From IMG/VR virus record IMGVR_UViG_3300027969_000039, positions 62,001-126,000 of that record: a DNA stretch of 64,000 nucleotides. One strand, 5' to 3'. Numbering within the stretch: position 1 is the stretch's first letter; each line of letters begins with the position of its first letter. The notes beneath the pieces were generated by a model. The model made no database searches, was not told where the DNA came from, and worked only from the letters and a program-made list of their open reading frames with translations. The position numbers and the translations under genes are program-made. Shown here piece by piece: positions 1-64,000 of this stretch.

Positions 1-56
1 TGCTAGGCAGTTGATCCATAACTGCCTTAGTGATAGTGTATTTTAGTTTTTTTCTG

Positions 57-350
57 TCACTCATCCGGGTACACAGTAGTACCGTTGTTCATAAAAACGA
101 CAGTAAACTTATCTGTCTTGAATTGATTGTTTAGTTTACGACAGAGGTTTCGTGCATGACCAGGATTACTGAAACTTGTTTTCTTATACTTAGGTGTAGC
201 CTCATTGTCTAAGTAATGCTGAGATTTTAAGTTGATAGGTTGTCTATCATAGAATACAGCCCATATGCCACTTGCTTCTACAATTTGGTCGCACTTATAG
301 GTAGTTTTATCTACTAGTTCTAATAATACTTTTGGTTGTGTTCTACTCAT
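57..350 (-). CDS. hypothetical phage protein
   Basis: 97-aa ORF in a chain of abutting minus-strand ORFs. Confidence 0.7.
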   Translation of the reverse strand: MSRTQPKVLLELVDKTTYKCDQIVEASGIWAVFYDRQPINLKSQHYLDNEATPKYKKTSFSNPGHARNLCRKLNNQFKTDKFTVVFMNNGTTVYPDE

Positions 351-550
351 TAAAATTTACCTCCGATGACTTCTATTTCAATCACTTCGGAAGTGTTCTT
401 CTTTCCTTCAGTAACTTCATAGTGATCTATCAATAATTTAGCCAATTCATCACGCAAACTTCTAGCATCTGATAATGGAATTACCACATCTTTACCTTGT
501 CTACCTTCGATAACAGCTACTCTATCAATAAATCTTTTTATATGAAACAT
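350..550 (-). CDS. hypothetical protein
   Basis: 66-aa ORF; stop/start overlap with neighbours. Confidence 0.65.
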   Translation of the reverse strand: MFHIKRFIDRVAVIEGRQGKDVVIPLSDARSLRDELAKLLIDHYEVTEGKKNTSEVIEIEVIGGKF

Positions 551-1008
551 CAGATATTTATCAACTTTTTAGCTTCGTCCTCAGTTTTGTACGGACCCTC
601 ATACTCATAACGCTGTATAAAGATGTATTTAGGGCAAAAAACTACTGTAGGTTCTTCACTTTGATACATAACATACCATCCTGCCGCATGATAACACTTG
701 CTTTTAGTTGTTTTAGTGAATAAATGTATTTTGCGCTTGATGTCCAACATAGAATTGTAGACCTTCTTTGTTGTTGGATATTCATTAAAAGGTATTTCTT
801 TTTTAATCTTTTCTGCTTTTGTTTGTTGAAACTCTATGCTAGTTTGTTTTTTAATAGCACTAGTGTTTTTAAAATGAGTTTTACTGCCGTTGAGTTTTAC
901 TTCAAAGCCTGAACCATCAGCAATAACATTTCCTACCTTTGATGTACCATCAGTAACAATCCAGAATTGATTCTTAACTACGGGTTTTGCGATTAGTGGT
1001 TTTGACAT
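550..1008 (-). CDS. hypothetical phage protein
   Basis: 152-aa ORF, coupled to the downstream ORF. Confidence 0.7.
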   Translation of the reverse strand: MSKPLIAKPVVKNQFWIVTDGTSKVGNVIADGSGFEVKLNGSKTHFKNTSAIKKQTSIEFQQTKAEKIKKEIPFNEYPTTKKVYNSMLDIKRKIHLFTKTTKSKCYHAAGWYVMYQSEEPTVVFCPKYIFIQRYEYEGPYKTEDEAKKLINI

Positions 1009-1264
1009 TTTCTTCCATTTCTATTAATTTTGTAATCTTTTTAAAACTACTTTGTTTATCTACTATAACATTATAAGTAGAATTCTCATAACGAATTGGT
1101 AAATCTAAATGAATACTGTACTGTGGTCCAATTGTTTCATTGATTACAGTATCATTTCCAACTGTACCGACAAATGGAATATTATTCCAGTATCCAAATA
1201 TCCGTTGACCAAATTCATATTTAGCCACATGGCGATTCTTCTCAAAATATTCTGCTTGATTCAT
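974..1264 (-). CDS. hypothetical protein
   Basis: ORF 974-1279; likely start MNQAEY at 1264 overlapping the upstream stop. Confidence 0.6.
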   Translation of the reverse strand: MNQAEYFEKNRHVAKYEFGQRIFGYWNNIPFVGTVGNDTVINETIGPQYSIHLDLPIRYENSTYNVIVDKQSSFKKITKLIEMEENVKTTNRKTRS

Positions 1265-1539
1265 TTGTAACTTTCCCAAGTGTTTTGATCATAATTCCAA
1301 TGCCGGGTGTCGTAGAAGTCTAATTCAACTTCGTACCCAAACAATCCGAGCATTAATCTAGCACCTGCGTGGTCACTTTGGAATGTTAATTGAAACTCTA
1401 TATTGATGATATGTCCAGTACGATATCCGTTAAACTCCCATGCTTTGTTCTTTGTGATAGATCCATATTTACTCCACAGGATATTCCAAACTTTATTGGT
1501 TCTACGTGGGTTGACTATGTTAAAGTTTAGCTGTATCAT
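1261..1539 (-). CDS. hypothetical protein
   Basis: ORF 1261-1569; likely start MIQLNF at 1539. Confidence 0.6.
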   Translation of the reverse strand: MIQLNFNIVNPRRTNKVWNILWSKYGSITKNKAWEFNGYRTGHIINIEFQLTFQSDHAGARLMLGLFGYEVELDFYDTRHWNYDQNTWESYK

Positions 1540-1759
1540 TTTTTCCTTTAGGGTTTTGTATCTTAGCATTGATACAAGTACCTTCTAATACTTCAACTTT
1601 ACCTTGATTAGATTTTTCCGCTATCTCAGTCAAATGAATTTTTTGTTTATCGACTGAATCTCTGCATCGTTCTTCAATTGTATAATAGGACTGTGCTTGC
1701 ATGAAATTACAATTGCCATTAAAGCACATAAACAATACAGGTATAAAAATCTCAATCAT
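1520..1759 (-). CDS. small exported/membrane Cys-containing protein
   Basis: hydrophobic N-terminus with CFNGNC; ATGA overlap with the upstream gene. Confidence 0.6.
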   Translation of the reverse strand: MIEIFIPVLFMCFNGNCNFMQAQSYYTIEERCRDSVDKQKIHLTEIAEKSNQGKVEVLEGTCINAKIQNPKGKNDTAKL

Positions 1760-1974
1760 TCTTCGACTCCGTATTCTTTTTTAAGGGCTTCTAATGCTTT
1801 GCGAACCTGTTCGGCTACGGGACGATACTTCACAGGGTCTATAGGGTGATATGTATATTCAAACCCTGACCAAGTTTTGTCACCATCCAACAACTTATCA
1901 ACCACCGCTAGCATTTGAAATCTAGGATCACACCACATCTTGATTAGACTGTCGGGCGCTATGGGCGTGTTCAT
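1756..1974 (-). CDS. hypothetical protein ending in the GVEE junction motif
   Basis: 72 aa; C-terminus KKEYGVEE resembles the MNERI-family C-terminus. Confidence 0.65.
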   Translation of the reverse strand: MNTPIAPDSLIKMWCDPRFQMLAVVDKLLDGDKTWSGFEYTYHPIDPVKYRPVAEQVRKALEALKKEYGVEE

Positions 1975-2189
1975 TTTTCAACTCCAAAATGTTCTCTAAT
2001 GTCATCACCCATAGTTCCGCCACCATCCTTTTTCTCACGCAGGATATTATCTACCTTGCTGGCACATTCCTCTACAATCAACTCGGCGAACTTTTCTATA
2101 CCTTGTCGAGAATAGTCATCAAGTTCGTCCCAACATCCTTGTGCTGTGAGTCCTGCCTGGTATAAACAATGTTCAATTCGTTCGTTCAT
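1971..2189 (-). CDS. MNERI-family small protein, copy 1
   Basis: MNERIEH...EKFAELIVEEC...IREHFGVEK. Confidence 0.8.
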   Translation of the reverse strand: MNERIEHCLYQAGLTAQGCWDELDDYSRQGIEKFAELIVEECASKVDNILREKKDGGGTMGDDIREHFGVEK

Positions 2190-2380
2190 TTAACTCCCCA
2201 GAAAGGTGTGTTGCGAACAAATGGTCGCATAGGCACTAACACCGGAATCATCAACACTAGAATCCAAACCATTTGAATATATTCTGATTCAGTAAAACGA
2301 TACACAAAGATATTGAACATACCTACAATAAAGTAGATAAGTCCTGTATAGAACATATATTGTCCTGGGCTAATCATCAT
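2186..2380 (-). CDS. small two-TM membrane protein
   Basis: two hydrophobic segments; ends WGVK; ATGA overlaps on both sides. Confidence 0.65.
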   Translation of the reverse strand: MMISPGQYMFYTGLIYFIVGMFNIFVYRFTESEYIQMVWILVLMIPVLVPMRPFVRNTPFWGVK

Positions 2381-2631
2381 TCAACTCCGAAATGTTGTAA
2401 TAGACCATTCGCACAATCACCAACAGCATCATTATAAGTCAGTTCATTTGTATCGGCAACCTCTTTGTCAAGAATCTGCCCTTTACAATGTTCATAACAT
2501 TCCTTAACAATCAACTCGGCAAACTTTTCAGGACTAAAAGTCTTGGGCGGGGTAAACGCAAATTGTCCACTGCGTTCTACCGGTGGCTGAATATGTGCCT
2601 GTTCAAAAAGTAGTCGAATCTTCTCGTTCAT
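2377..2631 (-). CDS. MNERI-family small protein, copy 2
   Basis: MNEKIRLL...EKFAELIVKEC...LLQHFGVE. Confidence 0.8.
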   Translation of the reverse strand: MNEKIRLLFEQAHIQPPVERSGQFAFTPPKTFSPEKFAELIVKECYEHCKGQILDKEVADTNELTYNDAVGDCANGLLQHFGVE

Positions 2632-2858
2632 TCTTCAACTCCGAAATGTTGTTTAATCTCTAGTATAGGATGTAAGTATTCTTCACCGGGTCTGCTCATT
2701 CTAACAGTATATGGGGCAATGATATCAATACATTCCTGAACAATCAACTCGGCGAACTTTTCTATATCTTCTACTGATTCTATCCAGTAAAAACTAAAGT
2801 CTTTTTGACTCAAAGATAAACCAGCCTGAATTGCAAGTTGTCGAATTCGTTCGTTCAT
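2628..2858 (-). CDS. MNERI-family small protein, copy 3
   Basis: start reassigned to MNERIRQLAIQAG at 2858; EKFAELIVQEC...IKQHFGVEE. Confidence 0.8.
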   Translation of the reverse strand: MNERIRQLAIQAGLSLSQKDFSFYWIESVEDIEKFAELIVQECIDIIAPYTVRMSRPGEEYLHPILEIKQHFGVEE

Positions 2859-2944
2859 TTTAAATATCCCAATCCACCTAACACAAGATAACAGAACACA
2901 ATGCCAACAATAAAGTGCAGCCAATCACGAACGGTATCTGTCAT
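2855..2944 (-). CDS. 29-aa single-TM peptide (not in ORF track)
   Basis: manual translation MTDTVRDWLHFIVGIVFCYLVLGGLGYLK*; ATGA overlaps at both ends; GGAG RBS in the upstream junction. Confidence 0.6.
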   Translation of the reverse strand: MTDTVRDWLHFIVGIVFCYLVLGGLGYLK

Positions 2945-3177
2945 TCTTCAACTCCGAAATGTTTTTTAATCTGGTATTCCACAGAATAGGGGTGTGCCAA
3001 ATGAAACTTTACCGCAACATCGGCACATTCCCTAACAATCAACTGGGCGAACTTTTCAATTTTCTCTAAATCTTCTTGTTCCGAGTCTGTCAGGGCATCA
3101 ATCTTACCCCAGTGATGTAGCAGTAGTGCTGGACCAAGTTTAGCCTCTAGGGCGAGTTGTTTAATTCGTTCGTTCAT
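2941..3177 (-). CDS. MNERI-family small protein, copy 4
   Basis: MNERIKQLALEA...EKFAQLIVREC...IKKHFGVEE. Confidence 0.8.
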   Translation of the reverse strand: MNERIKQLALEAKLGPALLLHHWGKIDALTDSEQEDLEKIEKFAQLIVRECADVAVKFHLAHPYSVEYQIKKHFGVEE

Positions 3178-3299
3178 GCTACCTCCACCACACGATATTG
3201 ACTGAATGGATAATTCTCATTGAGCCATTCAATCATACCTTCTTCGTAAGGAAGAAACACGCTATTGAATTTGTTAGTGATATACTTACGCACAGTCAA
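3174..3299 (-). CDS. 41-aa hypothetical protein (not in ORF track)
   Basis: TTG start after an AAAGGA RBS; MTVRKYITNKFNSVFLPYEEGMIEWLNENYPFSQYRVVEVA*. Confidence 0.55.
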   Translation of the reverse strand: MTVRKYITNKFNSVFLPYEEGMIEWLNENYPFSQYRVVEVA

Positions 3300-3303
3300 T
3301 CCT

Positions 3304-4161
3304 TTACTTACTGATGTTCATCAAGGTCTTTGAATCACCGCCCAACACAGTAGTAGGCAGCTTACCGTCCCACTTTTCGATCCATTGCAGTTGCACATAG
3401 TTTGCACCACCGTTAGATTGAATAGCAGCCGCTTGAATCGCAATAGCTTTAGCTTCACCATCTGCCTGTGCGATACGACTGTTTGCTTCAACTTTGATAC
3501 GCTCCAGGTCTTGCTGTGCCTTAGCAGTTTTCTGTGCAGAAATAACTTTATCTTCAATTGCTTGTTGATATGCTTGACTAAATCCAAAGTTTACCAAGCT
3601 GATATTACTTACAGCAATATTGAACGGAGCCATCTTAGTAATCAAGTGTTGCAATATCTCTTGACTAACCAAATCACGCTTAGTAACCAATTCTTCACTT
3701 GTATAGTGACCTGTCACACTCTTAAAAGCCTCATTGATTCCAGGACCAAGAACTTTTTCATCTACATTGAGACCATACTCTTTGTAGATATGCGGTACTT
3801 TGAGCGGGTCAAGACGATAGTTCACTACGATATCAGTATGCACAACCTGCAAGTCTTTAGTACCTGCGTTAGCACCTTTTAGTTCTGCTTTCTGTAGACG
3901 AACATCTACATCCTTGATTGAACTGATTGGATTCACAAAGTGAACACCTTCAGTCAAGGGCAAGGGATTGACTTCACCCAATGTAACTTGTACACCAGTA
4001 TGCCCTGCACTAATTACAGTGAATGCCGAAATTCCAATTGATATAAGAATGATTGCTACACCTGTAAGTACGCCCAACGCAATCTTTTTAAATTCTGACA
4101 CAAAAATAATAGCACCTGCTACTAGCAAACCTACAAAAATACCCACGAGAATTATAAACAT
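3304..4161 (-). CDS. SPFH/prohibitin (band 7) family membrane protein
   Basis: N-terminal TM helices, SAGHTGV..TLG, AIEDKV and AEGEA-like coiled-coil repeats. Confidence 0.9.
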   Translation of the reverse strand: MFIILVGIFVGLLVAGAIIFVSEFKKIALGVLTGVAIILISIGISAFTVISAGHTGVQVTLGEVNPLPLTEGVHFVNPISSIKDVDVRLQKAELKGANAGTKDLQVVHTDIVVNYRLDPLKVPHIYKEYGLNVDEKVLGPGINEAFKSVTGHYTSEELVTKRDLVSQEILQHLITKMAPFNIAVSNISLVNFGFSQAYQQAIEDKVISAQKTAKAQQDLERIKVEANSRIAQADGEAKAIAIQAAAIQSNGGANYVQLQWIEKWDGKLPTTVLGGDSKTLMNISK

Positions 4162-4185
4162 AAAAAGTCCTTTGTTAAAAAATAC

Positions 4186-4214
4186 AGTATAACAGAAAAT
4201 GCAATAGTTGTCTA
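4186..4214 (-). promoter_or_regulatory. sigma70-type promoter
   Basis: TAGACA-N17-TATACT upstream of the SPFH gene. Confidence 0.65.
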
Positions 4215-4226
4215 TTGTTTTGGCTA

Positions 4227-4673
4227 TTACTTAGTCAGTTCAGCAACTAGCAAGAAATGATCATAAGCCTTTTTTACAGCAGGGTTAGTCAATATCTTAG
4301 CTGCTTCACCTTCTAAAGCCTTGAGTCCTGCTTGAGCAATGTCGTATGATGAGGCACCACTTAGAGTAGCAAGTTCATCACCAAACTCTTTGGCCAGTTT
4401 CTTCCATGCCTTACGTTGACCTTCAGTGATAGGAGTTTGCTTTGGTTGCAATTCACTGGCCTTTTGCATGGCTTGCATCATAGCATCTTCGGCCACCCGA
4501 GCAGCAGCAATCAGTGCAGCATAATCAGGATCAATGTTGTATCTACGGCTCTGCCCACCTGGATAGCATATCACAAGATGACTACCTTTTGGAAAACTAT
4601 CTAGCAAGTCATTGTCGTATTCAGCAACAGGAACATATTTCCTGCCGATCTTTTCGTAGTAAATTTTTTTCAT
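4227..4673 (-). CDS. hypothetical phage protein
   Basis: 148-aa ORF. Confidence 0.7.
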   Translation of the reverse strand: MKKIYYEKIGRKYVPVAEYDNDLLDSFPKGSHLVICYPGGQSRRYNIDPDYAALIAAARVAEDAMMQAMQKASELQPKQTPITEGQRKAWKKLAKEFGDELATLSGASSYDIAQAGLKALEGEAAKILTNPAVKKAYDHFLLVAELTK

Positions 4674-4674
4674 A

Positions 4675-5514
4675 TTATGTCCACAAACTGTCTCTAATCT
4701 TAATTAAACGAATCATCATTTCAGTATCTTCTTTATCGTAGGCTTTTTCAATCTTGTCTAACAACTTATGAGCCTTATCACGAGATTTTATTTCATCAGG
4801 TGCTTTTGCACTCATACCAAGCCAAGTATCACCGTGCTTGTTACGTAAACTTTCACAGTATTCACTCCAGCCACTTGCTTTATATGGGTCAGGACGATTG
4901 CGATATGTAACTGTCCACCATGTGTAAAGTTCCTTAATCTCTTTAGCATGTAGTGCTTGACTAGTAGGTTTACCATAGTCGGGATCACTTTTGTCAACCC
5001 AATCACTATTAGTAAGAGTCATTGCCCAGTCAAGATGATCGATACCTGCTTGACTGCAACGCCAAGTGCGCCAACGCCACCAACCACTAGCATAGAAAGG
5101 AGGATCATATTTAGCACGATCTTCCTTGCTTCCCCACGCAATGTGGCTCCAGGCTTGTTCGACCTCGACAAAATCAACCAACTCATTAAATAAGCATGGA
5201 AGGAACCTACTGCCAACATCACTCCAAGAACCAGGCTTAATATCACGATGATGTGCGGTAAGAGCATGAGTACGAGTAACATATCGGTTATTAATGTAAT
5301 ACTTGACATCATAAATCTTTCTAATAGGATAAGTTACAAAATCTTGAAGTTTACCAAGACCTTCCTCAGCTAACCAAAAACGAATAGGGTTATAACCTTT
5401 GGTGTTGTTAGCCCAATCATTCCATTCTTCACTAGTGCCTGACTTGAGTTTGGGAGTTCCACGAACCCAATCAGCGAAAGGGGTGCAACTCCAGTAATTA
5501 CTATGTTGTGCCAT
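4675..5514 (-). CDS. hypothetical Trp-rich phage protein
   Basis: 279-aa ORF. Confidence 0.75.
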   Translation of the reverse strand: MAQHSNYWSCTPFADWVRGTPKLKSGTSEEWNDWANNTKGYNPIRFWLAEEGLGKLQDFVTYPIRKIYDVKYYINNRYVTRTHALTAHHRDIKPGSWSDVGSRFLPCLFNELVDFVEVEQAWSHIAWGSKEDRAKYDPPFYASGWWRWRTWRCSQAGIDHLDWAMTLTNSDWVDKSDPDYGKPTSQALHAKEIKELYTWWTVTYRNRPDPYKASGWSEYCESLRNKHGDTWLGMSAKAPDEIKSRDKAHKLLDKIEKAYDKEDTEMMIRLIKIRDSLWT

Positions 5515-5782
5515 TACTAAATACCTCTGGATTATCTTCTACTAATGCAATCAATGCGTGAGTTTGAAACTTAACCTGTTCTTCTGTCATCTTTAGATTG
5601 TAGGCATGGTCCAGTATATGCAATACTTCATGCCACAATGCAATCTTTTTAGTTTGTTCAGTAAAGGTTTCGTTAATCCAAATCTCTTGACTATTGAATA
5701 ATGCAAGGCCAATATTACCTTGCATTTCCTCAGGTGTCTTGTACAGTACTTCGTATGTTATTCCACAAATTTTCAGTTTCAT
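5501..5782 (-). CDS. small HExxH zincin-like metallopeptidase
   Basis: IALWHEVLHIL motif. Confidence 0.6.
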   Translation of the reverse strand: MKLKICGITYEVLYKTPEEMQGNIGLALFNSQEIWINETFTEQTKKIALWHEVLHILDHAYNLKMTEEQVKFQTHALIALVEDNPEVFSNGTT

Positions 5783-5783
5783 T

Positions 5784-6041
5784 TTATTCTCCTAATTTTT
5801 CCCATATCCACTCTGACTCTTTCATATGTGCTACTGGTATCAACCATTTGTACTGTATGCATTCAAGTATAACACGCTTAAAATTGTCAGGGCATTCACG
5901 ACTGATTTCAAAGCCAGCCCTTGGGATAGTGCTGAAACCTCGTTCATCATACATAATGAAGCCTGGATCACCGAATCGTATTGATTTAATACGAAACTTT
6001 GGATCACTATTTTGGTAAGTTATTTTCATCTTCAAAATCAA
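5784..6041 (-). CDS. hypothetical protein
   Basis: 85-aa ORF. Confidence 0.6.
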   Translation of the reverse strand: MILKMKITYQNSDPKFRIKSIRFGDPGFIMYDERGFSTIPRAGFEISRECPDNFKRVILECIQYKWLIPVAHMKESEWIWEKLGE

Positions 6042-6255
6042 ACATTTCTCTAATAGATTTTATATACTGTGTTGGTAATACGCTAAATGTAGAAGCCTGC
6101 ATAATTATAGCACAACAATCATTAATAATCAACTGTGCAAATTTATTATCTACTTTAGTTTGGTAACTTTTATAGGTAGGTTTTAGATTAGGGAAATTGT
6201 CCTTAACATATTGCTCGGCTGCTTTCTTATGCTCTTGTATTCTTTTCTCAATCAT
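6007..6255 (-). CDS. divergent MNERI-family-like protein
   Basis: MIEKRIQE...NKFAQLIINDC...IREMFDFED parallels the family motifs. Confidence 0.6.
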   Translation of the reverse strand: MIEKRIQEHKKAAEQYVKDNFPNLKPTYKSYQTKVDNKFAQLIINDCCAIIMQASTFSVLPTQYIKSIREMFDFEDENNLPK

Positions 6256-6407
6256 TACTTCCCGGGTATAATTGCATCTGCAACTGCACCCACTGCCTTT
6301 GCTGTAACTTTCACTCCTGTCGCTACTACAGTAACACCTGCATCAGCAACTGCTACTACCGCACAACCATGCAATAGTAAGCAACATATAATTAAAATCT
6401 TATTCAC
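6255..6407 (-). CDS. small lipoprotein
   Basis: GTG start overlapping the rnh stop; signal peptide with LHGC lipobox. Confidence 0.65.
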   Translation of the reverse strand: MNKILIICCLLLHGCAVVAVADAGVTVVATGVKVTAKAVGAVADAIIPGK

Positions 6408-7405
6408 GCTAGTACACCCACGTAAGGACTGTTCAACCATTTTGCGTATGTCTCTGCATTATCACTAATTTTATTCAACTCATACTTGCCACAGAATTTC
6501 ATCAAGTGTATTCCCACTTGTGGAATAGTAGTTCTGCGAACACCCTCACGAATGTTTGTATCTACTGATAGTTTAACATCATCGGGCTGTGCTGTCAAGT
6601 CAATTAGGGTGCGGTTGCGTTCATAATCGTCACGCACACGATGTTCAACCCCTTCGTGATCGGACCAGCGTTGCAACATCAGATTGTTCCACTGGTAGCC
6701 TTGTTTATTTCTATCAGCATATGCCTCAATCAATCCAACTTTGTTCTTACTACCTTTCTCACGCACACCGGGAAAGGCACTGAAAATATTGTCGGTTGCG
6801 TCACCGCGCATGGTCTTCTTGAATAGCAGATATTGTGGGTCCTCAAGTAGTTTAGGTTCTTTAGTTTTCTTATCTTTTACTGAACGACCCTTATCATCAA
6901 AGTATCCCTCAAGTGTAATTAGTTCACCACTTACGCCATTGTACTGTTTGACTTTGGGTGAAATCAATTGTACGAAATCCGTGTCCGAACTGATGATAAA
7001 AATTTCATCCTCAGGATGCAAGTGAATGAAACGTGCAATCAAGTCATCAGCCTCAGCCTTAGGATCACGCAATACACTACAGTTTGTGCGGTCTTTAAGG
7101 TAAGAGCAAAATGTATCATACGTTTGCCAAAACATGGTGTTTTCTTCAACCTCTGCCTCTGTTTGAGACATTGTATCTACTACGCGGTTCTTCTTATACG
7201 GAGCGTACAAGTCCTTACGAAAGCTGCGACCTTCTAAACAGAACACTACATGATCAATTCCAAAACGTTTAACGATTTGATTAGTGCTAGCCAATGTAAG
7301 ATGTAAGGCCATACCCACCTTCTCGTCAACTGTACTATTGCGTGATGCAATGTGCCGAGCGCGGAAGAACGTATTTGCGGTATCAATGAGTGCGTATTTG
7401 GTCAT
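6404..7405 (-). CDS. rnh: T4-type RNase H / 5'-3' exonuclease (FEN-like)
   Basis: IDTANTFFR, EADDLIA, SSDTDFVQL and GDATDNI acidic motifs. Confidence 0.9.
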   Translation of the reverse strand: MTKYALIDTANTFFRARHIASRNSTVDEKVGMALHLTLASTNQIVKRFGIDHVVFCLEGRSFRKDLYAPYKKNRVVDTMSQTEAEVEENTMFWQTYDTFCSYLKDRTNCSVLRDPKAEADDLIARFIHLHPEDEIFIISSDTDFVQLISPKVKQYNGVSGELITLEGYFDDKGRSVKDKKTKEPKLLEDPQYLLFKKTMRGDATDNIFSAFPGVREKGSKNKVGLIEAYADRNKQGYQWNNLMLQRWSDHEGVEHRVRDDYERNRTLIDLTAQPDDVKLSVDTNIREGVRRTTIPQVGIHLMKFCGKYELNKISDNAETYAKWLNSPYVGVLA

Positions 7406-7411
7406 GTGTGT

Positions 7412-7440
7412 ATTATAGTCTACTATTTAGTTTTTGTCAA
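7412..7440 (-). promoter_or_regulatory. consensus sigma70 promoter, probably leaderless
   Basis: TTGACA-N17-TATAAT; ATG 6 nt downstream; CTAAATA within the spacer. Confidence 0.85.
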
Positions 7441-7881
7441 CTTGACTTCTTCCAAAAACATATCAGGATTGGAATTGATGTTAGAGAATAGTAGTGGGTT
7501 ATTAATAGTAAACGGGAGAAACTTTGACTTTACTTTTCTGATAGTATCATATGGGTAATTGACAATTCTATCAGCAACAAACTTTTCTAGGTCCTTGAGG
7601 TTAATTCCATGTACTGGATCTAACCATTCTAGTTTTTCATTGCTTAGTTCAAGCCTATATTCTGCCCATTCTTTTTTAACGTATCGTTCTAAATCTTTAA
7701 TCTGATGAATATCACCATAATATAGATTACAAAACTGTTGTGCAGCCGCAACGTGGTTAGAATATTCTAACAGTCTGTCAACGGGTAGATCCCTGAGTGT
7801 AATACCATATCCAAGCACAAGAGTTTGTGCTTGGATAATGTTATAGAACCACCCGTGATTAGAGAGTGTAGTTACCGACAT
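7423..7881 (-). CDS. hypothetical protein
   Basis: 152-aa ORF. Confidence 0.6.
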   Translation of the reverse strand: MSVTTLSNHGWFYNIIQAQTLVLGYGITLRDLPVDRLLEYSNHVAAAQQFCNLYYGDIHQIKDLERYVKKEWAEYRLELSNEKLEWLDPVHGINLKDLEKFVADRIVNYPYDTIRKVKSKFLPFTINNPLLFSNINSNPDMFLEEVKLTKTK

Positions 7882-9172
7882 TCTGACGAATATTCAGCGG
7901 AAGAGAATCATAGATATCATGCGTGATTCCCGGCGCTGGTGTGTAAATGAAATCACTTACATCAGTAGTAACCAAGTGCTTGCCGTGCATTTTCTTGTAC
8001 ATTTTAAGTACCAATGCCAATGCACAGTTATAAGGTGGAGTCTTGGCATCTTTGCCTTGAATCTTCAACCATGCCTTGTGTGTTTCTGCGGTGATGCTAC
8101 GCAACTCAGGGAAACCAACAAAGAAAGTTTTAACGATAGCATGAATGTCCTTCATGAATTCATCAAACGCTTTGCCCTTCATTGGTACGTTGCCATTCAT
8201 CAGTCCTGCATACAAGTGACCATAGAAACCAAATGCTTGCGAGTCCACTTCTGAACCATGCCAGAATTTATTGTTCATTGAAATAATGAACTTAAACTTA
8301 TCCATGTCATCATCAGTAAAACTAGACAATGCCTTGATATGAGTCAGTGTACCAGCACGACCTGCATGAGCATGATTGGGTGCCATTGGAATTGTATCTT
8401 CACTTTCACAATGAGTTTGTTTCTCGGCAGCTAGTTTGTATTTGTCATTAGGACCATTGTCACCGTACAACCGAAAGCTACGAACATGAACACGATGGTA
8501 GTCAAATTCATCCCAAGGCTTAGAACCTTCACCATTGCGATAGAGACCAGCTAACAGAGAAAAACTTTCTTGGTCAGTATCTACTACCCAGCATGGATAT
8601 TCAAAATCAAGCCAATCTTCGGGGACGTTATCCCAGATACCTTCTTTTGCGAACGAACCAACTACAGTTAGTGTATGCATACTGTCGATAACCAATAGTT
8701 GATTAGTTCCTCGTAGTCGCACGATAAAGATAGGGCTTAGTAAGCGAGGATCAAACCCACTGCTAATTTTAGCACAATGAGGTTTATCCAGTAGACGTTG
8801 TACTTCCTCAGGGATAATTAAAGCACGGAGTTTGTGATTCTCAAATTTAGGAATGTCTATAATTTTAAATTGAATGTTGTTTGCCTGTAAGAAAGCAATA
8901 ACATTTTGAAACTTCTTGTAACCTGAAAGTTCATTAGTCAAATCAATTACATTCTTGTTTTTCAATTGAGATTTAGTCTTAGCCAAAACATTATCTAATT
9001 GACTAATATTTACCTTCTGACGATTTGGACGCCATACTAGTTTAGTCTTTGTAGAGGGGACCGTCGCAATTACCACAGCGGCAGATTGACCATTCAATGC
9101 TGTCACGGAAGTTTTATTAGCGGTTGTTTTTGCTGTTGCTGTTTTTACAGCGGTTGCTTTTACTGTTGCCAT
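7859..9172 (-). CDS. ParB/Srx-like domain protein (tentative)
   Basis: start MATVKAT at 9172 after AAGGA; FDPRLLSPIFIV...VIDSMHT resembles the ParB/DGQH-type core. Confidence 0.5.
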   Translation of the reverse strand: MATVKATAVKTATAKTTANKTSVTALNGQSAAVVIATVPSTKTKLVWRPNRQKVNISQLDNVLAKTKSQLKNKNVIDLTNELSGYKKFQNVIAFLQANNIQFKIIDIPKFENHKLRALIIPEEVQRLLDKPHCAKISSGFDPRLLSPIFIVRLRGTNQLLVIDSMHTLTVVGSFAKEGIWDNVPEDWLDFEYPCWVVDTDQESFSLLAGLYRNGEGSKPWDEFDYHRVHVRSFRLYGDNGPNDKYKLAAEKQTHCESEDTIPMAPNHAHAGRAGTLTHIKALSSFTDDDMDKFKFIISMNNKFWHGSEVDSQAFGFYGHLYAGLMNGNVPMKGKAFDEFMKDIHAIVKTFFVGFPELRSITAETHKAWLKIQGKDAKTPPYNCALALVLKMYKKMHGKHLVTTDVSDFIYTPAPGITHDIYDSLPLNIRQNVGNYTL

Positions 9173-9227
9173 TTTATTTTCCTTAAAAAAGTTTATATTG
9201 CTAAACACCATGTCTAGCAATAACTGC

Positions 9228-9256
9228 ATTATACACGATTTTTTCTTTATTGTCAA
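9228..9256 (-). promoter_or_regulatory. consensus sigma70 promoter
   Basis: TTGACA-N17-TATAAT. Confidence 0.85.
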
Positions 9257-9284
9257 TAACTTTTTGGTTTATTTAACCAAATTG

Positions 9285-9749
9285 TTAGCTGACTTCTGTC
9301 CTCCCATCTCCTAGGTCCTTAGCACGGACCACTCTCATTTCTGAGGCCATTGCTCTATTTTCCGGATCAGCCTGTTGCTGTTCATAGAGTTCAAGTGCTA
9401 CATTGCGACATACCGATTGAAACCAGCGTTCGGCAATGATAGTGTCTGTATCATCATCACGAATCTTATATCCTGCACGAATTAGATTCAGAATGAATTT
9501 ATCATTCCAATCAAGTTCAAACGCCCCAGTGTTAATATCATATGGATCAAGTTCCATCTTTAGTATATTAACATACGGCAAACCAAGTTCATCTGCTTTT
9601 GCTTTGTCAGATACAGTTGGTTGTTCCTTCTGTACCTTAGGTGCCTTAGGTTTGCGAGGTTTCTTTACCTTAGGCACTGCTGGGGGAGGAGCCAATAATT
9701 CCTCTAATGCTTTTTCTTTGCTACCAAAAAATCTATCAAATAGTCCCAT
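9285..9749 (-). CDS. hypothetical phage protein
   Basis: likely start MGLFDRFF at 9749 overlapping the end of uvsE. Confidence 0.7.
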   Translation of the reverse strand: MGLFDRFFGSKEKALEELLAPPPAVPKVKKPRKPKAPKVQKEQPTVSDKAKADELGLPYVNILKMELDPYDINTGAFELDWNDKFILNLIRAGYKIRDDDTDTIIAERWFQSVCRNVALELYEQQQADPENRAMASEMRVVRAKDLGDGRTEVS

Positions 9750-10761
9750 TTTTATATCTCTCAAATAATTTAAAGCTGGCAAGATTCTTTGCCTTTGATT
9801 CACACATTATATCAAAGTTATCACAGAATGTCAATGCCCAATCGTTCACAGCATCGTTCCAATAGTAGTCGCTATGTGCCCTAAGTTTCTGTTTGCTATG
9901 TCCATTTTCTAGCAAACGCTCCAACTCTGGGCGATCAGTAACGGAAAAGTCTCCGAGTACATCTTCGCGGCTAACACTGTAATGCATAGTAGGGCGAACA
10001 CCCCGCCAACTGTCAATAACCCTTTTAACCCTGTCATCAGATGGGTCAATGTATTCTCCTTCACGTATCCAATTATGGTGTATGTCCATGACCGTAGGCA
10101 CGAGGTCAGATAGTGATAAGCAGTCAAGTAGTCCATGTGTATATTCCTCATTCTCTAGTGTAAGTGTGTTTCGGGCTTCGGGTGACAAACGATTGTACAC
10201 ATCACGAATGCCCTGTGGACCTTTACGACCACTGATGTGTACATTAACTTTGAAGTCTTGAAATGTTTTGCCATAGCCCATCCAACGAACCATGTCACAA
10301 TGATATTCAAATTCTTCAATACTCTTATTTACTACTTCTTCACGGTCACTCGCTAAAACTACAAATTGGTCAGGGTGAAAACTAAGACGGACATCATTAG
10401 CCCGTGCAGTCTCGCCGATGGGACTGAACCATCGTGCTAGACTATCTTGCATTGTTTTATCTTGCCAAAAGTCTTGCCAACCATCCATTGTATAGAAGGG
10501 AAGCATGTCCGATGTAAGACGAACCATACGCAATGATGGTTCTAGTGATGACACTTTTTTAACTAGTGCATGAGTATTGAGAATGTTTTGCTTTGATACC
10601 TCAAGTATCTTTTCTTCTGCGGTGCTACGAGATTGTCTATTGATCCATGCACGGGTTGTACCGCCGGTGGTTAGTTCTCTGACAGAACAGACTTCACCTT
10701 TACTGTTTAGTTCACTAAATTTACAAGCAAAGCCTATGCGTTTGATAGATTGATTTGTCAA
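9736..10761 (-). CDS. uvsE: UV damage endonuclease (UvsE/UvdE)
   Basis: RIGFACK, RLSFHPDQF, VHISG, LENEE and DIHH motifs; likely TTG start at 10761. Confidence 0.9.
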   Translation of the reverse strand: MTNQSIKRIGFACKFSELNSKGEVCSVRELTTGGTTRAWINRQSRSTAEEKILEVSKQNILNTHALVKKVSSLEPSLRMVRLTSDMLPFYTMDGWQDFWQDKTMQDSLARWFSPIGETARANDVRLSFHPDQFVVLASDREEVVNKSIEEFEYHCDMVRWMGYGKTFQDFKVNVHISGRKGPQGIRDVYNRLSPEARNTLTLENEEYTHGLLDCLSLSDLVPTVMDIHHNWIREGEYIDPSDDRVKRVIDSWRGVRPTMHYSVSREDVLGDFSVTDRPELERLLENGHSKQKLRAHSDYYWNDAVNDWALTFCDNFDIMCESKAKNLASFKLFERYKNGTI

Positions 10762-10778
10762 GATAAAAGTCCAAAGTG

Positions 10779-10785
10779 ATAAATA
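10779..10785 (+). promoter_or_regulatory. T4-late-like promoter
   Basis: GATAAATA upstream of the plus-strand operon 10841-14840. Confidence 0.55.
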
Positions 10786-10793
10786 ATACATAT

Positions 10794-10822
10794 AGTGTAA
10801 CAGAATTACGCAATAAAGTCAA
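10794..10822 (-). promoter_or_regulatory. sigma70-type promoter for uvsE
   Basis: TTGACT-N17-TACACT. Confidence 0.65.
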
Positions 10823-10840
10823 CTATTTACGGACAACAAC

Positions 10841-12523
10841 ATGAGATTTACCGAATTTATATCTGAGAACGAAAAGCCAGGATTATGGGCAAACATCCAT
10901 GCCAAACGTGACCGAATCAAACATGGATCCGGTGAGCGTATGCGTAAGCCCGGAAGCAAGGGTGCTCCAACAGCAGATGCATTGAGAAAGTCAGCAACTG
11001 ATGAAGCAGCTAATCCAGCACAGCAAGCAGCTATCGCTATCAATATGAAGAAGCATCATCAGAAGCCAAAAGGTGTGGCGGAAAGCGAGTTGGATAAATT
11101 TAAAAAGTATACCAGACCAGTTGTAAAGACTGAACCAAAGATCGAAAGAACAACTAATCCTGCAGGAAGAACAACTGACCATGTTGAATGGAAAGTTACA
11201 AGTCCGACGGGCGAGATTCACAGATATAAATCTAAAAAACAAGCACAAGAGCATTTTGATTCTTTTGGTCAGCAAGGTGTGGCGGAAGGCGACATGTATG
11301 GCGATCAAGAAGTAAGTTGGGAAAAAGGTGGTCGTAGAGCCCCAACTGGTGCATTTAAAAATCCTCATACCAGCGCATTAGGTCGAGCATTATATCGTGA
11401 CCTCAGCAAGCAACCTAAATTAAGCCCGCAACAAGTCCAACGCAACAAAGAGCGTTGGGCACAGCGTCAAGCGGAGCGTGAGCAAGGTGTGGCGGAAGGC
11501 TCTGAAACACCACAACAGCAACAAGTTCGTGCTGCAATTACTAAAGGCATGGAAAAATGGGATAGTAATAATAAGGCTACATATCAGAGTCAACCAACTA
11601 AAACTAATTATATGCCACCCAGCGGTTACGCTAGCGATTCATTGACAGGAGTAGATTCCATTGATCCTGATGGTACCGTGGTCATATCTCTTGGAAATAC
11701 TGGTGCCGAAGCCACAATTAAAAAATTAGCAACATTAGGTGGTATGCCCGGCATTAAAACTAGACAACTGCAATCACCAACCGTTTCATCTAGAGGTGTG
11801 GCGGAAGGCAGAAAGCCATTTCGTGATTTAAAATCTTGGGCTGACCACGCAAAATCACAAGGATTGAAAGTAAGCCCATCTGATCACATTGATTGGACAC
11901 ACGATGCTACTGATAAAGAAGGTAAGGTGCGTGGTAGATTTGTGACTACTAGTGTCCCACAAAATAGTCGAGGATTCATCCACCAGCAAGGTGTGGCGGA
12001 GGGAGAGAGTACTATTCTTTCTCCTGGAACACAAGTTACAGTACCTCACAAGGGAAAAATGGTTTCAGGTAAAATCGTTAGATATGATTCAGGCAAAGGT
12101 ATAGAGTCCCCAGCATATATTGTTGATATCAGCGAATACGAATCACTCATCGTTCCAGTTTCTAGAGTGAAGCAAGACATGGATGAAGGCGAGAATTGGT
12201 CAAAGCACAATAACAAACGTGCAGGCGGGATGAGTAAAAAGAGTGTAGCCAGTTATCGCCGCAGTCATCCTGGAAGCAAGATTCAAACAGCAGTCACAAC
12301 TAAGCCTAGTAAATTAAAGAAGGGCAGTAAGGCAGCAAAACGCCGTGCTAGCTTCTGTGCTAGAATGCGTGGCATGAAGAAACATCGTACTGGTGCGAAA
12401 ACAGCACACGATCCAAACAGCAACATAAATAAAAGTTTGCGTAGATGGCATTGCGAAAGTATTGAAGAACTACACGAATTAGTAATGCTTGCCGAACAAT
12501 TTATTAGGAACAATAAGAAATGA
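10841..12523 (+). CDS. modular putative internal-head polyprotein with GVAE-delimited modules
   Basis: N-terminus MRFTEFISE; five GVAE(G/S) joints separating unrelated 65-103-aa segments. Confidence 0.75.
   Translation: MRFTEFISENEKPGLWANIHAKRDRIKHGSGERMRKPGSKGAPTADALRKSATDEAANPAQQAAIAINMKKHHQKPKGVAESELDKFKKYTRPVVKTEPKIERTTNPAGRTTDHVEWKVTSPTGEIHRYKSKKQAQEHFDSFGQQGVAEGDMYGDQEVSWEKGGRRAPTGAFKNPHTSALGRALYRDLSKQPKLSPQQVQRNKERWAQRQAEREQGVAEGSETPQQQQVRAAITKGMEKWDSNNKATYQSQPTKTNYMPPSGYASDSLTGVDSIDPDGTVVISLGNTGAEATIKKLATLGGMPGIKTRQLQSPTVSSRGVAEGRKPFRDLKSWADHAKSQGLKVSPSDHIDWTHDATDKEGKVRGRFVTTSVPQNSRGFIHQQGVAEGESTILSPGTQVTVPHKGKMVSGKIVRYDSGKGIESPAYIVDISEYESLIVPVSRVKQDMDEGENWSKHNNKRAGGMSKKSVASYRRSHPGSKIQTAVTTKPSKLKKGSKAAKRRASFCARMRGMKKHRTGAKTAHDPNSNINKSLRRWHCESIEELHELVMLAEQFIRNNKK
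11072..12001 (+). repeat. five in-frame direct repeats GGTGTGGCGGA(A/G)
   Basis: copies start at 11072, 11276, 11486, 11795 and 11990; spacings 204, 210, 309 and 195 nt; three copies extend to AGCAAGGTGTGGCGGA. Confidence 0.95.
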
Positions 12524-13098
12524 AAAAACTACTAACGATACTTGCATTGACCTTCTTTGGTTCTGCATTTGCCGGAGAGATTACAGTATGTGATGGACAG
12601 TATGCATTATGTGCTGCTAGTACTTGCAAACCAACTAACAAAACAATTACTGGTAATAACGGCGTAGCATACCCAGAAGTAGAATGCCGTTGCCCAATAC
12701 TTAAAGGTCGTGCTATCGCTGATACATCAGCAGGTAACATGCAAGGTTCATGTGCTGCAACTGATGATAAACATGTTTGGAGTTTGTTTGCTCCTAAACT
12801 TTACTACCCACAAGAGGCTAGCAATTTTAGCAACAAACCAAAAGATAAAAAAGTAACTATACAAAAGTGTGATGCTAGTTTGAATCTAGGTGCAAAGTCT
12901 AGCAATTGCTTTAGTTGGAATTGTACGATAGGTAGTGATGGTATTGCACTATGCTCATGCCCAACTGGTCAAGTACCGGCAAATACTGCATTTTTAACAG
13001 AAGCAGGTCAAGGTAACCCAGAAGCATGTTCACAATACCCAGTAAGTTTACCAATCAAAGCGCAAGATAAGGCTGAAGCTAAGGAAGCAAAAAAATGA
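12520..13098 (+). CDS. secreted Cys-rich protein with internal duplication
   Basis: Sec signal ending AFA; 12 Cys in two halves, each with C-x4-C and CxCP. Confidence 0.7.
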   Translation: MKKLLTILALTFFGSAFAGEITVCDGQYALCAASTCKPTNKTITGNNGVAYPEVECRCPILKGRAIADTSAGNMQGSCAATDDKHVWSLFAPKLYYPQEASNFSNKPKDKKVTIQKCDASLNLGAKSSNCFSWNCTIGSDGIALCSCPTGQVPANTAFLTEAGQGNPEACSQYPVSLPIKAQDKAEAKEAKK

Positions 13099-14840
13099 AC
13101 TTTAAAGAATTACACGAAGGCGCAGAGCCAAATATGCCTGGTGCCCCTAGTGGCATCAAGATTATGACACCTCAGCAGTTCGTTGCTAGTGCAGGTGATT
13201 CAAAATCTGATGAAGAGGTATCAGAAGGCGGTAATGCATTCATGCCAGGCATACAAAATACGGCAGAATACAAAGCAGGTTTTGCAACAGGCAAGTTACC
13301 AGTTCCATATCCTGAAGGTACACAACAATATGCTAGCTATTACAAAGGAGTGATTGATAAGTCTACCCCTAATTTAAATAAAGGTACAGCAGGAAATTCG
13401 TTGACTGAATTTGCCCCTAGTGATGACGGTGATGATGGATTTAGTGAAGAAACACTAAAAGGTCTTGCAGCGCAATGGTGGAATGGTGATGAAGATCCTC
13501 GTGTAGAAAAATTATTGATGGCTGCAGGTTGGGAGATTGGTCAAGATGATGGGTATGACAACGGTGGTGTGTTTGTGGTGCGAGCCGGTGATGACAGTGG
13601 TCATAGTTATCTCAGTTGGCCAGCAGAAGAACTAAATCCTAATTTATCAGAAACACATTTAAATAGAATTCGTAGCTTATCTGGATTAGTTGAAGCAACT
13701 AAACTACCAGCACAAACTCGTGATTTGGATAGTCAAGAATTTCAAGACTATATGAAGCGTATCGTTGGTACACCTGATTTAGACAAAGAAGGTAATGTTA
13801 AAGTAGATAAAAAAGGTAACGAAAAGTATACTACTGGCAAGACCAAAGGTGACAAATACAAGATGCCTTACATCCATCGTAGTAGTGTAGTTACATACTT
13901 AAGCCCAGATGGTAAAACATATGATGAAGATGCAGTTAAACAAACATTAGCAATTCGTCCTAAATCATTATTAAAGCAAAATGAAAAGATGAAACATAGC
14001 AATGGTGAGTTTGAACAATTCTTCAATGTTGGATTTGCAGCATTAGTAGGAATTGCATTAGATGAACAAACTAATAAATTAATCATTGTTAATACTTGTC
14101 CAGGCGCTGGCTCTTGTAAAGTAGAGTGCTTTGCTATGAAAGGCGGCAAGATTCAATTCAAGGCTGCATGGCAAAGTGACGGAAGAATACTAACATATCT
14201 ATTAAATGATCCTGATGGTTTCTTCAATCAACTAAGTAGTGAAATATCTGCTGAGGCACAAGCAGCAGCAAAGGGTGATAAGAAATTCCCTAATGGTTGG
14301 CAAACAACAGTTCGCTGGCATGATGCTGGTGACTTCTTTAGTCCAGAATATTTAGACATGGCATTGAAGATGGCTGCTAAACATCCTGATGTTAAGTTCT
14401 ATGCTTATACTAAAATGGCTGGAGCAGCATTAGCGGATAAGCCAGACAACTTCATTATCAATTGGAGTGAAGGTGCTAACACTGCACAAGAGAAACAAAT
14501 CAAAGCACAAGATCCTAAGTTAGATAAAACAAAGAACAGTCGCATCGTTCCAGAGAAACTATTCTATGACTTATTGGCTAAGGACGAGAAGGGCAATTTA
14601 GCAAAGACTCCAGATGGTGCATGGCAACCTGCAGGGCCGCAAGAATTACAACAAATGAAACAGCGTATTGCAACAGAATACGGTATTAGTGCTAACTCTA
14701 TTTTGAGTTATACTGAGTACATGGCTAAGAGAAATTCAATCCCAGCTGGAATGAAGTACAATGTTATTGTTGCACCAGGTGAAGGTGATGTTAGTGCTAA
14801 CGACCCAGGCGTACTAAGTACCTTATTGCTAAGACATTAA
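13095..14840 (+). CDS. modular protein with C-terminal Gp88-like (Cys-cluster) domain
   Basis: MNFKELHEG leader; short modules; then CPGAGSCKVECFA, RWHDAGDF and FYAYTK motifs. Confidence 0.65.
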   Translation: MNFKELHEGAEPNMPGAPSGIKIMTPQQFVASAGDSKSDEEVSEGGNAFMPGIQNTAEYKAGFATGKLPVPYPEGTQQYASYYKGVIDKSTPNLNKGTAGNSLTEFAPSDDGDDGFSEETLKGLAAQWWNGDEDPRVEKLLMAAGWEIGQDDGYDNGGVFVVRAGDDSGHSYLSWPAEELNPNLSETHLNRIRSLSGLVEATKLPAQTRDLDSQEFQDYMKRIVGTPDLDKEGNVKVDKKGNEKYTTGKTKGDKYKMPYIHRSSVVTYLSPDGKTYDEDAVKQTLAIRPKSLLKQNEKMKHSNGEFEQFFNVGFAALVGIALDEQTNKLIIVNTCPGAGSCKVECFAMKGGKIQFKAAWQSDGRILTYLLNDPDGFFNQLSSEISAEAQAAAKGDKKFPNGWQTTVRWHDAGDFFSPEYLDMALKMAAKHPDVKFYAYTKMAGAALADKPDNFIINWSEGANTAQEKQIKAQDPKLDKTKNSRIVPEKLFYDLLAKDEKGNLAKTPDGAWQPAGPQELQQMKQRIATEYGISANSILSYTEYMAKRNSIPAGMKYNVIVAPGEGDVSANDPGVLSTLLLRH

Positions 14841-15661
14841 ACTTTAAGTATTTCTTCCAAAGAGTATAACTCTTTCATATAGGGTGACACATTATCTAAT
14901 ACAGATATTGTTAAGTCACCCTTTCTTCTTGGGCCGTGTTTTACATCAAAGTCAGCATCATTGACCTTCTTGTATAGATCAACAATCTGTCTAACTGAAC
15001 GACCTATACCGTGACCTAATGATTCTATTTGATTGCTTGGTTTCTCAATTGCAGTATGTAATGCATCACATATCTCATTAACATGCACATAGTCACGAAT
15101 GCAAGTTCCATCAAATGTATTATAATCTGTACCAAAGATAGTAAACTCACCCTTGTCTTTTGCCTGCATTAAATTGTGCATCAATCCATCTGGATTGGTT
15201 GGCGCAAATCCATCGCTACCAATTACATTGTAGAATCTAAAGATAGTATATGGTGTAGGTCTATGCTGTGTACAATATTCACGCACAACATCTTCTGCGG
15301 CACGTTTACTTATACCATATGCACTAGCACAACCTTCTGCTGCACCAGTACTAGCAAATATAAAGTTCTTTGTTTTTATCTTGTTGATGACATTCATTGT
15401 GCCATTTAAGTTAGTGATGTAATATTGAATAGGAATTTGTTCACTTTCACCTACATTAACTAATGCAGCCAAATGAATTATTGCGTCAAATTCAATTGAT
15501 AAGTCAATTAGTTTGCGTATATCATGTTGATAGAATTCACGCAATCCGTCAGCTTGTGGAATATTGATATCTAGTCCATGCACTTCATACTTGTCAGCTA
15601 ACATCTTAATTAGATGACTACCAATATATCCTGAACAACCTGTTATTAATATTTTTTTCAT
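14837..15661 (-). CDS. NAD-dependent epimerase (GalE-like)
   Basis: GCSGYIG Rossmann motif; YGISK catalytic motif; RDYVHV. Confidence 0.9.
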   Translation of the reverse strand: MKKILITGCSGYIGSHLIKMLADKYEVHGLDINIPQADGLREFYQHDIRKLIDLSIEFDAIIHLAALVNVGESEQIPIQYYITNLNGTMNVINKIKTKNFIFASTGAAEGCASAYGISKRAAEDVVREYCTQHRPTPYTIFRFYNVIGSDGFAPTNPDGLMHNLMQAKDKGEFTIFGTDYNTFDGTCIRDYVHVNEICDALHTAIEKPSNQIESLGHGIGRSVRQIVDLYKKVNDADFDVKHGPRRKGDLTISVLDNVSPYMKELYSLEEILKV

Positions 15662-17016
15662 GTAAATGAAAACAGACTTTCGCCTGTCTCTTCCTCTGTT
15701 GGTTTGTATGTTGGGTCTTTACTTAGATAACTATTATCATCTGTGTATATATTAACAATAAATTTGTAACGGTTAGCCAACACACTTTCAAAATCTTCAC
15801 GGGCTAAATGACTACGATTCAATTCTTTGATATAGTCACGGTAGCATATTGTATCATAATTATTAATCTTTGCTGCATTTGTATTGCTGCGTTTTGCTAC
15901 AAAATCATCTAAGAACTTTATCCAACCTTGTGCAGTATCATCATCTAGTTTTTTGATATAGTCTAATGCACCAGTATTGTAATAGTTGTCAACAATATAT
16001 AACATACTAATTAGATTGCTAGCGTTTGCTAGTTTCTCTTTATAGAAATATTTTTCATCAAAGTTATCAGACCATTCTTGATTGTCTAATACAACGCATG
16101 GCATATGACCAAGACATTCACTAAACGCAAAAGGATAATTTTCACCTAATGCTGGCATAAAGAATACTTTACAACTCTTAATGAAGTCTACCTTTTCTTG
16201 TCCTACAATAGCTACTTTAATTTCATAGTCTGTAATACCTGCTTCACTAAATGCTTTCTCAAACTTCTTAGCACCAGTACTATTAGTCATTACTTTGCAA
16301 GGTAAACCTGTTTCTTTCATTACTTTAATATAAGCGGACGGGTTCTTGCGTTCTTCCCATCGTCCAATAAACAATACACCACTACGAGGTCCATTGTTAG
16401 GTTCAAGCAATTTTCTCTCACTTAATGGCATACGCAATAGTGATACATTCTTTGCACCATACTTAGTCATCTCATCAACATTCTTTTGACTTTGTGTTCC
16501 TACAAAACTATGTGATAGTTCCATATGCTTGTTAAAGAAGTTATGATATTCATCTAAGCATACATCACTAAAGTCTTGTTCATCACGGAACACCATGCTA
16601 TATGAATGAGTATAGAATACAACTGGAATATACTTACCTATTCCCATTGCATAAGCAGCACTCATTGCCTCTTGCGTGTTACACACTAGCATATCATAGA
16701 TATTAGACTCAAAAGCAAGCATGAGACTTTTTCTAAAGTTAACCATCTTTTCAAAATTGATACTATCACTAAATGCAAATGTACCTGTATGATCTGAATA
16801 GCGTATACCAGAATCTGTATATATGATATTTGCACCCAATGACTTAACCAATGTAGCTAAATCGTTTGTTGGTTCTTTATCTAATATGATATCAACTTTC
16901 CAGTTGATACGATCTCCTAGTTCAGTAAATCCCTTAGCAAATTGACCTATACCACCATGTGTTATAAAGTGCTGATCACTAATTAAAAATCCAATACGTT
17001 TATTATATATCCGCAT
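15658..17016 (-). CDS. GT-B (GT4-like) glycosyltransferase
   Basis: GGIGQF, FIGRWEERKNP and ENYPFAFSE (E-x7-E). Confidence 0.8.
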   Translation of the reverse strand: MRIYNKRIGFLISDQHFITHGGIGQFAKGFTELGDRINWKVDIILDKEPTNDLATLVKSLGANIIYTDSGIRYSDHTGTFAFSDSINFEKMVNFRKSLMLAFESNIYDMLVCNTQEAMSAAYAMGIGKYIPVVFYTHSYSMVFRDEQDFSDVCLDEYHNFFNKHMELSHSFVGTQSQKNVDEMTKYGAKNVSLLRMPLSERKLLEPNNGPRSGVLFIGRWEERKNPSAYIKVMKETGLPCKVMTNSTGAKKFEKAFSEAGITDYEIKVAIVGQEKVDFIKSCKVFFMPALGENYPFAFSECLGHMPCVVLDNQEWSDNFDEKYFYKEKLANASNLISMLYIVDNYYNTGALDYIKKLDDDTAQGWIKFLDDFVAKRSNTNAAKINNYDTICYRDYIKELNRSHLAREDFESVLANRYKFIVNIYTDDNSYLSKDPTYKPTEEETGESLFSFT

Positions 17017-17200
17017 TCCATACCTCATCTACAGCCGGGACAGTAATCCATTCAGTTAATTCTTTTCTAATTAGAAATGAACCTGTTCTTGGATTTGTTA
17101 TGCTGTAATCTGTTATTTCACGTTCATAACGATATTGCAATATCTTCTCTGGACCTTCTTCCCAATTGGGTGTAACAAGCCAACGCATCTCAAATTTCAT
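17003..17200 (-). CDS. hypothetical protein
   Basis: 65-aa ORF. Confidence 0.6.
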   Translation of the reverse strand: MKFEMRWLVTPNWEEGPEKILQYRYEREITDYSITNPRTGSFLIRKELTEWITVPAVDEVWNADI

Positions 17201-17442
17201 ATTAAATCCTTTAATCTTGCTATTAAATATTCATCTTTATCGTACCAACGATGTTCATACAACCAATCTGTATCACCTGCTCTGTATCCTGCGGTAATAC
17301 AATATGCATTCTCTAACCACATTGTACGCTTTGTTATATGGCATTGTCTAGGCAATAGGGTAAACTTTAATTTTCTACCCATAATACATTTTTTAAAATG
17401 ATAATCACCGGCTGTTTGTGTAGTCCAATCACTTGAGGGCAT
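17197..17442 (-). CDS. hypothetical protein
   Basis: 81-aa ORF. Confidence 0.6.
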   Translation of the reverse strand: MPSSDWTTQTAGDYHFKKCIMGRKLKFTLLPRQCHITKRTMWLENAYCITAGYRAGDTDWLYEHRWYDKDEYLIARLKDLI

Positions 17443-17537
17443 TATTCTCTATCCACTCTAGCATTTACATTAGCACGATGTGCCATATAGAATACCGCTA
17501 CTATGTATCCAAGTAAGAATCCCCAGAAGAATGTCAT
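17442..17537 (-). CDS. 31-aa membrane peptide (not in ORF track)
   Basis: MTFFWGFLLGYIVAVFYMAHRANVNARVDRE* fills the gap exactly. Confidence 0.5.
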   Translation of the reverse strand: MTFFWGFLLGYIVAVFYMAHRANVNARVDRE

Positions 17538-18380
17538 TTAAGTGCCCCATTCGTTTTTGAATAACGGCACTTGTAGTCTATCACTGTACCGCCATCCTTT
17601 TCGCATTGCCATTTCTGCAACCGCCCTATTATTAAGATTGTACACCCGCTCAACGCCACCACAAGGCATAAGATAGACATGACCACGAAAACCCCTCTTA
17701 CGATACGCATTTACTGCCTCCTCAGCTTCTTCCATATCCTCGTTAGTAGCTACTACAAATTTGAGATATGTATGCCCAACTTGGCTATATTCATAGATTA
17801 TGTCTGGGCAGATAGCATCATCCCACTTCTCACCACTGATGCTGAGTTTAGGACTGACGCTGAATGTGATAGAACCCATGCTACGACTTGTACACCATTT
17901 ATTCAAGAAGAATCGTAGATCCTGATGTAATGATTGTGTACCATTAGTCTCAAAAGTTAGTTCTTGTAAGCTACGCATCTTCTCGTTTGAAAGTAAATCA
18001 ACAAAACTACGCTGCCAACCTAGTAGTGGCTCACCACCAGTGATGACAAGATGCTCATCTAACCAACGCTTCTCTGGCAACATATCCATGATACTACTAA
18101 CAATACTATCAGTTTCAAGCATTGGACTTAAGTCTTTGAATCTGGGATCCCAACTCGCATAGCTATCACATCCTGTACTGACAAGTGGTAACATTTTGTA
18201 ATCAGTATACTTTGTCGGGTCGATATTATTTGCTTCCTCGCTTAGTTTACCTTTCGGCATACCAAAGCCTGCACATTTGAAGTTACATCCGAATGTTCGT
18301 AGAAATACTGAGGGGACACCCATGTATCTACCTTCACCTTGAATGCTATAGAATAGTTCTGCTATTTTTAATTTTGCCAT
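17538..18380 (-). CDS. queE: 7-carboxy-7-deazaguanine synthase (radical SAM)
   Basis: ELFYSIQGEG, VFLRTFGCNFKC, ITGGEP, ETNGT, SVSPK and RLQVPL motifs. Confidence 0.9.
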   Translation of the reverse strand: MAKLKIAELFYSIQGEGRYMGVPSVFLRTFGCNFKCAGFGMPKGKLSEEANNIDPTKYTDYKMLPLVSTGCDSYASWDPRFKDLSPMLETDSIVSSIMDMLPEKRWLDEHLVITGGEPLLGWQRSFVDLLSNEKMRSLQELTFETNGTQSLHQDLRFFLNKWCTSRSMGSITFSVSPKLSISGEKWDDAICPDIIYEYSQVGHTYLKFVVATNEDMEEAEEAVNAYRKRGFRGHVYLMPCGGVERVYNLNNRAVAEMAMRKGWRYSDRLQVPLFKNEWGT

Positions 18381-18383
18381 GTT

Positions 18384-19481
18384 TTATTGCCTGAATGAAT
18401 TTATGTCACCTAAATATACTTTTTTGTTTTTAAAAATATCATCTTTTAATATTTCTTTTAGTAAAATTTTATCTTCTGCGTTTAAATTTAATCTATCGTA
18501 CATAATGTTATCTAAATGTCCCCACTGCCGTATACTATTAAAATATATACCTGTCAAGTTTTCATATGATAATTGCCAATTAATATAGTCTTTAATTTCT
18601 TTATAATTACCTTTTTGGACAGTAAAAGAAGTACTCCAGCCAATAAAATTTTTAAAACTGTTACTTATAATCATTTCATTAAGAAATTTTAAATTTTCAT
18701 CTAATTTATCTTTAGATCCATTTATTCTTATCTTTGAATAAGTTTCATTTGAAAATGCATCGATACTTACTGTAATATGTGTGATATTATTCCATAATGG
18801 TTTTATTTGATTCCAGCGTGATTCTGTCATTAAAATACCGTTGGTCATTAGTTTTATTGTTAAATTTTCATTTAGATTTTTTGTTGACAATGTTTTTAAG
18901 TAATTCCAATAAGTAGGACTTGCAAAAGCATCTCCACTACCAGTAATGTTTATACTAACCTTTTCACCTTGTTCTAATAAATAATCAACAAGTTTTTCAA
19001 CTTTGTCATTGATATTATCTATTTGTTTATTTTCTCCCAATTTATGAAGTATTAAATTATTACGACAACTAGGACATTGCAAATTACATGATAAATCATA
19101 ACAAAAATGAATTATGATTGAATTAGAATTTTTATAAAAATCTAATAATTGCAAAGGTACAATTGTATTACCAGGCATTACTTTATCATTTAACATTTGA
19201 CTAATAAAAGGACAATAGTCATTGCAGTTTGTGAATTTACCCTCACTCATATCTGATATCATAGCTAGTCGTTCTGAATTATTAATGATATCTTCTATTG
19301 AATCTGTAATAATATTGCCGCAAAATTTTGGTAACCAAGAAAAACAACATATAGTAATATCACCATTGTGGTGAATTTCTAAATGTTTTGATATTTTATA
19401 ACAGCCGAAATTTTTTAAATATTCCTGTGTTCTTGCATACTCATTTTCTGATTTCATTAAAAAATTCATGTTATGATTCAA
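18384..19481 (-). CDS. radical SAM protein with N-terminal SPASM/Twitch-like domain
   Basis: CNLQCPSC (Cx3Cx2C), GSGDAF, MTNG; N-terminal GDITICC; markedly AT-rich. Confidence 0.8.
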   Translation of the reverse strand: MNHNMNFLMKSENEYARTQEYLKNFGCYKISKHLEIHHNGDITICCFSWLPKFCGNIITDSIEDIINNSERLAMISDMSEGKFTNCNDYCPFISQMLNDKVMPGNTIVPLQLLDFYKNSNSIIIHFCYDLSCNLQCPSCRNNLILHKLGENKQIDNINDKVEKLVDYLLEQGEKVSINITGSGDAFASPTYWNYLKTLSTKNLNENLTIKLMTNGILMTESRWNQIKPLWNNITHITVSIDAFSNETYSKIRINGSKDKLDENLKFLNEMIISNSFKNFIGWSTSFTVQKGNYKEIKDYINWQLSYENLTGIYFNSIRQWGHLDNIMYDRLNLNAEDKILLKEILKDDIFKNKKVYLGDINSFRQ

Positions 19482-19960
19482 TCTTTAAATTCATTATCTT
19501 CTCTGTGTCCTTGACGACCTGCCATGTTTGAATCAGTCTCACGTACTTCTACTTTACAGCACCAAACACGTTTGGCTTCTTCACTGCCGCAGTTGGGTAA
19601 GAAGATAGTGTTCACATATTCATATAAGAAATCACTGATACCTTCACATCCTGTCTTTTCAACCTCTGTAATTTTTGCTAGTTTAAGTTTACCTAGATTC
19701 AATAGATGTTCACGCATCGGGTCATCTTGTGCGACTAGTAATGTATGATCGAACCATTCTTCTAATTTTTCTTTGAGTGGTTTCAAGCCACCAAAGTCAG
19801 TCACCCAGTTTCGTGCATCTAATGTATCCGCTTCAAATTCAAAATGAAACGACATTGCGTAACCATGAATCATGTTACAATGACTATCTGCACGCCATTG
19901 ACGATAAGCTACTGGACCTATCTGTTTGTACGTTTTTGTACTGAAATATTTTTTTGCCAT
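19478..19960 (-). CDS. queD: 6-carboxy-5,6,7,8-tetrahydropterin synthase
   Basis: HCNMIHGY, DFGGLK, FDHT, GCE and VRET motifs. Confidence 0.85.
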   Translation of the reverse strand: MAKKYFSTKTYKQIGPVAYRQWRADSHCNMIHGYAMSFHFEFEADTLDARNWVTDFGGLKPLKEKLEEWFDHTLLVAQDDPMREHLLNLGKLKLAKITEVEKTGCEGISDFLYEYVNTIFLPNCGSEEAKRVWCCKVEVRETDSNMAGRQGHREDNEFKD

Positions 19961-19968
19961 GTTGTTCT

Positions 19969-20042
19969 CCTATGTTAATTATAGCATAGGCAGCAGAATT
20001 TGTAAAGCGGGATGATGACCGAAGACCGCTATCTTTATTTAT
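19969..20042 (-). promoter_or_regulatory. late promoter plus structured 5' UTR of queD
   Basis: ATAAATA (20042-20036); AGCGG/CCGCU stem with a cUUCGg-like loop; CCUAUG/CAUAGG hairpin overlapping the RBS. Confidence 0.45.
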
Positions 20043-20496
20043 CCTTTGATTCAGCTTGTACTACACGCTTACGCAAACTACTGCTACTGAAACTATGGTC
20101 ACGGCTATTGAATACTAATTCAATCTTACGCTTCTCGCAGATTGCTCTACCAGTAAAGTCTTTCTCCATGTACTCAACCCCTAGTATACGCACATCTACT
20201 GGCAATGTCAACAGTATGTCTTCCAAATCTTTTTCTGTATTGTAAACAACAATTTCATCTACAAAACGGACAGCACTTAAACTGATTTGGCGTTCAACAA
20301 TACTTTGAATGGGAGCATTCTTATCTGGTCTATCCCATTGTGCATTATTTTGTAACCCAGCAATGAGGTAATCGCAATGATTCTTAGCTTCACTAAGCAT
20401 TGCGATATGTCCTGCATGTAATATATCAAATTGCGAGAACACGATACCTATCTTTAGGCCTTGTAATTTTAGTTCTTTGATACGGTTGAATATCAT
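20035..20496 (-). CDS. cytidylyltransferase (TagD/RfaE-like)
   Basis: FDILHAGHI (HxGH), LIAGL, ER..L.AVRFVDE and SSSSLR motifs. Confidence 0.85.
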   Translation of the reverse strand: MIFNRIKELKLQGLKIGIVFSQFDILHAGHIAMLSEAKNHCDYLIAGLQNNAQWDRPDKNAPIQSIVERQISLSAVRFVDEIVVYNTEKDLEDILLTLPVDVRILGVEYMEKDFTGRAICEKRKIELVFNSRDHSFSSSSLRKRVVQAESKDK

Positions 20497-20765
20497 TCTT
20501 CAACTCCAAAAAAGTGTTCTTTAATTGCTACATAACTGTCAACACCACATTGAACATAACCATCCCAATGTGTGTCCTTCATCATAAGTTCATCTTCCAG
20601 CACAGGCAGATATTGTTCTCTTACTTGATTCATACATTCAGCTATAATCAATTCAGCAAGATTTTCTAAGTTTTGTTTGTCATCATCATGCCCGTATAAG
20701 CTAGACCGTTTTAATGCCCAATCAAATCCAGCCTGTTCAGCAAGTTGTTGAATTCGTTCGTTCAT
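20493..20765 (-). CDS. MNERI-family small protein, dispersed copy
   Basis: MNERIQQLAEQAG...ENLAELIIAEC...IKEHFFGVEE. Confidence 0.8.
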   Translation of the reverse strand: MNERIQQLAEQAGFDWALKRSSLYGHDDDKQNLENLAELIIAECMNQVREQYLPVLEDELMMKDTHWDGYVQCGVDSYVAIKEHFFGVEE

Positions 20766-21445
20766 TTCCCACCCCGAGCCAATTGATAGAATTCTGCTCT
20801 TGCTGCTGGATCACTTTTGAATCCACCACCTAATTTACTTGTAACAGTACTAGAGCCAGTATCTTCTACACCTCTTGATTTAACACAATAATGTTGTGCA
20901 TCAATCATGACCGCAACATCTTCTGTCTCAAGGATATATTGCAATGCGTGAAAGATTTGTTCTGTCAATCGTTCTTGTATTTGTGGACGCTTGCTAAAGT
21001 ATTCTACGATACGATTGATTTTACTCAATCCAAGTACTTTCTGATTGGGAACGTATGCCACAGTTGCTAGTCCATCGATGACTACAAAGTGATGTTCGCA
21101 ATTGCTTTGTACATTGATATTGCGTTCGCATACCATTTCGTTGTACTTCATCTTGTTATCAACTGCTGTACATTTAGGAAATGCCTCATAATCTAATCCC
21201 CAAAAGATTTCATTGACATACATCTTTGCTACACGTTTTGGGGTGTCAATCAGACTATCATCTGTTAAGTCAAGACCTAATGCTGTCATAATATCAGCAA
21301 ATAATACTTCAATGACTTCAATCTTGCCTTTACGGTCGATGATTTGACCTGTCTCTTTGATAGGAGTTTCAACTCCCATCTTAACCAAATGTTCGTGTAC
21401 TTTTTGACCCAACTCTGGATCTGTTTTTGTTTTATTATAACTCAT
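20762..21445 (-). CDS. folE: GTP cyclohydrolase I
   Basis: TPKRVAK, SNCEHH, GLSKINR, QIQERLT and HYCVKSRG motifs. Confidence 0.95.
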   Translation of the reverse strand: MSYNKTKTDPELGQKVHEHLVKMGVETPIKETGQIIDRKGKIEVIEVLFADIMTALGLDLTDDSLIDTPKRVAKMYVNEIFWGLDYEAFPKCTAVDNKMKYNEMVCERNINVQSNCEHHFVVIDGLATVAYVPNQKVLGLSKINRIVEYFSKRPQIQERLTEQIFHALQYILETEDVAVMIDAQHYCVKSRGVEDTGSSTVTSKLGGGFKSDPAARAEFYQLARGGK

Positions 21446-21480
21446 AGATAACCTTCCTTTGTGATGGTTTTTGTTTTGAA

Positions 21481-21518
21481 ATGTAAGCTACCGTTGTGTA
21501 GCTTACATATTTATTTAT
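21481..21518 (-). promoter_or_regulatory. tandem late promoter and 11-bp hairpin upstream of folE
   Basis: ATAAATAAATA (21518-21508) followed by the ATGTAAGCTAC-N6-GTAGCTTACAT inverted repeat (21481-21508). Confidence 0.55.
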
Positions 21519-21524
21519 CACAGA

Positions 21525-21713
21525 TTAAGCCTTAGCTTCTTTTCTTGCTGCTTTTTCAGCGGTGATTTCATTACGGCGAGCCTTGACTGCTTTAGCTAGT
21601 TCACCCAATGCTTTACGGGCACGAGTTCCTGCTGCTGCATTACCTTTTTCAAATTTTTCATGTTCGGCTTCGTATGCTGCCAATTGTGTTTTAATATCAT
21701 TATGTGCGTTCAT
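21525..21713 (-). CDS. histone H1-like (Hc1-type) small basic protein
   Basis: KFEKGNAAAGTRARKALGEL motif. Confidence 0.75.
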   Translation of the reverse strand: MNAHNDIKTQLAAYEAEHEKFEKGNAAAGTRARKALGELAKAVKARRNEITAEKAARKEAKA

Positions 21714-21738
21714 TTTATTTCCTTTTTAAAATTTTTTT

Positions 21739-22122
21739 TTATTCGTCAAGTCTGGTGATTTCTAAATCACAATCAATAATCATTTCGCATTCGTCTTGAC
21801 TCCAGCCGTGTTCTTCTAAGTCAAGCCAAGAATTACCTTCTTCAAAGAATTCTTCTATCCAAGCTGTAGTTTCTTCATCACAGTCATCTGTGTCAACTTC
21901 TTCCCAGCAACCATCGCTAGTTTCAACTAGTTCAGCTTCATATCCGCAGTCGTACATATCTACTCCTGCTTCAATATCAGGGGGATTATCATCTTCTGTT
22001 TCTACAGTAAATTCTCCCCAACGCCATCCTGTTTCAACCATGACCTTATTACCATCTTTAGTAAGATAGTTACGTTCAATGATTGATTTCTTCCATGTTG
22101 GTTTTACACTCCATATTGCCAT
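21739..22122 (-). CDS. hypothetical acidic protein
   Basis: 127-aa ORF with an AAAGGA RBS. Confidence 0.7.
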   Translation of the reverse strand: MAIWSVKPTWKKSIIERNYLTKDGNKVMVETGWRWGEFTVETEDDNPPDIEAGVDMYDCGYEAELVETSDGCWEEVDTDDCDEETTAWIEEFFEEGNSWLDLEEHGWSQDECEMIIDCDLEITRLDE

Positions 22123-22123
22123 T

Positions 22124-23299
22124 TTAATATTTCCTTTCTTTAGTGTGTTTTCTGTAATCAGTACTCATGCGTAGCATATCATCGCCCTTGCCCTCTAATA
22201 TATCACAGATTCTATCAATCGTGCTATCGTTACGGTCACTTATCTTTCCCATGTTCTTATGAGGCTCTTGTAGAAGCCTACGTAACTTACCAATAGCATT
22301 ATCAATGCTCCAAGGGATATACAAACGGTCAGGATCGTTAGCGAAAGTTTCAGGGAAGCTACGATAAGCAGGATAGAGAACATTGCATCCGAGTGCATCA
22401 GCCTCACTGACTGTGTTCGAAACCCAATCTTGTAACGCACAGTTAAATACAACCCGACTATCATTAACAATGTTGTAGTATTCATTCTTTTCTAAATCCT
22501 CATGTATTGTCAATAGTCCACGACTCACCAAGTCGCGGGTTCGTTGCATATAGCTGTCGCTATTAGATTTAAGTTTACCCCCGCTACACACGCAGAATTT
22601 AATATCAGTGTCTGGGTTTTCAGTGTACCATTGTTCAATGAGGTCCATATAGAAATCAGGTTGTTTCTCCTGATCCCAACGGGCACTGAATACTACACGA
22701 TTCTTTCGTTCATTAAATGGCTTGATACTAGCGACACGACCTTGTACTTCACTCTTGCCAAATGCTAATCCACTGATATTGTAGATTGGAGCACGCCAAC
22801 CTGCAATCTTCATATGCATTACCATTTCTTCATTAGTTGCTAGTACACCGTCTACGAACGAATCAACCATCTTTTCATAATGCCCCATAAATTCTGACAT
22901 ATTCCAAACATGTACAAAATCATCAGGATCAATAGACTGGGCAAGACAGCGAACAAAAATACGAGGACGGTGCTCACTACTGATTTGATTGAGTATATAA
23001 GGTAGGCTCTCAATACCGGGCTGAAACATGTCCTCAAAGTAGATAACATCTTCATTGTTCAGTTCTCCTGCTTTCATCATCTTGATTAGATTCATCAGTT
23101 GACTCATACCGTAGTATGTGCGACCATGTGCATCTAATACTTGACCCGTTACTATTGCTTGGTCATTACTAAGTGTTTCCCCGGGTACTACAACATAGTT
23201 GATACCTCTAAGATCAAACACCGTAGTATTCCACTCTTGCAATTGCAGAGTGTACCTTGCTTTGTAGGGCTCAAGCCCCATGTAATATAGCTTACGCAT
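22124..23299 (-). CDS. GT-B glycosyltransferase
   Basis: VVFSARWDQEKQP, VVFNCALQDW.S..V.EA..LG, YPAYRSFPE; start MRKLYY at 23299. Confidence 0.75.
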   Translation of the reverse strand: MRKLYYMGLEPYKARYTLQLQEWNTTVFDLRGINYVVVPGETLSNDQAIVTGQVLDAHGRTYYGMSQLMNLIKMMKAGELNNEDVIYFEDMFQPGIESLPYILNQISSEHRPRIFVRCLAQSIDPDDFVHVWNMSEFMGHYEKMVDSFVDGVLATNEEMVMHMKIAGWRAPIYNISGLAFGKSEVQGRVASIKPFNERKNRVVFSARWDQEKQPDFYMDLIEQWYTENPDTDIKFCVCSGGKLKSNSDSYMQRTRDLVSRGLLTIHEDLEKNEYYNIVNDSRVVFNCALQDWVSNTVSEADALGCNVLYPAYRSFPETFANDPDRLYIPWSIDNAIGKLRRLLQEPHKNMGKISDRNDSTIDRICDILEGKGDDMLRMSTDYRKHTKERKY

Positions 23300-23505
23300 T
23301 ATGGACGAGCGTTTTCTTGCCACTGATCTCTCGCAACTTTTCCAGTTGCGAATTTTGTATACTGACGATAGACATAACTACGTTGGTCGTAGAGTTCTGC
23401 TTCGTTGTACTTATAACCAAAATCCACGCAGAATTCTAGATATTTCTCTAGGTCCTCAAAGATTTGTTGAACACGTGGGTTTGATTGAAAAGTTTGTTTT
23501 GCCAT
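23299..23505 (-). CDS. hypothetical protein
   Basis: 68-aa ORF with RBS. Confidence 0.65.
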   Translation of the reverse strand: MAKQTFQSNPRVQQIFEDLEKYLEFCVDFGYKYNEAELYDQRSYVYRQYTKFATGKVARDQWQENARP

Positions 23506-23514
23506 TTTATTTCC

Positions 23515-23967
23515 TTAGATAGCGAGGTTAGTTAAAGGTTTAGTTACATTATAAAAAATCGTAGCACCATTCTCATTGTCCTCTGAGACAGTGATAGTGA
23601 TATTACGATCTGGATACCGAGTTGCAATAACCTCATAAAGATCATCACTAATCATTTCACAACTTTTGTAATACAATGCAAGAATGCCTTGAGAATATTG
23701 ATTCTCTAACCATCGTTTGAATTGAATAAACTCAATATCACGGTCGTTGTGAAATACTTCAATCGTCACCTCAAAGTGAAAGATGTGACGATGTGGAGTT
23801 GCTAAAAAGCTAACATCATACTCATCACCTGTTGCCAAGTTAGGGTCTGTTGCTGCTGCGGGGTATTTATGAATACCTTCTTTTTGAAAACGTACAAAAA
23901 TTGTACGCATTGCTTTATCTTTAATTCGTTGACGTTTTTCAGCCAATACTTGCGTTTGTTGTTCCAT
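23515..23967 (-). CDS. QueD-like T-fold protein (DpdL-like candidate)
   Basis: PHRHIFHFEV, EFIQFKRWL, SCEMI and VSEDNENGA parallel the QueD layout; two genes from dpdA-like. Confidence 0.6.
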   Translation of the reverse strand: MEQQTQVLAEKRQRIKDKAMRTIFVRFQKEGIHKYPAAATDPNLATGDEYDVSFLATPHRHIFHFEVTIEVFHNDRDIEFIQFKRWLENQYSQGILALYYKSCEMISDDLYEVIATRYPDRNITITVSEDNENGATIFYNVTKPLTNLAI

Positions 23968-24176
23968 TATCTATCATCCTCAAAATTAACTCGTTCATGG
24001 TCTTCATCCCATTGAAGTCTTGTATATCTTCTTAACTCTAAGTATACATCAAGCCTATCTATTTTCATATCTTTAAGGGCATCTACAGTAAAGTCTTTAT
24101 CCTGTTCTGCTGCTAGTATTTTAGCATCAAGGTCCTTGAGTTGTTGTTCTAATCTTGCAATTCGTTGTCTATACAT
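23967..24176 (-). CDS. hypothetical coiled-coil protein
   Basis: 69-aa ORF. Confidence 0.6.
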   Translation of the reverse strand: MYRQRIARLEQQLKDLDAKILAAEQDKDFTVDALKDMKIDRLDVYLELRRYTRLQWDEDHERVNFEDDR

Positions 24177-24180
24177 ATTA

Positions 24181-25776
24181 TTACTCCAAAACTAATGACA
24201 TAGCGTCATCGCTATCTTCTATTTCCTCAATTGGTTCTTCATCTACAGTAAACAATTCATTAAACATAGTCATAGCATTAACTGTTTTTTTACCACTAAT
24301 ACCTTGGCTACCTGATTGGAATTGTTTCCAATAACTACTATGATAGTCAATCAACTCCCATGCTTCATCTTTAGTTTTCTTTGAAAAGATTTCATCAACT
24401 AATGTAGTGAAGAATCTATCACCTTCAAACTTATGAACAATCATCTTAGGAATCACACCTTGTTCATATTGCCGATTAGCCTCTTGAACTGCATTCATAT
24501 GCATCCAAACATTGTGACTTTGAATCAATGTGTAACTCAATGTATCCCAACTTGTTTTAGTTTCTTTGCCATGTTGTCCTAAGAATCCTACCCCACGATA
24601 ACACATATCTTTGAGTGTAAGTAAATCAGTTACTGGACTATCCGTAAATGTTTTATGTATTCCTTCAGCTAACACCGCATCACGAAACTTGCGAGTATCA
24701 CTAGCATATGATTTCTTCTCGGCAGTCTTTTCCATTTGATAAGACCACTTCTTATTATGTTGAATAGTTGTATTAAAATATGCCAATCCTTTAGCTGCAC
24801 TATAAAATGGACTTGCACAGTCAAAAGTAATTTGAAGTTTAGGATTATGATATTTACGAATAGCTTTTTGAATATCAGTAAACAATACTGCATATTCTAA
24901 TATACTTGTACCCAAACAATGTACTAAATCATGCTTATCTTCACGCAATAACCCGTCGTGAATTATTTCAGTCAATCTACGCAATGTCAAATGAATGTCA
25001 ATTTTATTTTGTCCACCGAACGCCCATCCGTTAAAATGATTATCTGGATAGATATTTGGGTCACAGTATTTTTTCATTTCAGTATACCATGTATCGCTGG
25101 CTGTATGATTACGACCCTGCAACACATTTAAAAACTTGCATTTCCCTGAGCGATTTTTTATAAAATATTCATTATTGATATGAGTAGCTGTTATAGCTTC
25201 TTCAACATTTTTGATACCATGCAGACTTTTTCCAGTACCTGGAATAGTGTTACCATCACTATCTTTTTCTACTGTCTTAGGGTCTTTCATATGAAAAGTA
25301 AGTTCAGACTGACTTGGTATATCTAAACACATACCATAGTCCATGTATGTGTCCATCCATGTTAATACTGCTTTGCGTTTTTTCATAGCACGAGGACAGT
25401 TAGGATCCTTCCAGTCTGCGGGCCATTGACCTTTTAAAATTTGAAAGCCACCACTGTCACCCAACATGAATGTACCTTGCTCACGCTCACGTATGATACT
25501 CTCATTGTTATCGTTCACAGTGGTATCTAAGTTAGCATGACCGGCAGAGTATAGTCCCCACTTGTAATAGTAAAGACCTTCTTTGCTGTTTAAGAAGTTT
25601 AATTTCTCAACATCGCCCTTGAACCCTGCAGGGATGCGAGCCTGATCAAAGTATGGTTCACCCTTGCGTTGCTTACCCAAACCAGCAATATAGAAACTGC
25701 TGACTGCGGGTAAGAACAATGCCCATTCAGGGTCTTGTTTTAGTGATAGATTATCCTGGACCATATGGTAAATCAT
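24181..25776 (-). CDS. dpdA: DpdA/TGT-like 7-deazaguanine transglycosylase
   Basis: GDSGGFQ, MCLDIP, NVLQG, GWAFGG, HCLGT and FDCASP motifs; context of folE/queD/queE. Confidence 0.8.
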   Translation of the reverse strand: MIYHMVQDNLSLKQDPEWALFLPAVSSFYIAGLGKQRKGEPYFDQARIPAGFKGDVEKLNFLNSKEGLYYYKWGLYSAGHANLDTTVNDNNESIIREREQGTFMLGDSGGFQILKGQWPADWKDPNCPRAMKKRKAVLTWMDTYMDYGMCLDIPSQSELTFHMKDPKTVEKDSDGNTIPGTGKSLHGIKNVEEAITATHINNEYFIKNRSGKCKFLNVLQGRNHTASDTWYTEMKKYCDPNIYPDNHFNGWAFGGQNKIDIHLTLRRLTEIIHDGLLREDKHDLVHCLGTSILEYAVLFTDIQKAIRKYHNPKLQITFDCASPFYSAAKGLAYFNTTIQHNKKWSYQMEKTAEKKSYASDTRKFRDAVLAEGIHKTFTDSPVTDLLTLKDMCYRGVGFLGQHGKETKTSWDTLSYTLIQSHNVWMHMNAVQEANRQYEQGVIPKMIVHKFEGDRFFTTLVDEIFSKKTKDEAWELIDYHSSYWKQFQSGSQGISGKKTVNAMTMFNELFTVDEEPIEEIEDSDDAMSLVLE

Positions 25777-26137
25777 TAACCTCTTCTTTTTTAATTAAAG
25801 TTCTGACAATACGTATCTGTTCTTCTTTTTGCTTGATAGTGTCTAGTAAATCTTTGATAGTGGGATTAGTTTCTGCTAATGCTGATAATTCCATTTCTTC
25901 ATCACGCTTTTTTCTAGCCCAATCAAGTAATGATTCTGCATCAGATGATAACCCAATACTTGCATAGCTAGTATTCATTGTCATCCAAGTACTTCCGTCA
26001 AACACTTGCGTATCAGTACCATTAATACGTATCATCCCTTGAATAGGATTGTTTATATTCTGATTGATATAGGGAACACTAGTGTTCCCTGCGGAAACAA
26101 CGGTGTACTTACCCATTGGAGCTATACCCTTGATCAT
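25751..26137 (-). CDS. hypothetical protein
   Basis: 128-aa ORF, ATGA-coupled to the clamp gene. Confidence 0.65.
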   Translation of the reverse strand: MIKGIAPMGKYTVVSAGNTSVPYINQNINNPIQGMIRINGTDTQVFDGSTWMTMNTSYASIGLSSDAESLLDWARKKRDEEMELSALAETNPTIKDLLDTIKQKEEQIRIVRTLIKKEEVNDLPYGPG

Positions 26138-26865
26138 TTTTTGTTCGCTGGAAGCAAGTAAACATATGTTGCGATACCACTATCAACTGTAATCTCAGTC
26201 GCACCTTGTTCGCTAATCTTGACTTTCTTGTCACCAACTTGATCCATGATACTCAAGAATTCTTTAACGGGCCACTTATGTGTACCAGCTAGTGTACCAG
26301 TCACTGGGGTGTTGAACACAAAGTTACCACTGTGAGTTGATGCATCACCAAAGTATATCTTCAAATCACTGCCATCAGTTTTGAATACAAAATGTTCTTC
26401 TTCGCTATTAGCATTTGCTTGCTTTTTAAGACGTTGAATACCTGCAACTGTCGGCTCAAATTCAACATTCCATTTAGCACCTTTGAATGATACACTCTTA
26501 ACTTTTTCATCGACTACGCTTTTAAGCATAAGACGATAGTCATTAACAAAATCACCGTTCTTTGTTTCGAAATGAATAGTAGATGGAACATCTACACCAT
26601 CACGCTGAGTACGAACAACATTGATTTTAGCATCTTTGTCATATTCGTCAAACCCGATAATTGTCTTGAGTTTACTCAAGTTAGGCATACCAAACACACC
26701 GATAAAGTCAGCTAGTGGGTCTTTGAATGTACCACTTACGATAACATTTTTGTTTTCAGCTACTGCATTGATAGTAGTCTCTGTATCAGTACCAGTAACT
26801 TTAACAAGTTCAATTGTACCAAGACCATGCGTATGGTCAATTAAGTCTTTTAAATAATCTTTCAT
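26134..26865 (-). CDS. putative DNA sliding clamp (gp45/PCNA-like)
   Basis: 243-aa beta-rich protein directly downstream of the DNA polymerase; two-domain size. Confidence 0.65.
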   Translation of the reverse strand: MKDYLKDLIDHTHGLGTIELVKVTGTDTETTINAVAENKNVIVSGTFKDPLADFIGVFGMPNLSKLKTIIGFDEYDKDAKINVVRTQRDGVDVPSTIHFETKNGDFVNDYRLMLKSVVDEKVKSVSFKGAKWNVEFEPTVAGIQRLKKQANANSEEEHFVFKTDGSDLKIYFGDASTHSGNFVFNTPVTGTLAGTHKWPVKEFLSIMDQVGDKKVKISEQGATEITVDSGIATYVYLLPANKK

Positions 26866-26907
26866 TTTGTTTCCTTTGTTTAAAATATTTAGGAGTTCCT
26901 ATCACGT

Positions 26908-26936
26908 ATTATAGTGGAATATATTGCAATAGTCAA
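26908..26936 (-). promoter_or_regulatory. sigma70-type promoter
   Basis: TTGACT-N17-TATAAT; CTAAATA late motif just downstream. Confidence 0.75.
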
Positions 26937-26943
26937 CACCAGT

Positions 26944-29649
26944 TTAACCGAATGTGAATAAATCATCAAATGTTGAATTAACATCGGTGTTGCTTCTGAT
27001 ATCCCAATCTAATACACCAAGCAAGTTGTCTATCTTTTCATCAACCAATGTTGATTCCATTAGTAAATCATCAAATGGCAATTCTTTGAACCAACTTGGC
27101 AATCTCAATTCATCAACCGGATATGCGATACTAGTGAAACCTAATGCATTATCTTTGAGTTTACATACAACAATCTTCATACCATCTATAATCTTCTGGC
27201 TGTAGTTATCACCGTATACTCTGCGTAGATAGTTCCAGTTGATTGCTGCCCGTGCATGACCGACACCACACTTACCAGTCTTTTCAAACTCAATGGTATG
27301 CTTAGTCAAATTGTTAACACTCTTTGGACTACCCTTAGTCCAGCTGTCTTGTTCAGACAATTTGTTTTTGAATTCTTTGACCATTTCAATAACTTTATCC
27401 CTTTGAGCACCGGCAAGTACTTTTGTAAGTACATCCATTAAGAATTCTTGTATGTACTTTGGAGTATCAGCACGTTTCAAGTCAAGACCCATAGCTTTGA
27501 TATCACCATTCTTGCCGTTTGTGTCTTTACGCTTGCCTTCTTTATCAAAGATATTAATAGCATAACGCTTCTTAGTAATAAAGATAGCACGATCACCAAT
27601 CAATTCACGCCCAGCTTTAATGATTAAACCATTCTTTCTTGGAGCATGAAATGCTCGTTCCATGAATGCAGGGAATGATTCGTTTGCTTGTTCAGCAATA
27701 CTATCATATAGTCCGATACAAGTTTCTTTGTTCCACTCTAGTTCCCCGTTCGCTATTTGCGAATTGAGAATAGGATATGCAGTAAAGTAACATGAGTCAG
27801 TATCACCATACACAATAGCATTACCATCGTGTGCATATTCACCTGCAATTGTTTCGTTGATTGTACTCATCATATGTTTAACAATCTGACGACCACTTAA
27901 TGTAACTGATTGCCCGATACGCTTATCATAGAATCTGCAATGTTCATTCAATAGTGCGCCATACGCAGAGTTCAACAAAATCTTACGAACAAGTTGACGT
28001 TTATCATAATATTCATATTGGTCAGTGCCATAAGCTGCTTTTGCTTTAGCTTGCATTTCTTTACGTTCACTATACCAGCGAGACAATAGTCCTGGGACTA
28101 CGCCCTCTTTCTCATAAGTAAAGATTGTACCATTCGCAGATAGCATCCATGGGCGATTGCTATCAAATATAATCTTCCATATTTCAGCAGCACTATATTC
28201 TTCACTGCGACCATCTTCATAATCTAATGTAAGCATTACTCCACGGTCTTGATTCATAATAGCTGTATACTCTAATACACTAAACAAGTTTTCCCATAGA
28301 ATAGCACCAGTAACATCATCGTCACCTTCTTTGAATCGTTTCTTAAGGCTAGCAAGTTGCTTGCCCTTATCGTCCATATACTTGTCAGTTAATGTCTGAC
28401 GGACTTGACCAACGATGGTTTCTCCTGCCATGTTGAGGGCACGAATAACCGAGGGATAGAGCGAGTTAATGTCAACTGCTCCGACATATTCGTGCATGCC
28501 TTTTTTGGGCGTAGCAACGAAGGCACCTGCTGCTGGCGTTGTTTCTTCTGCATTTTCATTCTTTCGTTTTTTGTCTGGCACTACTAAACCGCGTTCATGC
28601 GCTTCATTGAAAATTGCCATTTCAATCATAGCTACAGAACCCATTACTGTTGGCAGTAATACTGTATTCTCATGTGCTAGCTGATTAGCTAGTTCTAAGA
28701 ATTGAAGTTTGTTGTGAATCTTCACTAACAACATGGTATCTTGACGATTATATTCAATAAACTTTTTAAAGTCTTTGTTATACAACTGGTCAAGAGTACC
28801 TTCATATTGAGTTTTGTTCTCTCCTACTTCCATCTCACCAATAGCATCTAACTTATATGAATGTCGTGATTCATAGTTATACTTTTTGTAGAGTTGTAAA
28901 TAGTCCAAATGAATACGACCTACTAAATCGTATGTAGTTTCACTTTTGCCAAATCTTTCGTATTCTCTTGCTTTAGGAAGTTGACCCATCAAGCAAAACT
29001 TGCGTGTATCATCCTTACTCATTACTCTTGTGACACGATTAACCATATAAGGTATATCATATCCTTCACTGTTCCAGCCAGTCATTACATCAGCATCTTC
29101 AATGAGTTGAAAGAAAACATCAAACATATCCTTCTCGTTAGTGAAAAGCATACAGTTCTCAAACTCATTACATATTTCTTGCGCTGTTTCTGGACTCATG
29201 TGCTTAGGAGCAATGACCAATGTAACTAATGTATCTTGCCAATCCAAATATAATGAGATAGCAGTCACTGGATTGAATGGGTCAGTCGTAGGACTAAAAC
29301 CTTTCTCAGGGTCAAAGTCTACCTCAATGTCAAAGAAGCAAGTATGTAGTTTAGGAACATCTGCCTTAAGATAGTTTTCACTAAGGCAACGAAAAATTAC
29401 TGGCACATCACTTTCAAATAATTTCTTACCTGAATGTATACGTTTTTCTTTTTCAAACTCTTGTCGTTTGCGTGTACTGAAACGATTTACAGGGTCACCA
29501 TATATACTGCGATACTTTCCCTTATGATCGGGATAGTAGAGTACATAGTTTGTGGGATATTCTTTGTATTGACGCTTTCCGTTCTGGTCTCGTTCCACCA
29601 CATAGATACGATCCTCATCCCTTGAGTGTATTGCATCCACATAGGACAT
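26944..29649 (-). CDS. family B DNA polymerase (gp43-like)
   Basis: FDIEVD exonuclease motif; DINSLYPS, KILLNSAYG and YGDTDS polymerase motifs; no intein seen. Confidence 0.97.
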   Translation of the reverse strand: MSYVDAIHSRDEDRIYVVERDQNGKRQYKEYPTNYVLYYPDHKGKYRSIYGDPVNRFSTRKRQEFEKEKRIHSGKKLFESDVPVIFRCLSENYLKADVPKLHTCFFDIEVDFDPEKGFSPTTDPFNPVTAISLYLDWQDTLVTLVIAPKHMSPETAQEICNEFENCMLFTNEKDMFDVFFQLIEDADVMTGWNSEGYDIPYMVNRVTRVMSKDDTRKFCLMGQLPKAREYERFGKSETTYDLVGRIHLDYLQLYKKYNYESRHSYKLDAIGEMEVGENKTQYEGTLDQLYNKDFKKFIEYNRQDTMLLVKIHNKLQFLELANQLAHENTVLLPTVMGSVAMIEMAIFNEAHERGLVVPDKKRKNENAEETTPAAGAFVATPKKGMHEYVGAVDINSLYPSVIRALNMAGETIVGQVRQTLTDKYMDDKGKQLASLKKRFKEGDDDVTGAILWENLFSVLEYTAIMNQDRGVMLTLDYEDGRSEEYSAAEIWKIIFDSNRPWMLSANGTIFTYEKEGVVPGLLSRWYSERKEMQAKAKAAYGTDQYEYYDKRQLVRKILLNSAYGALLNEHCRFYDKRIGQSVTLSGRQIVKHMMSTINETIAGEYAHDGNAIVYGDTDSCYFTAYPILNSQIANGELEWNKETCIGLYDSIAEQANESFPAFMERAFHAPRKNGLIIKAGRELIGDRAIFITKKRYAINIFDKEGKRKDTNGKNGDIKAMGLDLKRADTPKYIQEFLMDVLTKVLAGAQRDKVIEMVKEFKNKLSEQDSWTKGSPKSVNNLTKHTIEFEKTGKCGVGHARAAINWNYLRRVYGDNYSQKIIDGMKIVVCKLKDNALGFTSIAYPVDELRLPSWFKELPFDDLLMESTLVDEKIDNLLGVLDWDIRSNTDVNSTFDDLFTFG

Positions 29650-29909
29650 TACAGTGTTTTACCCACAGTTTCCAAGATAGTATTTAATTCCTCGTGGTCG
29701 GCATTTGTTTGACCAAGACTTGCTTTGTGTGCGACAGATATTGCCTTCTTAAGAATGCTAGGCTTTACTTCTAGTTCTTCTGCAATAGCCTTGACAGTAT
29801 CACTTAGACCCTCGCGTAGGGTATCGATCTCGTGTAATACTACCATGCCCTCGTTGATAAGTTGAGTCAACTTAATCTTTTGCTCTCCGGTAAACATTTT
29901 ATCACTCAT
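29649..29909 (-). CDS. small DNA-binding protein (T4 DsbA/GapR-like, tentative)
   Basis: start MSDKM after GGAG; helical, with a KAIAEELEVKPSILKKAI pattern. Confidence 0.5.
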   Translation of the reverse strand: MSDKMFTGEQKIKLTQLINEGMVVLHEIDTLREGLSDTVKAIAEELEVKPSILKKAISVAHKASLGQTNADHEELNTILETVGKTL

Positions 29910-29931
29910 AGTTTCTCCTTGTAAAGTAATT

Positions 29932-29960
29932 AGTATACATGCCTTGTGTAGAAAAGTCAA
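29932..29960 (-). promoter_or_regulatory. sigma70-type promoter
   Basis: TTGACT-N17-TATACT. Confidence 0.7.
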
Positions 29961-30565
29961 ACATTTTGCTGTTTTTCTACAATCTTTTTAACCACAGTAT
30001 TCAGTCCTGGGTTAATATGTAATGCGTGTGGCATTAAATGTGTTCTTACATAGTTACGCATATACTTCGTGTCATCATTGCTATTATCGTGACACCAATC
30101 AATTGATTTCTGTTCGCACCATTTTGTGAATTCGATTTTGTTTGTAGTTAGAAATGGGCGAACAACATTGTTTCTTTTTGCTGGGATAACTTTGGCTTGT
30201 CCATGCATTGCTGACCAAAGATATGTTTCTACGCAATCATCTAAGTGATGACCAGTTATCACTGGACCCAATGAATTGCCAATACTATCCAAAAAATCAT
30301 AGCGTTCATTACGCCAATGTTCTTCCATGCTAAGTTCTTTGGGTTTACTCTTTTTAATCATCCCAATCATCAATGGAAGTTTTCGTTCTGTGCAGAAATT
30401 AGCAACAAATTGTAAGGCTCGTTCGCTATTCTCTGTTCCATGATGGAAGAAAGCGCAACCTACCTTATGCTTGTGTGAAAGGAAATCAGTGATGGCAACA
30501 GAGTCAACACCGCCACTAAGTGCGACAACAACTTCTTTTGGTAATGGAAAGAGTAGTTTTAGCAT
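29957..30565 (-). CDS. tilS: TilS-like PP-loop ATPase (catalytic domain only)
   Basis: ALSGGVDS, TGHHLDD.VET, VVRPFL, D.SN...YMRNYVR. Confidence 0.8.
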   Translation of the reverse strand: MLKLLFPLPKEVVVALSGGVDSVAITDFLSHKHKVGCAFFHHGTENSERALQFVANFCTERKLPLMIGMIKKSKPKELSMEEHWRNERYDFLDSIGNSLGPVITGHHLDDCVETYLWSAMHGQAKVIPAKRNNVVRPFLTTNKIEFTKWCEQKSIDWCHDNSNDDTKYMRNYVRTHLMPHALHINPGLNTVVKKIVEKQQNV

Positions 30566-30591
30566 CTACGCATTATAGCATAGAAACGATT

Positions 30592-31176
30592 TTATTGAAA
30601 GATTTCTGGGTGACTTTTGCCAAATATTTTCATGGCTTTGCCCGCAGTCATATCTGCTAGCATTTCAATTGGGCTACCAGGATAACTATCGCCCGGTTCG
30701 ATCATATTCAATTCACCTTGACGTACATGGGTTAGTTCGTGATAAACGGTACGCATAATGTCAACCATGTTACGATTAGCAACATATACCCAAACACTGT
30801 TATCGTTTTCTGAATGACGACCGGTGTGATGTCCTTGTTGTGCTTCTTCGGTATTGTAACTGAATTCAAATTTAGGTGTAGATTGTAGATGTAATTCTTT
30901 ACTAGCCCACTGGATGAATTTTTGCATTATTGGATTGTCTTCCAAGAAGTTTGGTTCATCGCTTGCTTCATCTAATTTACCCTTGACCCATTCATCTGGT
31001 GATCTTTTGAATTTGTGAACGAACAAATCATGTAATGCTTTACCAGTGATACGATGTTTACTTGCAATATTTTGCATCAACTTGTCAATAGTATTATAGT
31101 CATATTTTTGCAATGACGGTAGTCTTTTTGATAATTCAATTGCAGCGGATTCAACAATGATGTGTTTTGTGAGCAT
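30592..31176 (-). CDS. HExxH metallopeptidase with leader module
   Basis: start MLTKHIIVE 4 nt after ATAAATA; TVYHELTHVRQ and downstream E. Confidence 0.7.
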   Translation of the reverse strand: MLTKHIIVESAAIELSKRLPSLQKYDYNTIDKLMQNIASKHRITGKALHDLFVHKFKRSPDEWVKGKLDEASDEPNFLEDNPIMQKFIQWASKELHLQSTPKFEFSYNTEEAQQGHHTGRHSENDNSVWVYVANRNMVDIMRTVYHELTHVRQGELNMIEPGDSYPGSPIEMLADMTAGKAMKIFGKSHPEIFQ

Positions 31177-31203
31177 TATGTATTTATCAATGGTGCTCAC
31201 TTT

Positions 31204-31269
31204 AACGAACTAAATGGGTAGCGATTCCTATTCGTTGGCCAGCAGCCGGCCACACGGCCCTAAGGTGTG
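31204..31269. ncRNA. candidate structured RNA / DNA element
   Basis: GC-rich intergenic stretch with three adjacent stems; no family recognised. Confidence 0.35.
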
Positions 31270-31272
31270 TTC

Positions 31273-31956
31273 TTACCAAGAATTTTCTTTTAATTCTAAG
31301 GTGTATGTATCAAATCTTTTCAATCTAGCTAAAAACTCATTAGTTTGTTCAGTAACAATTCCAGTCATTTGAAATGTAACTCGTGGAACATGTCCTGCAT
31401 TTGCAGTAGAGTGCGGAACATTCTTCCAATCAAATGTACTGACATCGCCGGCTTTCCATCCAGTGTGATTATAATTACCATAACTCCAAAAATGTCCCAT
31501 CTGCCAATCTGTTAATTGAACAACGATTCTAGTAACTAAGTATGGTTGTTCTGGATTCCATTTTTCAAGTTTGTCTAAATGCAAGTTCCAAACTTCACCC
31601 GGCATCTGCACATGTACACGATTCATGCAATCTTTCAATCCAAACAAATCACTAATCTTTTGCAGATTGGGAGATATCTTCCATGATAGATGACTGATTA
31701 TATAATCTTTACCATACCCGGTTTGTTCTAAATCATAATCTTCTGCTGCTAGTTCTTCTTCAGGTCTAGATTTACCTGCTTGTCCTCGTGTACGCCATGT
31801 TGCAGGTTTGCTATTACTAACTGCGTTTTCAACATCACTAGAGTAGTCAGCAATAATTCTTCCTAACTTAACAACTGTGTCATAGTTTGGGTCCATTTTA
31901 GTTGTATCAAAGTGATACTTACTTCTTATTTTTGTATTTTCCCAATTTGAATTCAT
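31273..31956 (-). CDS. 2OG-Fe(II) oxygenase superfamily protein
   Basis: HLD...H...R(VTFQ) pattern in a double-stranded beta-helix context. Confidence 0.7.
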   Translation of the reverse strand: MNSNWENTKIRSKYHFDTTKMDPNYDTVVKLGRIIADYSSDVENAVSNSKPATWRTRGQAGKSRPEEELAAEDYDLEQTGYGKDYIISHLSWKISPNLQKISDLFGLKDCMNRVHVQMPGEVWNLHLDKLEKWNPEQPYLVTRIVVQLTDWQMGHFWSYGNYNHTGWKAGDVSTFDWKNVPHSTANAGHVPRVTFQMTGIVTEQTNEFLARLKRFDTYTLELKENSW

Positions 31957-32585
31957 ATTACAGTTACCCTTACATCTGATTCCCCATAATTTTGTTGATA
32001 TTCAACTGGGGGTTGTTCTATATTTAACATATCACAGAGCATGGTATTATTTAATGGGGTTTTGCCTGGGTAGTTTAAGGTGCCGTTGACAATACCGATG
32101 TTCTGTGCTTCAATAATTTTAGACATTGCACGTAGATTTTTATAATGTTGATAGTTTGGATATGTAATATCAAAATGTCCGCATTTTACCCACCACCCTA
32201 AACAAGCGTCATCGGGTCTGTGTACCAATATCAGTGGACATTCTGGCCAGGTCTTTTTTATAAACTCAATATGTTGAGTATAGCTGAACCAATGACTTTT
32301 GATTATACGAATGCCTTCACCATTAAATGGGCGGTCAAATTCTAATTCGTGTCCTTGTTTGCTGCGTGTGCCAAGACCATCTCCATCTAAAAACCAATCG
32401 CCGAATTCCATGCCCGGATCAAAGTATGCACCCATATGCATGAGTTCTGTGCGACCAGTCGCATCATGAAAATAGGTGCGCTCAATACTGTGGTCACTGC
32501 GATCAATACTGGGACTGTGATAGATGTTCTTCGCTACACTGCTCCATTTACTGCCTGGGGCGCCGGCTACAAATATATATTTCAT
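31953..32585 (-). CDS. sulfotransferase-like / P-loop protein
   Basis: FVAGAPGSKWS N-terminus, IIKSHW and LVHRP. Confidence 0.5.
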   Translation of the reverse strand: MKYIFVAGAPGSKWSSVAKNIYHSPSIDRSDHSIERTYFHDATGRTELMHMGAYFDPGMEFGDWFLDGDGLGTRSKQGHELEFDRPFNGEGIRIIKSHWFSYTQHIEFIKKTWPECPLILVHRPDDACLGWWVKCGHFDITYPNYQHYKNLRAMSKIIEAQNIGIVNGTLNYPGKTPLNNTMLCDMLNIEQPPVEYQQNYGESDVRVTVI

Positions 32586-33538
32586 TCAGGTTTAAATCGT
32601 TGTGCTATTGGTTGCCATTCTTTGCGTAACTTAATCATGCTAGCATTTAGTCCTTGTGCTGTGTGTTCATTCGTACTTATGAACATCATGTTCTCCTCAA
32701 ACTTTTCTTTAGCTTCTTTGCTATTGATAGCAGGGATGAAATTTGTACGATACCAGTCTTGTATATCTTTTGATGTACCTTTGGGTAGTATAAGATTCCA
32801 GCAGCCATATAGATTTAACCCCGGCGCGTAGTCTTTCATTAATGGCACTTTTTCTAATCCATGAATAGGTACTTCACTTGCTAGACCAATTAACTTTAAC
32901 TTACCTGCTTGTACATAAGGATAACCAACTGCAACTGGTGTCACACTAAACTCAACATGCCCGCCCATAACATCTAATAATGCTTGCGCTGGCCCTTTGT
33001 ACATAATAGTTTCAACCTTATCACCTGCTACATTCAACTTACTAGTTAGATATTCTACTGCTAGTTTATGTCCGCCTCCACCAATAGCAAAATTGATAGG
33101 TCTTTGTTTAGATTTAATTTCATTTATCAATTCTTCTGGGGTGTTTACTTTACTACTAGGGTGTGCCCAGAATGCTAATGGGCTTTTAGCAATATTAGCG
33201 ATTGGTTCAAATTCAAAAATGTTATATTTAAGCATTTGCGGATACCATATTTCAGCAGTCACCCATTGACTATTACATGCTGGCATAGAGATGGTATATC
33301 CATCATTAGCTACAGTGTTGAAATAATTTGTAGCAAGATTGCCATCTGCGCCTGGTTTATATTCAGATATAAATTTTGTACCAGTGTTCTTTTCTACAAT
33401 GTCTGCTACGATTTTAAAACTTATCTCATTGCCAGCACCCGGACCGTTTGGATATATAACAGTAATTGGTTTAGTTGGTTGCCAAGCTATAGCAGACAAT
33501 GACACAAGTAAAGTTAGAATAAAGATTATTGATTTCAT
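32582..33538 (-). CDS. TctC/Bug-family periplasmic solute-binding protein
   Basis: signal peptide; KPITVIYPNGPGAG, KPGADG, YKGPAQALLDVMGGHV motifs; start MKSII at 33538. Confidence 0.85.
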   Translation of the reverse strand: MKSIIFILTLLVSLSAIAWQPTKPITVIYPNGPGAGNEISFKIVADIVEKNTGTKFISEYKPGADGNLATNYFNTVANDGYTISMPACNSQWVTAEIWYPQMLKYNIFEFEPIANIAKSPLAFWAHPSSKVNTPEELINEIKSKQRPINFAIGGGGHKLAVEYLTSKLNVAGDKVETIMYKGPAQALLDVMGGHVEFSVTPVAVGYPYVQAGKLKLIGLASEVPIHGLEKVPLMKDYAPGLNLYGCWNLILPKGTSKDIQDWYRTNFIPAINSKEAKEKFEENMMFISTNEHTAQGLNASMIKLRKEWQPIAQRFKPE

Positions 33539-33546
33539 AAGAGTGA

Positions 33547-33562
33547 TTAAATATATATTTAA
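33547..33562. promoter_or_regulatory. palindromic divergent late promoter
   Basis: perfect palindrome TTAAATATATATTTAA with TAAATA on both strands, each 17 nt from an ATG. Confidence 0.6.
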
Positions 33563-33570
33563 CAGCATTT

Positions 33571-34104
33571 ATGACAGTCAATCAAATTTTATTAAACCAA
33601 TACTTTGGTACCATTTGGCATCAAAATAGCGATCCTTCCAAGAAGGATACTAAATCAGGGAAACAATTAATAGACAAAATTAATCCCGGTGAATCAGTAC
33701 TAGATGTAGGGTGTGGAACTAATCCTTTTAAAGGAATCATTCCCAATCTAACTGGAATTGATCCGGCTTTTGACCAAGCAGATCACAAGATATCAATTGA
33801 TGATTTTGAAACTAGTGAGAAATATGATGTTGCACTATGTCTGGGTAGTATAAATTTTGGAGGTAGTAGTGACATTGAGAGACAAATTGCCAAAGTCATT
33901 TCATTAATGAAACCAAATGGGAGAATATATTGGCGTTGCAATCCAGGAAGACAAGATCACCCTAGTGATGAATGCAAAAATGTGCCTTTTTATGCATGGT
34001 CTATACAAGAGCATGAGAGACTAACTGCTATGTTTGAAGCACGACTGATTGAATGTTGTTGGGAAGATAATGGTCGTAGAATATACGCTGAATGGAATCT
34101 TTAA
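33571..34104 (+). CDS. class I SAM-dependent methyltransferase
   Basis: VLDVGCG, GID and YDVALCLGSINF motifs. Confidence 0.8.
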   Translation: MTVNQILLNQYFGTIWHQNSDPSKKDTKSGKQLIDKINPGESVLDVGCGTNPFKGIIPNLTGIDPAFDQADHKISIDDFETSEKYDVALCLGSINFGGSSDIERQIAKVISLMKPNGRIYWRCNPGRQDHPSDECKNVPFYAWSIQEHERLTAMFEARLIECCWEDNGRRIYAEWNL

Positions 34105-34913
34105 TCGTCACTCTTACCACACTTAGCACGTTTAGCTTGTGTGAGTTTGCCGAAGTCAACTGGCCATTCTTGGCCTGGTTGTAATTCTTTAGCCCCTTGA
34201 GGGAATCCAAACTTTACACCTGAGGCTTGTTCAATCTGTGTTATAGGTAAACGAAACTTAGTTAAATCATTTCCTAAATTAGGATATGGAACAACATGTG
34301 GGAAACTCCATCCTGCTACTTCTTTAGTTTGATTGTTAATTACTATTTTATAGAAGCCATGTGGAACGATTACTCCATTGCCAATCTTCTTATCAGAAGT
34401 GGAATATAATGCTCCAACATATACGGTATATGATTGGTTCCGTTGAACTGACCATCCACGGACAGATGTTTCCAGTAATTTCCAGATTCCACGATTTAAT
34501 GAGCCAGCCTGGGGCGCCATGTTTGTCATTAAAAAACTCTCAAATTCTACTTGCGTATCCCAAGACAAATCTCCATCAGGAGCCATATGTCCTTTATCGT
34601 AATTAGTTCCAATATAATCATCAGGTCTAGCACCATTAGAAATATACTGATTAGCGGCAAAAGCATTAGTACGAGCCACACAACCCAGTGCATTTTGCGG
34701 AAGTAGTTCATAAGTTACAAACCTTGGTAGTTTTGCAGATGCATCATAACCAACTAGATATGCTTGTTGGCATAGTGGCTGAACACCTTGTGTTTGAGGG
34801 AATCCGTATGGTGCATGTACTTGGCATTGTTGAACTGAATTTGGGGGACGTTGTGTCCAAGCAGATACGGTGAATGAAGCAGTGACTAATAATAGTGATA
34901 TTATTTTTTTCAT
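34101..34913 (-). CDS. secreted DNA/RNA non-specific endonuclease (NucA/EndoG-like)
   Basis: signal peptide; YDKGHMAP, TNMAPQ..LNRGIW..LE and VPHGFYKIV. Confidence 0.9.
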   Translation of the reverse strand: MKKIISLLLVTASFTVSAWTQRPPNSVQQCQVHAPYGFPQTQGVQPLCQQAYLVGYDASAKLPRFVTYELLPQNALGCVARTNAFAANQYISNGARPDDYIGTNYDKGHMAPDGDLSWDTQVEFESFLMTNMAPQAGSLNRGIWKLLETSVRGWSVQRNQSYTVYVGALYSTSDKKIGNGVIVPHGFYKIVINNQTKEVAGWSFPHVVPYPNLGNDLTKFRLPITQIEQASGVKFGFPQGAKELQPGQEWPVDFGKLTQAKRAKCGKSDD

Positions 34914-34914
34914 A

Positions 34915-35355
34915 TTACGCTCGGGCTTTCTTTAGAGTACTACGAATCATCCATTGATGTTTTTCGTGAGCATCTAGCCTCTCAGCGATAAAGTTTGCTA
35001 TACCTTGTTTGTTTTCTTGTGTAGCTGAAGCAAAGCAATGGTTGAGTAAATCAATCATCTTACTGTTATCTTCGAATAATTCAGCAAACATTAATTCAGC
35101 ACGAGGAATTTTAAGTTGGTCTTGAATGATAGATAATTCAGCGTAGCGTGTTAAACTGCCGGGTGCATAACTATCCAATGTACGAATGTATTCAGCAACT
35201 TTATCTACTGCACTATATACTTCTTCATAGAAATTACCAAAGAATTCGTGATATTCAGGGAAGTCAGGTCCTTCAACATTCCAATGAAAGTTCTGTGCTT
35301 TGATGGATAGTGAATTAACGCTAGCCAATAATACTTTTAAATCTTCTGCTAACAT
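34915..35355 (-). CDS. dps: Dps ferritin-like protein
   Basis: FHWNVEG..F...HEFF..FYEE...VD.VAEYIR; HEKHQWM. Confidence 0.9.
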   Translation of the reverse strand: MLAEDLKVLLASVNSLSIKAQNFHWNVEGPDFPEYHEFFGNFYEEVYSAVDKVAEYIRTLDSYAPGSLTRYAELSIIQDQLKIPRAELMFAELFEDNSKMIDLLNHCFASATQENKQGIANFIAERLDAHEKHQWMIRSTLKKARA

Positions 35356-37367
35356 TATTGCTGTCCTTGTTGTTGTAGTAACTGTTTTGCCTTTTCTACA
35401 CTAAGCATTGGGCGAGGATGTGATCCATCTATAATACTTTGTAGATATTCTGCACTATAACCACTTGGTGCTTTTGCTGCTGGTTGTTCATCTGATGGTG
35501 CTACTTGAGTAGCAACTGGTTTACCAGTTAAACGATTAATACCAGGATCTTGATCTGGTAGTACACGACCGTGTGCGGCACCGCCTAATGCCATAGCACC
35601 TGCTAATGCTGCACTACCTAATGCGCTTTTCCAGCCTTCATCTACTTGGTGTACACCTGAAAGTATTGCTGATTCTTTTATTGGTACACAGTTATTAACT
35701 CTAGTATCACCCTTCATCTTAGTGCCTTGTTTTTTATAACCAGTCCAGCATTTAGGATCCATACGTTGTTTTTCTTCATCCATAGTTTGATTACCACTAG
35801 CTTGATCAATTCTGCGTTGTAAGTTAGCTTGCTCATCCGGGGTTGGAGCACCTGGATTACCTCCTGACACTCTTAAGTTTGCAGGTTTTGGTTGTTTTGC
35901 ATTACTTGGTGCTGCTGCTTGTTGACTTTGTTGTGCTAATTTACTAAATTCTTTAGCACCATAACTTACTGCCGCAGTTCTATTTCTTCTCTTTAAACTA
36001 TTTAATCCATCTAGTACATCATCTATTGCATCTTTAGCATCATCGACCGTTCTAAAAGATGATGGTCCAGATGATGGTGCGGCTGCTTGCCCTGCACCAC
36101 CTGATGCTGCACCAGCTGATGGTGCGTATCCTCTACCGCCACTTGCTGCTGACATGCCTGAACCTATTCTACTAGCTGGTACATTACTAGTTGTAGCTGC
36201 ATTGCTTGTAGTTTGTGGTGCTGATGCTCTGGTTTCAGGATTGACTTCACCAGTGTGACCCACATGTTGCATAGCTTGATTGGCTCTTGATGCGTCATAA
36301 CCTGTCATTTTACCGCCACCGTATGCATCTTTCATTCCGGCATATGTTCCTTTTACACTACCAATTGCATCACCTACCCCACCCGCCATACGACCCAATA
36401 ATCCTTGTTTGGGTTGTGCCGGCTGAACCGGTAACGGCTTTGCAGCAGGAAGTTTAAAGTTAGTAAATAAATTATTCAATGTCTCCTGTGGTACACCTGC
36501 TTTAATCATAATATCTGCAATTTGATCACTATCGGTTGGCTTATTTGCTTTATTCCATGCTTGCAATAATTTGTCAGCAGTAATCTTTGTTGTTAAGTTT
36601 TGCCCTTTGGTTTTAGCCCAATCTAGTATACCTTCATCAACTTGTTTTTTATGCTCATTAACTATTCTACCAATTAATCTATAAATTTGTGATTCAGATA
36701 GTTCAAATGATTCATTTCTCATTTGTAGACCATTGACTTCACCCGGCTTAGCAGGAACTCTTTTTGGTGCTATCGCTGATAGTGCAGAAGTAGCCGTAGT
36801 TGGTGGTTTAGGTTGTACTCTAGGAAATTTACTAAAATCACCTGTATCTGTTCTTGTACCATCTGATGGACGACCAACAAGTTCTGTACCTTTGTTTAAT
36901 GCAGCAGTTGCAGCAGCTTGTCTTTGTTGTCTTGCTGCTTGTGCAGCTTGTCCTGCAGGAGTAGTTGGTTCTTCTGCTGCTGAAACTGATGGATCTGCAC
37001 TTGTTGATTGTTTTAATCCTGAAGCTGCAACTGGATTAGGAGTGCTAAACATATCTTTAACTTTGCCAATTGCTGTTCTATTGTTGCCGCCACCTACTAA
37101 GTTAGCAGCACCACCTGCTGATTGAATCTCTTGTGCGCTTTTGAAAATTTGTTGAATTTGTTGAGGGTCAACTGCAACTCCTTCTTTAATTTTTTTTGCA
37201 TCATTATCAAATTGTTTTTTAGTAGCAGTATTGATACCTTTAAAACGTTTGTCGCCTTTTTTGAAGTCACCTTCACTATCAGCTTTGCTAGCATTAGCCG
37301 CAGCAGCAGTTTTGTATTTTGCCAACTTGTCGTTAGATAGTTCTGCTAAAAATTCATTGGTTCTCAT
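35355..37367 (-). CDS. modular putative internal-head polyprotein
   Basis: MRTNEFLAE leader; Ala/Gly-rich linkers; joints IKEG, VDEG and MDEE; CWTGYKK...NCVP module. Confidence 0.7.
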   Translation of the reverse strand: MRTNEFLAELSNDKLAKYKTAAAANASKADSEGDFKKGDKRFKGINTATKKQFDNDAKKIKEGVAVDPQQIQQIFKSAQEIQSAGGAANLVGGGNNRTAIGKVKDMFSTPNPVAASGLKQSTSADPSVSAAEEPTTPAGQAAQAARQQRQAAATAALNKGTELVGRPSDGTRTDTGDFSKFPRVQPKPPTTATSALSAIAPKRVPAKPGEVNGLQMRNESFELSESQIYRLIGRIVNEHKKQVDEGILDWAKTKGQNLTTKITADKLLQAWNKANKPTDSDQIADIMIKAGVPQETLNNLFTNFKLPAAKPLPVQPAQPKQGLLGRMAGGVGDAIGSVKGTYAGMKDAYGGGKMTGYDASRANQAMQHVGHTGEVNPETRASAPQTTSNAATTSNVPASRIGSGMSAASGGRGYAPSAGAASGGAGQAAAPSSGPSSFRTVDDAKDAIDDVLDGLNSLKRRNRTAAVSYGAKEFSKLAQQSQQAAAPSNAKQPKPANLRVSGGNPGAPTPDEQANLQRRIDQASGNQTMDEEKQRMDPKCWTGYKKQGTKMKGDTRVNNCVPIKESAILSGVHQVDEGWKSALGSAALAGAMALGGAAHGRVLPDQDPGINRLTGKPVATQVAPSDEQPAAKAPSGYSAEYLQSIIDGSHPRPMLSVEKAKQLLQQQGQQ

Positions 37368-37369
37368 AA

Positions 37370-39475
37370 TTATGCTTTCTTATTTTTGATAGATTTTTTG
37401 CTTTCGTATGCTATAGAAGCACCGGGTCTAGAAGAAGATGTATATCCTCTATCTTGTAATCTTGCTGGTTCATCACCAGTAGCTGAATATGGAGTGTTAC
37501 TTAGATTGTTTGAATCATGTTGTCTCTGATATTCTTGGTTAGATGCATCCATTTCATCTTTACTAACTAATGGAGGTTGAACATCTGCACGATGTAATTT
37601 GAAATTATAAAACTTGATACCTTTTGATTTCATAAAATCTTTAACTGCTTCTGAAGCCTGTCCCGGGGAGTTATATTCTGTTCCAAGATTGATATCTTTT
37701 GTAATTGATTTACCATCTACTTGAAAAGTAATTTGAGCAACAATAGGTTGTATTTCATGTGCATGTGCTCCTGCCCCGCCCAATGCAGCAGCACCTGCTA
37801 GTGCAGCACCTGCTAAATTACTTTTCCAACCTTCTTCTACTTTTTTCTTAGCAGCATCCCATGCAGCATCAGTCTTTACATTGTATTCTTTGCCACCAGC
37901 GCCAATGTCAGCAACTCTGCTACCAATATCTTTTTTAGTTTTTACAACAGCTTTATTGTGTTTGTTCACACTCTTTTGCATTAATTTACCGAAGTCTGGA
38001 TTGCGTTTAAGGGCCCGTTCATCTTCTGGACTTCTTGAACTTGCTGCTGCTGTTCTCAAATCACCTAAGTCAAATGCTTCCCTCATTCCTGCTACTTTGC
38101 TACCTTGAGTGTTAGCTGCGGTACCGGTACGGCTGGCTTTCATCTTATCTCCACCGCCACCAATGTGTCTACTACCATAATCGGTCTTGTCTGCCTTGCG
38201 TGGCTTTTTATATGGTAATTGTTGAACATTACCACCTTTACTTAAAAATGCTTGTAATGCAGAATCATCTTCCGCTACACCTTCAGCACTATCAGTAGCT
38301 AATACATCTGCAACTGTGCCAATATGATCGTTTGCTACTGTGATATAACTGTATTCCCATGCATCTAATTGATTACCTTGCTTCAACATCTGATGTATCT
38401 GCTTGCAATTCTTTGCAATATTACGCAACTCTCCCATAGCCATTTGTGGAATCTGTTCTCCACCATCACTATCTTCGTATGCAAGTCCACCGGCGATAAC
38501 ACCAGCACCTTCCGTTACCCCTTGCTCTGCTTGATCCATGTACCATTTAAGAATTTTTAGTAATTCAGTAAGTGATTCTTGCCCTTCAGGATTACAGTAG
38601 TTCTTAGCCATTCTAGCTAAGTCGTACATTGTTCGTAAGTTGCTGGTGCTTACATCACCTTCATTCATACCTATCTTACGCATCACCGCTGGAGAAGCGA
38701 TTTTTTTTATCGCTTCTTTTTTTCCTACTTGTGCTGCCCTATTGCTTATTTTTTGTGATACATCATCATAATGTTTTGCCAATGGATTCATATAGCCGCC
38801 ACCTAATGCATTATGCACCTCAGGCTTCATTGCTTGATTACTTTTGTTTTTAGCTAATTGTGCGGATCTTTGTAACAGATCAGAACTGAGTTCATTGATA
38901 GCATCACTATCAGGTTGCATCTCTTGACTGCTGATTAGATAATCCATCACATTAACCATCATACCTTTTGCTGCGCCAATCTTCTCTGATACCCACTCGG
39001 GGAATTCAGATTGAACGGATAATCTCTTATCTAAATCACTAGCAGCACGGGCGATAGTGTGTAGACTGTTCTTTAATGTGTGACCTTCGTGTTCACCATG
39101 GTCTAAGTCATGCTTAACAAATCCAGTTCTTCTTAGTCTACCTTGACCCGGGATAACGATTAAGTCTTGTTCTGCAATTTCCTCTTCGTTGACTTTTGTC
39201 ATGCTTGCTTTGATTTCAGCTTTTGTTTTTCCATATTTCTTTTGAAATTCAGCAGTAGTTAACTCTGTTAAATCTATTGATAGTTCTTTAACTTTGCTTT
39301 CTGTAATGCTATTAGCGTAAGGCCCTTTCTTTTTAGCCTTCCCTTTCATTACTTGTTGTACAGGTTTCAGTCCCGGAACATTAACATTTTCACGGGTTTG
39401 AGTCATCATAGGCTTTGCTACGGTTGCGACTGACCCTGCTGTGGTTGAATTTTCTACTATTTGCTTAAATCTCAT
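37370..39475 (-). CDS. modular putative internal-head polyprotein
   Basis: MRFKQIVE leader; joints QGVTEG, EGVAED, INEL, MNEG and VEEG; ATAAATA upstream (39505-39499). Confidence 0.7.
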   Translation of the reverse strand: MRFKQIVENSTTAGSVATVAKPMMTQTRENVNVPGLKPVQQVMKGKAKKKGPYANSITESKVKELSIDLTELTTAEFQKKYGKTKAEIKASMTKVNEEEIAEQDLIVIPGQGRLRRTGFVKHDLDHGEHEGHTLKNSLHTIARAASDLDKRLSVQSEFPEWVSEKIGAAKGMMVNVMDYLISSQEMQPDSDAINELSSDLLQRSAQLAKNKSNQAMKPEVHNALGGGYMNPLAKHYDDVSQKISNRAAQVGKKEAIKKIASPAVMRKIGMNEGDVSTSNLRTMYDLARMAKNYCNPEGQESLTELLKILKWYMDQAEQGVTEGAGVIAGGLAYEDSDGGEQIPQMAMGELRNIAKNCKQIHQMLKQGNQLDAWEYSYITVANDHIGTVADVLATDSAEGVAEDDSALQAFLSKGGNVQQLPYKKPRKADKTDYGSRHIGGGGDKMKASRTGTAANTQGSKVAGMREAFDLGDLRTAAASSRSPEDERALKRNPDFGKLMQKSVNKHNKAVVKTKKDIGSRVADIGAGGKEYNVKTDAAWDAAKKKVEEGWKSNLAGAALAGAAALGGAGAHAHEIQPIVAQITFQVDGKSITKDINLGTEYNSPGQASEAVKDFMKSKGIKFYNFKLHRADVQPPLVSKDEMDASNQEYQRQHDSNNLSNTPYSATGDEPARLQDRGYTSSSRPGASIAYESKKSIKNKKA

Positions 39476-39528
39476 GACGGTTTCCCAAAGTTATAGAGTA
39501 TTTATCAAAATACCATAATAAGGAAACT

Positions 39529-40935
39529 TTAGATTTTGCCGTTTGCTTTAGCTGTTGGGGGTATTCCAGCACGACTGGTGTTCCAGTAGAATGCTTTTGC
39601 GTTCTTTTTTATACTGTCAGGGTGTACATCTACAGTTAGTGCTGTCTTGAATCGCGGGTCATTCTTTTGTTTTTCGCTTGGAATATATCCACTTGCTTCA
39701 CTTATTCCACCACGATATTGATTATCTTTAACGCCAGCATAAGGACTTACTGGTGGAGTTTTTTCTGCTGCAAATTGCATGGTGTTGTATTCTTCCGCCA
39801 CACCTTTTACTTTTGGATCTAAATCTTTCAAGCTATTCACATCACCTTGCTTGCGCCACTTTGACCACATTTTTTGTCCAGCGGTAGTTTGTGTTTCAGA
39901 AGGCAATACATTGACACCTAACATGCGAATCAAAGCATACATATTTGCGGCTATACCTTGTCCTTGATATTTAGGATCGACTCTGGTCTTCATGCTTGTT
40001 ACACCTTGCACTTCACCTGTATATAGATTTCGTGCTTTGGCAAATTGTGCATCTCCAATTGGATTGAGATTTTTTTTATCATATGCTTTGATAGATAAGA
40101 AATCATTTTTCTTCCCTGCATTTGTAACATGATAAAGTATTCCGTTTATGTCTTGTTTGAAATCTAATCCTGGTTTCCATAACTCATTGTTGAATTGTTC
40201 TTCTTCATCTATGTTCTGATACATAGTCTCAAACGATAACTTCTCACTATGTAACTTGTCTCTTAAATCATATAATTTTGTAATATATCCTTGACTACGC
40301 AACATCTTATATGCTAAATTTTCAGGACCAAACTCACCACCTTTATCTAATCCTGCTTGTCTATATCGTTTGATCGTGTCTATTATATGTTTTACTTTAC
40401 TATATTTTCTTGACTGTAGTGCTATCTCTATCAAACCTAATAACTTTTCATACTTGCTTTTAGTAGAAGTTTGGTCAAAATCACTTCTACGCTTAGTGGG
40501 TATTCTTATCCACTGATCATTCATTACACTGTATTCACCTAAACTTACAACAGGTTGTCTACTGTCTTGTACATATAATTCTACTGGAATTTTATGAATT
40601 GTTATATCATGTGTATCATTGTATATTGTTTTCTTTGCTGTAAATAACTCTTTATATACTTCATTGGTAGGTAAATTACCCATGTCTACTAATATATGTA
40701 AATCTAAATCACTGTGCTTTGTGTAGCTAAATGCAGCATTACTACCTGAGATTGTTATGTCTTTTACATCTAAATCATGTACACCTAATTCTTCTAAAAA
40801 ATCTGCTGCTATCAGCATAAGCTGGTCTCTAACATCTGGTCGCAATTTAGTTTCATTCCATAACTTAGGATTAAGTTTATCGTGGAATGTTACCGCATCA
40901 CTTAGTTTAAAGCTATTAAGTTCTTTTTGATTCAT
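39529..40935 (-). CDS. Pol-beta-family nucleotidyltransferase fused to a GNAT module
   Basis: GSNAAFSYTKHSDLDLH (GS..DxD) and VELYVQD; VDPKYQGQGIA (GNAT motif A) followed by KGVAEE. Confidence 0.8.
   Translation of the reverse strand: MNQKELNSFKLSDAVTFHDKLNPKLWNETKLRPDVRDQLMLIAADFLEELGVHDLDVKDITISGSNAAFSYTKHSDLDLHILVDMGNLPTNEVYKELFTAKKTIYNDTHDITIHKIPVELYVQDSRQPVVSLGEYSVMNDQWIRIPTKRRSDFDQTSTKSKYEKLLGLIEIALQSRKYSKVKHIIDTIKRYRQAGLDKGGEFGPENLAYKMLRSQGYITKLYDLRDKLHSEKLSFETMYQNIDEEEQFNNELWKPGLDFKQDINGILYHVTNAGKKNDFLSIKAYDKKNLNPIGDAQFAKARNLYTGEVQGVTSMKTRVDPKYQGQGIAANMYALIRMLGVNVLPSETQTTAGQKMWSKWRKQGDVNSLKDLDPKVKGVAEEYNTMQFAAEKTPPVSPYAGVKDNQYRGGISEASGYIPSEKQKNDPRFKTALTVDVHPDSIKKNAKAFYWNTSRAGIPPTAKANGKI
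39793..39804 (-). repeat. exact copy of the GGTGTGGCGGAA repeat
   Basis: + strand TTCCGCCACACC; variants at 38270-38281 (GGTGTAGCGGAA) and 38510-38521 (GGGGTAACGGAA). Confidence 0.9.
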
Positions 40936-40997
40936 TTTTTTGGGTCAGGTGGAACGGGAGGGAATTTCTTTGGAGTTTTATGTCTAAACCAACTCAT
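40932..40997 (-). CDS. 21-aa Pro/Lys-rich leader ORF (not in ORF track)
   Basis: MSWFRHKTPKKFPPVPPDPKK*; ATG 5 nt after ATAAATA; stop overlaps the NTase ATG. Confidence 0.4.
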   Translation of the reverse strand: MSWFRHKTPKKFPPVPPDPKK

Positions 40998-41016
40998 ATA
41001 TGTATTTATTACTATA

Positions 41017-41553
41017 TTATAAATCTAGTATTTGACGAGGTAACCAAAGTTCATATATATTTTTATCGATCGGAGTATCTACGCATTTAGATAAAGATTC
41101 AACTGCTTTTCCGTCAATAATATCTTCTAAAGATATTAAATTTTTGACTTGTGTATTAACAAATTCAGAATATTTGATTATATTTTTTGCATATTCTTCT
41201 GTAGAATTGAAACCTATATCATTTTTATACCAATCTTTATGCTGGTTAAGTTTGCTAAATCTACCTGCTGCCCATAATGCAATTTTAAAATCAAAGGTTA
41301 TTATAGATATAATTTTATGTTTTTTTTCAATATGATATTCCATTTGATGACTTGGCAAACTTAGATATTTATTTTTCATGTTATTAATGTAAATATCTTT
41401 TTCTTGGTCTGTTTTAAATAATATAGGACATTTTAATTTGTCTCTTTCATCTTGAATTACTATATAATCATTTTCTAAAATAACGCCGGTTGGATCAATC
41501 ATCGCGGTAATTAAATCCCCGCAGCATCCACCCATAAAAGAAACAATATTCAT
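41017..41553 (-). CDS. AT-rich hypothetical protein (possibly sulfotransferase/kinase-like fold)
   Basis: VSFMGGCCGDLI N-terminus; visibly lower GC than its flanks. Confidence 0.55.
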   Translation of the reverse strand: MNIVSFMGGCCGDLITAMIDPTGVILENDYIVIQDERDKLKCPILFKTDQEKDIYINNMKNKYLSLPSHQMEYHIEKKHKIISIITFDFKIALWAAGRFSKLNQHKDWYKNDIGFNSTEEYAKNIIKYSEFVNTQVKNLISLEDIIDGKAVESLSKCVDTPIDKNIYELWLPRQILDL

Positions 41554-41561
41554 TGTATTAG

Positions 41562-41583
41562 AAAAGCCCCTTTCGGGGCTTTT
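41562..41583. terminator. intrinsic terminator (bidirectional form)
   Basis: AAAAGCCCC-TTTC-GGGGCTTTT immediately after the GT-A gene stop. Confidence 0.85.
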
Positions 41584-42513
41584 TTATGCTGCTTTTACTG
41601 ACTTGATTTCGTTGCCATCTTTGTCAGTTAATTTCATTCCCAGACTTTGTTGTTGTTCTAAGAACATTGGTCCCACTGTCTTAAGTAGATGTTCTTGATT
41701 TTCCATACAGAAAACATAACTACCGCTGTGACGCAATAGAACACGCTTGTCCATCCAGATACGACCACCTAAGTCACGCCAATTTTCGCAGAATGTCCAA
41801 TCTTCGCTGTAGTAGCGATTCTGACGAACTGCTGTGTCAAAATATGTTTTCAAGTATTGATCATACATTGGATCTAATCCAATGTCGTTCTTGTATTGCT
41901 TAACAGCAGGGTGAGTATTCAATTTCTCAAATACATGTTTCTTCATTAACAAGAAACCTGTACCTGCTTTAGATACTTCTTGCAATCCATCTGGTCCTTC
42001 TTCTGCACCTTCAAATCCGTTAACTACCCACTTGATAGGCATAGTTTTCATTGGGTACAATCCACCGATAACGTCTACGTCACGGTTCAATAGAACTAAT
42101 AGATGCCATGGCTCCCAACCAATGTCAGCGTCAACAAAGAACAAGTGTGTTGCATCTGGCATAGCTAAGAACTTAGCAGTTAGTGTGTTACGGGCACGAC
42201 TGATAAGACTTTCGTTGACCATTGTTTCCAATGTCCAGTCAATGTTCAATTGACGGGCTGTGTTAGCCCACTTGATGAAACTCATAAATGTTGATTCAGT
42301 CAACATACCACCATAGCAAGGCATAGCGATATGCACTTTGGTTGTACGCAAGAAATCTACATTTACTTGTACTTGGCCTGCTACTGGGGTTTGATCTGCT
42401 GGAGCATCTGCTTTTTGTGCTTGCTCTGCTGCCGCTTGTTCAGCGATTTCTTGTACCTTTTCTACTGGTACTGTTTTTTCTTCTTTAGTTGCTTTGGGTT
42501 TTCTTGTTGCCAT
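41584..42513 (-). CDS. GT-A (GT2-like) glycosyltransferase-related protein
   Basis: IAMPCYGG, SLISRARN, FFVDADI (DxD) and SEDWTFC motifs. Confidence 0.75.
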   Translation of the reverse strand: MATRKPKATKEEKTVPVEKVQEIAEQAAAEQAQKADAPADQTPVAGQVQVNVDFLRTTKVHIAMPCYGGMLTESTFMSFIKWANTARQLNIDWTLETMVNESLISRARNTLTAKFLAMPDATHLFFVDADIGWEPWHLLVLLNRDVDVIGGLYPMKTMPIKWVVNGFEGAEEGPDGLQEVSKAGTGFLLMKKHVFEKLNTHPAVKQYKNDIGLDPMYDQYLKTYFDTAVRQNRYYSEDWTFCENWRDLGGRIWMDKRVLLRHSGSYVFCMENQEHLLKTVGPMFLEQQQSLGMKLTDKDGNEIKSVKAA

Positions 42514-42570
42514 ATGGTCCTCTTGTTAAGATATAATTATTTACATCCTACAGAGGGGTACGAAATATTT

Positions 42571-44289
42571 TTATTTTTCGTCTAGGTAATCAAATTTAGG
42601 TTCAACAGGTAATCCGTCGCTACGCTCACGCTTTTTCATTTGTTCGCTGTCTCGTGCGGCTCTTAGTTTAGCGATAGGTGCCCCATCACCTGCTAAGTCT
42701 TTTGCCACATGAGCCATAACATCACTTTCTTTTTCCATTACAGTTGCTATACCAACACCAACGCCTAAGCTAGCTAGTGTATATTTGAGTGTGTCTACCC
42801 AATTCTTGCCGTTCATTCTTGCACCCACTGCAGGGACGATTGAGTTCAATATACCTTGCATCATTAGATTAGTTTGATAGGGTGTTAGTTGTATATTATT
42901 AGCAAGATTTATTGCGCCACCGCCTAGTAGTGCTGCTATAGCTGTAATGATTCCACCTTGTAAGTATGGATTGTGTTTACCTTCTTTAAATATATCAATC
43001 AACTTTTTGCGAACAACTGGGTCATCAGTCTTTTGTAATAAGTGTCGTGCTTTCTCTACATAGTTTTCTACTTCTTGTTCTTGTGCTTTTTGCATTACAG
43101 GTGTATAGAACTTCATAGTAGCATCAACTATTGGATCAGTTTCTTTATCTTCTTCAATAGGTTCAGTAGTAGCACCCATCTTCATTTTTTCTTGCACCGG
43201 CATTGCCTTCTTAACTTTTTTAGTATTGTACACTCCAAATTCTCCACCACCGTTGGTTTGGCTTGTCCAACCTGGTAATGACGGTAATACTCTTTTAATC
43301 ATTCTAGCATACAACGCTCTACGACCGGGTTCTGCGGCTTGGAAATATAACAATGAAGGTTTAAATTTTTTCACATACTGAACTATAGCATTGACTACAA
43401 TTCCAAACACTTCTGCGGCTGCCCCTGTACCTTCGATACCCTGTTTAACAACTGGAAATCCGCCTTTCATATCCTGTGTAATTTGTTCAAAACTAACAAA
43501 TTTGCTATTTTCATATACTTCGTCTGAATCAACATAATCATATGGACTCATGTTCTCTGGTCCAATATATGGTTCTAAGAAATCCAATTGATATTCTACT
43601 CCATTGCTAGCAGTGAAGTTAAATTTAATCATATCAGGATTACTAGTGTCCCATTGTGAAGTAGCTGTAGATGCTTTAGTATCAAAAACTTCTTGTAAAT
43701 TAACATCAACACCCATGCCAGCATCTAATAGCTTAACGACATTTGCTGCTAATGCGGGGTTACTTTGTGTAGCTGGATACAAACTCATTACCATTGCAGT
43801 CTTGCGTTTCTCGTTTAGTTTAGGCCACATTGCACGAATCTCACTTGCACTGGTAATGCCAGGACCAAACTCTACTGTTGGTAGATATTCAATGTAAGCA
43901 TGTTGTCCAAATGGTTTTAAATCTTTGCCTGTGTATGGTTGAAAGTATGCAGGACTTCCATCTTTCTTTGTGCCACCTGGTTTAGGTTGCTCATTCTTAT
44001 CTTTTTCACTACGCACAAATATTAATACATCACTGTCAGGATTATACTTGCTTGTTATTTCTTGTGGTCTGAATGGACTACGAACTTGTACAAATTGTCC
44101 TTTCTTTACACCTGCTACTTTAGCAAGTTTTTCTTTGATTGCAAAAGGAAAAGGTCTTTCACTAGTATCGTCTGATGCCGCAACATATACATCAGCACCC
44201 GGAAAGGTTTGTAATGCTGATTGATATAGTGAGGCATGACCCGCATGAAACGGGTGAAAGCCTCCGGGCATTACGACTATTGTACTCAT
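42571..44289 (-). CDS. HxGH nucleotidyltransferase fused to additional modules
   Basis: PGGFHPFHAGH, VRSEKD and SASEIR; then a domain shared with 58507-59604 and a hydrophobic module. Confidence 0.7.
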   Translation of the reverse strand: MSTIVVMPGGFHPFHAGHASLYQSALQTFPGADVYVAASDDTSERPFPFAIKEKLAKVAGVKKGQFVQVRSPFRPQEITSKYNPDSDVLIFVRSEKDKNEQPKPGGTKKDGSPAYFQPYTGKDLKPFGQHAYIEYLPTVEFGPGITSASEIRAMWPKLNEKRKTAMVMSLYPATQSNPALAANVVKLLDAGMGVDVNLQEVFDTKASTATSQWDTSNPDMIKFNFTASNGVEYQLDFLEPYIGPENMSPYDYVDSDEVYENSKFVSFEQITQDMKGGFPVVKQGIEGTGAAAEVFGIVVNAIVQYVKKFKPSLLYFQAAEPGRRALYARMIKRVLPSLPGWTSQTNGGGEFGVYNTKKVKKAMPVQEKMKMGATTEPIEEDKETDPIVDATMKFYTPVMQKAQEQEVENYVEKARHLLQKTDDPVVRKKLIDIFKEGKHNPYLQGGIITAIAALLGGGAINLANNIQLTPYQTNLMMQGILNSIVPAVGARMNGKNWVDTLKYTLASLGVGVGIATVMEKESDVMAHVAKDLAGDGAPIAKLRAARDSEQMKKRERSDGLPVEPKFDYLDEK

Positions 44290-44729
44290 TGTTGATTGCC
44301 TGTTATTGCCTGTAATAAGGCTCTGGCTACTACACGGTCTTTTTCTTGTTCTTCATCTGATAGTTGAGCATATGGAATGTTCATCAACTTTTCGCGCTGC
44401 TGAAGTTTTGCTTCTAATTTACCGGCAGCTTTTAGTTTCTCTGTGTCATCAAATTGTTCTGGGTGTGCTACAAACGCTTTAGCAGTTACATTCCATCCTT
44501 GATGTATCGCATCACTAATCTTTTCAATATCTTTTTCACCTGCTGTAATTGCTTTCAAAGCAAATTCAGCCGACTTCATATTAGCTTTCCATCCAAATGT
44601 ATTGCCAGGACTACTGCGACCATAGTGGTATGCATCATCCAATGCTTTGTCACTTATTTGTGCTAGTTGACCAATGTCCATGCTTTCGTTTAGCATGTCA
44701 ATATATTTTCTAAAAAGTTCTGTACTCAT
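44286..44729 (-). CDS. RyR-repeat-like domain protein
   Basis: AIHQGW...PYAQLSDEEQEKDR pattern; leader ending MLNE. Confidence 0.6.
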   Translation of the reverse strand: MSTELFRKYIDMLNESMDIGQLAQISDKALDDAYHYGRSSPGNTFGWKANMKSAEFALKAITAGEKDIEKISDAIHQGWNVTAKAFVAHPEQFDDTEKLKAAGKLEAKLQQREKLMNIPYAQLSDEEQEKDRVVARALLQAITGNQQ

Positions 44730-44730
44730 T

Positions 44731-45090
44731 TTAATAACTCAACTTTACAAAATTAACTACACCTTGTTGGAAATCTACAATCTTTGCTCTCATGTACACA
44801 AAGTTACCGGTAACATTTGTATATTGACTTGCGTTTGGATTATCACTTCCATTGAATTCATACACATCAAACCATTGATTTTCAAGTGATGCTGGATTTG
44901 CTAGTGTAGCTTGGATAACGATGTTACCTACAATGTTTGACACACTAAGGTTAACTGTCTGTAAATCTCTATTACCTAAGTAATAAGCAGCAGCAGGTTG
45001 AGCATTACCTACAACCGTGTAGGGTGCTGCATTACCTGGATTTACATAGGCTGTCTGCGGTAGCAGAATAAGTGTAGTAGATTGGCTCAT
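44731..45090 (-). CDS. hypothetical beta-rich protein (possibly virion)
   Basis: 119-aa ORF in a late operon. Confidence 0.65.
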   Translation of the reverse strand: MSQSTTLILLPQTAYVNPGNAAPYTVVGNAQPAAAYYLGNRDLQTVNLSVSNIVGNIVIQATLANPASLENQWFDVYEFNGSDNPNASQYTNVTGNFVYMRAKIVDFQQGVVNFVKLSY

Positions 45091-45257
45091 TATGCTCGTA
45101 CCACTTCTACTACAATACTTTCACCGACTAATTCTTGTGCAACTTGTTCTAACGCAGCTTGAACATCTGCACCTACAAGTCCACCATTGTCGGTGTCTGA
45201 ATCTTTAACGATTTTACTAAATTTGATGACTACTACATCTTCTACAATCTTTGCCAT
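45090..45257 (-). CDS. 55-aa hypothetical protein (not in ORF track)
   Basis: MAKIVEDVVVIKFSK...VEVVRA*; GGAG RBS; ATAAATA at 45289-45283. Confidence 0.65.
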   Translation of the reverse strand: MAKIVEDVVVIKFSKIVKDSDTDNGGLVGADVQAALEQVAQELVGESIVVEVVRA

Positions 45258-45293
45258 GGTAAATACTCCATTATTAATAGAGTATTTATCATT

Positions 45294-46022
45294 TCAGACA
45301 GGTACGGGTCGCTTTTCTAATTTATAGCGTTTTCCAAGCATATGTCCATACATTAATATCAAATAGCTTAGTGTACTTTCATTGTCATAGTCAATAGAAT
45401 GATTTCCGCTAGTATAGCGATATTGCCAACTATTAATTGAAGCAATTGGGCGTCTAATATAGTCATTTAACCATATTTTCAATGCATTACTTGGAACCAA
45501 TTCTTTACTTTTCTTGATGGTATCGTGCAAATCTTTAATAAAATCTCTTTCTTCAATATACTTAGATTTTAAATAAATTCTATACTTGTGCTTTGGCTCA
45601 TTGACATAATACTTTGTACCAGCAAACTGCTCCAATTGCACTTCTGTGATTTTTACGGTAACTAGTCCAAGATCCTTCAATGTAAGCAACAAATCTAAAT
45701 TGTTGCTGTACACTGACATAGTATCCATCTCAAGTCTGAAAGTTACTAATCCGGGATTTTTGTTACTGTTACGCCAATCAATGAAGTTATTAAGTTCATT
45801 GATTTTCTCCATCGTTACTGCTTTTCTATCTGCTCGTACCTTGCGATATCCGGTCTCATTCAATCTCCTAATCAACTCACCCGGAGATTTAACATAATTA
45901 GTGAATGCTAATCCATCGATAGTAAATTTAGCCCGATATCTATAGTTGTTGTAATAATTAGTTTCCTTATATTCATAAAAATCAATATTAGGAATGTTTT
46001 CAACTGACCTCAATAATCCCAT
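45294..46022 (-). CDS. hypothetical protein
   Basis: 242-aa ORF overlapping the end of clpA. Confidence 0.7.
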   Translation of the reverse strand: MGLLRSVENIPNIDFYEYKETNYYNNYRYRAKFTIDGLAFTNYVKSPGELIRRLNETGYRKVRADRKAVTMEKINELNNFIDWRNSNKNPGLVTFRLEMDTMSVYSNNLDLLLTLKDLGLVTVKITEVQLEQFAGTKYYVNEPKHKYRIYLKSKYIEERDFIKDLHDTIKKSKELVPSNALKIWLNDYIRRPIASINSWQYRYTSGNHSIDYDNESTLSYLILMYGHMLGKRYKLEKRPVPV

Positions 46023-48261
46023 CTTCGTTCACCTTGGCTGTTAGTTTATGTGTTACTGCAAAATCAATTGCACCTTCGTTCATCACTACATTGATTGTAG
46101 CAGATTTAATACGTTCAAACAAGACTTTTTTACTTAGAGGTACCCGAATCAATTCATCAATCTTGCGACTTAATGGTCGTGCGCCCATCTTCTTATCGTA
46201 TCCTTGCTCTGCCAAATACTCAACTACTGGTTCACTTAGATTCAATACAATATCATGCTTGTCAACCAAACTCTTTTTCAAGTCATCGGTAAACTTGATA
46301 ACAATCTTCTTAATCGCAAGTGTATCCAATTTGTTAAACTTGCAAATCAAGTCAACACGATTTCTAAACTCGGGCTTGAAGAATTCTTTCAATGCTTTGT
46401 CATCTTCACCGGTCTTCTCTTGTGTGCCGAAGCCGATGTTGTTGCGTTCGCTATCACTACTACCTAAATTACTGGTCATGATAATGATACTGTTCTTACA
46501 GTTAACTTGCTTACCATTACTTCCAGTGATATGACCTTCGTCCAACATCTGCAAGAAGATGTTAAAGATATCTGGATGTGCTTTCTCAACTTCATCAAAC
46601 AACATGATCGAATGTGGGTTCTTGCTCAAGTCATTGATCAATCGTCCACCTGACACTTGACTATCACCAAACCCAACATAACCCGGGGGAGGTCCAATCA
46701 AACTACTTACGCTATGTTTTTCTGAGTATTCGCTCATGTCATACTTAAGCAACGGCATGTCTAAATTCTTGCTTAGTAGTTTAGCAAGTTCAGTCTTACC
46801 GGTACCAGTTGGTCCCAAGAACAAGAAACTACCTGTTGGCTTAGTGTCATTACCAATACCAGCAAAGTTAACATAGACTCGCTCAAGTACCTGTTGTACA
46901 GTTTCATCTTGTCCGTATAGTTTGTCTTTGATGTTTGATTCTAAATTTTGAATCAATTCAAAGTTATCACCCTTCATTTTATCAGCAGGTACTCCAGTGA
47001 ATCGTTCAACTTGGTCAAACACAAGTTCTTTAGTAATGATTGCACCTTTGTTTTCTGCTACACGCTGTTTAGCACAAGCAGCATCAAGCAAATCAATAGA
47101 TTTATCTGGGTTCTTACGGTCATGAATATAGCGGTCAGCACTTTCAACTGCTGCTTTGATTGCCTCATCAGTAATTTCAACATTGTGAAAATCATTTAGT
47201 CTAAGACTCAATCCATTAAGAATGCGAATTGTTGTATCGTGGTTAGGTTCATCAACTGAGATACGATAGAACCTACGCATCAACGCACGGTCCTTCTCAA
47301 AGCTATCATAGTATTCTTCCCATGTTGTACTAGCAATAACTTTAAGAGTACCTTTAGTAATTGCAGGTTTAATCATGTTACTGAAATCAACCGACCCATT
47401 GTTAGCACCACCTGCGCCTTGCATAGTATGTGCCTCGTCAATAAAAAGAATAGTCTTTTTCTTTGTGTTCAATGCCTCAAGTACTTGCTTAACCTTTTCC
47501 TCAAAGTCACCGCGATACTTACTACCTGCAAGTAGTGACCCAATCTCTAAACTGTATAGTTGATGGTCTTGCAAGAATTCAGGCACTTCTTTATTAATCA
47601 TCATCTGTGCTAGACCTTCAGCAATTGCTGTTTTACCAACACCAGGATCACCGACCATCAATACATTACTCTTAAACCGTTTAGCAAGTACGTTAATGAT
47701 ATCATCAAGTTCTTTGCTACGACCAATCAATGGCTCAAGTTTACCTTGTGCTGCTAGTTGTGTCAGGTTGATTGTGTATTCTTCTAGTATCTCATCAGCT
47801 TGGTTCTCTGTTAGATTTCCAGTCTCACCATGCTTATAATGTTTTTGCCAATGTGATACAAATTCGTTTTTGTTAATTCCGTATTTCAACAAGAAATAAT
47901 GTGCATGGCTATTGCCTTCTGACGCAATGCTTAAGTATAAGTCAACAGTAGTAACCTGTCTACGACCACTAAACAATACTTGTGTGACGCAACGATTCAT
48001 AACACGCTCTAAACTATTTGTTTTGCGTGGAACTACATCGTCATCTTTGCTTACGATAGCATGTAAACTATCTAAGTATGCATTAATCTCTTGATCCATT
48101 GTTTCAACGTCTGCACCAAAACTATGCAAACATTTTTTGAATGAATTATGATTTATCAGTCCAAGTAGTAAATGTTCCACGGTTACATATTGATGTTTTC
48201 TTTCTTTAGCATAATGAATCGCTTGTTCAATAATACTATCTATTTCGGGTGAATGGTTCAT
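46000..48261 (-). CDS. clpA: ClpA-like Hsp100 AAA+ chaperone
   Basis: Clp N-domain (EHLLL); GDPGVGKT and GPTGTGKT Walker A motifs; IGF ClpP-docking loop. Confidence 0.92.
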
Positions 48262-49061
48262 TTTTGATTCCTTTGTTGTTTGTATGCTGCAATAGTATTT
48301 ACTAATTGTTCGTCTATGATATCAGGTATGAATGGCTTAAACAATATAATTTGGTCTCCGTAAACTGTTGAGTTAGGTATAGGCATCCCATGCCCTGCTA
48401 ATTTTAATTGCATATATGGTTGTGTTTTTGGTTTAACTGTAACCTCTAATGTCTTTCCAGACAATGTTGTGAATTCAAAAGTTGTTCCAACAATTAAATC
48501 TAATACTGATATCGGGTGATTACATGATAAATCATTACCTTGTCTATCATATTTAAGATGGTTCTCCACTCTGAAATCTACCATTAAACTAGCACCATCT
48601 ATGACATTATCAATACGCATCTGATTGCCGTTGTTAATTCCTTTAGGTACTTGGATAGTAATAGCATGAGTGTTAGTGGGTGTTTGTAATTTTAATATTT
48701 GCTCTCCACCATAATATGCTTGTTCAAGTGTGATTCCTACTGTGGTTCTAAATGTTTGTGGTTGTTTGCGCTGTTGGCTAAACGGGTCAAACGGGTTGCC
48801 TCCGCCAAACATCTGACTAAAGATATGTTCAAACCCTGGGGGAACACCAGCTTGCTGATGAAATCCTTGGGGAGCAGGATTGTCGTATTGTTGTCGTTTG
48901 TTTGTATCGCTTAGTGTATCATAAGCGGCTTGAATATCTTGGAATTTAGCCTTGTCTCCGCCCTTGTCAGGATGATGCTGACTGGCTAGTTTCCTATATG
49001 CTTTTTTAATTTCGTCAGGTGATGCGTTTTTAGCTACACCTAATGTAGTATAATGATCCAT
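48258..49061 (-). CDS. dnaJ: type II DnaJ/CbpA-like co-chaperone
   Basis: J-domain with HPD; G/F-rich linker; no zinc finger. Confidence 0.88.
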
Positions 49062-49067
49062 TCAATT

Positions 49068-49096
49068 ATTATAGCACAACATTATGCTAATGTCAA
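49068..49096 (-). promoter_or_regulatory. consensus sigma70 promoter, probably leaderless
   Basis: TTGACA-N17-TATAAT; ATG 6 nt downstream. Confidence 0.85.
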
Positions 49097-49101
49097 CACC
49101 T

Positions 49102-49701
49102 TTAGTTAGCGCCGGCAACCTTTTCTTTAGTACGACCGTATGCTGCAATACCCAAAACAGCACCCATAGCGATATGATATAGTCCTGCACCTTGTAGTGT
49201 CAATGGTTGCCATTGACTAGTTACTGCACCTTTACTGAGTGCTTGTAGTAGACTCCAAAGAATTGGGAACACAATGAAATCAGTAAGGCATGTAGCCATA
49301 TATAGCCATCCCATTGCGGGACGCCATTTTGAATTTATCCAATGTTCACTTTCTTTATCATTTGCAACTAATACATCAGCACCGCTTGCTGCATTAGTGG
49401 GTGCTGCACCAGTTAGTACTGGTTGTTGTCCACTTGATTGATTGATGTTTTGAGTACTTCCAAATCCTGTGTTTGGTTGTTGGTTGAAGCTAGGGGAGTT
49501 AAAACTGTTTTGATTGAATCCAGACGCTCCCGTTCCAAACGTTGAATTTCCACCAAAGCCTGTTGTAGTATTTGTTGTTCCATAAGTACTTCCTTGTGGA
49601 AATTGCGGAATTGTTGGATCCGCTGCTAACAAATCATGTTGATCATCACTCTTTGCTACTGCTAAATCTGTTGACGCTTTTTGTGCTAGAATAGTTGCCA
49701 T
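49102..49701 (-). CDS. holin-like membrane protein with low-complexity N-terminus
   Basis: C-terminal WRPAMGW...LGIAAYGRT.EK resembles 3TM holins. Confidence 0.6.
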   Translation of the reverse strand: MATILAQKASTDLAVAKSDDQHDLLAADPTIPQFPQGSTYGTTNTTTGFGGNSTFGTGASGFNQNSFNSPSFNQQPNTGFGSTQNINQSSGQQPVLTGAAPTNAASGADVLVANDKESEHWINSKWRPAMGWLYMATCLTDFIVFPILWSLLQALSKGAVTSQWQPLTLQGAGLYHIAMGAVLGIAAYGRTKEKVAGAN

Positions 49702-49702
49702 T

Positions 49703-50251
49703 TTATAATCCTGCCATTGCTATGTATGCTTGTATCTCACTATCTGGTTTACCATATAATTTTACAGTTTCTAGTCCGGCGCGTCTACGCATCTCATTTA
49801 AATCTTCTTGGTTTTCTTCTTCAACACGATATTCGTGTGGACTAATAGTAATTACTTGCTTCAATACTTCCGGGTCAGCATCGTATTCTTCTTCATCAAT
49901 AGAAATAGTCCAATCATTTATTGTTAACTCGGTAAGTGTTTCTAAATCATCAATCAATTCTACAATGCGTTCTGGAACTTTTGTTCTACGCTTCATCTCA
50001 ACAAATACTAGATACTTACCAGGACTTAATTCACCTTCGCTTAAGCTAGAATCTAGTATCCAATCATATCCACGCTCAAACCAGTCAACCAAATCATTTC
50101 CTGCTGCTTCGCTTTTAACAACAAATGCCAATGTAACAATGTCACTGTCTTTGCCCATCTTAGCAGCATACTCATCTACAGAAACGGTAGGTTCTATTTG
50201 ATCTACCATATCCAAATAATCTAAGCCTTCATTAATGATTCTTCTTGTCAT
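49703..50251 (-). CDS. hypothetical phage protein
   Basis: 182-aa ORF; N-terminus MTRRIINE. Confidence 0.75.
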   Translation of the reverse strand: MTRRIINEGLDYLDMVDQIEPTVSVDEYAAKMGKDSDIVTLAFVVKSEAAGNDLVDWFERGYDWILDSSLSEGELSPGKYLVFVEMKRRTKVPERIVELIDDLETLTELTINDWTISIDEEEYDADPEVLKQVITISPHEYRVEEENQEDLNEMRRRAGLETVKLYGKPDSEIQAYIAMAGL

Positions 50252-50259
50252 GTTATACC

Positions 50260-50874
50260 TTACATTGGGGCTGCGGTTCCGGCGGCGGGCGGAGCACCTG
50301 GTGGCATACCGCCCATTCCTGCATCGCCTGCCTCTTGTTCTTCTGTGTCTTGCCCATCGTCTTTATCTAAATCTTCATCGTATGAATTATCTAATTCTTC
50401 CAGATCAATTGTCTGTCCAGCTAAGTCAATAGAACCTTCTTTGATATCATCTAGTAATTCTTTAGGAATCTCAATGTAAACAAACCAAACCTTCTTTGGT
50501 TTCATCTTTGGATATCTACCACCAGGAACAAAATCTTCGTAATCTTTAACTTCTACTGGAACTTCTATCTCGCTTTTAGCAAACTTAACTTTACACCCAA
50601 TTGCTACTAATCGTCTAGCACCCTTTGGATTTGGCATTAAATCATATGGCCACATGAATATGCAGTTGACAGAATAGCGTTTTACCATTGGACCTTGGAC
50701 TAATTCACCTAGTTCCCAGTTTCTGTATGCATATAAATCAGATTCATCTAGTACTCTTTCAAAGTCTAGCAGGGTATTCATTGAACCATCGCTGGTAAAT
50801 ATGCCCTTTACGGTGTCAATAATGCTGACGTAATCAACATTGTCAAAGAAATTGTCGGCGGTTTCGTGCTTCAT
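50260..50874 (-). CDS. hypothetical phage protein
   Basis: 204-aa ORF; ATG 5 nt after ATAAATA (50886-50880). Confidence 0.75.
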   Translation of the reverse strand: MKHETADNFFDNVDYVSIIDTVKGIFTSDGSMNTLLDFERVLDESDLYAYRNWELGELVQGPMVKRYSVNCIFMWPYDLMPNPKGARRLVAIGCKVKFAKSEIEVPVEVKDYEDFVPGGRYPKMKPKKVWFVYIEIPKELLDDIKEGSIDLAGQTIDLEELDNSYDEDLDKDDGQDTEEQEAGDAGMGGMPPGAPPAAGTAAPM

Positions 50875-51044
50875 TAATATATTTATCTTTTATTGATTAT
50901 TAGCACTAATAAGAAATACTTGACCGTAGCCTTATATTTAGTCTACAGAATTGTGTTAAAAGTATGTTACTTTACATCATCAAAATTCATTTAAATAATA
51001 ATGAGTATTATGAGTACTCACGCTCTTATGAAGGAGAATTTACA

Positions 51045-51827
51045 TTGAGCAAACGGAAAACCAGTGCTTTACGCACTACCCAGCAAGATCCTCGCTTTAC
51101 AAGCAAAAAAACAAATCAAACTTTTTACATGAAAGAATCAAAAACAATAGACTTTTCACAGGCTCAGAAATCTGTACGTATCAATAAAAGACCCGTACAG
51201 TTAGTTCCCAAATCACTGAATCAAGAAAATTACATTATCGCACTATTAGATGAGAACACCGATATCGTTGTTGTCACTGGTCCTGCGGGCACAGGTAAAA
51301 CTTATTTGGCGATGCAAGCAGCTATTAAAGCAATGCGTGATGGTGAATGTGATAGAATCATATTATCCAGACCGGCAGTAGGGGTAGATGATGAAAAACA
51401 CGGGTTCTTGCCCGGTGATATCAATCAAAAGATGGAACCGTGGACAAGACCATTAATGGATGTATTACGTGAGTACTACACACAGTCAGAAATTACTCAT
51501 ATGTTAGAAGAACAAATCATAGAGATTGCCCCATTGGCATTCTGTCGTGGTCGTAACTTCAAACATAGTTGGGTAGTGTTAGATGAAGCGCAAAATGCAA
51601 CACCTGGTCAACTCAAAATGATTATGACTAGAATCGGCGTTGGCAGTAAGATTGTAATTACTGGCGATATTGAACAAGCCGATAGAAAATCAGCCGACAA
51701 TGGGCTACTAGACTTACAAAATCGATTGAGGAAGGGGGTGATACCAGGGTTGCAATTATGTACCTTTGACATTAAAGATGTTCAGAGGCACCGCATCATT
51801 GAACATGTACTAAACTTGTACAGTTAA
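51045..51827 (+). CDS. phoH: PhoH-family ATPase
   Basis: GPAGTGKT, RGR and DEAQN motifs; TTG start after AAGGAG. Confidence 0.92.
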   Translation: MSKRKTSALRTTQQDPRFTSKKTNQTFYMKESKTIDFSQAQKSVRINKRPVQLVPKSLNQENYIIALLDENTDIVVVTGPAGTGKTYLAMQAAIKAMRDGECDRIILSRPAVGVDDEKHGFLPGDINQKMEPWTRPLMDVLREYYTQSEITHMLEEQIIEIAPLAFCRGRNFKHSWVVLDEAQNATPGQLKMIMTRIGVGSKIVITGDIEQADRKSADNGLLDLQNRLRKGVIPGLQLCTFDIKDVQRHRIIEHVLNLYS

Positions 51828-51851
51828 AAAGAGGGGCATTGCCCCTCTTTT
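51827..51851. terminator. bidirectional intrinsic terminator
   Basis: AAAAGAGGGGC-ATT-GCCCCTCTTTT between convergent genes. Confidence 0.88.
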
Positions 51852-52119
51852 ACTTCTTCTGAACTTCACTTTCAGTATTGCTTTTTTCTAACTGGTCAAT
51901 CAATGTAGGATAGACTTTTTTGTAATATTCATTTAGTTTCTCCCAACCAGTATCTACTACGTTACCTTCAATTACACATTTCTGTACTTTCTGTTTACCA
52001 TAATCTAATATGACATTGCAGGTTTGAAGGTCAGATGTGCGTAGTCTTTTACTAATACTAACTTGTTCATCAATTTGTCCGTTTGGCTTACGAACAAATA
52101 TAATCAATAAATATCTCAC
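51850..52119 (-). CDS. hypothetical protein
   Basis: 89-aa ORF. Confidence 0.65.
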   Translation of the reverse strand: MRYLLIIFVRKPNGQIDEQVSISKRLRTSDLQTCNVILDYGKQKVQKCVIEGNVVDTGWEKLNEYYKKVYPTLIDQLEKSNTESEVQKK

Positions 52120-53042
52120 GATGTTAACTCCACTAAGGTTGCTGCTAGACTAATTTCAGGGATTCCTACTAACGGCAATTGTGCAAGACCATTGCGAATG
52201 AATATGATACTTGCATCACGCTTTTCTTGCTGTGTGCCCCACAAGTCTAAGTTATCGTACATCCATTTATATGTATCTTCGATACGTGTTGGATATAATG
52301 CAATGTATTGCATCAGTTGCTGACGACCTTCAATAATCTTTCCGGCTTTAAACAAAGTTGTTGCTTCTAACAATAACTCATGTTCGCTGTTACCCTGTGA
52401 TTGCGGGGGCAATAGTTTACCTGTGCTGCTATTGACTTGTAGTTGATTCAGACATTTACGTAAGTCTGGGTATGCCACACGCACATAGCTGTCCAATGTA
52501 TCTAAATCAAACTCTACTCCCTCAGTTACAAGAACCGTTGCGGCTCTTGCTGTATATTCTGTGCGATCGGGTTTAGCGATATGAAACTTGTGGCAACGAC
52601 TCTCACGCAATGCTGGAATGATTTTGTGTTCATAGTTACAAGTAAGAATGAACCTCACTGTATCAGCATATGCTTCCATATCGTTACGCAATGCTGCTTG
52701 AAACTCTGGGCTTGTATAGTCAGCCTCGTCAAGTAATATCACTTTGAACTTACCAAACGGCATTGTCTGTGCGAATCCATTGATCTTATCACGCACAATT
52801 GCAACACCATTCTCACGACTTGCATTGATTTCTAGTACATCATAATCTTCTACACCTAACTCATTTATCAATACTTTAGCTAATGTAGTCTTACCAGTAC
52901 CGGGGTCACCACTCAACAATAAATGAGGGATACTACCATTAGTGATCCAACCTTCTACTTGTTGTTTTTGTCGTTCGTCTACGAATACATAATCTGTTAC
53001 AGATTTTGGACGATACTTTTCTACCCAAAGTTGATTCTTCAT
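52116..53042 (-). CDS. clamp loader AAA+ subunit (gp44/RFC-like)
   Basis: WVEKYRP, GDPGTGKT, DEAD and SRC motifs. Confidence 0.92.
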   Translation of the reverse strand: MKNQLWVEKYRPKSVTDYVFVDERQKQQVEGWITNGSIPHLLLSGDPGTGKTTLAKVLINELGVEDYDVLEINASRENGVAIVRDKINGFAQTMPFGKFKVILLDEADYTSPEFQAALRNDMEAYADTVRFILTCNYEHKIIPALRESRCHKFHIAKPDRTEYTARAATVLVTEGVEFDLDTLDSYVRVAYPDLRKCLNQLQVNSSTGKLLPPQSQGNSEHELLLEATTLFKAGKIIEGRQQLMQYIALYPTRIEDTYKWMYDNLDLWGTQQEKRDASIIFIRNGLAQLPLVGIPEISLAATLVELTS

Positions 53043-53347
53043 TTTCTAAGCATTTCAAAAGTTATGATGTGTGCGATACTTTGACCTAAGTCTTGGTCAC
53101 TAGTGATGATATGCAATGCTGTACTGCGTTCATCTGTTCTAGGGTCATACGTACTATATTCCATTACATATCCACCGTTTGCTGAATAGATTGTGAAGTT
53201 CATACCATTATGATCTAATCTACGACCTTTACTAGAAGTAACAATGTGTCGGTCCATGGGAATCAACCCATTATCACCATCACTTCGAACTTTATCCCAA
53301 TCTTCTCTAACCCAGCTAATAACTTTTTTCTTAAACCAATTTATCAT
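53039..53347 (-). CDS. hypothetical protein
   Basis: 102-aa ORF. Confidence 0.65.
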   Translation of the reverse strand: MINWFKKKVISWVREDWDKVRSDGDNGLIPMDRHIVTSSKGRRLDHNGMNFTIYSANGGYVMEYSTYDPRTDERSTALHIITSDQDLGQSIAHIITFEMLRK

Positions 53348-53757
53348 TAATACACCTTGTCGCTAAATGTTTCGTCATATACTTGTTCATCTGACGCTAA
53401 TAGTATATCACTAGGATCAACTCTACGCAATGTTTTCTTACCCGTTTCATCTTCAATATCGATTCCACGTGTCCAGCGACCATGACTTACCATGACCCAT
53501 AGTTCTTCATACAAATCAGGGTCTTTATTCTCTGCGCCAATCTTGTATATCTTTCCCCAGCGAGGTCTGATACCAGCACTTTTCATATCATCATTGGGTA
53601 GTAGTATACCGCTAGTGGTAATACGAACATCAAAACTCATATCATAAACAATGATATGTGCGCCGATTGGTTTGAATTGACTTTTCTTAAACTTATGCGG
53701 TTCAAACGCTAATTTCTTTTCGTCAGTGGTTTCAAAGTCTAGTGTAATTTCTTCCAT
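53347..53757 (-). CDS. groES: GroES-like co-chaperonin
   Basis: FKPIGAHIIV, TTSGILLP mobile loop, G.IYKIG. Confidence 0.75.
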   Translation of the reverse strand: MEEITLDFETTDEKKLAFEPHKFKKSQFKPIGAHIIVYDMSFDVRITTSGILLPNDDMKSAGIRPRWGKIYKIGAENKDPDLYEELWVMVSHGRWTRGIDIEDETGKKTLRRVDPSDILLASDEQVYDETFSDKVY

Positions 53758-53758
53758 A

Positions 53759-54139
53759 TTATTTCTTCTTGGTTGCTTTCTTTACTTCTTCTTCTTTTAT
53801 TTTTTCAACTTCAATATCATCTTCTAAAAATTCATCCAACTCACGCTCATGCTCTGTTAGTTCTGGAATTTCTACTGGTGATGCTACTTTAGCATCTGGT
53901 TGTATTTTTGATTGGGGCTTTGGTATATTTTTTGTTGCTTGTGCAGAACGATTACCTACTGTTTTCCCATATGCTTCATTAACTTTGGCAGTTACTGGTT
54001 TGATAATTCTTCCGTATGCATCAATCGTATCTCCACGTGCATTTACGCCCATGTTACCAACTGCTCTAGTTTTTTCATTCTTAGCTAGAATCGCAGACAT
54101 ATCAACTGTTTTGCCCATTGCTGTTCTATGTGTAGCCAT
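53759..54139 (-). CDS. hypothetical protein
   Basis: 126-aa ORF with a GGAG RBS. Confidence 0.7.
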   Translation of the reverse strand: MATHRTAMGKTVDMSAILAKNEKTRAVGNMGVNARGDTIDAYGRIIKPVTAKVNEAYGKTVGNRSAQATKNIPKPQSKIQPDAKVASPVEIPELTEHERELDEFLEDDIEVEKIKEEEVKKATKKK

Positions 54140-54149
54140 TTTAATCTCC

Positions 54150-54659
54150 TTATTTTAAAAATTCATCTACCGACAATTGGTAGTACAAGCTATTTATTCT
54201 GTGAATTCCTATCAAATACAATACATAGCTTGCCACACTACTACCACGACCCACTCCCCATACGATATTGTTTCTACGCATTGTGTCCACAAGGTACTTC
54301 AAGTACTGTAGTAGTGGGAACATACTCCTATCATGGAATTTTATCAGTTCATCACCTGCACGTTGTAGTTCTTCTTCGTTTTTACATTGATCCAATACCC
54401 ATTTAGCAATATCCATTTCATAGTATTCAATGGGCATGTGCCATTGTGATTGATTGTGATTATCAAATTGTTCCAATGATAACTTACTGTCAACATATTC
54501 TACTAGTATGGGTAGATTTTCGTTAGACAGAAAAATATCATCTAAGTTGATTTTCTTATCTACAAAACACCCTTTGATAGTTCGTATTGGATCACGCATA
54601 TATAAATCACAGAGATCATTTTCTGTGAGAATAATCTGCCCATACATATCTGTTTTCAT
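54150..54659 (-). CDS. DnaE (Pol III alpha) fragment-like protein
   Basis: VWGVGRGSSVASYVLYLIGI...DEFLK; ends before the PDxD catalytic motif. Confidence 0.7.
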   Translation of the reverse strand: MKTDMYGQIILTENDLCDLYMRDPIRTIKGCFVDKKINLDDIFLSNENLPILVEYVDSKLSLEQFDNHNQSQWHMPIEYYEMDIAKWVLDQCKNEEELQRAGDELIKFHDRSMFPLLQYLKYLVDTMRRNNIVWGVGRGSSVASYVLYLIGIHRINSLYYQLSVDEFLK

Positions 54660-54665
54660 CCATGA

Positions 54666-54694
54666 ATGATAACATAGACTGTTGAGCAAATCAA
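54666..54694 (-). promoter_or_regulatory. sigma70-type promoter, probably leaderless
   Basis: TTGATT-N17-TATCAT; ATG 6 nt downstream. Confidence 0.6.
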
Positions 54695-54697
54695 CAG

Positions 54698-55291
54698 TTA
54701 TGGTTGTTTATCCTGAAAAATAATTTCAGTAGTTTTGTATTCTTTTTGTTCCCAATCTAAACCAACGCTTGCCCAATCGCAATGTTGTTTAATTAGTTTA
54801 ACTATTTTTTCTTTTTTATTAGTTTTAGCTACATCAGACATAACGGTGCTGCATTCTGACCACCACGATTTATTACCAAAAGGATGGTTGCTAGCAGTAT
54901 CTATATCATATATAAATTTAACATCATCACTTAATCCAGATCGTAGTGAGATAGTATTTACATGAAGTTTACCTTCAGTGATAGCATTAAGTTTTAATAA
55001 TAATAGAATGGTTATAATTTGATCGTATGGTTCTTCTGGAAGAGTGCATACTTTAATATCTGCTTGTAGATATTTTTCTATAGCCTTTTTGTCTGTGTGT
55101 TCTACGAATACACTATTTTCTAAACACTCAGTTAAGAAATAAGTTATTCTATCCATTGCTATATTTTGCTCTTTAATAGATGCTGTATCAACTTCCATTC
55201 CTAATGAAAGTTCATATACAGTCATTAAGAAGTATCCTTCAAAATGAACCGCTGCTTGGAATGCGAATTCACGTTCTATTTTTGTTGCCAC
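54698..55291 (-). CDS. hypothetical protein
   Basis: GTG start after GAGGG; ORF 54698-55354 in the track. Confidence 0.65.
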   Translation of the reverse strand: MATKIEREFAFQAAVHFEGYFLMTVYELSLGMEVDTASIKEQNIAMDRITYFLTECLENSVFVEHTDKKAIEKYLQADIKVCTLPEEPYDQIITILLLLKLNAITEGKLHVNTISLRSGLSDDVKFIYDIDTASNHPFGNKSWWSECSTVMSDVAKTNKKEKIVKLIKQHCDWASVGLDWEQKEYKTTEIIFQDKQP

Positions 55292-55532
55292 TTTCACCCT
55301 CTTTTTGTATGTAGACTTGATTCTTGAGGTTTTGTTTTTCCATAACCTGATCAAGTTTCTCGCCAGCTTCTCTGCGATAGCTTTCGATTACCATAGTAAG
55401 CTGATTGATTAATGGACGATTACCCATTTTATAGGCAAAGTTTAGCTTATTCATTAAACCGGTGATATCGGTCTGAATTTCTTCAAGTGTCTTTTCAGAC
55501 AATTGTTTTCTGTCTAAGAATGGATGTTCCAT
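55269..55532 (-). CDS. hypothetical protein
   Basis: 87 aa; ATG 5 nt after TAAATA. Confidence 0.65.
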   Translation of the reverse strand: MEHPFLDRKQLSEKTLEEIQTDITGLMNKLNFAYKMGNRPLINQLTMVIESYRREAGEKLDQVMEKQNLKNQVYIQKEGESGNKNRT

Positions 55533-55569
55533 TCAAATATTTAGTTAGGTTTTAAGTACCCATTATATT

Positions 55570-58116
55570 TTAAGCGTTGGCGCCTCTAAGTATTGCAAAA
55601 TTAATTATTGGAGTATCACTTGGGATAGCAGATTGATTGTATATCTGTATGGTAAATGTATTAGCGCCAACCGATAAAATGCTAGGAATATAACTGGTAG
55701 CAGTAGCACCGGAACGGAAATTTATTATAACTATATCAGATACTGTACAAACTACATTAGATACAGCAAAGCTATTCCATGTATTAGCAGTAGATGTTGT
55801 AGTAAACAATGTAATTGATCCAGTAACACATGGTGCTGCCATTGCGACTGCTGTACTACGACTTGTTGCTTGAGTTCCTGCACTACCAGCACCTGATGCA
55901 TATCCAACACCTTGAGTTTTACTATTAGAAAGTATAAAACCAGTACCGGTTAAATTACCACTAGTTAAAGTTGTTAATGTACCAACACTAGTAATATTAC
56001 CTTGTGCTGCTGTTGTTACGGTTCCTGCTGTAGTTGCGCTTGTTGCTGCTCCGGACAAAGCACCAACAAACGTTGTTGCTGTAATAGATGCATTGCCCAA
56101 GTTAGCACTAATGCTTGTATTAATTACCGCAGATGAATTCCCATTTGATGATGATGTAGAGAACGTAGGGTATACCGTTGTTGATGTAGATGTATTTTGT
56201 AATAATGCCGACGCATTTGTTGCACTAGCTACAGTTCCAGTTACATTAGCACCTACCAATGAACTCAACCCATTTCCGTTACCAGTAAATACACCTGTGT
56301 TAGCAGTAAATGCTACTGCGGTTACTGTACCATTAACTCCCAATGATGTTAGTGTGCCAACACTAGTAATATTACCTTGTGCTGCTGTTGTTACAGTACC
56401 TGCTGTTGTAGCACTACCTGCTGTTGTAGCACTACCTGCTGTTGCTACACTTAAATTAGCTACCTGTGTTGTACTTGTAACTACAAAAGGTGCAGTACCG
56501 CCTGCAACATTAGATATAAATTGCGGACTGGTTACATTAGCACTTGCTAGTACTTGCGCTGTGCCTAAATTAAGTACATTAGCATTACCGGATACATTTG
56601 CTGTGCCTGTGATATTAGCACCAGTACTAGTTAATACTAATCTGTTAGCACCTGTTACTGCAATAGATACATTTGCATTAGCAGTAATAGAAATGTTACT
56701 ATTACCATTTTGTAATAGTCCACTATTGATAGTAGTGATGTTACCAGTTGTAATAACTGATGTAGTTGTAGTTGAATTGCCTGAAATTAAGTTACCAACA
56801 ACGTTAGCAGTACCTGCTATGTTAGCGCCGGTCGATGTAACAACAAATTGAGCAGTTACATTGCCCGCGATAAACGTAGAAACATTACCACCAGATGTAA
56901 GTGTGATATTGCTAGTACCACTATTGATTAATGGAATGTTAGCACTCGTACTAAATACACCTGTTGTACCACTTACATTACCCAACCAAGTTAATCCTCG
57001 TGCATTACCTAATGTATTATAAGTTACTACTTCGCTAGCAATAGTTACATTACTACCAAATGCAAATTCACTATTACCAGTATCCCATCCCATAAACGCA
57101 GTTACGGGCGCACTTGTATAATACTGTAATGCAGTTCCTCTATCTTTCCCATCATTACTTGTTAATGCATTGCCGTTTGGTCCGCCGCCCAATGAAATGA
57201 TTGGATCTTGAACATTAAATGAAGTTACATTGTAATAGATTGTATTTCCTGTAACTGTTAAGTTTCCCGTAACGGTTGTATTTCCAGTTACTGTTAAATT
57301 ATTACCAACAGTTAAATTACCCACTATAGAAGTGTTAGTAGGTAAATCTACTGTCATTGTACCAGTTGATGTTATAGGACTATTTGTTACATCTAATGAA
57401 GTACTAGATAGACCTACACTAGTGACACCTGCCGCCGCTGCTGAGGTAGAAACTGTAATGTTTCCATTACTACTACTAAGTGATATTCCAGAGCCAGCAT
57501 TTAATCTTGTTACACCAGTATTAATGATACTGATGTTTCCTGCGGTAGTAATAGGACTACCAGATATTTGTATACCTGCACCAGTTGTTGTCACACCTAC
57601 ACTAGTTACAGTACCAGTGGAAGCAGCATTTGCTATACTAGTAACACGACCATATTGGTCTACTGTAACGGTTGGATAAGTATACGTACCAGCAACAACA
57701 CCACTGGTAGCTAAATCCAATGTGATGATACCACTACTAATAATAGGTCCGCCCACTGAGGTGATCCTAGCTCCTGCTGCTGCGCCTACCACATCAATGT
57801 TTGATACACCACCGCCACCATTACCGCCTCCAGGCGCAGTAATTGTTATGTTCCCGTTACTTTGAGTTAAAACAATACTATCATCACCGGCAACTAAATT
57901 AGTTACACCGGTGTTTGTGATAGTCAAATATGTGTTGCTATTACTATATTCTACATATATTCCATTGCCAGAAACAAAAGTTGTAGTTGGACTAGCACAA
58001 GAAAATAGTGTAGTGAAATTGTTCTTAGATTTATTAAAGGCCGTATATAACGAATCACTGCCCGCAGCTTCGTTCTGTAACCCAATATTGATGTTTTCTA
58101 TGCCTGAAATTGCCAT
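55570..58116 (-). CDS. tail fibre / long Gly-Thr-Asn-rich structural protein
   Basis: GTVTSV, GNLTV and ANVSGN-type repeats; ATAAATA upstream (58140-58134). Confidence 0.8.
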   Translation of the reverse strand: MAISGIENINIGLQNEAAGSDSLYTAFNKSKNNFTTLFSCASPTTTFVSGNGIYVEYSNSNTYLTITNTGVTNLVAGDDSIVLTQSNGNITITAPGGGNGGGGVSNIDVVGAAAGARITSVGGPIISSGIITLDLATSGVVAGTYTYPTVTVDQYGRVTSIANAASTGTVTSVGVTTTGAGIQISGSPITTAGNISIINTGVTRLNAGSGISLSSSNGNITVSTSAAAAGVTSVGLSSTSLDVTNSPITSTGTMTVDLPTNTSIVGNLTVGNNLTVTGNTTVTGNLTVTGNTIYYNVTSFNVQDPIISLGGGPNGNALTSNDGKDRGTALQYYTSAPVTAFMGWDTGNSEFAFGSNVTIASEVVTYNTLGNARGLTWLGNVSGTTGVFSTSANIPLINSGTSNITLTSGGNVSTFIAGNVTAQFVVTSTGANIAGTANVVGNLISGNSTTTTSVITTGNITTINSGLLQNGNSNISITANANVSIAVTGANRLVLTSTGANITGTANVSGNANVLNLGTAQVLASANVTSPQFISNVAGGTAPFVVTSTTQVANLSVATAGSATTAGSATTAGTVTTAAQGNITSVGTLTSLGVNGTVTAVAFTANTGVFTGNGNGLSSLVGANVTGTVASATNASALLQNTSTSTTVYPTFSTSSSNGNSSAVINTSISANLGNASITATTFVGALSGAATSATTAGTVTTAAQGNITSVGTLTTLTSGNLTGTGFILSNSKTQGVGYASGAGSAGTQATSRSTAVAMAAPCVTGSITLFTTTSTANTWNSFAVSNVVCTVSDIVIINFRSGATATSYIPSILSVGANTFTIQIYNQSAIPSDTPIINFAILRGANA
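55982..56445 (-). repeat. internal repeats in the tail fibre gene
   Basis: exact 38-bp duplicate at 55982-56019 and 56357-56394; 18-bp tandem unit ACCTGCTGTTGTAGCACT from 56398. Confidence 0.85.
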
Positions 58117-58160
58117 GGTTAGTCCTTATTATGTATTTATCAATAGGGATTAAATCAGTA

Positions 58161-58505
58161 TCACTCCATCATGTCATAGCTTGGCTGAAAACTGCTTCCA
58201 CAACCGCAAGTTGTCTGTGCATTTGGGTTACTAATAGTGAATTGACTACCGGATAAGTCATCTTTAAAATCAACTTCTGCTCCGGCAACATATTGCATAC
58301 TCATACTATCTACTAAAATCGTAGTAGATCCAGCTGGAATAGCCCAATCATCTTCGTTTTGTACTTCATCTAGTGTGAATCCATAACTCATTCCTGAGCA
58401 TCCTCCACCTTGTACATACATGCGTAATCTTAATGCAGGATTTCCCTCTTCTGCTATTACTTCTAATATCTTTGCTCTTGCGTTTTCTGTAACTGTTAAG
58501 TTCAT
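58161..58505 (-). CDS. erpA: A-type Fe-S cluster carrier (ErpA/IscA)
   Basis: GGGCSG.SY.F and [12 protein letters not shown] motifs; start MNLTVTE at 58505. Confidence 0.92.
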
Positions 58506-58506
58506 A

Positions 58507-59604
58507 TTATGATGTTCCTTCGCTAAACCACGGATCAATGATAACCGGTTGTCCGTTACTTCGTTGCATGACATTTGCCGTATGCAAATCCCATCCAAAT
58601 TTATTGATATTTCCTGTACTATATAATAACTGCATCACAGTATATAGCTGTTTATACATACTGTAAGTTTTTTTACTTGCAGGATTTTCTAGTATACTTT
58701 GCCATGTTCTAGCAAAAGTACCAGAATAGTTTGGACTAAAAAAATACCACGGGTGTCCATTTGTTAATTCGCTTTCCACAGTTGACCATGGTTTATTTCC
58801 ACTAACATAATCACTTAATAACCAAACCATACCTTGTAAGAAACCACCTTTTTCTATAGGGGATAATCTCTCCATCTCAATCTGAGTGTAGTCTTTGCCA
58901 TTGATATCGATGGTGTTCACTTCATTGAATCTAGGAACGCATGGTAAATCTTGATGACTCATTGAAAACTCATAAAACTTACGAAATACTTGTTCAGCTT
59001 TGCTACCCGCATCCTCTGGCATCAATATCTTGATCACATGACTATCATCTTTGGCAAAAACAGTAGCATCAGCACCGCTGCCAACATGATGATATCCAGC
59101 CGCTCTTAGTTGTTTCCAAATCTCATTGCTATTCTTAGTAGCTACTTCAGCTTCATCCAAATTATCTTTGACAATCTTGAAGTAGTCATCATACTCACCT
59201 GAATCAATAGGTGCCGCATGGTAACCGGGTACTTTGATTCTATTCAACATACGCTGGTATAATTTAGTTCTATTGTCATCTGCTTTGTGTGAAGTGAATG
59301 TAAGTTGATCAGGATGATAGCTAGAAATCAAATCTTTGATTGACTCAATGACAAATGAGAATACTTGTAATTCATTACCAGAACCAGTCTTTCTAAAAGT
59401 TGTACCAGTTCCGTCCTTTTCATATTCAGTAAAGTCTATTTCCCATACTGATTTACCTTCATCATCGTCATACTGTGAAGCATTAAAAACAATAACACGA
59501 CCACCTATCGTAGCCTTAGTGGTGTATAAGTCTGGAGTTGCTCTAACTACTTCACTAGAGACATTGCTAGTAAATACTTCGGTTATAAATTCTGTGGCTC
59601 TCAT
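58507..59604 (-). CDS. leader + unknown domain + protein kinase-like domain
   Basis: MRATEFITE leader; [20 protein letters not shown] and IIDP kinase motifs. Confidence 0.8.
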
Positions 59605-60155
59605 AGACTCTTACCCCAACGGGTATTAATCACATTCCAGTTTATGATTTTCCACTGTTCTTTGATGTACTTTTTCTTATCACTGCCGTAATCTAATATG
59701 AAAGCATGTTCCCACCAGTCAATCAATAACAATATGTCATTGCGTACTTGATGATTTACTATCGTTTTAATCTTGCCGTCTGTAGCTAAGTATATCCAAC
59801 CACTACCCTGTATCTTCATGGCCTCAATCTCAAACTCAGACTTCATGTTATCATAATCACCGTAATGTTTATTAACGAATCCCATCATAGGGCCGTTGGG
59901 CTTGTTATTGTTTCTCACTTCACGGAACTGCGGGAATAATGTATTATGCAGGAAAGCGCCTGCATAGTTGAAATCTCTATCACCCTCTTTATTATTGTAT
60001 CGTTCAGCATACCCGTGGGCTAGTTTCCCATAGTGCAAATCCAATGTGTCTTTGGATAGTACAGGACTGACTTCAGCCGGAGTGAAGTTTAAGGGTATGA
60101 TTTCTATGTCTTGAGGCTTACTCTTTTCCTCAAGCAATGTAATAATGTCACGCAT
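59601..60155 (-). CDS. Fe/Mn superoxide dismutase with leader
   Basis: LHYGK..Y, LHN, QGSGW and DWWEHA; four metal-ligand positions present. Confidence 0.88.
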   Translation of the reverse strand: MRDIITLLEEKSKPQDIEIIPLNFTPAEVSPVLSKDTLDLHYGKLAHGYAERYNNKEGDRDFNYAGAFLHNTLFPQFREVRNNNKPNGPMMGFVNKHYGDYDNMKSEFEIEAMKIQGSGWIYLATDGKIKTIVNHQVRNDILLLIDWWEHAFILDYGSDKKKYIKEQWKIINWNVINTRWGKSL

Positions 60156-60176
60156 AACATGTATTTATGCGTATTG

Positions 60177-60392
60177 TTACCTGCGCCGAGTAATGCGTCC
60201 TTTAGATAGGTCGTAGGGTGAGAATTCTACTTCCACCGTGTCTCCGAGCAATATTTTAATGTCGTTCTTACGCATACGACCACTGATGTAACCAGTAATC
60301 ACATTACTTGGATTCATCTGTACTTTGAACATAGCATTGGGTAATACATCGATCACCTTACCGTCCATCTTGATTCCCTCTTCTTTTGCCAT
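60177..60392 (-). CDS. infA: translation initiation factor IF-1
   Basis: MAKEEGI...LPNAMF...ISGRMR..I.IL.GD.V.VE.SPYDL.KGRI. Confidence 0.95.
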   Translation of the reverse strand: MAKEEGIKMDGKVIDVLPNAMFKVQMNPSNVITGYISGRMRKNDIKILLGDTVEVEFSPYDLSKGRITRRR

Positions 60393-60411
60393 TTTAGTTT
60401 ATTAAACTCCT

Positions 60412-60810
60412 TTAGTTGCGGCGCATTGTGCTGATATCTCTAGCTTCCTCATCGCTAAAGACAGGAACAGCATTACTCTTGTGCATAGTACCAATACCAA
60501 GAATCTTTGTTCCTGTGTATTTTGGTGCTGGCTTGCTAGACACGGGACCAGAATGTCCAGTATCCAAACTCTTGATGTGATGTGTGTTGGTACGACCGAT
60601 CGGTGTACTAAGTGAATAGACCAATGGTTCTGCTGCCATCGCTCGTTTTTGTCTCTTTGTTTCCTGTTCAACTCCCCACTTTTTCTGTAGGTCGTGCCAG
60701 TCAGATTCTAGTTCACGGTGCTTCCGTGCTTCCTCTGCATTGCGAAACTTAATTTTGCCCTTGCGTTTACCACCCATCGATAGGGAGGGATGTGCTAGAT
60801 GCATAGTCAT
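60412..60810 (-). CDS. hypothetical basic protein
   Basis: 132-aa ORF. Confidence 0.7.
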   Translation of the reverse strand: MTMHLAHPSLSMGGKRKGKIKFRNAEEARKHRELESDWHDLQKKWGVEQETKRQKRAMAAEPLVYSLSTPIGRTNTHHIKSLDTGHSGPVSSKPAPKYTGTKILGIGTMHKSNAVPVFSDEEARDISTMRRN

Positions 60811-60839
60811 ACGGATATAAACATAGTTAATATGAGTAT

Positions 60840-60868
60840 ATTATAATACAAAAATCATTTATTGTCAA
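60840..60868 (-). promoter_or_regulatory. consensus sigma70 promoter
   Basis: TTGACA-N17-TATAAT. Confidence 0.8.
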
Positions 60869-60871
60869 CCG

Positions 60872-61267
60872 TCATCTTTTCAGTATTTCAACAATCTTTT
60901 CTTTTTCCAGAATGTCGGCTTCTAATTCCATATATTGCTTACGCAATTCTCGCAATTTTTTCCACTTTACCTCTAGTTTTTCGTTGGGATGTAGTATCGC
61001 TAACCGTTCTTCTATCTTAGTCAAGGTCTTATCTAGGCTTTTGCCCTTGACTTTAATATCACCCTCAAAAACAGCATCACCTTTAACTTGTAAAGTACCA
61101 GTAGGTTGATGACTAATAGTGTCAGTCCAGACTGGACTTGTGCCATTATTAACTAGAAATTGTCCGCCAGTTCCTGTAGTTATTGGATTTATTGGATTTA
61201 TATTTATACTAGTACCTGTGGTTGTATAAACTTGTTGTGTTGGTGGATAGATTGAACTATTATTCAT
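60872..61267 (-). CDS. hypothetical protein
   Basis: 131 aa; coiled-coil C-terminus. Confidence 0.65.
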   Translation of the reverse strand: MNNSSIYPPTQQVYTTTGTSININPINPITTGTGGQFLVNNGTSPVWTDTISHQPTGTLQVKGDAVFEGDIKVKGKSLDKTLTKIEERLAILHPNEKLEVKWKKLRELRKQYMELEADILEKEKIVEILKR

Positions 61268-61488
61268 GTTTTCTTTAATATATAACGGCCTTCTTCATCT
61301 AATCCAACTTCAATATTATCTCCCTCTTTCCAGCCCATTTGGTCAAGCAATGCTTGTGGGATAGGTAATAATAAGTCATCGTCATTGTCAGGATTTGGTT
61401 GCGTTATTACTTCATAACGCATTCTTTCTTGTCCAGGATTAGGTCTAGCCATGTGTCTAGTATAATGTATTTGTTGATTACTAATCAA
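61264..61488 (-). CDS. AbrB/MazE-type DNA-binding domain protein
   Basis: LLLPIPQALLDQMGWKEGDNIEV; start may be at 61452. Confidence 0.7.
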   Translation of the reverse strand: MISNQQIHYTRHMARPNPGQERMRYEVITQPNPDNDDDLLLPIPQALLDQMGWKEGDNIEVGLDEEGRYILKKT

Positions 61489-62060
61489 GTTTTATGGATG
61501 AATGGTCCGTAAATCTTTTCAAGTTCTTGGATAGTTTGAGCAACAGTACTATCTTCATGCTTTACTGCAATGCCACCTGCACTACTCCATGCATCTAAAT
61601 ATTTGCCATAATCATCTACTAGTACATTTGGGATGCCACCATTTAATGCATGTTTGTACTTTGCACCAGTGAATATTGCACTACCACTAGTTCCCGGGTT
61701 ATATTGGTCTAGCCAATCTTTTTTAGCTTCTATGCTAGCCTTCGCATACGGACCGCGCAACGGAGCAGACAATACGGTGAACGGGATTTTATTATCATTT
61801 AGCCACATTACAATACGCATACCACCTGTTAGTGGCTTTAAGTCTCTAAAAAACTGATAAACTTGTTCCGGGCTACTTGTTGCTAATGCTTGTATATCTT
61901 CTTCTCGTCTTGGAATCTCTTTGTAACTAGAAACCCCATGCTTTCCAGCCCAGGCGCCAAAGAAATCTGCTTGAACTCCATCCATATCTAGGTATAGATG
62001 TGGCATCTTTGCTTCTGGTTCAGACTCAATTTCTTCTAATAATTCTCGTATACGCATCAT
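61485..62060 (-). CDS. HAD-family 5'(3')-deoxyribonucleotidase with leader
   Basis: YLDMDGV, VLSAP, K.DWL and LVDD motifs; leader MRIRELLEE. Confidence 0.82.
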   Translation of the reverse strand: MMRIRELLEEIESEPEAKMPHLYLDMDGVQADFFGAWAGKHGVSSYKEIPRREEDIQALATSSPEQVYQFFRDLKPLTGGMRIVMWLNDNKIPFTVLSAPLRGPYAKASIEAKKDWLDQYNPGTSGSAIFTGAKYKHALNGGIPNVLVDDYGKYLDAWSSAGGIAVKHEDSTVAQTIQELEKIYGPFIHKT

Positions 62061-62142
62061 TATATTTATCTGTACAGTATAGGAACGATTTTATAGCTAA
62101 ATACATAGTACAACAATAATAACAATAATAAGGAGTACAAAA

Positions 62143-62310
62143 ATGGTAACAAAAAAAGTTACTACTAGGCGAAAAGTAGTCGAGCCGCCTCCCCCTCCAT
62201 CAGTAAAGAGTTTCCCGACCGCTGCCTTAGGTGTAGGTATGGTTATCCTAACTAATTACCAAGCAGAAGTAAAGCAAGCACTAGGATTAATAATGAAAGC
62301 ATTAACATGA
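62143..62310 (+). CDS. 55-aa membrane peptide (not in ORF track)
   Basis: AAGGAG RBS; MVTKKVTTRRKVVEPPPPP...KALT*; ATGA overlap. Confidence 0.6.
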   Translation: MVTKKVTTRRKVVEPPPPPSVKSFPTAALGVGMVILTNYQAEVKQALGLIMKALT

Positions 62311-63050
62311 AAATATTAGATAAAATTTTAGAATTTAAGAGAACTCCATATGTTATTGCAGGGGTTATATTTGTAAGCAGTTTGGCTGTTCTTAGTTGTT
62401 TCAAAAGTGCAGAAACGCAACTAACCACACTAAATCATGCTGCTTCTCTCACTCGCACTATGGCTAAATCGTCAGATGATTTGACTAATTATGCTAGATT
62501 TTTCGTGACGACCAAGAATGAACAATGGAGAACAGAATTCAATAATGTGCTTAAAATCCGAAACGGAGAAGTAGCGGATGATAAGGGTGTGACAAAATCA
62601 TTCAAAGACAGAGTAAAAGAAGTACCGTTTTTACAGACCGAATTAGATCAGTTATTAAAAGCAGAACAACTAAGCAACAATCTCGCTAAACTAGAAGTTG
62701 AAGCGTTCGCATGGATAGATAAGGGTAAGCCTGAATTGAATTTTGACATAATGATGCACCATTACACAGAAGCACAGATGTTGATGTTTGGAGATGATTA
62801 CAAAAAATACAAGAAAGAGATCGTTGTCACTACGGATGAATTCTATGTGATGGTGGTAAGCAGATTACAATCAGAATATATGTTCTATATGACAGCAGCA
62901 TGGACGATGATCATTGTCATAAATCTAAGTTTGATTTTATTAGTGATGGTTATCAAGCATAAAGAAGTAGTTGATAAAAAACCGGTTAGAAAAGTTATTA
63001 AAAAGATACCGGTAAAAAAGCCAGCAGTTAAAAAAATTATTAAGGAGTAA
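62307..63050 (+). CDS. two-TM periplasmic sensor-like domain without output domain
   Basis: TM-SSDDLTNYARFFVTT...IRNG-TM resembles MCP/cyclase sensor domains. Confidence 0.6.
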   Translation: MKILDKILEFKRTPYVIAGVIFVSSLAVLSCFKSAETQLTTLNHAASLTRTMAKSSDDLTNYARFFVTTKNEQWRTEFNNVLKIRNGEVADDKGVTKSFKDRVKEVPFLQTELDQLLKAEQLSNNLAKLEVEAFAWIDKGKPELNFDIMMHHYTEAQMLMFGDDYKKYKKEIVVTTDEFYVMVVSRLQSEYMFYMTAAWTMIIVINLSLILLVMVIKHKEVVDKKPVRKVIKKIPVKKPAVKKIIKE

Positions 63051-63053
63051 AAA

Positions 63054-63575
63054 ATGGCAGAATCACGCAGCGAGAGAGAGGCACACATCAAAGATAGAGC
63101 CGGATGGACTATCACAGTAATAGCAGCATTATTAGCAGTTAACACATATATTGCTAATGGAATCAGTGGTAGTGTATTGACTAACACTATCAAAGCTAAC
63201 GATACTTGGAACTTTTATCAAGCAAAAAGCATCAAACAGACTATAGCAGAAAATGCTAGAGATGATGCTATCGCCCGCAAAGATACTAAGAAAGTTGAAC
63301 AATTGACTGCTAAGATCGACCGTTATGAGAGCGATCCAGTCAAGAATGAAGGTAAGAAAGAACTCATGGAAAAAGCTAGAAAGTTAGAAGCTGAAAGAGA
63401 TGAGGCAAAACAACATAGTCCATGGTTAACATTTGCTGGATCAACATTACAACTTAGTATCGTATTATTATCTGCTAGTATTTTAGCAGTTAGTATGGGA
63501 ATGTTTTACTCTAGCATTGGTGTAGGATTGATTGGTGCAATATTGATGAGCCAAGGCATTTGGATGTGGATGTAA
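63054..63575 (+). CDS. DUF4337-like membrane protein
   Basis: TM, ANDTWNFYQAKSIKQ, coiled coil and two C-terminal TMs. Confidence 0.7.
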   Translation: MAESRSEREAHIKDRAGWTITVIAALLAVNTYIANGISGSVLTNTIKANDTWNFYQAKSIKQTIAENARDDAIARKDTKKVEQLTAKIDRYESDPVKNEGKKELMEKARKLEAERDEAKQHSPWLTFAGSTLQLSIVLLSASILAVSMGMFYSSIGVGLIGAILMSQGIWMWM

Positions 63576-63585
63576 GGCCATACTT

Positions 63586-63828
63586 ATGGCTAACATGGTA
63601 TGGTCTATCGCAATAATCAGTGCAGGGATTGTATCGCCGGTTATACAGCAGATTGGATATTTTCAAGATGAGGCTACTTGTCAAAGAAGCCTAACCGACC
63701 TTAAATCACAGATACCTGTACAACATAAAATGGTATGTGTACAATACCCAGAACCTCCGCCACCTCCACCGCCTCCTCCACCAACCCCTAAGTCACAATC
63801 ACTTAATTCTAAGGATGCACGAAAATGA
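63586..63828 (+). CDS. small exported Pro-rich protein
   Basis: hydrophobic N-terminus; C...C pair; poly-Pro run. Confidence 0.55.
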   Translation: MANMVWSIAIISAGIVSPVIQQIGYFQDEATCQRSLTDLKSQIPVQHKMVCVQYPEPPPPPPPPPPTPKSQSLNSKDARK

Positions 63829-64000
63829 TCGATCCGTTCACCGCATTTGCGATAGCACAAGCAACAGTGGCCGGAATAAAGAAAGCAGTTGCATTGGGAA
63901 AAGATATAAACGGCCTCATAAACGAATTTAGCAAATTCTATAATTCTGCTGATGAGGTACATAATGCTAGTGTCAAATTAAAAGTACAAAGCATCAGGAT
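63825..64000 (+). CDS. hypothetical protein, truncated by the window end
   Basis: MIDPFTAFAIAQATVAGIKKAVALGKDI... open to position 64000. Confidence 0.6.
   Translation, partial: MIDPFTAFAIAQATVAGIKKAVALGKDINGLINEFSKFYNSADEVHNASVKLKVQSIR

What the first reader, a model, noticed from the sequence alone, without database searches (positions are those of the whole stretch)
17538..25776. 7-deazaguanine pathway lacking queC but with a second T-fold protein
Seen: folE, queD, queE, dpdA-like and a QueD-like T-fold gene (23515-23967); no queC, queF or gat-queC in the window. Known: FolE/QueD/QueE make CDG and QueC is needed for preQ0. As I recall, a QueD-like protein (DpdL) has been linked to decarboxylation giving 7-deazaguanine (dDG) in phage DNA. 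Inference: the genome may carry dDG or dCDG, or a derivative of these.
Basis: partly seen in the sequence, partly recalled or inferred. Interest (0 to 1): 0.6.

Follow-up and report, generated by a model that had tools for sequence, protein, structure and literature searches.

The report
QueC-less deazaguanine DNA cluster with glycosyltransferases
A freshwater jumbo phage carries the known QueC-less "DpdL" gene set for replacing guanine in its DNA with 7-deazaguanine, but the set is tightly linked to sugar-transfer genes, so the final base may be a sugar-decorated deazaguanine that has not been described.

Summary

No true QueC or QueF exists in the 303-kb record, in a CheckV-100% relative, or in five complete DpdL phages. 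Two very divergent QueC-like PP-loop genes lie about 200 kb away in a radical-SAM array and are not conserved with the cluster. This is a new member of the DpdA3/DpdL kind described in 2023.

A GT-B glycosyltransferase (22124-23323) is a conserved neighbour of DpdL in seven phage lineages and in 61 of 78 diverse viral contigs. Here it comes with a nucleotidyltransferase, a GalE-like epimerase and a second GT. phiST, the phage in which dDG was measured, lacks this GT. A glycosylated deazaguanine is therefore plausible but unproven. The extra radical-SAM gene is a strain-specific insertion.

The parts
24181..25776 (-). DpdA-like DNA-guanine transglycosylase (531 aa, P0003); TGT fold, no Pfam hit
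23515..23967 (-). DpdL homologue (proposed CDG decarboxylase, QueD-like). The true start is probably M20, at 23910.
   Evidence: Motif L55-x3-H59-R60-H61-x-F63. tblastn finds 28 phage records, including ACP17 (55%) and phiST (34%). phrog_17812 4.6e-31. hhalign against the phage QueD profile is only 72.7%, E 3.2e-5.
22124..23323 (-). GT-B (GT4-like) glycosyltransferase and conserved DpdL neighbour. Homologues start at residue 9 (23299).
   Evidence: AF2 pLDDT 88.1. PDB matches: glycogen synthase, BshA, MshA, PimA; E 3e-13, TM 0.6-0.7. BFVD: the ACP17 GT, TM 0.73/0.83. Linkage to DpdL.
20762..21445 (-). GTP cyclohydrolase I FolE
   Evidence: NF006824 321.6 bits (cut-off 202); PF01227 6.4e-62.
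19478..19960 (-). QueD-type 6-carboxytetrahydropterin synthase (motif CxxxHGY)
   Evidence: PF01242 58.6 bits; phrog_2389 2e-41. 71% identical to ACP17 QueD. All QueDs of DpdL phages share CxxxHGY, including phiST's.
17538..18380 (-). QueE-type radical-SAM CDG synthase
   Evidence: phrog_2076 1.2e-50. NCBIfam QueE models give partial hits. C32, C36, C71 and D72 are invariant across phage QueEs.
20035..20496 (-). Cytidylyl/adenylyltransferase-family nucleotidyltransferase (RfaE domain II / TagD-like), HAGH motif
   Evidence: PF01467 5.3e-10; TIGR02199 3.5e-17; TIGR01518 2e-13. Sequence. Conserved in clade relatives and sits next to DpdL in 14 other viral loci.
15658..17028 (-). Second glycosyltransferase-like gene (456 aa)
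   Evidence: Weak PF00534. hhalign to the GT399 family profile gives 59.7%, E 8.8e-5, aligning the R..EK.P and E-x7-E motifs. 43% identical (8e-121) to the GT1-like gene inside the BUCT-ZZ01 deazaguanine cluster.
14837..15661 (-). GalE-like NAD-dependent nucleotide-sugar epimerase/dehydratase (274 aa)
   Evidence: PF01370 5.3e-33. TIGR01179 GalE 163.9 bits, below the 262 cut-off. phrog_540 nucleotide-sugar epimerase 1.6e-41. Conserved in relatives.
18384..19481 (-). Radical SAM protein with N-terminal SPASM/twitch domain; strain-specific insertion between queD and queE
   Evidence: PF04055 1.6e-10; PF13186 4.1e-8; NF033640 6.4e-13. Present only in the identical contigs L006/L007, and at 55% in L080, among about 40 relatives. 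No hit in cultured phages. Belongs to a viral family.
21525..21713 (-). Hc1 histone-H1-like DNA-binding protein (62 aa)
   Evidence: PF07432 1.5e-14. Conserved in relatives at 74-100%.
23299..23505 (-). 68-aa conserved ORF between dpdL and the GT; unknown function
   Evidence: No family hit. Conserved at 62-97% in relatives.
21739..22122 (-). 127-aa ORF; variable among relatives; unknown function
   Evidence: No family hit. Present in only some relatives.
26134..29649 (-). Upstream context: family-B DNA polymerase (26944-29649) and a 243-aa sliding-clamp-like protein (26134-26865)
   Evidence: PF00136 8.4e-39. The 243-aa protein is 33% identical to the Phosso 'sliding clamp beta'. The order is syntenic with PA5oct and Phosso.

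Best explanation
This is a DNA hypermodification operon of a freshwater jumbo phage.

Core pathway: FolE, QueD and QueE turn GTP into 7-carboxy-7-deazaguanine (CDG). There is no QueC, so preQ0 is not made. DpdL, a QueD-like protein, is proposed to decarboxylate CDG to 7-deazaguanine (DG). The TGT-fold DpdA-like enzyme then exchanges guanine in phage DNA for the deazapurine after replication. This gives dDG-type DNA that resists restriction enzymes.

Added layer (inferred): the conserved GT-B glycosyltransferase next to dpdL, helped here by a nucleotidyltransferase, a GalE-like epimerase and a second GT, probably attaches a sugar or related group from a nucleotide-activated donor. The acceptor would be the deazapurine, either as free base or in DNA.

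Status of each step:
- Shown here: gene identities, folds, motifs, the absence of QueC, and gene linkage.
- Taken from the literature: dDG in phiST, the DpdL hypothesis, and guanine-site restriction resistance of the PA5oct relative.
- Inferred: DpdL's activity, DNA rather than tRNA as the target, and any glycosylation.
For: - Genes and motifs.
- DpdA-like fold; link to the ACP17 DpdA.
- DpdL homology to the two DpdLs named in Cui 2023.
- QueC absent in the own genome, in a complete relative and in five complete DpdL phages. No QueF.
- The cluster lies next to the DNA polymerase and clamp and is syntenic with PA5oct and Phosso. PA5oct DNA resists G-site restriction enzymes and is hit by nucleases that sense modified G (PMC12191111).
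- phiST, which has DpdL, DpdA3 and no QueC, has all G replaced by dDG.
- GT layer, fold: GT-B fold.
- GT layer, cultured phages: all five phage-database tblastn hits to the GT are DpdL phages with the gene within 2 kb of dpdL. HMM search adds PA5oct, Phosso and BCSR5.
- GT layer, viral contigs: 61 of 78 diverse viral GT loci carry dpdL; 38 are adjacent.
- Sugar genes recur in other DpdL clusters: an epimerase fragment in PA5oct, a second GT in BUCT-ZZ01, and the nucleotidyltransferase in 14 loci.
- Chemical precedent: the GT4 enzyme HuiG glycosylates a nitrogen of a free 7-deazapurine.
Against: - DpdL's decarboxylase activity has never been shown. Expression of DpdL plus DpdA from phiST and ACP17 in E. 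coli gave no dDG.
- My own profile tests of DpdL against QueD are weak: no Pfam PTPS hit, and hhalign gives 72.7%.
- DG has no obvious O or N handle at C7, so the acceptor atom for a sugar is unknown.
- Five complete DpdL phages, including phiST, have no such GT. The GT is therefore not needed for dDG, and it could serve another target.
- The GT is missing in two close relatives, L053 and L054.
- No chemical data exist for this phage. The record is 86% complete.
- Two QueC-like PP-loop genes exist elsewhere in the genome.
Confidence: 0.6

Rival explanations
1. The DNA carries plain dDG (or dCDG), as in phiST. The glycosyltransferases, nucleotidyltransferase and epimerase act on something else, such as a virion protein, the host envelope or another base, and sit in the operon only by co-regulation.
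For: phiST makes dDG with FolE, QueD, QueE, DpdL and DpdA3 alone. Five DpdL phages have no GT homologue. Two close relatives lack the GT. DG offers no classical glycosylation handle.
Against: The GT family is found in cultured phages only beside dpdL. It is adjacent to or near dpdL in 57 of 78 divergent viral loci, across T4-like, jumbo and other backbones. That pattern is hard to explain without a functional link. The only thymidylate-synthase homologue is a bona fide ThyA, and no Tet/JBP protein is present, so no hydroxymethyl-pyrimidine handle is evident.
Confidence: 0.3
2. The two remote QueC-like PP-loop proteins complete the pathway. Either they act as very divergent QueCs giving preQ0 or ADG, or they act like RoyL amide synthetases that couple CDG to an amine. 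The DNA base would then be a C7-amide or nitrile derivative rather than DG.
For: Both have the SGGxDS PP-loop and a C-terminal Cys cluster resembling QueC's zinc site (as recalled). They just reach the Pfam QueC cut-off (22.1 and 27.6 bits), and one hits phrog_1550 'QueC-like' at 4e-8. Divergent QueC homologues that amidate CDG are documented. One lies close to a beta-hydroxylase-like gene (one gene between them), as in some peptidyl-deazapurine clusters.
Against: The QueC equivalog model scores them at 19.7 and 15.0 bits against a cut-off of 150. They lie about 200 kb from the cluster, inside an array of about 10 radical-SAM genes. They are absent from the complete relative G001 and from all five complete DpdL phages. 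The only cultured-phage hit is weak. The presence of DpdL argues for the decarboxylation branch.
Confidence: 0.07
3. The TGT-fold enzyme modifies tRNA (phage or host) rather than DNA, so the cluster is a translational takeover module.
For: All closest solved structures are tRNA-guanine transglycosylases. No biochemical test of DNA activity exists for this subfamily; attempts with DpdA3 in E. coli failed.
Against: The gene sits beside the DNA polymerase and clamp and is syntenic with PA5oct, whose DNA resists G-site restriction. Its profile links to the ACP17 DpdA. Every phage known to encode FolE/QueD/QueE with a DpdA-family protein and analysed so far has modified DNA. The Pfam TGT model does not hit it.
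Confidence: 0.03

Closest known systems
DpdL/DpdA3 7-deazaguanine (dDG) system of Cellulophaga phage phiST (Cui et al. 2023, NAR 51:9214)
   Same: FolE, QueD (CxxxHGY), QueE, DpdL with LxxxHRHxF, a TGT-like transglycosylase, no QueC or QueF, next to replication genes.
   Different: phiST's DpdA3 is 259 aa and only weakly related (hhalign 62%). phiST has a MazG and an ATPase in the cluster, and it has no GT, nucleotidyltransferase or epimerase. Its DpdL is 34% identical.
Pseudomonas jumbo phage PA5oct (Wroclawvirus) cluster EST35_0316-0322
   Same: Closest cultured DpdA-like protein (33%). Same order: DNA pol, clamp-like, DpdA, GT-like, DpdL, epimerase-like, QueE. Its DNA resists restriction at G-containing sites and is targeted by nucleases that sense modified G.
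   Different: No nucleotidyltransferase or second GT was found in its local region or genome. Its DpdL motif reads HFH rather than HRH. The chemistry of its modification is unpublished in the papers I could search.
Synechococcus phage BUCT-ZZ01 (T4-like freshwater cyanophage) and Acidovorax phage ACP17 clusters
   Same: BUCT-ZZ01 shares both GTs (62% and 43% identity) plus DpdL, FolE, QueD and QueE. ACP17 shares QueD (71%), FolE (63%), DpdL (55%) and the GT between dpdA and dpdL.
   Different: These are T4-like backbones of about 156 kb. Their DpdA-like proteins are very divergent from this one. BUCT-ZZ01 also has a purine phosphoribosyltransferase in its cluster.
Huimycin pathway glycosyltransferase HuiG (GT4 family) acting on a 7-deazapurine base
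   Same: A GT-B/GT4-type enzyme that transfers a sugar from a UDP-sugar to a nitrogen of a free 7-deazapurine. It is a chemical precedent for the proposed extra step.
   Different: It belongs to actinomycete secondary metabolism, acts on an O-methylated preQ0, and involves no DNA insertion enzyme.
Phage T4 alpha/beta-glucosyltransferases (sugar hypermodification of DNA bases)
   Same: GT-B fold enzymes that decorate a modified base in phage DNA. A cyanophage 'DNA alpha-GT' appears among the structural matches (rank 8, TM about 0.5).
   Different: They use the hydroxyl of 5-hydroxymethylcytosine. No hydroxymethyl-pyrimidine pathway is evident here. The closest folds are GT4/GT5 enzymes, not T4 AGT or BGT.

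Membership tests
DpdL (proposed CDG decarboxylase) | Signature LxxxHRHxF replacing QueD's CxxxHGH | tested here: met
   P0002 has L55-ATP-H59-R60-H61-I-F63. L55, H59, H61 and F63 are invariant in 11 DpdL homologues. The signature is as given in Cui 2023.
DpdL (proposed CDG decarboxylase) | Sequence homology to the founding members (phiST CGPG_00067, ACP17) | tested here: met
   tblastn gives 55% and 2e-38 to ACP17, and 33.6% and 5e-5 to phiST. A family HMM hits 12 cultured-phage lineages.
DpdL (proposed CDG decarboxylase) | QueD-like T-fold | tested here: inconclusive
   No Pfam PTPS hit. hhalign of the DpdL profile against the phage QueD profile gives 72.7%, E 3.2e-5, over the C-terminal 46 columns only. 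Cui 2023 report HHpred 99.89% for the phiST protein. No structure was predicted here.
DpdL (proposed CDG decarboxylase) | Genome context: FolE+QueD+QueE+DpdA present, QueC absent | tested here: met
DpdL (proposed CDG decarboxylase) | Catalyses CDG -> DG + CO2 | not testable with these tools
   Not demonstrated for any member; heterologous tests failed.
DpdA (DNA-guanine transglycosylase; DpdA3-like) | TGT (beta/alpha)8 fold | tested here: met
DpdA (DNA-guanine transglycosylase; DpdA3-like) | Catalytic aspartates in the DSGGFQ and FDCxxP motifs | tested here: met
   D107 and D319 are invariant in 88 homologues; sequence. Equating them with the TGT catalytic Asp residues rests on my knowledge of TGT and on the hhalign register with the ACP17 DpdA.
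DpdA (DNA-guanine transglycosylase; DpdA3-like) | Sequence membership in subfamily DpdA3 as defined by phiST CGPG_00065 | tested here: inconclusive
   hhalign of the family profile against phiST gp042 gives 62%, E 7.6e-5, over 82 columns. Against the ACP17 DpdA it gives 96.6%, E 5.9e-10. No Pfam TGT hit.
DpdA (DNA-guanine transglycosylase; DpdA3-like) | Exchanges guanine in DNA (not tRNA) for a 7-deazaguanine | not testable with these tools
   Inferred from context only.
QueC (7-cyano-7-deazaguanine synthase), for the remote ORFs P0004 and P0005 | Scores above the equivalog model TIGR00364 | tested here: not met
   19.7 and 15.0 bits against a cut-off of 150.3. The Pfam QueC model matches only the C-terminal roughly 55 residues (22.1 and 27.6 bits).
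QueC (7-cyano-7-deazaguanine synthase), for the remote ORFs P0004 and P0005 | PP-loop SGGxDS and C-terminal Cys4 zinc site | tested here: met
   Visible in the sequences. These features are shared with the wider PP-loop/QueC-like superfamily and do not prove QueC function.
QueC (7-cyano-7-deazaguanine synthase), for the remote ORFs P0004 and P0005 | Co-occurrence with the deazaguanine cluster in relatives | tested here: not met
   Absent from the complete relative G001 and from five complete DpdL phages. They are embedded in a radical-SAM array.
GT-B retaining glycosyltransferase (GT4-like), for 22124-23323 | Two-Rossmann-domain GT-B fold | tested here: met
   Model pLDDT 88.1. Foldseek E 3e-13 to glycogen synthase, BshA, MshA and PimA, TM 0.6-0.7.
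GT-B retaining glycosyltransferase (GT4-like), for 22124-23323 | E-x7-E motif and R..EK.P motif | tested here: inconclusive
   The R/E/K/P positions are invariant across six homologues (R215, E219, K220, P222). E-x7-E is present in the ACP17, PA5oct and Phosso proteins, but reads D-x7-E in this protein and in BUCT-ZZ01. Pfam GT1 models score below their cut-offs.
GT-B retaining glycosyltransferase (GT4-like), for 22124-23323 | Donor and acceptor identity | not testable with these tools
   Unknown. Linkage to dpdL is the only clue.

The most novel reading that the evidence does not exclude
In GT-bearing DpdL phages (this abundant freshwater jumbo-phage clade, BUCT-ZZ01, ACP17, PA5oct, Phosso, Xanthomonas X1/BUDD and BCSR5), the deazaguanine made by FolE/QueD/QueE/DpdL is further glycosylated. 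The donor is nucleotide-activated, built here by the nucleotidyltransferase and the GalE-like enzyme. The result would be a sugar-decorated 7-deazapurine in DNA: the first glycosylated purine-type base in a phage genome. It could also explain why DpdL plus DpdA alone failed in E. coli.
Probability: 0.35. Interest if true: 0.85.

Novelty: new variant of a known kind. Interest (0 to 1): 0.62.

Why it matters
The QueC-less DpdL branch is the least understood route to 7-deazaguanine DNA. Its key enzyme has never been shown to work, and the chemistry has been measured only in one small group of marine phages.

This window shows that the branch is common in a very abundant group of freshwater jumbo phages: more than 450 viral contigs, and reads from 17 studies. 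It also shows that in most lineages outside phiST the branch travels with a dedicated glycosyltransferase and often with sugar-nucleotide genes.

That gives a concrete, testable lead to a possible new DNA base and to the missing partner of DpdL. Cultured phages (BUCT-ZZ01, ACP17, PA5oct) are available for mass spectrometry and genetics. It also matters for restriction evasion, for nucleases that sense hypermodified DNA, and for sequencing of such genomes.

Tried and rejected
1. Near-identity DNA search of the cluster against cultured phages found no match.
2. Pfam, NCBIfam and PHROG scans, and PDB sequence searches, found nothing for the DpdA-like protein or for 88 of its homologues. Fold prediction was needed.
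3. The Pfam TGT model does not hit anywhere in the genome.
4. The only QueF 'hit' is a T-fold echo inside FolE.
5. I considered the second radical-SAM gene as a tailoring enzyme of the pathway. I rejected it as a core part because it is missing from nearly all relatives, where queD and queE are adjacent. It has only one weak paralogue hit in the genome and no cultured-phage relative.
6. I considered that the GTs act on hydroxymethyl-pyrimidines. I found only a bona fide ThyA, no ThyX and no Tet/JBP.
7. I considered the remote QueC-like genes as the missing QueC; see the rival explanations.
8. A PDB sequence search for the 456-aa GT-like protein found nothing.
9. The supplement of Cui 2023 is not held, so their list of DpdL phages could not be checked for the GT. 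The 2024 MMBR review is not held either.
10. The genome-wide search for the GT profile in five DpdL phages gave no hit, but that call had no positive control of its own. The same profile does find the GT in six other phages by local hmmsearch.
11. Read laying and complex prediction were not used. The older runs are kept only as contigs, which cannot show base modification, and I make no claim that the proteins bind each other.

Full report
**Source and layout.** The window is bases 62001-126000 of a 303,057-bp IMG/VR virus record with a CheckV completeness estimate of 86%. The genes of the finding all lie on the minus strand. They sit in a co-directional block that runs from a family-B DNA polymerase (26944-29649) down to 14837, where a plus-strand gene converges. 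The DNA belongs to a very abundant freshwater group. More than 450 IMG/VR stretches encode a relative of the DpdA-like protein; the best 80 kept are 81-100% identical. More than 7,900 relatives of the glycosyltransferase exist; the best 120 listed are 83-99% identical. The stretch or parts of it occur in runs from 17 lake, river and other aquatic studies.

**Checking the observation.**
- FolE (20762-21445) passes NCBI's equivalog cut-off at 321.6 bits.
- The 160-aa gene at 19478-19960 hits Pfam PTPS (7.6e-16) and the phage QueD PHROG (2e-41).
- The 280-aa gene at 17538-18380 hits the phage QueE PHROG over its full length (1.2e-50). It keeps the three cluster cysteines that are invariant in phage QueEs, including that of phiST.
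- The QueD has CxxxHGY instead of the canonical CxxxHGH. So do the QueDs of all DpdL phages I aligned, including phiST, whose pathway is known to work.
- The 150-aa ORF at 23515-23967 has no Pfam or NCBIfam hit. It does carry the exact signature that Cui et al. (2023) give for DpdL, LxxxHRHxF (L55, H59, R60, H61, F63).
- By tblastn this ORF finds 28 phage records. Among them are the two DpdLs that paper worked with: ACP17 (55%, 2e-38) and phiST (34%, 5e-5).
- My own test of its QueD-likeness is weak: hhalign 72.7% over the C-terminal third. For the T-fold I rely on the paper's HHpred result.

**Is QueC really missing?**
- A six-frame search of the whole record with Pfam QueC gives two borderline matches, far outside the window at about 283.6 and 296.8 kb.
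- These ORFs (211 and 222 aa) have a PP-loop and a C-terminal cysteine cluster. Only the last 55 or so residues match the QueC model (22.1 and 27.6 bits).
- NCBI's QueC equivalog scores them at 19.7 and 15.0 bits against a cut-off of 150.
- They sit in a 20-kb array of about ten radical-SAM genes, with a cupin hydroxylase-like gene and a GT2-like gene.
- A 348,701-bp relative rated 100% complete has no such gene and no QueC above cut-off.
- The complete genomes of PA5oct, Phosso, RHph_I1_18, ACP17 and phiST have no QueC match at all.
- QueF is absent.

True QueC is therefore absent. The QueC-like pair is an accessory of another, unexplained system. Divergent QueC homologues that couple CDG to amines are known (RoyL), so I keep that possibility as a low-probability rival.

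Between dpdL and folE lies a 399-aa gene with weak GT1 hits. It has homologues placed next to dpdL or dpdA in ACP17, PA5oct and Phosso.
- A tblastn of the whole phage collection (50,697 records) finds it in only five records: BUCT-ZZ01 (62% identity), Xanthomonas BUDD and X1, and ACP17 twice. All are DpdL phages, and in each the gene lies within 2 kb of dpdL.
- A family HMM adds PA5oct, Phosso and Burkholderia BCSR5.
- Using the family to fish IMG/VR gave 78 divergent loci carrying the GT. Of these, 61 also carry dpdL on the same strand: 38 directly adjacent and 19 within 2 kb. Many also carry the DpdA family, FolE and QueE.
- The modelled structure (pLDDT 88.1) is a GT-B fold closest to GT4/GT5 enzymes such as glycogen synthase, BshA, MshA and PimA. 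It is also close to the ACP17 protein (TM 0.73/0.83).

Other sugar genes lie in the same block:
- a cytidylyl/adenylyltransferase-family enzyme with the HxGH motif (20035-20496);
- a GalE-like epimerase (14837-15661);
- a second GT-like protein (15658-17028), 43% identical to a GT1-like gene inside the BUCT-ZZ01 deazaguanine cluster.

All of these are conserved among the clade's relatives. The nucleotidyltransferase also sits directly upstream of dpdL in 14 other viral loci. PA5oct has an epimerase-family fragment between dpdL and queE.

By contrast, the second radical-SAM gene (18384-19481) is found only in the two identical contigs, plus one 55% copy elsewhere. In other relatives queD and queE are adjacent. 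It is a strain-specific insertion.

**Interpretation.** The core reading follows established pathway knowledge. FolE, QueD and QueE make CDG, and without QueC there is no preQ0. DpdL is the published candidate for decarboxylation to DG. A DpdA-family enzyme inserts the base into DNA. phiST, which has this gene set, has all its G replaced by dDG.

However, dDG has been measured only in the Cellulophaga phages. These lack the GT, as do four other complete DpdL phages. Cui et al. could not obtain dDG from ACP17 DpdL plus DpdA and suggested that another enzyme may be needed. In ACP17 the GT lies exactly between those two genes. Either the GT-bearing phages make a further, sugar-bearing derivative, or the GT takes part in the pathway in some other way.

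A GT4 enzyme that glycosylates a nitrogen of a free 7-deazapurine is known from huimycin biosynthesis, so the chemistry has a precedent. I found no paper in the searchable library that links a glycosyltransferase to DpdL or reports a glycosylated deazaguanine in DNA. That library is incomplete: the supplement of Cui 2023 and the 2024 review were not available.

**Verdict.** The finding is real and its interpretation is sound. The conserved dpdL-glycosyltransferase module, with sugar-nucleotide genes, makes it a probable new variant. Cultured phages are at hand for a clear experimental test.

Noticed in passing
G000:C1:281001-301000 (locus L089), outside the window: A 20-kb minus-strand array of about ten radical-SAM genes, most with an N-terminal SPASM/twitch domain. 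It also holds two QueC-like PP-loop ATPases (211 and 222 aa), a cupin Asp/Asn beta-hydroxylase-like gene and a GT2-like gene. It is present in the identical contig but not in the complete relative. Function unknown.
   Followed up: partly
window 18384-19481 (-): A radical-SAM gene with an N-terminal SPASM domain is inserted between queD and queE in this strain only. It belongs to a virus-dominated family with no cultured-phage relative.
   Followed up: partly
window 21525-21713 (-): A 62-aa Hc1 histone-H1-like DNA-binding protein (PF07432, 1.5e-14) lies inside the modification cluster and is conserved in relatives.
   Followed up: no
L175:11254-12405 (Vibrio phage Bakedbeans) and L179:11452-12333 (Chryseobacterium phage MA9V-3): In these phages DpdL is the C-terminal part of a longer protein. 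Bakedbeans has about 270 extra N-terminal residues; MA9V-3 has a partial second DpdL-like repeat. The extra parts have no Pfam hit.
   Followed up: partly
window 19478-21445 vs L088 (ACP17); window 15658-17028 and 22124-23323 vs L093 (BUCT-ZZ01): QueD and FolE are 71% and 63% identical to those of T4-like phage ACP17, although the DNA polymerases are only about 25-28% identical. The two GTs are 62% and 43% identical to genes of a freshwater cyanophage. The modification module moves between unrelated phage backbones.
   Followed up: partly
window 23515-23967 and 22124-23323: The start codons of the longest ORFs are probably too far upstream. DpdL homologues begin near residue 20 (ATG at 23910), and GT homologues begin at residue 9 (ATG at 23299).
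   Followed up: yes
L094:6338-6871 (Xanthomonas phage X1): Another DpdL+GT cluster carries a PAPS-reductase-family PP-loop protein (PF01507, 1e-13) next to FolE. This hints at further lineage-specific tailoring.
   Followed up: no
G000:C1:51230-52132 (L090): The phage encodes a bona fide thymidylate synthase ThyA (346 bits, above equivalog cut-offs). No ThyX or Tet/JBP was found, so there is no sign of hydroxymethyl-pyrimidine chemistry.
   Followed up: yes

What the first reader, a model, noticed from the sequence alone, without database searches (positions are those of the whole stretch)
38270..39804. The same repeat marks module borders in two other genes 27 kb away on the opposite strand
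Seen: an exact GGTGTGGCGGAA at 39804-39793 ends the GNAT module of the NTase gene. Variants at 38281-38270 (GGTGTAGCGGAA) and 38521-38510 (GAGCAAGGGGTAACGGAAGG) bracket an 80-codon module in 37370-39475. Inference: the motif is not a local tandem duplication but a dispersed junction shared by different scaffold genes, which could allow modules to move between genes. The degenerate copies may be older insertions.
Basis: partly seen in the sequence, partly recalled or inferred. Interest (0 to 1): 0.75.

Follow-up and report, generated by a model that had tools for sequence, protein, structure and literature searches.

The report
In-frame cassette junction in phage head proteins
A 12-20 base sequence that reads Gly-Val-Ala-Glu marks the exact points where protein modules are swapped between genes of giant T4-like freshwater phages, and it probably also serves as the cutting site that frees those modules inside the phage head.

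Summary
GGTGTGGCGGAA occurs 7 times (1 mismatch or fewer) in the window against 0.08 expected. These are the only copies in the 303 kb genome. All are in frame (G-V-A-E) on the coding strand of three genes.

In more than 200 related viral contigs the motif stays identical at the nucleotide level. It uses Val and Ala codons that are rare in these genes, while its flanks are unrelated. Blocks of 97-100% identical DNA begin and end exactly at motif copies. One 328-nt cassette is 99% identical in a phage whose capsid protein is only 75% identical.

Relatives replace the GNAT module and the 80-codon module at the motif. One relative carries a module of the distant + strand gene in place of the 80-codon module.

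The genome encodes T4-type prohead protease, scaffold and capsid proteins. Most motif genes start with a T4-like capsid-targeting leader, and every module border reads [M/I/L/V]-x-Glu, close to T4's L/I-x-Glu cleavage rule.

Best reading: head-packaged polyproteins, cut into small proteins of about 76 residues, whose cleavage linker is also a G+C-rich microhomology for in-frame cassette exchange. The exchange is shown. Cleavage, packaging and the recombination mechanism are inferred.

The parts
39793..39804 (-). Exact motif copy GGTGTGGCGGAA (G378-V-A-E381). It forms the border between the GNAT cassette and the conserved C-terminal part of the NTase-scaffold gene.
   Evidence: Homology to L005, L077 and L078 resumes here, and L004 has an insertion right after it.
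38270..38281 (-). Motif copy with 1 synonymous mismatch, GGTGTAGCGGAA (GVAE 399-402). It is the 3' border of the 80-codon cassette.
   Evidence: Homology to L054 and L055 starts at this site.
38510..38521 (-). Degenerate motif copy GGGGTAACGGAA (GVTE 319-322, 3 mismatches). It is the 5' border of the 80-codon cassette.
   Evidence: The orthologous site is exact in L005 and is followed there by a different cassette.
38270..38509 (-). 80-codon cassette (residues 323-402, including its 3' motif). Function unknown. Present in L004 and L078, absent in L005 and L077.
37370..39475 (-). Gene P0002 (701 aa), a mosaic protein with the capsid-targeting-like leader MRFKQIVE (39449-39475).
39529..40935 (-). 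Gene P0003 (468 aa). It comprises a pol-beta-type NTase domain (40201-40935, ends NIDE), a GNAT cassette (39793-40200), a 32-aa peptide ending GISE (39697-39792) and a conserved C-terminal tail (39532-39696).
10841..12523 (+). Gene P0001 (560 aa). It has the leader MRFTEFISE, then six modules separated by motif copies at 11072-11083, 11276-11287, 11486-11497, 11795-11806 and 11990-12001. The last module carries DUF6321.
35355..37367 (-). Gene P0004 (670 aa) with the leader MRTNEFLAE. It belongs to the same leader-bearing class, has no motif copy, and is mosaic against L004 and L077.
13095..14840 (+). Leader-bearing gene (MNFKELHEG, 581 aa, GP88 domain). Its relatives in other contigs carry motif copies.

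Best explanation
The motif is a linker with two roles in a family of mosaic genes of giant T4-like freshwater phages.

Protein level (inferred). The genes encode polyproteins that the phage loads into its prohead by an N-terminal capsid-targeting leader. The T4 gp21-type prohead protease cuts after the Glu of (Q)GVAE and of the other [M/I/L/V]-x-E borders. This frees small proteins (median 76 residues) and enzymes (NTase, GNAT, deaminase and others). They would travel in the head and probably enter the host with the DNA, as T4 internal proteins and Alt do.

DNA level. The exchange itself is shown; its mechanism is inferred. The same 15-18 nt, CAA GGT GTG GCG GAA GGC, is kept identical in hundreds of places. 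It is G+C- and G/T-rich and unique in an A+T-rich genome. It acts as a portable microhomology at which homologous recombination swaps, inserts or deletes whole modules. Every copy is in the same codon phase and every module carries its own cleavage site, so any exchange between two copies gives an open frame and a processable product.
For: Shown:
- The motif is non-random, in frame and limited to three genes.
- It is conserved at the nucleotide level. In 117 unique contexts GTG is used 86% of the time and GCG 91%, against 12% and 5.7% elsewhere in the same genes. The exact 12-mer occurs in 80 of 117 contexts against an expected fraction of 0.0027.
- Within this genome V-A-E occurs 28 times elsewhere and never uses GCG. 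That includes the scaffold protein's LVAEG.
- The leader peptide is conserved, but its codons follow background usage.
- The flanks of the motif carry no information.
- Homology blocks start and stop at the motif. L020 is 100% identical over gene nt 230-448 and L034 is 99% identical over nt 641-968, each bracketed by two copies with unrelated flanks.
- 253 of 746 block ends lie within 15 nt of a copy, against 12.6 +/- 3.5 expected.
- 25 of 31 short blocks of 97% identity or more have both ends at a copy.
- 340 of 347 motif sites with any homology evidence are breakpoints.
- Contigs from other freshwater metagenomes join motif 1 to motif 2 (skips 204 nt, 14 nt shared) and motif 3 to motif 5 (skips 504 nt, 16 nt shared).
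- L034's phage shares only 75% capsid-protein identity with this one.
- The genome encodes Peptidase_S77 (E 4e-29), a T4-type capsid protein (E 8e-99), a syntenic scaffold gene and a RecA/UvsX-like gene. Four of five other large motif-bearing contigs also have the protease.
- The leaders MRFTEFISE and MRTNEFLAE, and MKTYQFITE in relatives, resemble T4 IPII/IPIII MKTYQEFIAE.
- Every border before the conserved NTase tail reads [M/I/L/V]-x-E. The T4 rule is L/I-x-E (PMC9026906).

Weak support: the motif lies in a coil region of low confidence between the GNAT core and the tail.
Against: - There is no proteomic or expression evidence. Cleavage and packaging are inferred from sequence likeness only.
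- Position P3 is Val, not the Leu or Ile of T4.
- The NTase gene's N-terminus (MNQKELNSF) has no Glu at the processing position and is shared with NTase homologues of unrelated phages. Its packaging is therefore uncertain.
- 15-20 nt is short for RecA-type recombination, and no recombination intermediate was seen.
- The loci were gathered by homology to these genes or by the motif itself, and some contigs are redundant. The enrichment figures are not from independent events.
- Nucleotide conservation could serve another, unseen function.
Confidence: 0.62

Rival explanations
1. A dedicated sequence-specific system moves the cassettes. A phage nuclease, recombinase or homing-type enzyme would recognise the 15-18 nt site, as integrase does for integron cassettes or Rci for shufflons. 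General homologous recombination would not be the agent.
For: The site is sharply delimited and kept identical over great divergence, with breakpoints inside it. It is shorter than the homology usually needed for efficient RecA-type exchange (my recollection of T4 work, not checked here).
Against: No recombinase or integrase lies next to the motif genes. The neighbours are UvdE, an epimerase, a ferritin-like protein, a methyltransferase and a non-specific nuclease. The site has no inverted repeat or common fold. PeSL cassettes of T4-type phages shuffle without a known dedicated enzyme (PMC2839356).
Confidence: 0.15
2. The motif is only a peptide signal, either a protease site or a flexible linker. 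Its DNA identity would be a by-product of common descent or biased gene conversion and would have no role in promoting exchange.
For: All module borders keep [M/I/L/V]-x-E even where the nucleotide motif is absent, for example IDE, ISE, LNE and MSE. The copy at 38510-38521 has drifted by 3 nt while keeping G-V-x-E.
Against: Rare codons are used at 86-91% in unrelated contexts. The same tripeptide elsewhere in the genome never uses them. The conserved leader shows free synonymous sites. Breakpoints of near-identical blocks fall within the motif itself.
Confidence: 0.13
3. The nucleotide motif acts in the mRNA. It could be a pause site (rare codons, Shine-Dalgarno-like AAGGTG and GGAAGG) that lets each module fold, an internal ribosome entry point, or a binding site for an RNA-binding protein.
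For: The motif contains Shine-Dalgarno-like strings and two rare codons, and it is always on the coding strand.
Against: No start codon is conserved downstream, and flank information is at most about 0.2 bit. The eight sites have no common RNA fold, with z from +0.55 to -2.07. There is no Rfam match. A pause function does not explain why homology blocks end at the motif.
Confidence: 0.06
4. The mosaic pattern is an assembly artefact: metagenome assemblers joined different phages at the shared repeat.
For: All relatives are metagenomic contigs.
Against: The shared stretch (12-20 nt) is shorter than the assembly k-mers (Logan uses 31), so it cannot by itself create joins. The same architectures recur in independent samples and assemblies: the window's genes are identical in three IMG/VR contigs. 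All joins keep the reading frame.
Confidence: 0.02

Closest known systems
T4 internal proteins (IPI, IPII, IPIII, Alt) with a capsid-targeting sequence, processed by gp21
   Same: Both have an N-terminal leader of about 10 residues like MKTYQEFIAE ending in a hydrophobic-x-Glu site, and a gp21-type protease, scaffold and gp23-type capsid protein in the genome. The cargo is small, basic, hypervariable proteins and enzymes. The T-even IP repertoire is described as highly diverse with only the leader conserved (PMC3012670, PMC9026906).
   Different: T4 IPs are single proteins, each with its own gene and leader. Here several cargo modules are strung in one reading frame behind one leader, separated by internal cleavage-type sites. 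The internal site is conserved as DNA.
PeSL cassettes of T4-type phages (promoter-early stem-loops) and the PeSL-like elements at T-even IP loci
   Same: Short conserved sequences flank variable units and serve as crossover points for insertion, deletion and replacement. No dedicated recombinase is known. The authors compare the system to integrons (PMC2839356, PMC4122927).
   Different: PeSLs are intergenic regulatory units (promoter plus terminator) that move whole genes. The present motif is intragenic and in frame, has no promoter or stem-loop, and moves protein modules.
Glycine-rich motifs between hypervariable segments of the gp38 adhesin of T-even phages
   Same: Conserved in-frame motifs separate variable segments within one gene, and exchanges map to the conserved parts (PMC3157838).
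   Different: Those motifs are described as the structural core of one folded domain, in fixed order, in one gene. Here the motif is a linker between independent modules and is shared by unrelated genes.
Head and ejection proteins of phiKZ, 201phi2-1 and SPN3US, cut at S/A-x-E or A-x-E
   Same: These are giant phages with a diverged gp21-type protease that cuts many head proteins after Glu, some at several sites (PMC9026906).
   Different: The papers I read report no nucleotide-conserved site and no cassette exchange at the sites. The cleavage rule differs at P3.
Integron gene cassettes
   Same: Both are arrays of exchangeable units bounded by a recurring site.
   Different: Integrons use an integrase and structured attC sites and move whole genes behind a promoter. 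None of this was found here.

Membership tests
T4-type capsid-targeted internal (head-packaged) proteins | An N-terminal leader of about 10-19 residues resembling MKTYQEFIAE or MKTFKEF..., ending in a gp21 site | tested here: met
   P0001 has MRFTEFISE, P0004 has MRTNEFLAE and P0002 has MRFKQIVE. T4 IPII and IPIII were read from NC_000866. Of 146 5'-complete motif ORFs, 88 fit a strict pattern, against 185 of 1119 other ORFs. P0003 (MNQKELNSF) does not clearly fit.
T4-type capsid-targeted internal (head-packaged) proteins | The phage has the gp21 prohead protease, a scaffolding core and a gp23-type capsid | tested here: met
   PF03420 hits at E 4e-29 and PF07068 at E 8e-99, both above their cut-offs. 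A coiled-coil ORF lies between them.
T4-type capsid-targeted internal (head-packaged) proteins | The protein is found in the mature head, with the leader removed | not testable with these tools
   This needs virion proteomics. No cultured close relative was found.
gp21-type cleavage site (L/I-x-E, cut after Glu) | Glu at P1 and a hydrophobic residue at P3 | tested here: inconclusive
   V-A-E has Val at P3, not Leu or Ile. All borders before the NTase tail are [M/I/L/V]-x-E. The capsid protein has L-A-E just N-terminal of the conserved fold. A fold of protease plus peptide gave no verdict.
PeSL regulatory cassettes | An intergenic sigma-70-like promoter plus a stem-loop terminator | tested here: not met
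   The motif is inside ORFs and in frame, and has no common fold.
Integron or shufflon-type site-specific cassettes | A dedicated recombinase gene and structured or inverted recombination sites | tested here: not met
   No recombinase lies near the motif genes. The copies are direct repeats without a shared structure. The rest of the 303 kb genome was not searched for recombinases.
GNAT acetyltransferase (module 246-381 of P0003) | The GNAT fold with the Q/R-x-x-G-x-G/A acetyl-CoA motif | tested here: met
   Pfam is below threshold (E 0.045-0.07). The module aligns at E 1e-15 to the Pfam-positive GNAT of P0018. Model residues 256-347 match GNAT structures with Z up to 8.9 in nearly all of the top 50 rows. 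The model as a whole is of low confidence. Activity was not tested.
Pol-beta-type nucleotidyltransferase (residues 1-245 of P0003) | The G-[GS]-x9-13-D-x-[DE] motif and the fold | tested here: inconclusive
   G-S-x10-D-L-D is present. Pfam NTP_transf_2 and Polbeta score only E 0.04-0.09. One tblastn hit is annotated as aminoglycoside nucleotidyltransferase. The model of this part is poor.

The most novel reading that the evidence does not exclude
A major lineage of giant freshwater T4-like phages may run an integron-like system that works inside reading frames. A universal 15-18 nt linker would be both a prohead-protease site and a recombination site. Effector modules would circulate between genes and between distantly related phages, possibly as excised circles like PeSL mini-circles. 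They would be plugged behind any capsid-targeting leader, so the cargo injected into the host could be re-assorted at will. The nucleotide sequence would be kept by selection for exchangeability, or by a recognising enzyme not yet identified.
Probability: 0.3. Interest if true: 0.9.

Novelty: new variant of a known kind. Interest (0 to 1): 0.8.

Why it matters
Conserved linker sequences at module borders were proposed decades ago as the means of modular evolution in phages, but clear examples are few and nearly all lie between genes. This is a clean case inside genes, with hundreds of copies. One short sequence keeps the reading frame, supplies the processing site and marks the crossover point.

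If the cleavage and packaging inferences hold, it shows how phages can shuffle a repertoire of proteins delivered with the DNA, which are likely tools against host defences, at the level of single domains and across phages as far apart as 75% capsid identity.

It also gives a simple search key. The 17-mer, together with a leader, picks out candidate injected effectors in metagenomes. It further suggests a natural design for multi-cargo packaging in T4-type capsids.

Tried and rejected
- Megablast of the region and tblastn of P0002 against cultured phages found nothing. The nearest cultured capsid proteins are only about 65% identical: Vibrio phage 2.275.O and Pseudomonas PA5oct.
- Pfam and PHROGs on whole proteins and on single modules were mostly blank or below threshold.
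- A profile search of solved structures found nothing.
- An Atlas search of the 80-aa module returned only small viral hypothetical proteins at lead-level scores.
- Rfam had no match, and folds of the eight sites shared no structure.
- I rejected internal translation starts after the motif because no start codon is conserved there.
- I rejected tandem duplication because the modules are not homologous.
- EGVAV in P0004 is not a decayed copy, because it uses ordinary codons.
- The fold of protease plus a 40-residue substrate piece gave no verdict and counts neither way.
- The UvsY Pfam search was blank, but it was blank in the control genomes too, so it says nothing.
- The literature search for 'GVAE' returned only unrelated uses, 'DUF6321' returned nothing, and Repoila et al. 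1994 is not held. I found no paper describing this motif in four further searches. That is no proof that none exists.
- My first single-linkage clustering of modules merged most modules into one cluster, so I dropped it for boundary-based tests.
Full report
**1. The observation**

The exact GGTGTGGCGGAA lies at 39804-39793 in ORF 39529-40935 (P0003). GGTGTAGCGGAA lies at 38281-38270 and GGGGTAACGGAA at 38521-38510, both in ORF 37370-39475 (P0002). All are in one codon phase and read G-V-A-E or G-V-T-E. The two copies in P0002 bracket exactly 80 codons.

Five more copies, four of them exact, lie at 11072-12001 on the + strand in ORF 10841-12523 (P0001). The window holds 7 matches at 1 mismatch or fewer against 0.08 expected. 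The window is bases 62001-126000 of a 303 kb viral record, and the whole record has no other copy. The peptide GVAE occurs only in these three genes. The modules between copies are not related to each other, and the repeat itself is only 17-23 nt long.

**2. What kind of genome this is**

The record encodes a T4-type prohead protease (Peptidase_S77, E 4e-29), a coiled-coil scaffold-like ORF next to it, and a T4 gp23-type major capsid protein (E 8e-99). The window also holds a family-B DNA polymerase and a Lon-like protease. A RecA/UvsX-like gene lies elsewhere in the genome.

The nearest cultured capsid proteins, about 65% identical, belong to the giant phages Vibrio 2.275.O and Pseudomonas PA5oct. 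Sequencing runs that hold the region are freshwater, lake and river metagenomes.

**3. The motif is conserved as DNA, not only as peptide**

Searches in IMG/VR with P0001 and P0002 returned 91 loci.

All 160 motif hits in the first set lie on the coding strand. All 103 hits of the 17-mer in 80 loci of the second set are in frame in long ORFs.

Of 147 GVAE peptides, 102 are encoded by the exact 12-mer. In 117 unique contexts Val is GTG in 86% and Ala is GCG in 91%, although these codons make up 12% and 5.7% of Val and Ala codons elsewhere in the same genes. The exact 12-mer is seen in 80 of 117 contexts against an expected fraction of 0.0027.

The conserved stretch extends to A-R-CAA before and GGC after the 12-mer. 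Beyond that the flanks carry almost no information.

Two controls show this is special to the motif. In this genome the tripeptide V-A-E occurs 28 times elsewhere, including LVAEG in the scaffold protein, and never uses GCG. In 153 unique leader-bearing ORFs the conserved leader residues use codons at background frequencies.

**4. The motif is where modules are exchanged**

BLASTN of the window genes against the loci shows homology blocks that start and stop at motif copies.
- L020 is 100% identical to P0001-gene nt 230-448, with copies at 232 and 436. The rest of the gene is 76-91% identical or unrelated.
- L034 is 99.1% identical over nt 641-968, with copies at 646 and 955.
- The alignments show identity beginning within the left copy and ending within the right copy, with unrelated flanks.
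- L034 lies in a phage whose capsid protein is only 75% identical to this one, so the cassette is a recent transfer between distant phages.

Over all loci:
- 253 of 746 internal ends of blocks with 90% identity or more lie within 15 nt of a copy, against 12.6 +/- 3.5 expected. Left ends sit just before the motif and right ends in or just after it.
- Of 31 short blocks with 97% identity or more and unrelated flanks on both sides, 25 have both ends at a copy.
- Of 347 motif-like sites with any homology evidence, 340 are breakpoints and only 7 are only ever spanned.

Contigs from other freshwater samples laid on 10800-12600 show joints from motif 1 to motif 2 (skips 204 nt, 14 nt shared) and from motif 3 to motif 5 (skips 504 nt, 16 nt shared), among others.

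The shared stretch is shorter than assembly k-mers, so assembler chimeras are an unlikely cause.

These figures come from loci chosen by homology or by the motif, with some redundancy. The effect size matters more than the nominal significance.

**5. The two genes of the finding**

*NTase gene (P0003).* Relatives share residues 1-245, which end ...QNIDE, and the C-terminal part from EYNTMQ... onwards. Between these the window and L004 carry the GNAT module, while L005 and L078 carry other modules. Homology resumes at QGVAE. L004 has a second module inserted right after GVAE. L005 has a further GNAT-like insert between GISE and LNE.

A search of the large protein collection found 1991 relatives. 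The best 120 keep the two ends at up to 95% identity and differ in a middle part of about 60-500 residues. That part holds GNATs, a cytidine/dCMP deaminase domain, DUF6934, DUF6886 and unknown modules.

*P0002.* L005 has the exact motif where the window has the degenerate GVTE copy. After it L005 carries a module homologous to P0001 module 3 instead of the 80-codon module. L077 lacks the 80-codon module, while L004 and L078 keep it. Homology to L054 and L055 starts at the second copy.

So a module of the + strand gene 27 kb away sits in the P0002 orthologue of a relative, joined at the motif.

**6. Why the peptide matters: a likely protease site in head-packaged proteins**

T4 gp21 cuts after Glu in L/I-x-E. 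T4 internal proteins carry a 10-19-residue capsid-targeting leader that is removed at such a site (PMC9026906). T4 IPII and IPIII begin MKTYQEFIAE.

P0001, P0004 and P0002 begin MRFTEFISE, MRTNEFLAE and MRFKQIVE. Relatives show MKTYQFITE, MNFKELLEG and many similar starts. One relative has the leader followed directly by the motif, MRATEFIIEGVAEG.

V-A-E fits the rule in relaxed form. More telling, every junction before the conserved NTase tail reads [M/I/L/V]-x-E, whatever module precedes it (MSE, ISE, VAE, LNE, INE, LEE and others). The NTase domain ends I-D-E. Indel borders in P0002 relatives also fall at ITE and INE.

The capsid protein has L-A-E just before the start of the conserved fold. 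This is comparable to T4 gp23's L-T-E; that the T4 cut is after Glu65 is my recollection.

Cassettes between neighbouring copies have a median of 76 residues (interquartile range 61-130, n = 213). That is the size of mature T4 IPI and IPII. P0001's modules are net basic.

Four of five other large motif-bearing contigs encode the protease, and the fifth is incomplete. Each has 1-8 exact copies against 0 for the reversed control.

In the low-confidence model of P0003 the motif lies in a coil segment after the GNAT core. Cleavage and packaging remain inferences.

**7. How it most likely works**

*Shown.* There is a nucleotide-identical, phase-locked linker, and cassette gain, loss and replacement occur with crossovers in it, within genes, between genes and between distant phages.

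*Inferred.* Recombination uses the phage's own homologous recombination functions (a RecA/UvsX-like gene is present) on a short microhomology. That microhomology is G+C-rich (11 of 15 bases in a 37% G+C genome) and otherwise unique. This could explain the choice of rare codons. From memory, RecA-family proteins prefer G/T-rich DNA and T4 can recombine over short homology; I did not check either point.

Exchange between two direct copies would delete a cassette and could release a circle, as shown for PeSL mini-circles in T4-type phages (PMC2839356). I saw no direct evidence for circles.

Copies that are not used seem to drift. The site at 38510-38521 has 3 mismatches in the window and 2 in L004, and is exact in the recombinant L005. 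This fits maintenance by turnover rather than a need for the exact bases in each gene, though the numbers are small.

**8. Comparison with what is known**

The parts are known: capsid-targeting leaders and hypervariable internal proteins of T-even phages (PMC3012670), multi-site processing of head proteins in giant phages (PMC9026906), PeSL-mediated gene shuffling (PMC2839356, PMC4122927), and conserved motifs between variable segments in gp38 (PMC3157838).

I could not find the combination described anywhere: several cargo modules in one frame behind one leader, separated by a cleavage-type site that is conserved as DNA and used as the crossover point by unrelated genes. I file it as a new variant of a known kind. 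It is not a PeSL, an integron or a shufflon by their defining features.

**9. Verdict**

- Motif is a cassette junction at the DNA level: about 0.9.
- Motif is also a prohead-protease site: about 0.7.
- The proteins are head cargo: about 0.65.
- The full two-role account: about 0.6.

Noticed in passing
37754-37834 (-) in P0002 and 35559-35639 (-) in P0004: A second block is shared by two neighbouring leader-bearing genes: V-[ED]-E-G-W-K-S followed by an Ala/Gly-rich hydrophobic stretch that looks like a membrane helix. The same block recurs in L052, L053, L068, L070 and L083 and matches several PHROGs of unknown function. It begins at another hydrophobic-x-Glu site.
   Followed up: partly
12179-12520 (+), last module of P0001: The C-terminal DUF6321 domain, very basic and starting right after M-D-E, is shared with hundreds of cyanophages, pelagiphages and even 38 kb Prochlorococcus podoviruses. 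It is far more widespread than the motif or the leader.
   Followed up: partly
window 10841, 13095, 35355, 37370, 58507; also genome 47949-48326 and 48323-48715: The genome holds a family of at least seven ORFs starting M-R/N-x-x-E-F/L-I/L-x-E ([27 protein letters not shown] and others). Only two of them carry the motif.
   Followed up: partly
34101-34913 (-) and 34915-35355 (-): A DNA/RNA non-specific endonuclease (Endonuclease_NS, E 7e-40) and a ferritin-like protein lie directly downstream of the leader-bearing genes. Whether they are also head cargo was not examined.
   Followed up: no
46000-48261 (-): A large ATP-dependent protease (PHROG 4871, E 3e-237) is encoded 6 kb from the finding. 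It would be an alternative candidate for processing, but I found nothing linking it to the motif.
   Followed up: no
relatives of P0003 (P0020, P0022, P0105, P0112; P0012): At the same slot as the window's GNAT, relatives carry a cytidine/dCMP deaminase domain (PF00383), DUF6934, DUF6886 and a sub-threshold Tpt1/KptA-like stretch. The locus therefore collects nucleotide- and nucleic-acid-modifying enzymes.
   Followed up: partly
L079:6146-8390 and L091:2027-4135: Some relatives have much longer arrays: nine and seven motif copies in one ORF, with cassettes of 42-83 residues.
   Followed up: no
11049-11071 (+) and equivalents in L017, L037, L048, L088, L089, L091: After the widely conserved peptide NPAQQAAIAINMKKHHQKPK, the next residues are always x-Glu (NE, SE, TE) even where the motif is absent. 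P3 is Lys there, which does not fit the L/I-x-E rule.
   Followed up: no

Follow-up and report, generated by a model that had tools for sequence, protein, structure and literature searches.

A putative polyprotein of exchangeable enzyme modules in a large T4-like freshwater phage

Organization of the locus

The gene under study lies within a 64,000-nucleotide stretch of viral DNA, hereafter the window, corresponding to positions 62,001 to 126,000 of IMG/VR record IMGVR_UViG_3300027969_000039, and belongs to the 303-kb genome of a T4-like jumbo phage from freshwater. A single open reading frame with an ATG start, read without an alternative genetic code, encodes a protein of 468 amino acids on the minus strand, and the identical protein occurs on 8 contigs of up to 363 kb. 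From front to rear, the protein consists of a Pol-beta-type nucleotidyltransferase module (NT), a small GNAT-type acetyltransferase module (GNAT1), both as judged from predicted folds, and two short peptides, T1 and T2 (Table 1). A megablast search of the region against GenBank phages returned no match.

An earlier first-pass annotation, made from the sequence alone and without a stated strand, had described this gene as a nucleotidyltransferase scaffold carrying an inserted GNAT acetyltransferase, followed by short tail modules. That observation is confirmed, as each of the motifs on which it rested is present: G64-S65 and D76-L-D78, 'NIDEEE' at residues 241-246, 'VDPKYQGQGIA' at residues 319-329, 'KGVAEE' at residues 377-382, and a tail of 87 residues. 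The description of the GNAT as inserted is likewise accurate, since the minimal natural form of the protein, at 302 amino acids, consists of NT joined directly to T2, and the GNAT is one of many alternative inserts.

Table 1. Features of the locus and its neighbors, in positions of the window.
Position	Strand	Feature	Remarks
39529..40935	-	Whole gene, 468 aa	NT - GNAT1 - T1 - T2
40204..40935	-	Module NT, residues 1-244	Pol-beta-type nucleotidyltransferase with a helical C-lobe; constant front module
40702..40746	-	NTase catalytic motif G64-S65 ... D76-L-D78	Third carboxylate, E119, at 40579-40581
40204..40212	-	Junction 1, I242-D-E244 | E245	Predicted prohead-protease site between NT and GNAT1; contigs from other samples diverge at 40201/40220
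39793..40203	-	Module GNAT1, residues 245-381	Small GNAT-fold acetyltransferase (predicted); variable cargo
39949..39966	-	GNAT motif A, Q324-G-Q-G-I-A329	Q/R-x-x-G-x-G/A, the acetyl-CoA pyrophosphate loop
39793..39801	-	Junction 2, V379-A-E381 | E382	Predicted protease site between GNAT1 and T1; loose ends of foreign contigs at 39783
39697..39792	-	Module T1, residues 382-413	Optional 32-aa peptide, predicted disordered
39697..39705	-	Junction 3, I411-S-E413 | A414	Predicted protease site between T1 and T2; loose ends at 39690-39704
39532..39696	-	Module T2, residues 414-468	Highly conserved basic 55-aa peptide (10 K+R against 4 D+E); constant rear module
41002..41009	-	ATAAATAC promoter-like motif	66 nt upstream of the start codon
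37370..39475	-	Downstream neighbor o701	Capsid-targeting-like leader 'MRFKQIVE|N'; own ATAAATAC at 39498-39505; conserved only in its N-terminal part
35355..37367	-	Neighbor o670	Leader 'MRTNEFLAE|L', resembling the T4 internal-protein capsid-targeting sequence
42571..44289	-	Upstream neighbor o572	Cytidylyltransferase-like N-domain, then a DUF6934-like module also used as cargo in NT..T2 proteins; C-terminal part variable

Predicted folds of the two enzyme modules

By sequence alone, assignment of either domain is weak. Specifically, Pfam returned only sub-threshold matches for NT (NTP_transf_2, 13.9 bits against a cut-off of 21) and for GNAT1 (Acetyltransf_CG, 12.2-14.3 bits against 30; Acetyltransf_7, 13.9 bits against 27), sequence searches of the PDB with the single protein or with an NT profile gave nothing significant (DrrA scored E 0.42, at the GS..DxD stretch only), and a search of NCBIfam returned only an unrelated MerG model at 13.5 bits against a cut-off of 350. 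A MAFFT alignment of the whole protein built from partial rows misplaced the NT rows (24% apparent identity), and the two halves were consequently aligned and folded separately.

At the level of fold, both assignments hold. The AF2 model of NT has a pLDDT of 79.9, and its Foldseek matches are all Pol-beta NTases, including CdnE (6wt9, the best, at E 3e-4), AAD(9), ANT(4'), AadA, LinB, FAM46 and MiD51. These matches are consistent but modest: VIA structural alignment of the N-lobe covers 100-117 residues at Z 4.6-5.5, while VIA alignment of NT against all PDB representatives was uninformative, the list being filled by the helical C-lobe matching unrelated helical bundles. The residues G64, S65, D76, D78 and E119 are invariant in 68 homologues, and the motif is also retained in distant standalone homologues from cyanophages and Maribacter phages. 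Although CdnE is the best Foldseek match, membership of the CD-NTases of CBASS (cGAS/DncV-like) is not supported, as TM is 0.17-0.25 and VIA Z is 4.6-4.7, and the neighbors are phage genes with no CBASS effector among them.

Similarly, all 50 of the best PDB chains matching the GNAT1 model are acetyl-CoA acetyltransferases, among them KAT6A (Z 9.7, rmsd 3.2 A, 111 residues aligned), ESCO1 (Z 9.1), HAT1 (Z 9.0) and AAC(2')-Ia (Z 8.7), covering model residues 12-129, and a profile of the module matches the GNAT 2atr at E 2.2e-4. Within and beside motif A, residues Y323, G327, I328 and A329 are invariant in the alignment of this module. Confidence in the model is only moderate (pLDDT 65-78) and the alignment is shallow, as a word search for the module found only 12 near-identical copies, with close copies in only about 10 protein clusters.

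The NT module is a member of the phage family phrog_36119 (E 1.7e-42), and is 31-39% identical over about 230 residues to standalone proteins of cyanophage DSL-LC02, Maribacter phages Molly and Colly, and Lak megaphages that share the same GS, DxD and E. Those proteins stop at the end of the NT domain (about 250-265 aa) and have no T2, no cargo and no junction motif. Look-alikes of NT in the Atlas are viral clusters of about 240-250 aa in which 10-22% of members carry NTP_transf_2 (PF01909).

Exchange of modules among homologues

More than 3,000 homologues keep NT in front and nearly all keep T2 behind, while the modules between them vary and include GNATs, a cytidine/dCMP deaminase module, DUF6934, DUF6886, DUF5661, ART-like and unknown modules. 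The 120 closest homologues fall into 57 architectures, all of the form NT-[cargo]n-T1-[cargo]0-1-T2; a further 1,533 shorter homologues include the minimal form, in which the junction 'ISE|ASGYIP' joins NT directly to T2. Relatives carry up to about ten modules and reach 1,566 aa. The homologues do exchange the GNAT for other modules, and the NTase does not group with housekeeping CCA/poly(A) enzymes, two points that the first-pass annotation had set as tests of its own reading and that come out in its favor.

In 80 IMG/VR loci, every 5'-complete T2-bearing ORF starts with NT, which initially suggested that T2 occurs only with NT; a profile search rejected this idea, as T2 also follows short capsid-targeting-like leaders without NT in other phages. 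In total, 584 representative clusters hold T2. The peptide belongs to no known family, T1 (present in many but not all homologues) belongs to no Pfam or PHROG family, and pLDDT over T1 is below 40. No paralogues of T1 or T2 were found in the genome; one weak T2-like stretch lies at positions 298777-298914 of the genome sequence G000 (E 0.056). T2 has 20 invariant columns in 32 sequences, and its pN is half that of NT at equal pS; because synonymous divergence in T2 is as high as in NT, conservation at the DNA level and recent recombination are rejected as explanations of its conservation. Complex prediction of NT with T2 gave a score of 0.00, which is neither for nor against binding.

Consistent with exchange in natural populations, comparison of 1,701 bases with contigs from independent lake metagenomes showed that many contigs cover NT and T2 but only one covers the GNAT, depth over this stretch falling to one contig per metagenome. 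The contigs diverge within about 17 nt of the three junctions, most within 10 nt.

A junction motif resembling head-protease sites

Of 129 distinct module-end contexts, P1 is E in 119 and D in 9, the latter mostly followed directly by E, while one end departs altogether; P3 is V/I/M/L in 128. Background frequencies are 5.8% for E and 21.9% for V/I/L/M. P2 varies freely, which argues for selection on the protein rather than DNA microhomology. This [V/I/M/L]-x-E pattern is the site type of T4-like prohead proteases, and the head proteases of T4-type and giant phages all cut after Glu in an X-x-E motif (PMC5694885). In support of this site type, module interiors are mildly depleted of the motif (18 observed against 26.3 expected, P about 0.04). 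The motif is nevertheless short and is tolerated within folded domains, three copies lying inside NT.

The same genome encodes a protease of the T4 gp21 family (PF03420, Peptidase_S77; 98.9 bits, E 4e-29; G000 233261-233704, in the ORF at G000 233207-233842) beside a portal-like ORF, a scaffold-like ORF and a Gp23 capsid gene. The motif is concentrated in the other expected substrates of such a protease: the scaffold-like protein has 26 [VILM]xE sites in 366 aa, against a genome average of 1.37 per 100 aa, and the capsid protein has 4 of its 5 sites within its first 43 residues.

Promoter-like motif and genomic context

The ATAAATAC motif upstream of the gene occurs in 30 copies in the genome, of which 23 lie in the 5.6% that is intergenic and 22 lie within 100 nt upstream of a same-strand gene. 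The annotated genes behind it encode baseplate wedge, tail-fibre, head and other virion structural proteins. Its assignment as a late promoter rests on motif placement only, and the related canonical T4 late box TATAAATA is not enriched, with 15 copies against about 50 expected on both strands and only 3 upstream of genes.

The neighbors o670 and o701, together with five more ORFs in the genome, begin with 'MRxxEF[IL]xE', which resembles the T4 capsid-targeting sequence MKTYQEFIAE (PMC8442874). In contrast, the N-terminus of NT itself, 'MNQKELNSF' (family consensus 'MNLKELxSF'), resembles such a leader only in part, having no [VIL]xE at positions 6-10 and no cleavable Glu. In addition, the gene lies about 10 kb from the DNA polymerase and about 130 kb from the head cluster, and the standalone NT homologues of cyanophages lie among replication genes rather than head genes, indicating that NT is not intrinsically a virion protein.

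Interpretation

Taken together, these data suggest, with moderate confidence, that the gene encodes a late-made polyprotein that would enter the prohead and be cut there by the phage's own gp21-type protease after E244, E381 and E413, releasing a free nucleotidyltransferase, a free GNAT acetyltransferase, T1 and the basic T2. In this view, the products would stay in the head and enter the host with the DNA, acting on host targets before any phage gene is expressed, in parallel with T4 Alt and the T4 internal proteins, and the locus would behave across the phage population as a cassette array in which enzymes are exchanged at protease-site junctions between a constant front and a constant rear. 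What the analysis itself establishes are the two folds with their intact catalytic motifs, the combinatorial architectures, the junction motif, the protease gene and the distribution of the motif in scaffold and capsid propeptide, the promoter-like motif, and the neighboring genes with targeting-like leaders; packaging, cleavage, ejection, substrates and any host-modifying or counter-defence role are inferred, in the absence of virion proteome or cleavage data for this phage, the evidence for packaging being only indirect and consisting of the promoter motif, the junction sites and the neighboring leader-bearing genes.

The first-pass annotation had inferred a late-expressed protein- or nucleotide-modifying effector, possibly acting in counter-defence through signal decoys, AMPylation or acetylation. 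This interpretation is supported only in part: both domain assignments, the idea of a scaffold with inserts and, by way of the promoter-like motif, late expression are supported, whereas a counter-defence role, decoy function, AMPylation or a particular substrate is not shown. The annotation also missed the prohead-protease-type sites at the module boundaries and the surrounding cluster of genes with T4 capsid-targeting-like leaders, in light of which the product is more likely a capsid-packaged polyprotein cut into separate pieces than one multidomain enzyme.

Alternative readings are each considered unlikely, though to varying degrees. The least unlikely is that NT, GNAT and tail work as one uncleaved chain in the cytoplasm during infection, with nothing packaged and with the [VILM]xE junctions serving as a favored flexible linker or representing a footprint of cassette recombination. 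Such a reading is consistent with the replication-gene setting of the standalone homologues, the distance from the head cluster, the lack of a cleavable leader, and the predicted disorder of T1 and T2, as linkers often are; however, it explains neither the hydrophobic P3 and Glu P1 at 128 and 119 of 129 junctions alongside a free P2, nor the accumulation of the same motif in scaffold and capsid propeptide, nor the stronger purifying selection on the 55-aa T2 than on the enzyme, nor the structural-gene promoter motif and the targeting-like leaders nearby. Less likely still is a polyprotein that is cleaved but not delivered, the pieces acting late in the producing cell or inside the head, for example by modifying phage DNA or virion proteins or by condensing DNA. 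The basic character of T2, like that of the DNA-associated T4 internal proteins, the presence among the cargo of a deaminase that could act on nucleotides or DNA, and the late promoter-like motif are compatible with this view, but hypervariable, strain-specific cargo is expected of arms-race effectors rather than of assembly functions, which are usually conserved, and T4 head-internal enzymes with such domains, such as Alt, are ejected (PMC5512222).

Very unlikely is a bifunctional small-molecule or antibiotic-modifying enzyme, that is, an ANT-like adenylyltransferase fused to an AAC-like acetyltransferase as in bifunctional aminoglycoside-resistance enzymes. The fold matches do include AadA, ANT(4'), AAD(9) and LinB for NT and AAC(2')-Ia and AAC(3)-Ib for the GNAT, and one cyanophage homologue is annotated 'aminoglycoside nucleotidyltransferase'. 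Yet no NCBIfam model of any kind scored near its cut-off, identities to the fold matches are 10-16% with weak scores, and replacement of the GNAT by deaminase, ART-like, DUF6934 and other modules in sister phages means that the pairing of NT and GNAT is not a conserved functional unit.

Relation to described systems

Searches of the literature for this architecture and for DUF6934 turned up nothing specific in the collection consulted. A close parallel is found in the polyvalent proteins of phages and conjugative elements (Iyer, Burroughs, Anand, de Souza, Aravind 2017; PMC5512222), in which several unrelated effector-type domains, with a repertoire that includes Pol-beta NTase, GNAT and ART, share one polypeptide predicted to be packaged, delivered with the DNA, and released as separate domains by proteolysis. 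The domain repertoire of the present family (Pol-beta NTase, GNAT, ART-like, deaminase) matches that of these predicted capsid-delivered proteins, in support of the proposed reading. The polyvalent proteins usually, though not universally, carry an embedded peptidase (zincin-like MPTase), whereas no peptidase family was found in this protein or in the 18 cargo modules scanned, and the boundaries instead carry the site type of a separately encoded T4-type head protease. Furthermore, their NTase family is a minimal version from firmicute conjugative elements, while the present one is a 244-aa two-lobed NTase found in large phages, and fixed front and rear brackets with free cargo exchange are not described there.

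The T4 internal proteins IPI-III and gpAlt are capsid-targeted, gp21-processed and ejected, and Alt, an ART, is an enzyme delivered in this way (PMC5512222). The present phage has a T4-type head module, hydrophobic-x-E sites at the predicted processing points, a hyperplastic locus that differs between related phages, and neighboring genes with leaders like the T4 sequence. T4 internal proteins, however, are single-domain proteins cut once, next to a 10-residue N-terminal leader (PMC8442874), while here up to about ten modules are strung together, each ending in a site, and the chain starts with a whole enzyme; there is no sequence similarity to IPI-III or Alt. The giant phages phiKZ, 201phi2-1 and SPN3US likewise package many proteins processed after Glu in an X-x-E motif by a T4-related prohead protease (PMC5694885), but those proteases prefer small residues (S/A/G or A) at P3, their substrates lose propeptides rather than being split into strings of independent enzyme modules, and no homology was detected. 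Finally, in the MuF-domain polymorphic toxins of temperate phages a constant head-associated part, the MuF head-morphogenesis domain, is fused to one C-terminal toxin that differs between strains; MuF fusions are mentioned in passing in PMC5512222. Here, a Pfam scan found no MuF domain, cargo modules are multiple and internal, and a conserved C-terminal peptide closes the chain.

Implications

A broader reading, held only tentatively and judged slightly less likely than not, is that T4-like jumbo phages of lakes may carry a combinatorial array of effector cassettes, in which virion-delivered polyproteins are built from dozens of interchangeable enzyme modules, each ending in a head-protease site such that any shuffled combination is automatically cut into working parts inside the capsid. 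T2 would then be a new, near-universal capsid-internal peptide, serving as a packaging tag, an ejection tag or a DNA-binding peptide, and the module catalogue would be a ready-made list of injected host-takeover or counter-defence enzymes.

If the proposed reading is right, it shows a simple way for a phage to evolve its injected arsenal: any enzyme module that ends in the head-protease site can be dropped between a fixed front and a fixed rear, and will be packaged, released and delivered without further adaptation. The junction motif gives, in that case, a sequence rule for finding injected proteins in uncultured T4-like phages, and the clusters that carry T2 would provide a catalogue of candidate host-modifying enzymes, comprising GNATs, NTases, a deaminase, ART-like modules and several unknown domains such as DUF6934, DUF6886 and DUF5661, to which the catalogue would give a testable biological context.

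Genomic setting

A single ORF encoding 468 aa occupies the locus, and all of the motifs that the first-pass annotation had reported within it are present, with their coordinates confirmed by translation, such that the observation itself holds. The accompanying interpretation, in which the product was envisaged as a late-expressed modifying effector with a possible role in counter-defence, is partly supported. The window comprises bases 62001-126000 of a single 303,057-bp virus record (designated G000), estimated to be 86% complete, and has a GC content of about 38%. Encoded near the gene are a family-B DNA polymerase, a full-length ClpB/ClpA-like double AAA+ chaperone (753 aa; phrog_4871 at E 3e-237), a Dps/ferritin-like protein and a non-specific DNA/RNA endonuclease, the latter two lying directly downstream of the variable genes, while a T4-type head cluster composed of a portal-like ORF, a Peptidase_S77 prohead protease, a scaffold-like ORF and a Gp23-family capsid protein is located elsewhere in the record. 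The record is therefore that of a T4-like jumbo phage, the DNA of which occurs in freshwater and lake metagenomes from many studies.

Coordinates of the modules, predicted sites and neighboring features (nucleotide positions are those of the window unless G000 is indicated)
Feature	Position	Strand	Remarks
Whole ORF	39529-40935	-	468 aa
NT module	residues 1-244		predicted site IDE244|E at its end
GNAT1 module	residues 245-381		predicted site VAE381|E at its end
T1 peptide	residues 382-413		predicted site ISE413|A at its end
T2 peptide	residues 414-468
Contig divergence points	40201/40220; 39783; 39690-39704		contigs of other lake metagenomes
ATAAATAC of the gene	41002-41009		at -66
ATAAATAC of o701	39498-39505		at -22
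Leader of the gene	40936-41001		66 nt
Metatranscriptome contigs (run X23)	39485-39783 and 40732-41023		on T2/T1 and on the 5' end of NT
o701, downstream neighbor	37370-39475	-	begins 'MRFKQIVE'
o670, downstream neighbor	35355-37367	-	begins 'MRTNEFLAE'
Further ORFs with targeting-like leaders	10841-12523; 13095-14840	+
Further ORF with targeting-like leader	58507-59604	-
Further ORFs with targeting-like leaders	G000 47949-48326 and 48323-48715	-	outside the window
o572	42571-44289	-
ClpB/ClpA-like chaperone	46000-48261	-
Dps/ferritin-like protein and non-specific DNA/RNA endonuclease	34101-35355	-
Scaffold-like protein and Gp23-type capsid protein	G000 233855-234955 and 234982-236178		outside the window

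Predicted enzyme domains

Scans of domain libraries alone provide only weak support for the two enzyme domains: Pfam yields sub-threshold matches to NTP_transf_2 and Acetyltransf_CG, PHROGs places residues 15-232 in phrog_36119, a family of unknown function, and NCBIfam returns nothing relevant. Structure prediction is more informative. Specifically, the N-terminal module (NT), when folded with 68 homologues, gave a model with a pLDDT of 79.9, for which Foldseek returned only Pol-beta-fold nucleotidyltransferases with a helical second lobe, namely CdnE, AAD(9), ANT(4'), AadA, LinB, FAM46 and MiD51 (best E 3e-4), while structural alignment with VIA-align gave Z scores of 4.6-5.5 over 100-117 residues of the N-lobe. 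Consistent with this assignment, G64, S65, D76, D78 and E119 are invariant and persist in distant standalone homologues, and look-alike clusters in the ESM Atlas are viral proteins of about 240-250 aa, of which 10-22% of members carry PF01909. The Pol-beta nucleotidyltransferase call is therefore accepted, without assignment to a subfamily or substrate.

The second module, GNAT1, is predicted to fold with moderate confidence (pLDDT 65-78). All 50 of the best PDB chains matched by the model are acetyl-CoA acetyltransferases, with Z scores of up to 9.7, a profile of the module matches the GNAT 2atr at E 2.2e-4, and motif A, Q-x-x-G-x-A, is present and conserved. The two C-terminal peptides, T1 and T2, are predicted to be disordered, and match no Pfam, PHROG or Atlas cluster.

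A combinatorial architecture

A word search identified 1,992 relatives of the whole protein and 1,533 of the NT part. Upon dissection with a library of 17 modules, the 120 closest relatives were found to fall into 57 architectures, all of the form NT-[cargo]n-T1-[cargo]0-1-T2. Cargo modules include three or four GNAT types, a cytidine/dCMP deaminase (PF00383), DUF6934, DUF6886 and DUF5661, modules with an ART/Tpt1-like 'YH.T' signature, and several modules for which no match was found. The commonest short forms are NT-T2 (302 aa) and NT-T1-T2. In some relatives (loci L074, L071 and L051-L054; proteins P0273, P0278 and P0292) T2 is internal and is followed by a further 119-440 residues, and the longest family members reach about 1,450-1,566 aa. 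In contrast, the combination found here, NT-GNAT1-T1-T2, is rare: close copies of GNAT1 occur in only about ten protein clusters, and the combination is shared by three of the 80 IMG/VR loci, these being near-identical genomes.

The locus is syntenic across relatives. The upstream gene o309 is 83-98% identical, whereas o572, o701 and o670 are conserved only in their N-terminal parts, and the Dps-like gene is conserved in many related loci. The gene o572 combines a cytidylyltransferase-like N-domain (PF01467) with a DUF6934-like module and a hydrophobic segment, and only its first 190 or so residues are conserved in related phages. The genes o670 and o701 share a motif, 'EEGWKS', followed by a Gly/Ala-rich hydrophobic stretch, and o670 additionally contains a 'CW.GY...G.K..G...V.NCVP' motif that matches several PHROGs of unknown function; as the homology of o670 and o701 to relatives breaks near [VIL]xE sites, these proteins may be polyproteins too. 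In other lake metagenomes many contigs cover NT and T1/T2 but only one covers GNAT1, and the points at which contigs diverge lie within about 17 nt of the three module junctions, most within 10 nt. Contigs from a freshwater metatranscriptome library also lie on the gene, at under 90% to 99% likeness and mostly below 95%; these come from relatives, and DNA carry-over cannot be excluded.

Module junctions resemble head-protease sites

Across 129 distinct module-end contexts, the last residue is Glu in 119 and Asp in nine, the Asp being mostly followed directly by Glu, while one end departs altogether. The residue two positions before the last is V (64), I (48), M (11) or L (5) in 128 contexts, the middle residue varies freely, and the residue that follows is small or acidic. 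The corresponding background frequencies are 5.8% for Glu and 21.9% for V/I/L/M. Prohead proteases of T4 and of the giant phages all cut after Glu in an X-x-E motif (PMC5694885). T4 gp21 prefers Leu or Ile at the first position.

The genome encodes such a protease, and its expected substrates display the motif where it should be. The scaffold-like protein contains 26 [VILM]xE sites in 366 aa, about five times the genome average, and the Gp23-type capsid protein has four of its five sites ('LLE', 'LLE', 'ILE' and 'LAE|S') in its first 43 residues, before the conserved Gp23 core begins. Module interiors, by comparison, are mildly depleted of the motif, with 18 sites observed against 26.3 expected (P about 0.04).

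Putative late promoter and neighboring leaders

The motif ATAAATAC occurs 30 times in the genome, with 23 copies in the 5.6% that is intergenic and 22 copies within 100 nt upstream of a same-strand gene. The annotated genes behind it encode baseplate wedge subunits, tail fibres and virion structural proteins. The portal-like gene carries the variant CTAAATAC, as does the gene for a 1,141-aa protein taken to be a tape measure on its position and its Gly-rich, coiled-coil make-up alone. The canonical T4 box TATAAATA is not enriched. Both the gene and o701 carry ATAAATAC. The motif is read as probably the late promoter of this phage, a relative of the T4 late box, although this is an inference from placement. 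The leader between this promoter-like motif and the ATG of the gene contains a C-rich stretch ('CCCTCCCGTTCCACCTGACCC') and no Shine-Dalgarno sequence, whereas the head genes have clear ones.

Seven ORFs of the genome, including both downstream neighbors, begin with a leader of the type 'MRxxEF[IL]xE' (one starts 'MNFKELHE'), and are thus candidate internal head proteins; the 365-aa member of this set also holds a DUF6934-like module. The T4 internal proteins are targeted to the prohead by the leader MKTYQEFIAE, which these leaders resemble, and are cut once next to it (PMC8442874). The gene therefore lies in what looks like an internal-protein locus, a region that in T-even phages is highly diverse, with only the leader conserved (PMC3012670).

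The conserved C-terminal peptide T2

T2 is the most conserved part of the protein. Of its 55 columns, 20 are invariant, and its non-synonymous divergence is half that of NT at equal and near-saturated synonymous divergence, such that the constraint acts on the peptide and not on the DNA. The peptide is basic, with 10 K+R against 4 D+E. A profile search of 1.84 billion representatives found T2 in 584 clusters, 318 of them at E 1e-10 or better, within proteins that reach 1,566 aa and in which T2 usually sits at the very C-terminus. About half of the 145 proteins examined carry NT and many of the remainder are fragments; twelve, however, begin with a targeting-like leader, followed either directly by T2 or by a cargo module and then T2. 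T2 is therefore a general component of these leader-bearing proteins and not a private tail of the nucleotidyltransferase. A test for docking of T2 on NT returned no verdict, and T2 may conceivably serve as a packaging tag, an ejection tag or a DNA-binding internal peptide.

Proposed mechanism and relationship to described systems

It is proposed that the gene is transcribed late, that the polyprotein enters the prohead core and is cut at the three junctions by the gp21-type protease, and that the nucleotidyltransferase, the GNAT and the two peptides would then remain in the head and enter the next host with the DNA. What the analysis itself establishes is the two predicted folds with their intact motifs, the combinatorial architectures, the junction motif and its distribution in the scaffold-like and capsid proteins, the presence of the protease gene, the promoter-like motif and the neighboring leaders, whereas packaging, cleavage, ejection and any activity upon host targets are inferred. 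The main weakness of the proposal is that NT has no cleavable leader; in addition, standalone NT homologues in cyanophages lie among replication genes.

The closest described concept is the 'polyvalent protein' of phages and conjugative elements, which has the same domain types and the same predicted delivery and proteolytic release (PMC5512222). The protein described here differs from these in that there is no embedded peptidase, in that the junctions match a separately encoded T4-type head protease, and in that a fixed front and a fixed rear bracket freely exchanged cargo. With the T4 internal proteins and Alt, the protease type and the neighboring leaders are shared, but the string-of-modules design is not. 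No description of this architecture was found in the literature searched, which was limited in extent. Although no target is known, the strain-to-strain turnover of cargo fits an arms-race function.
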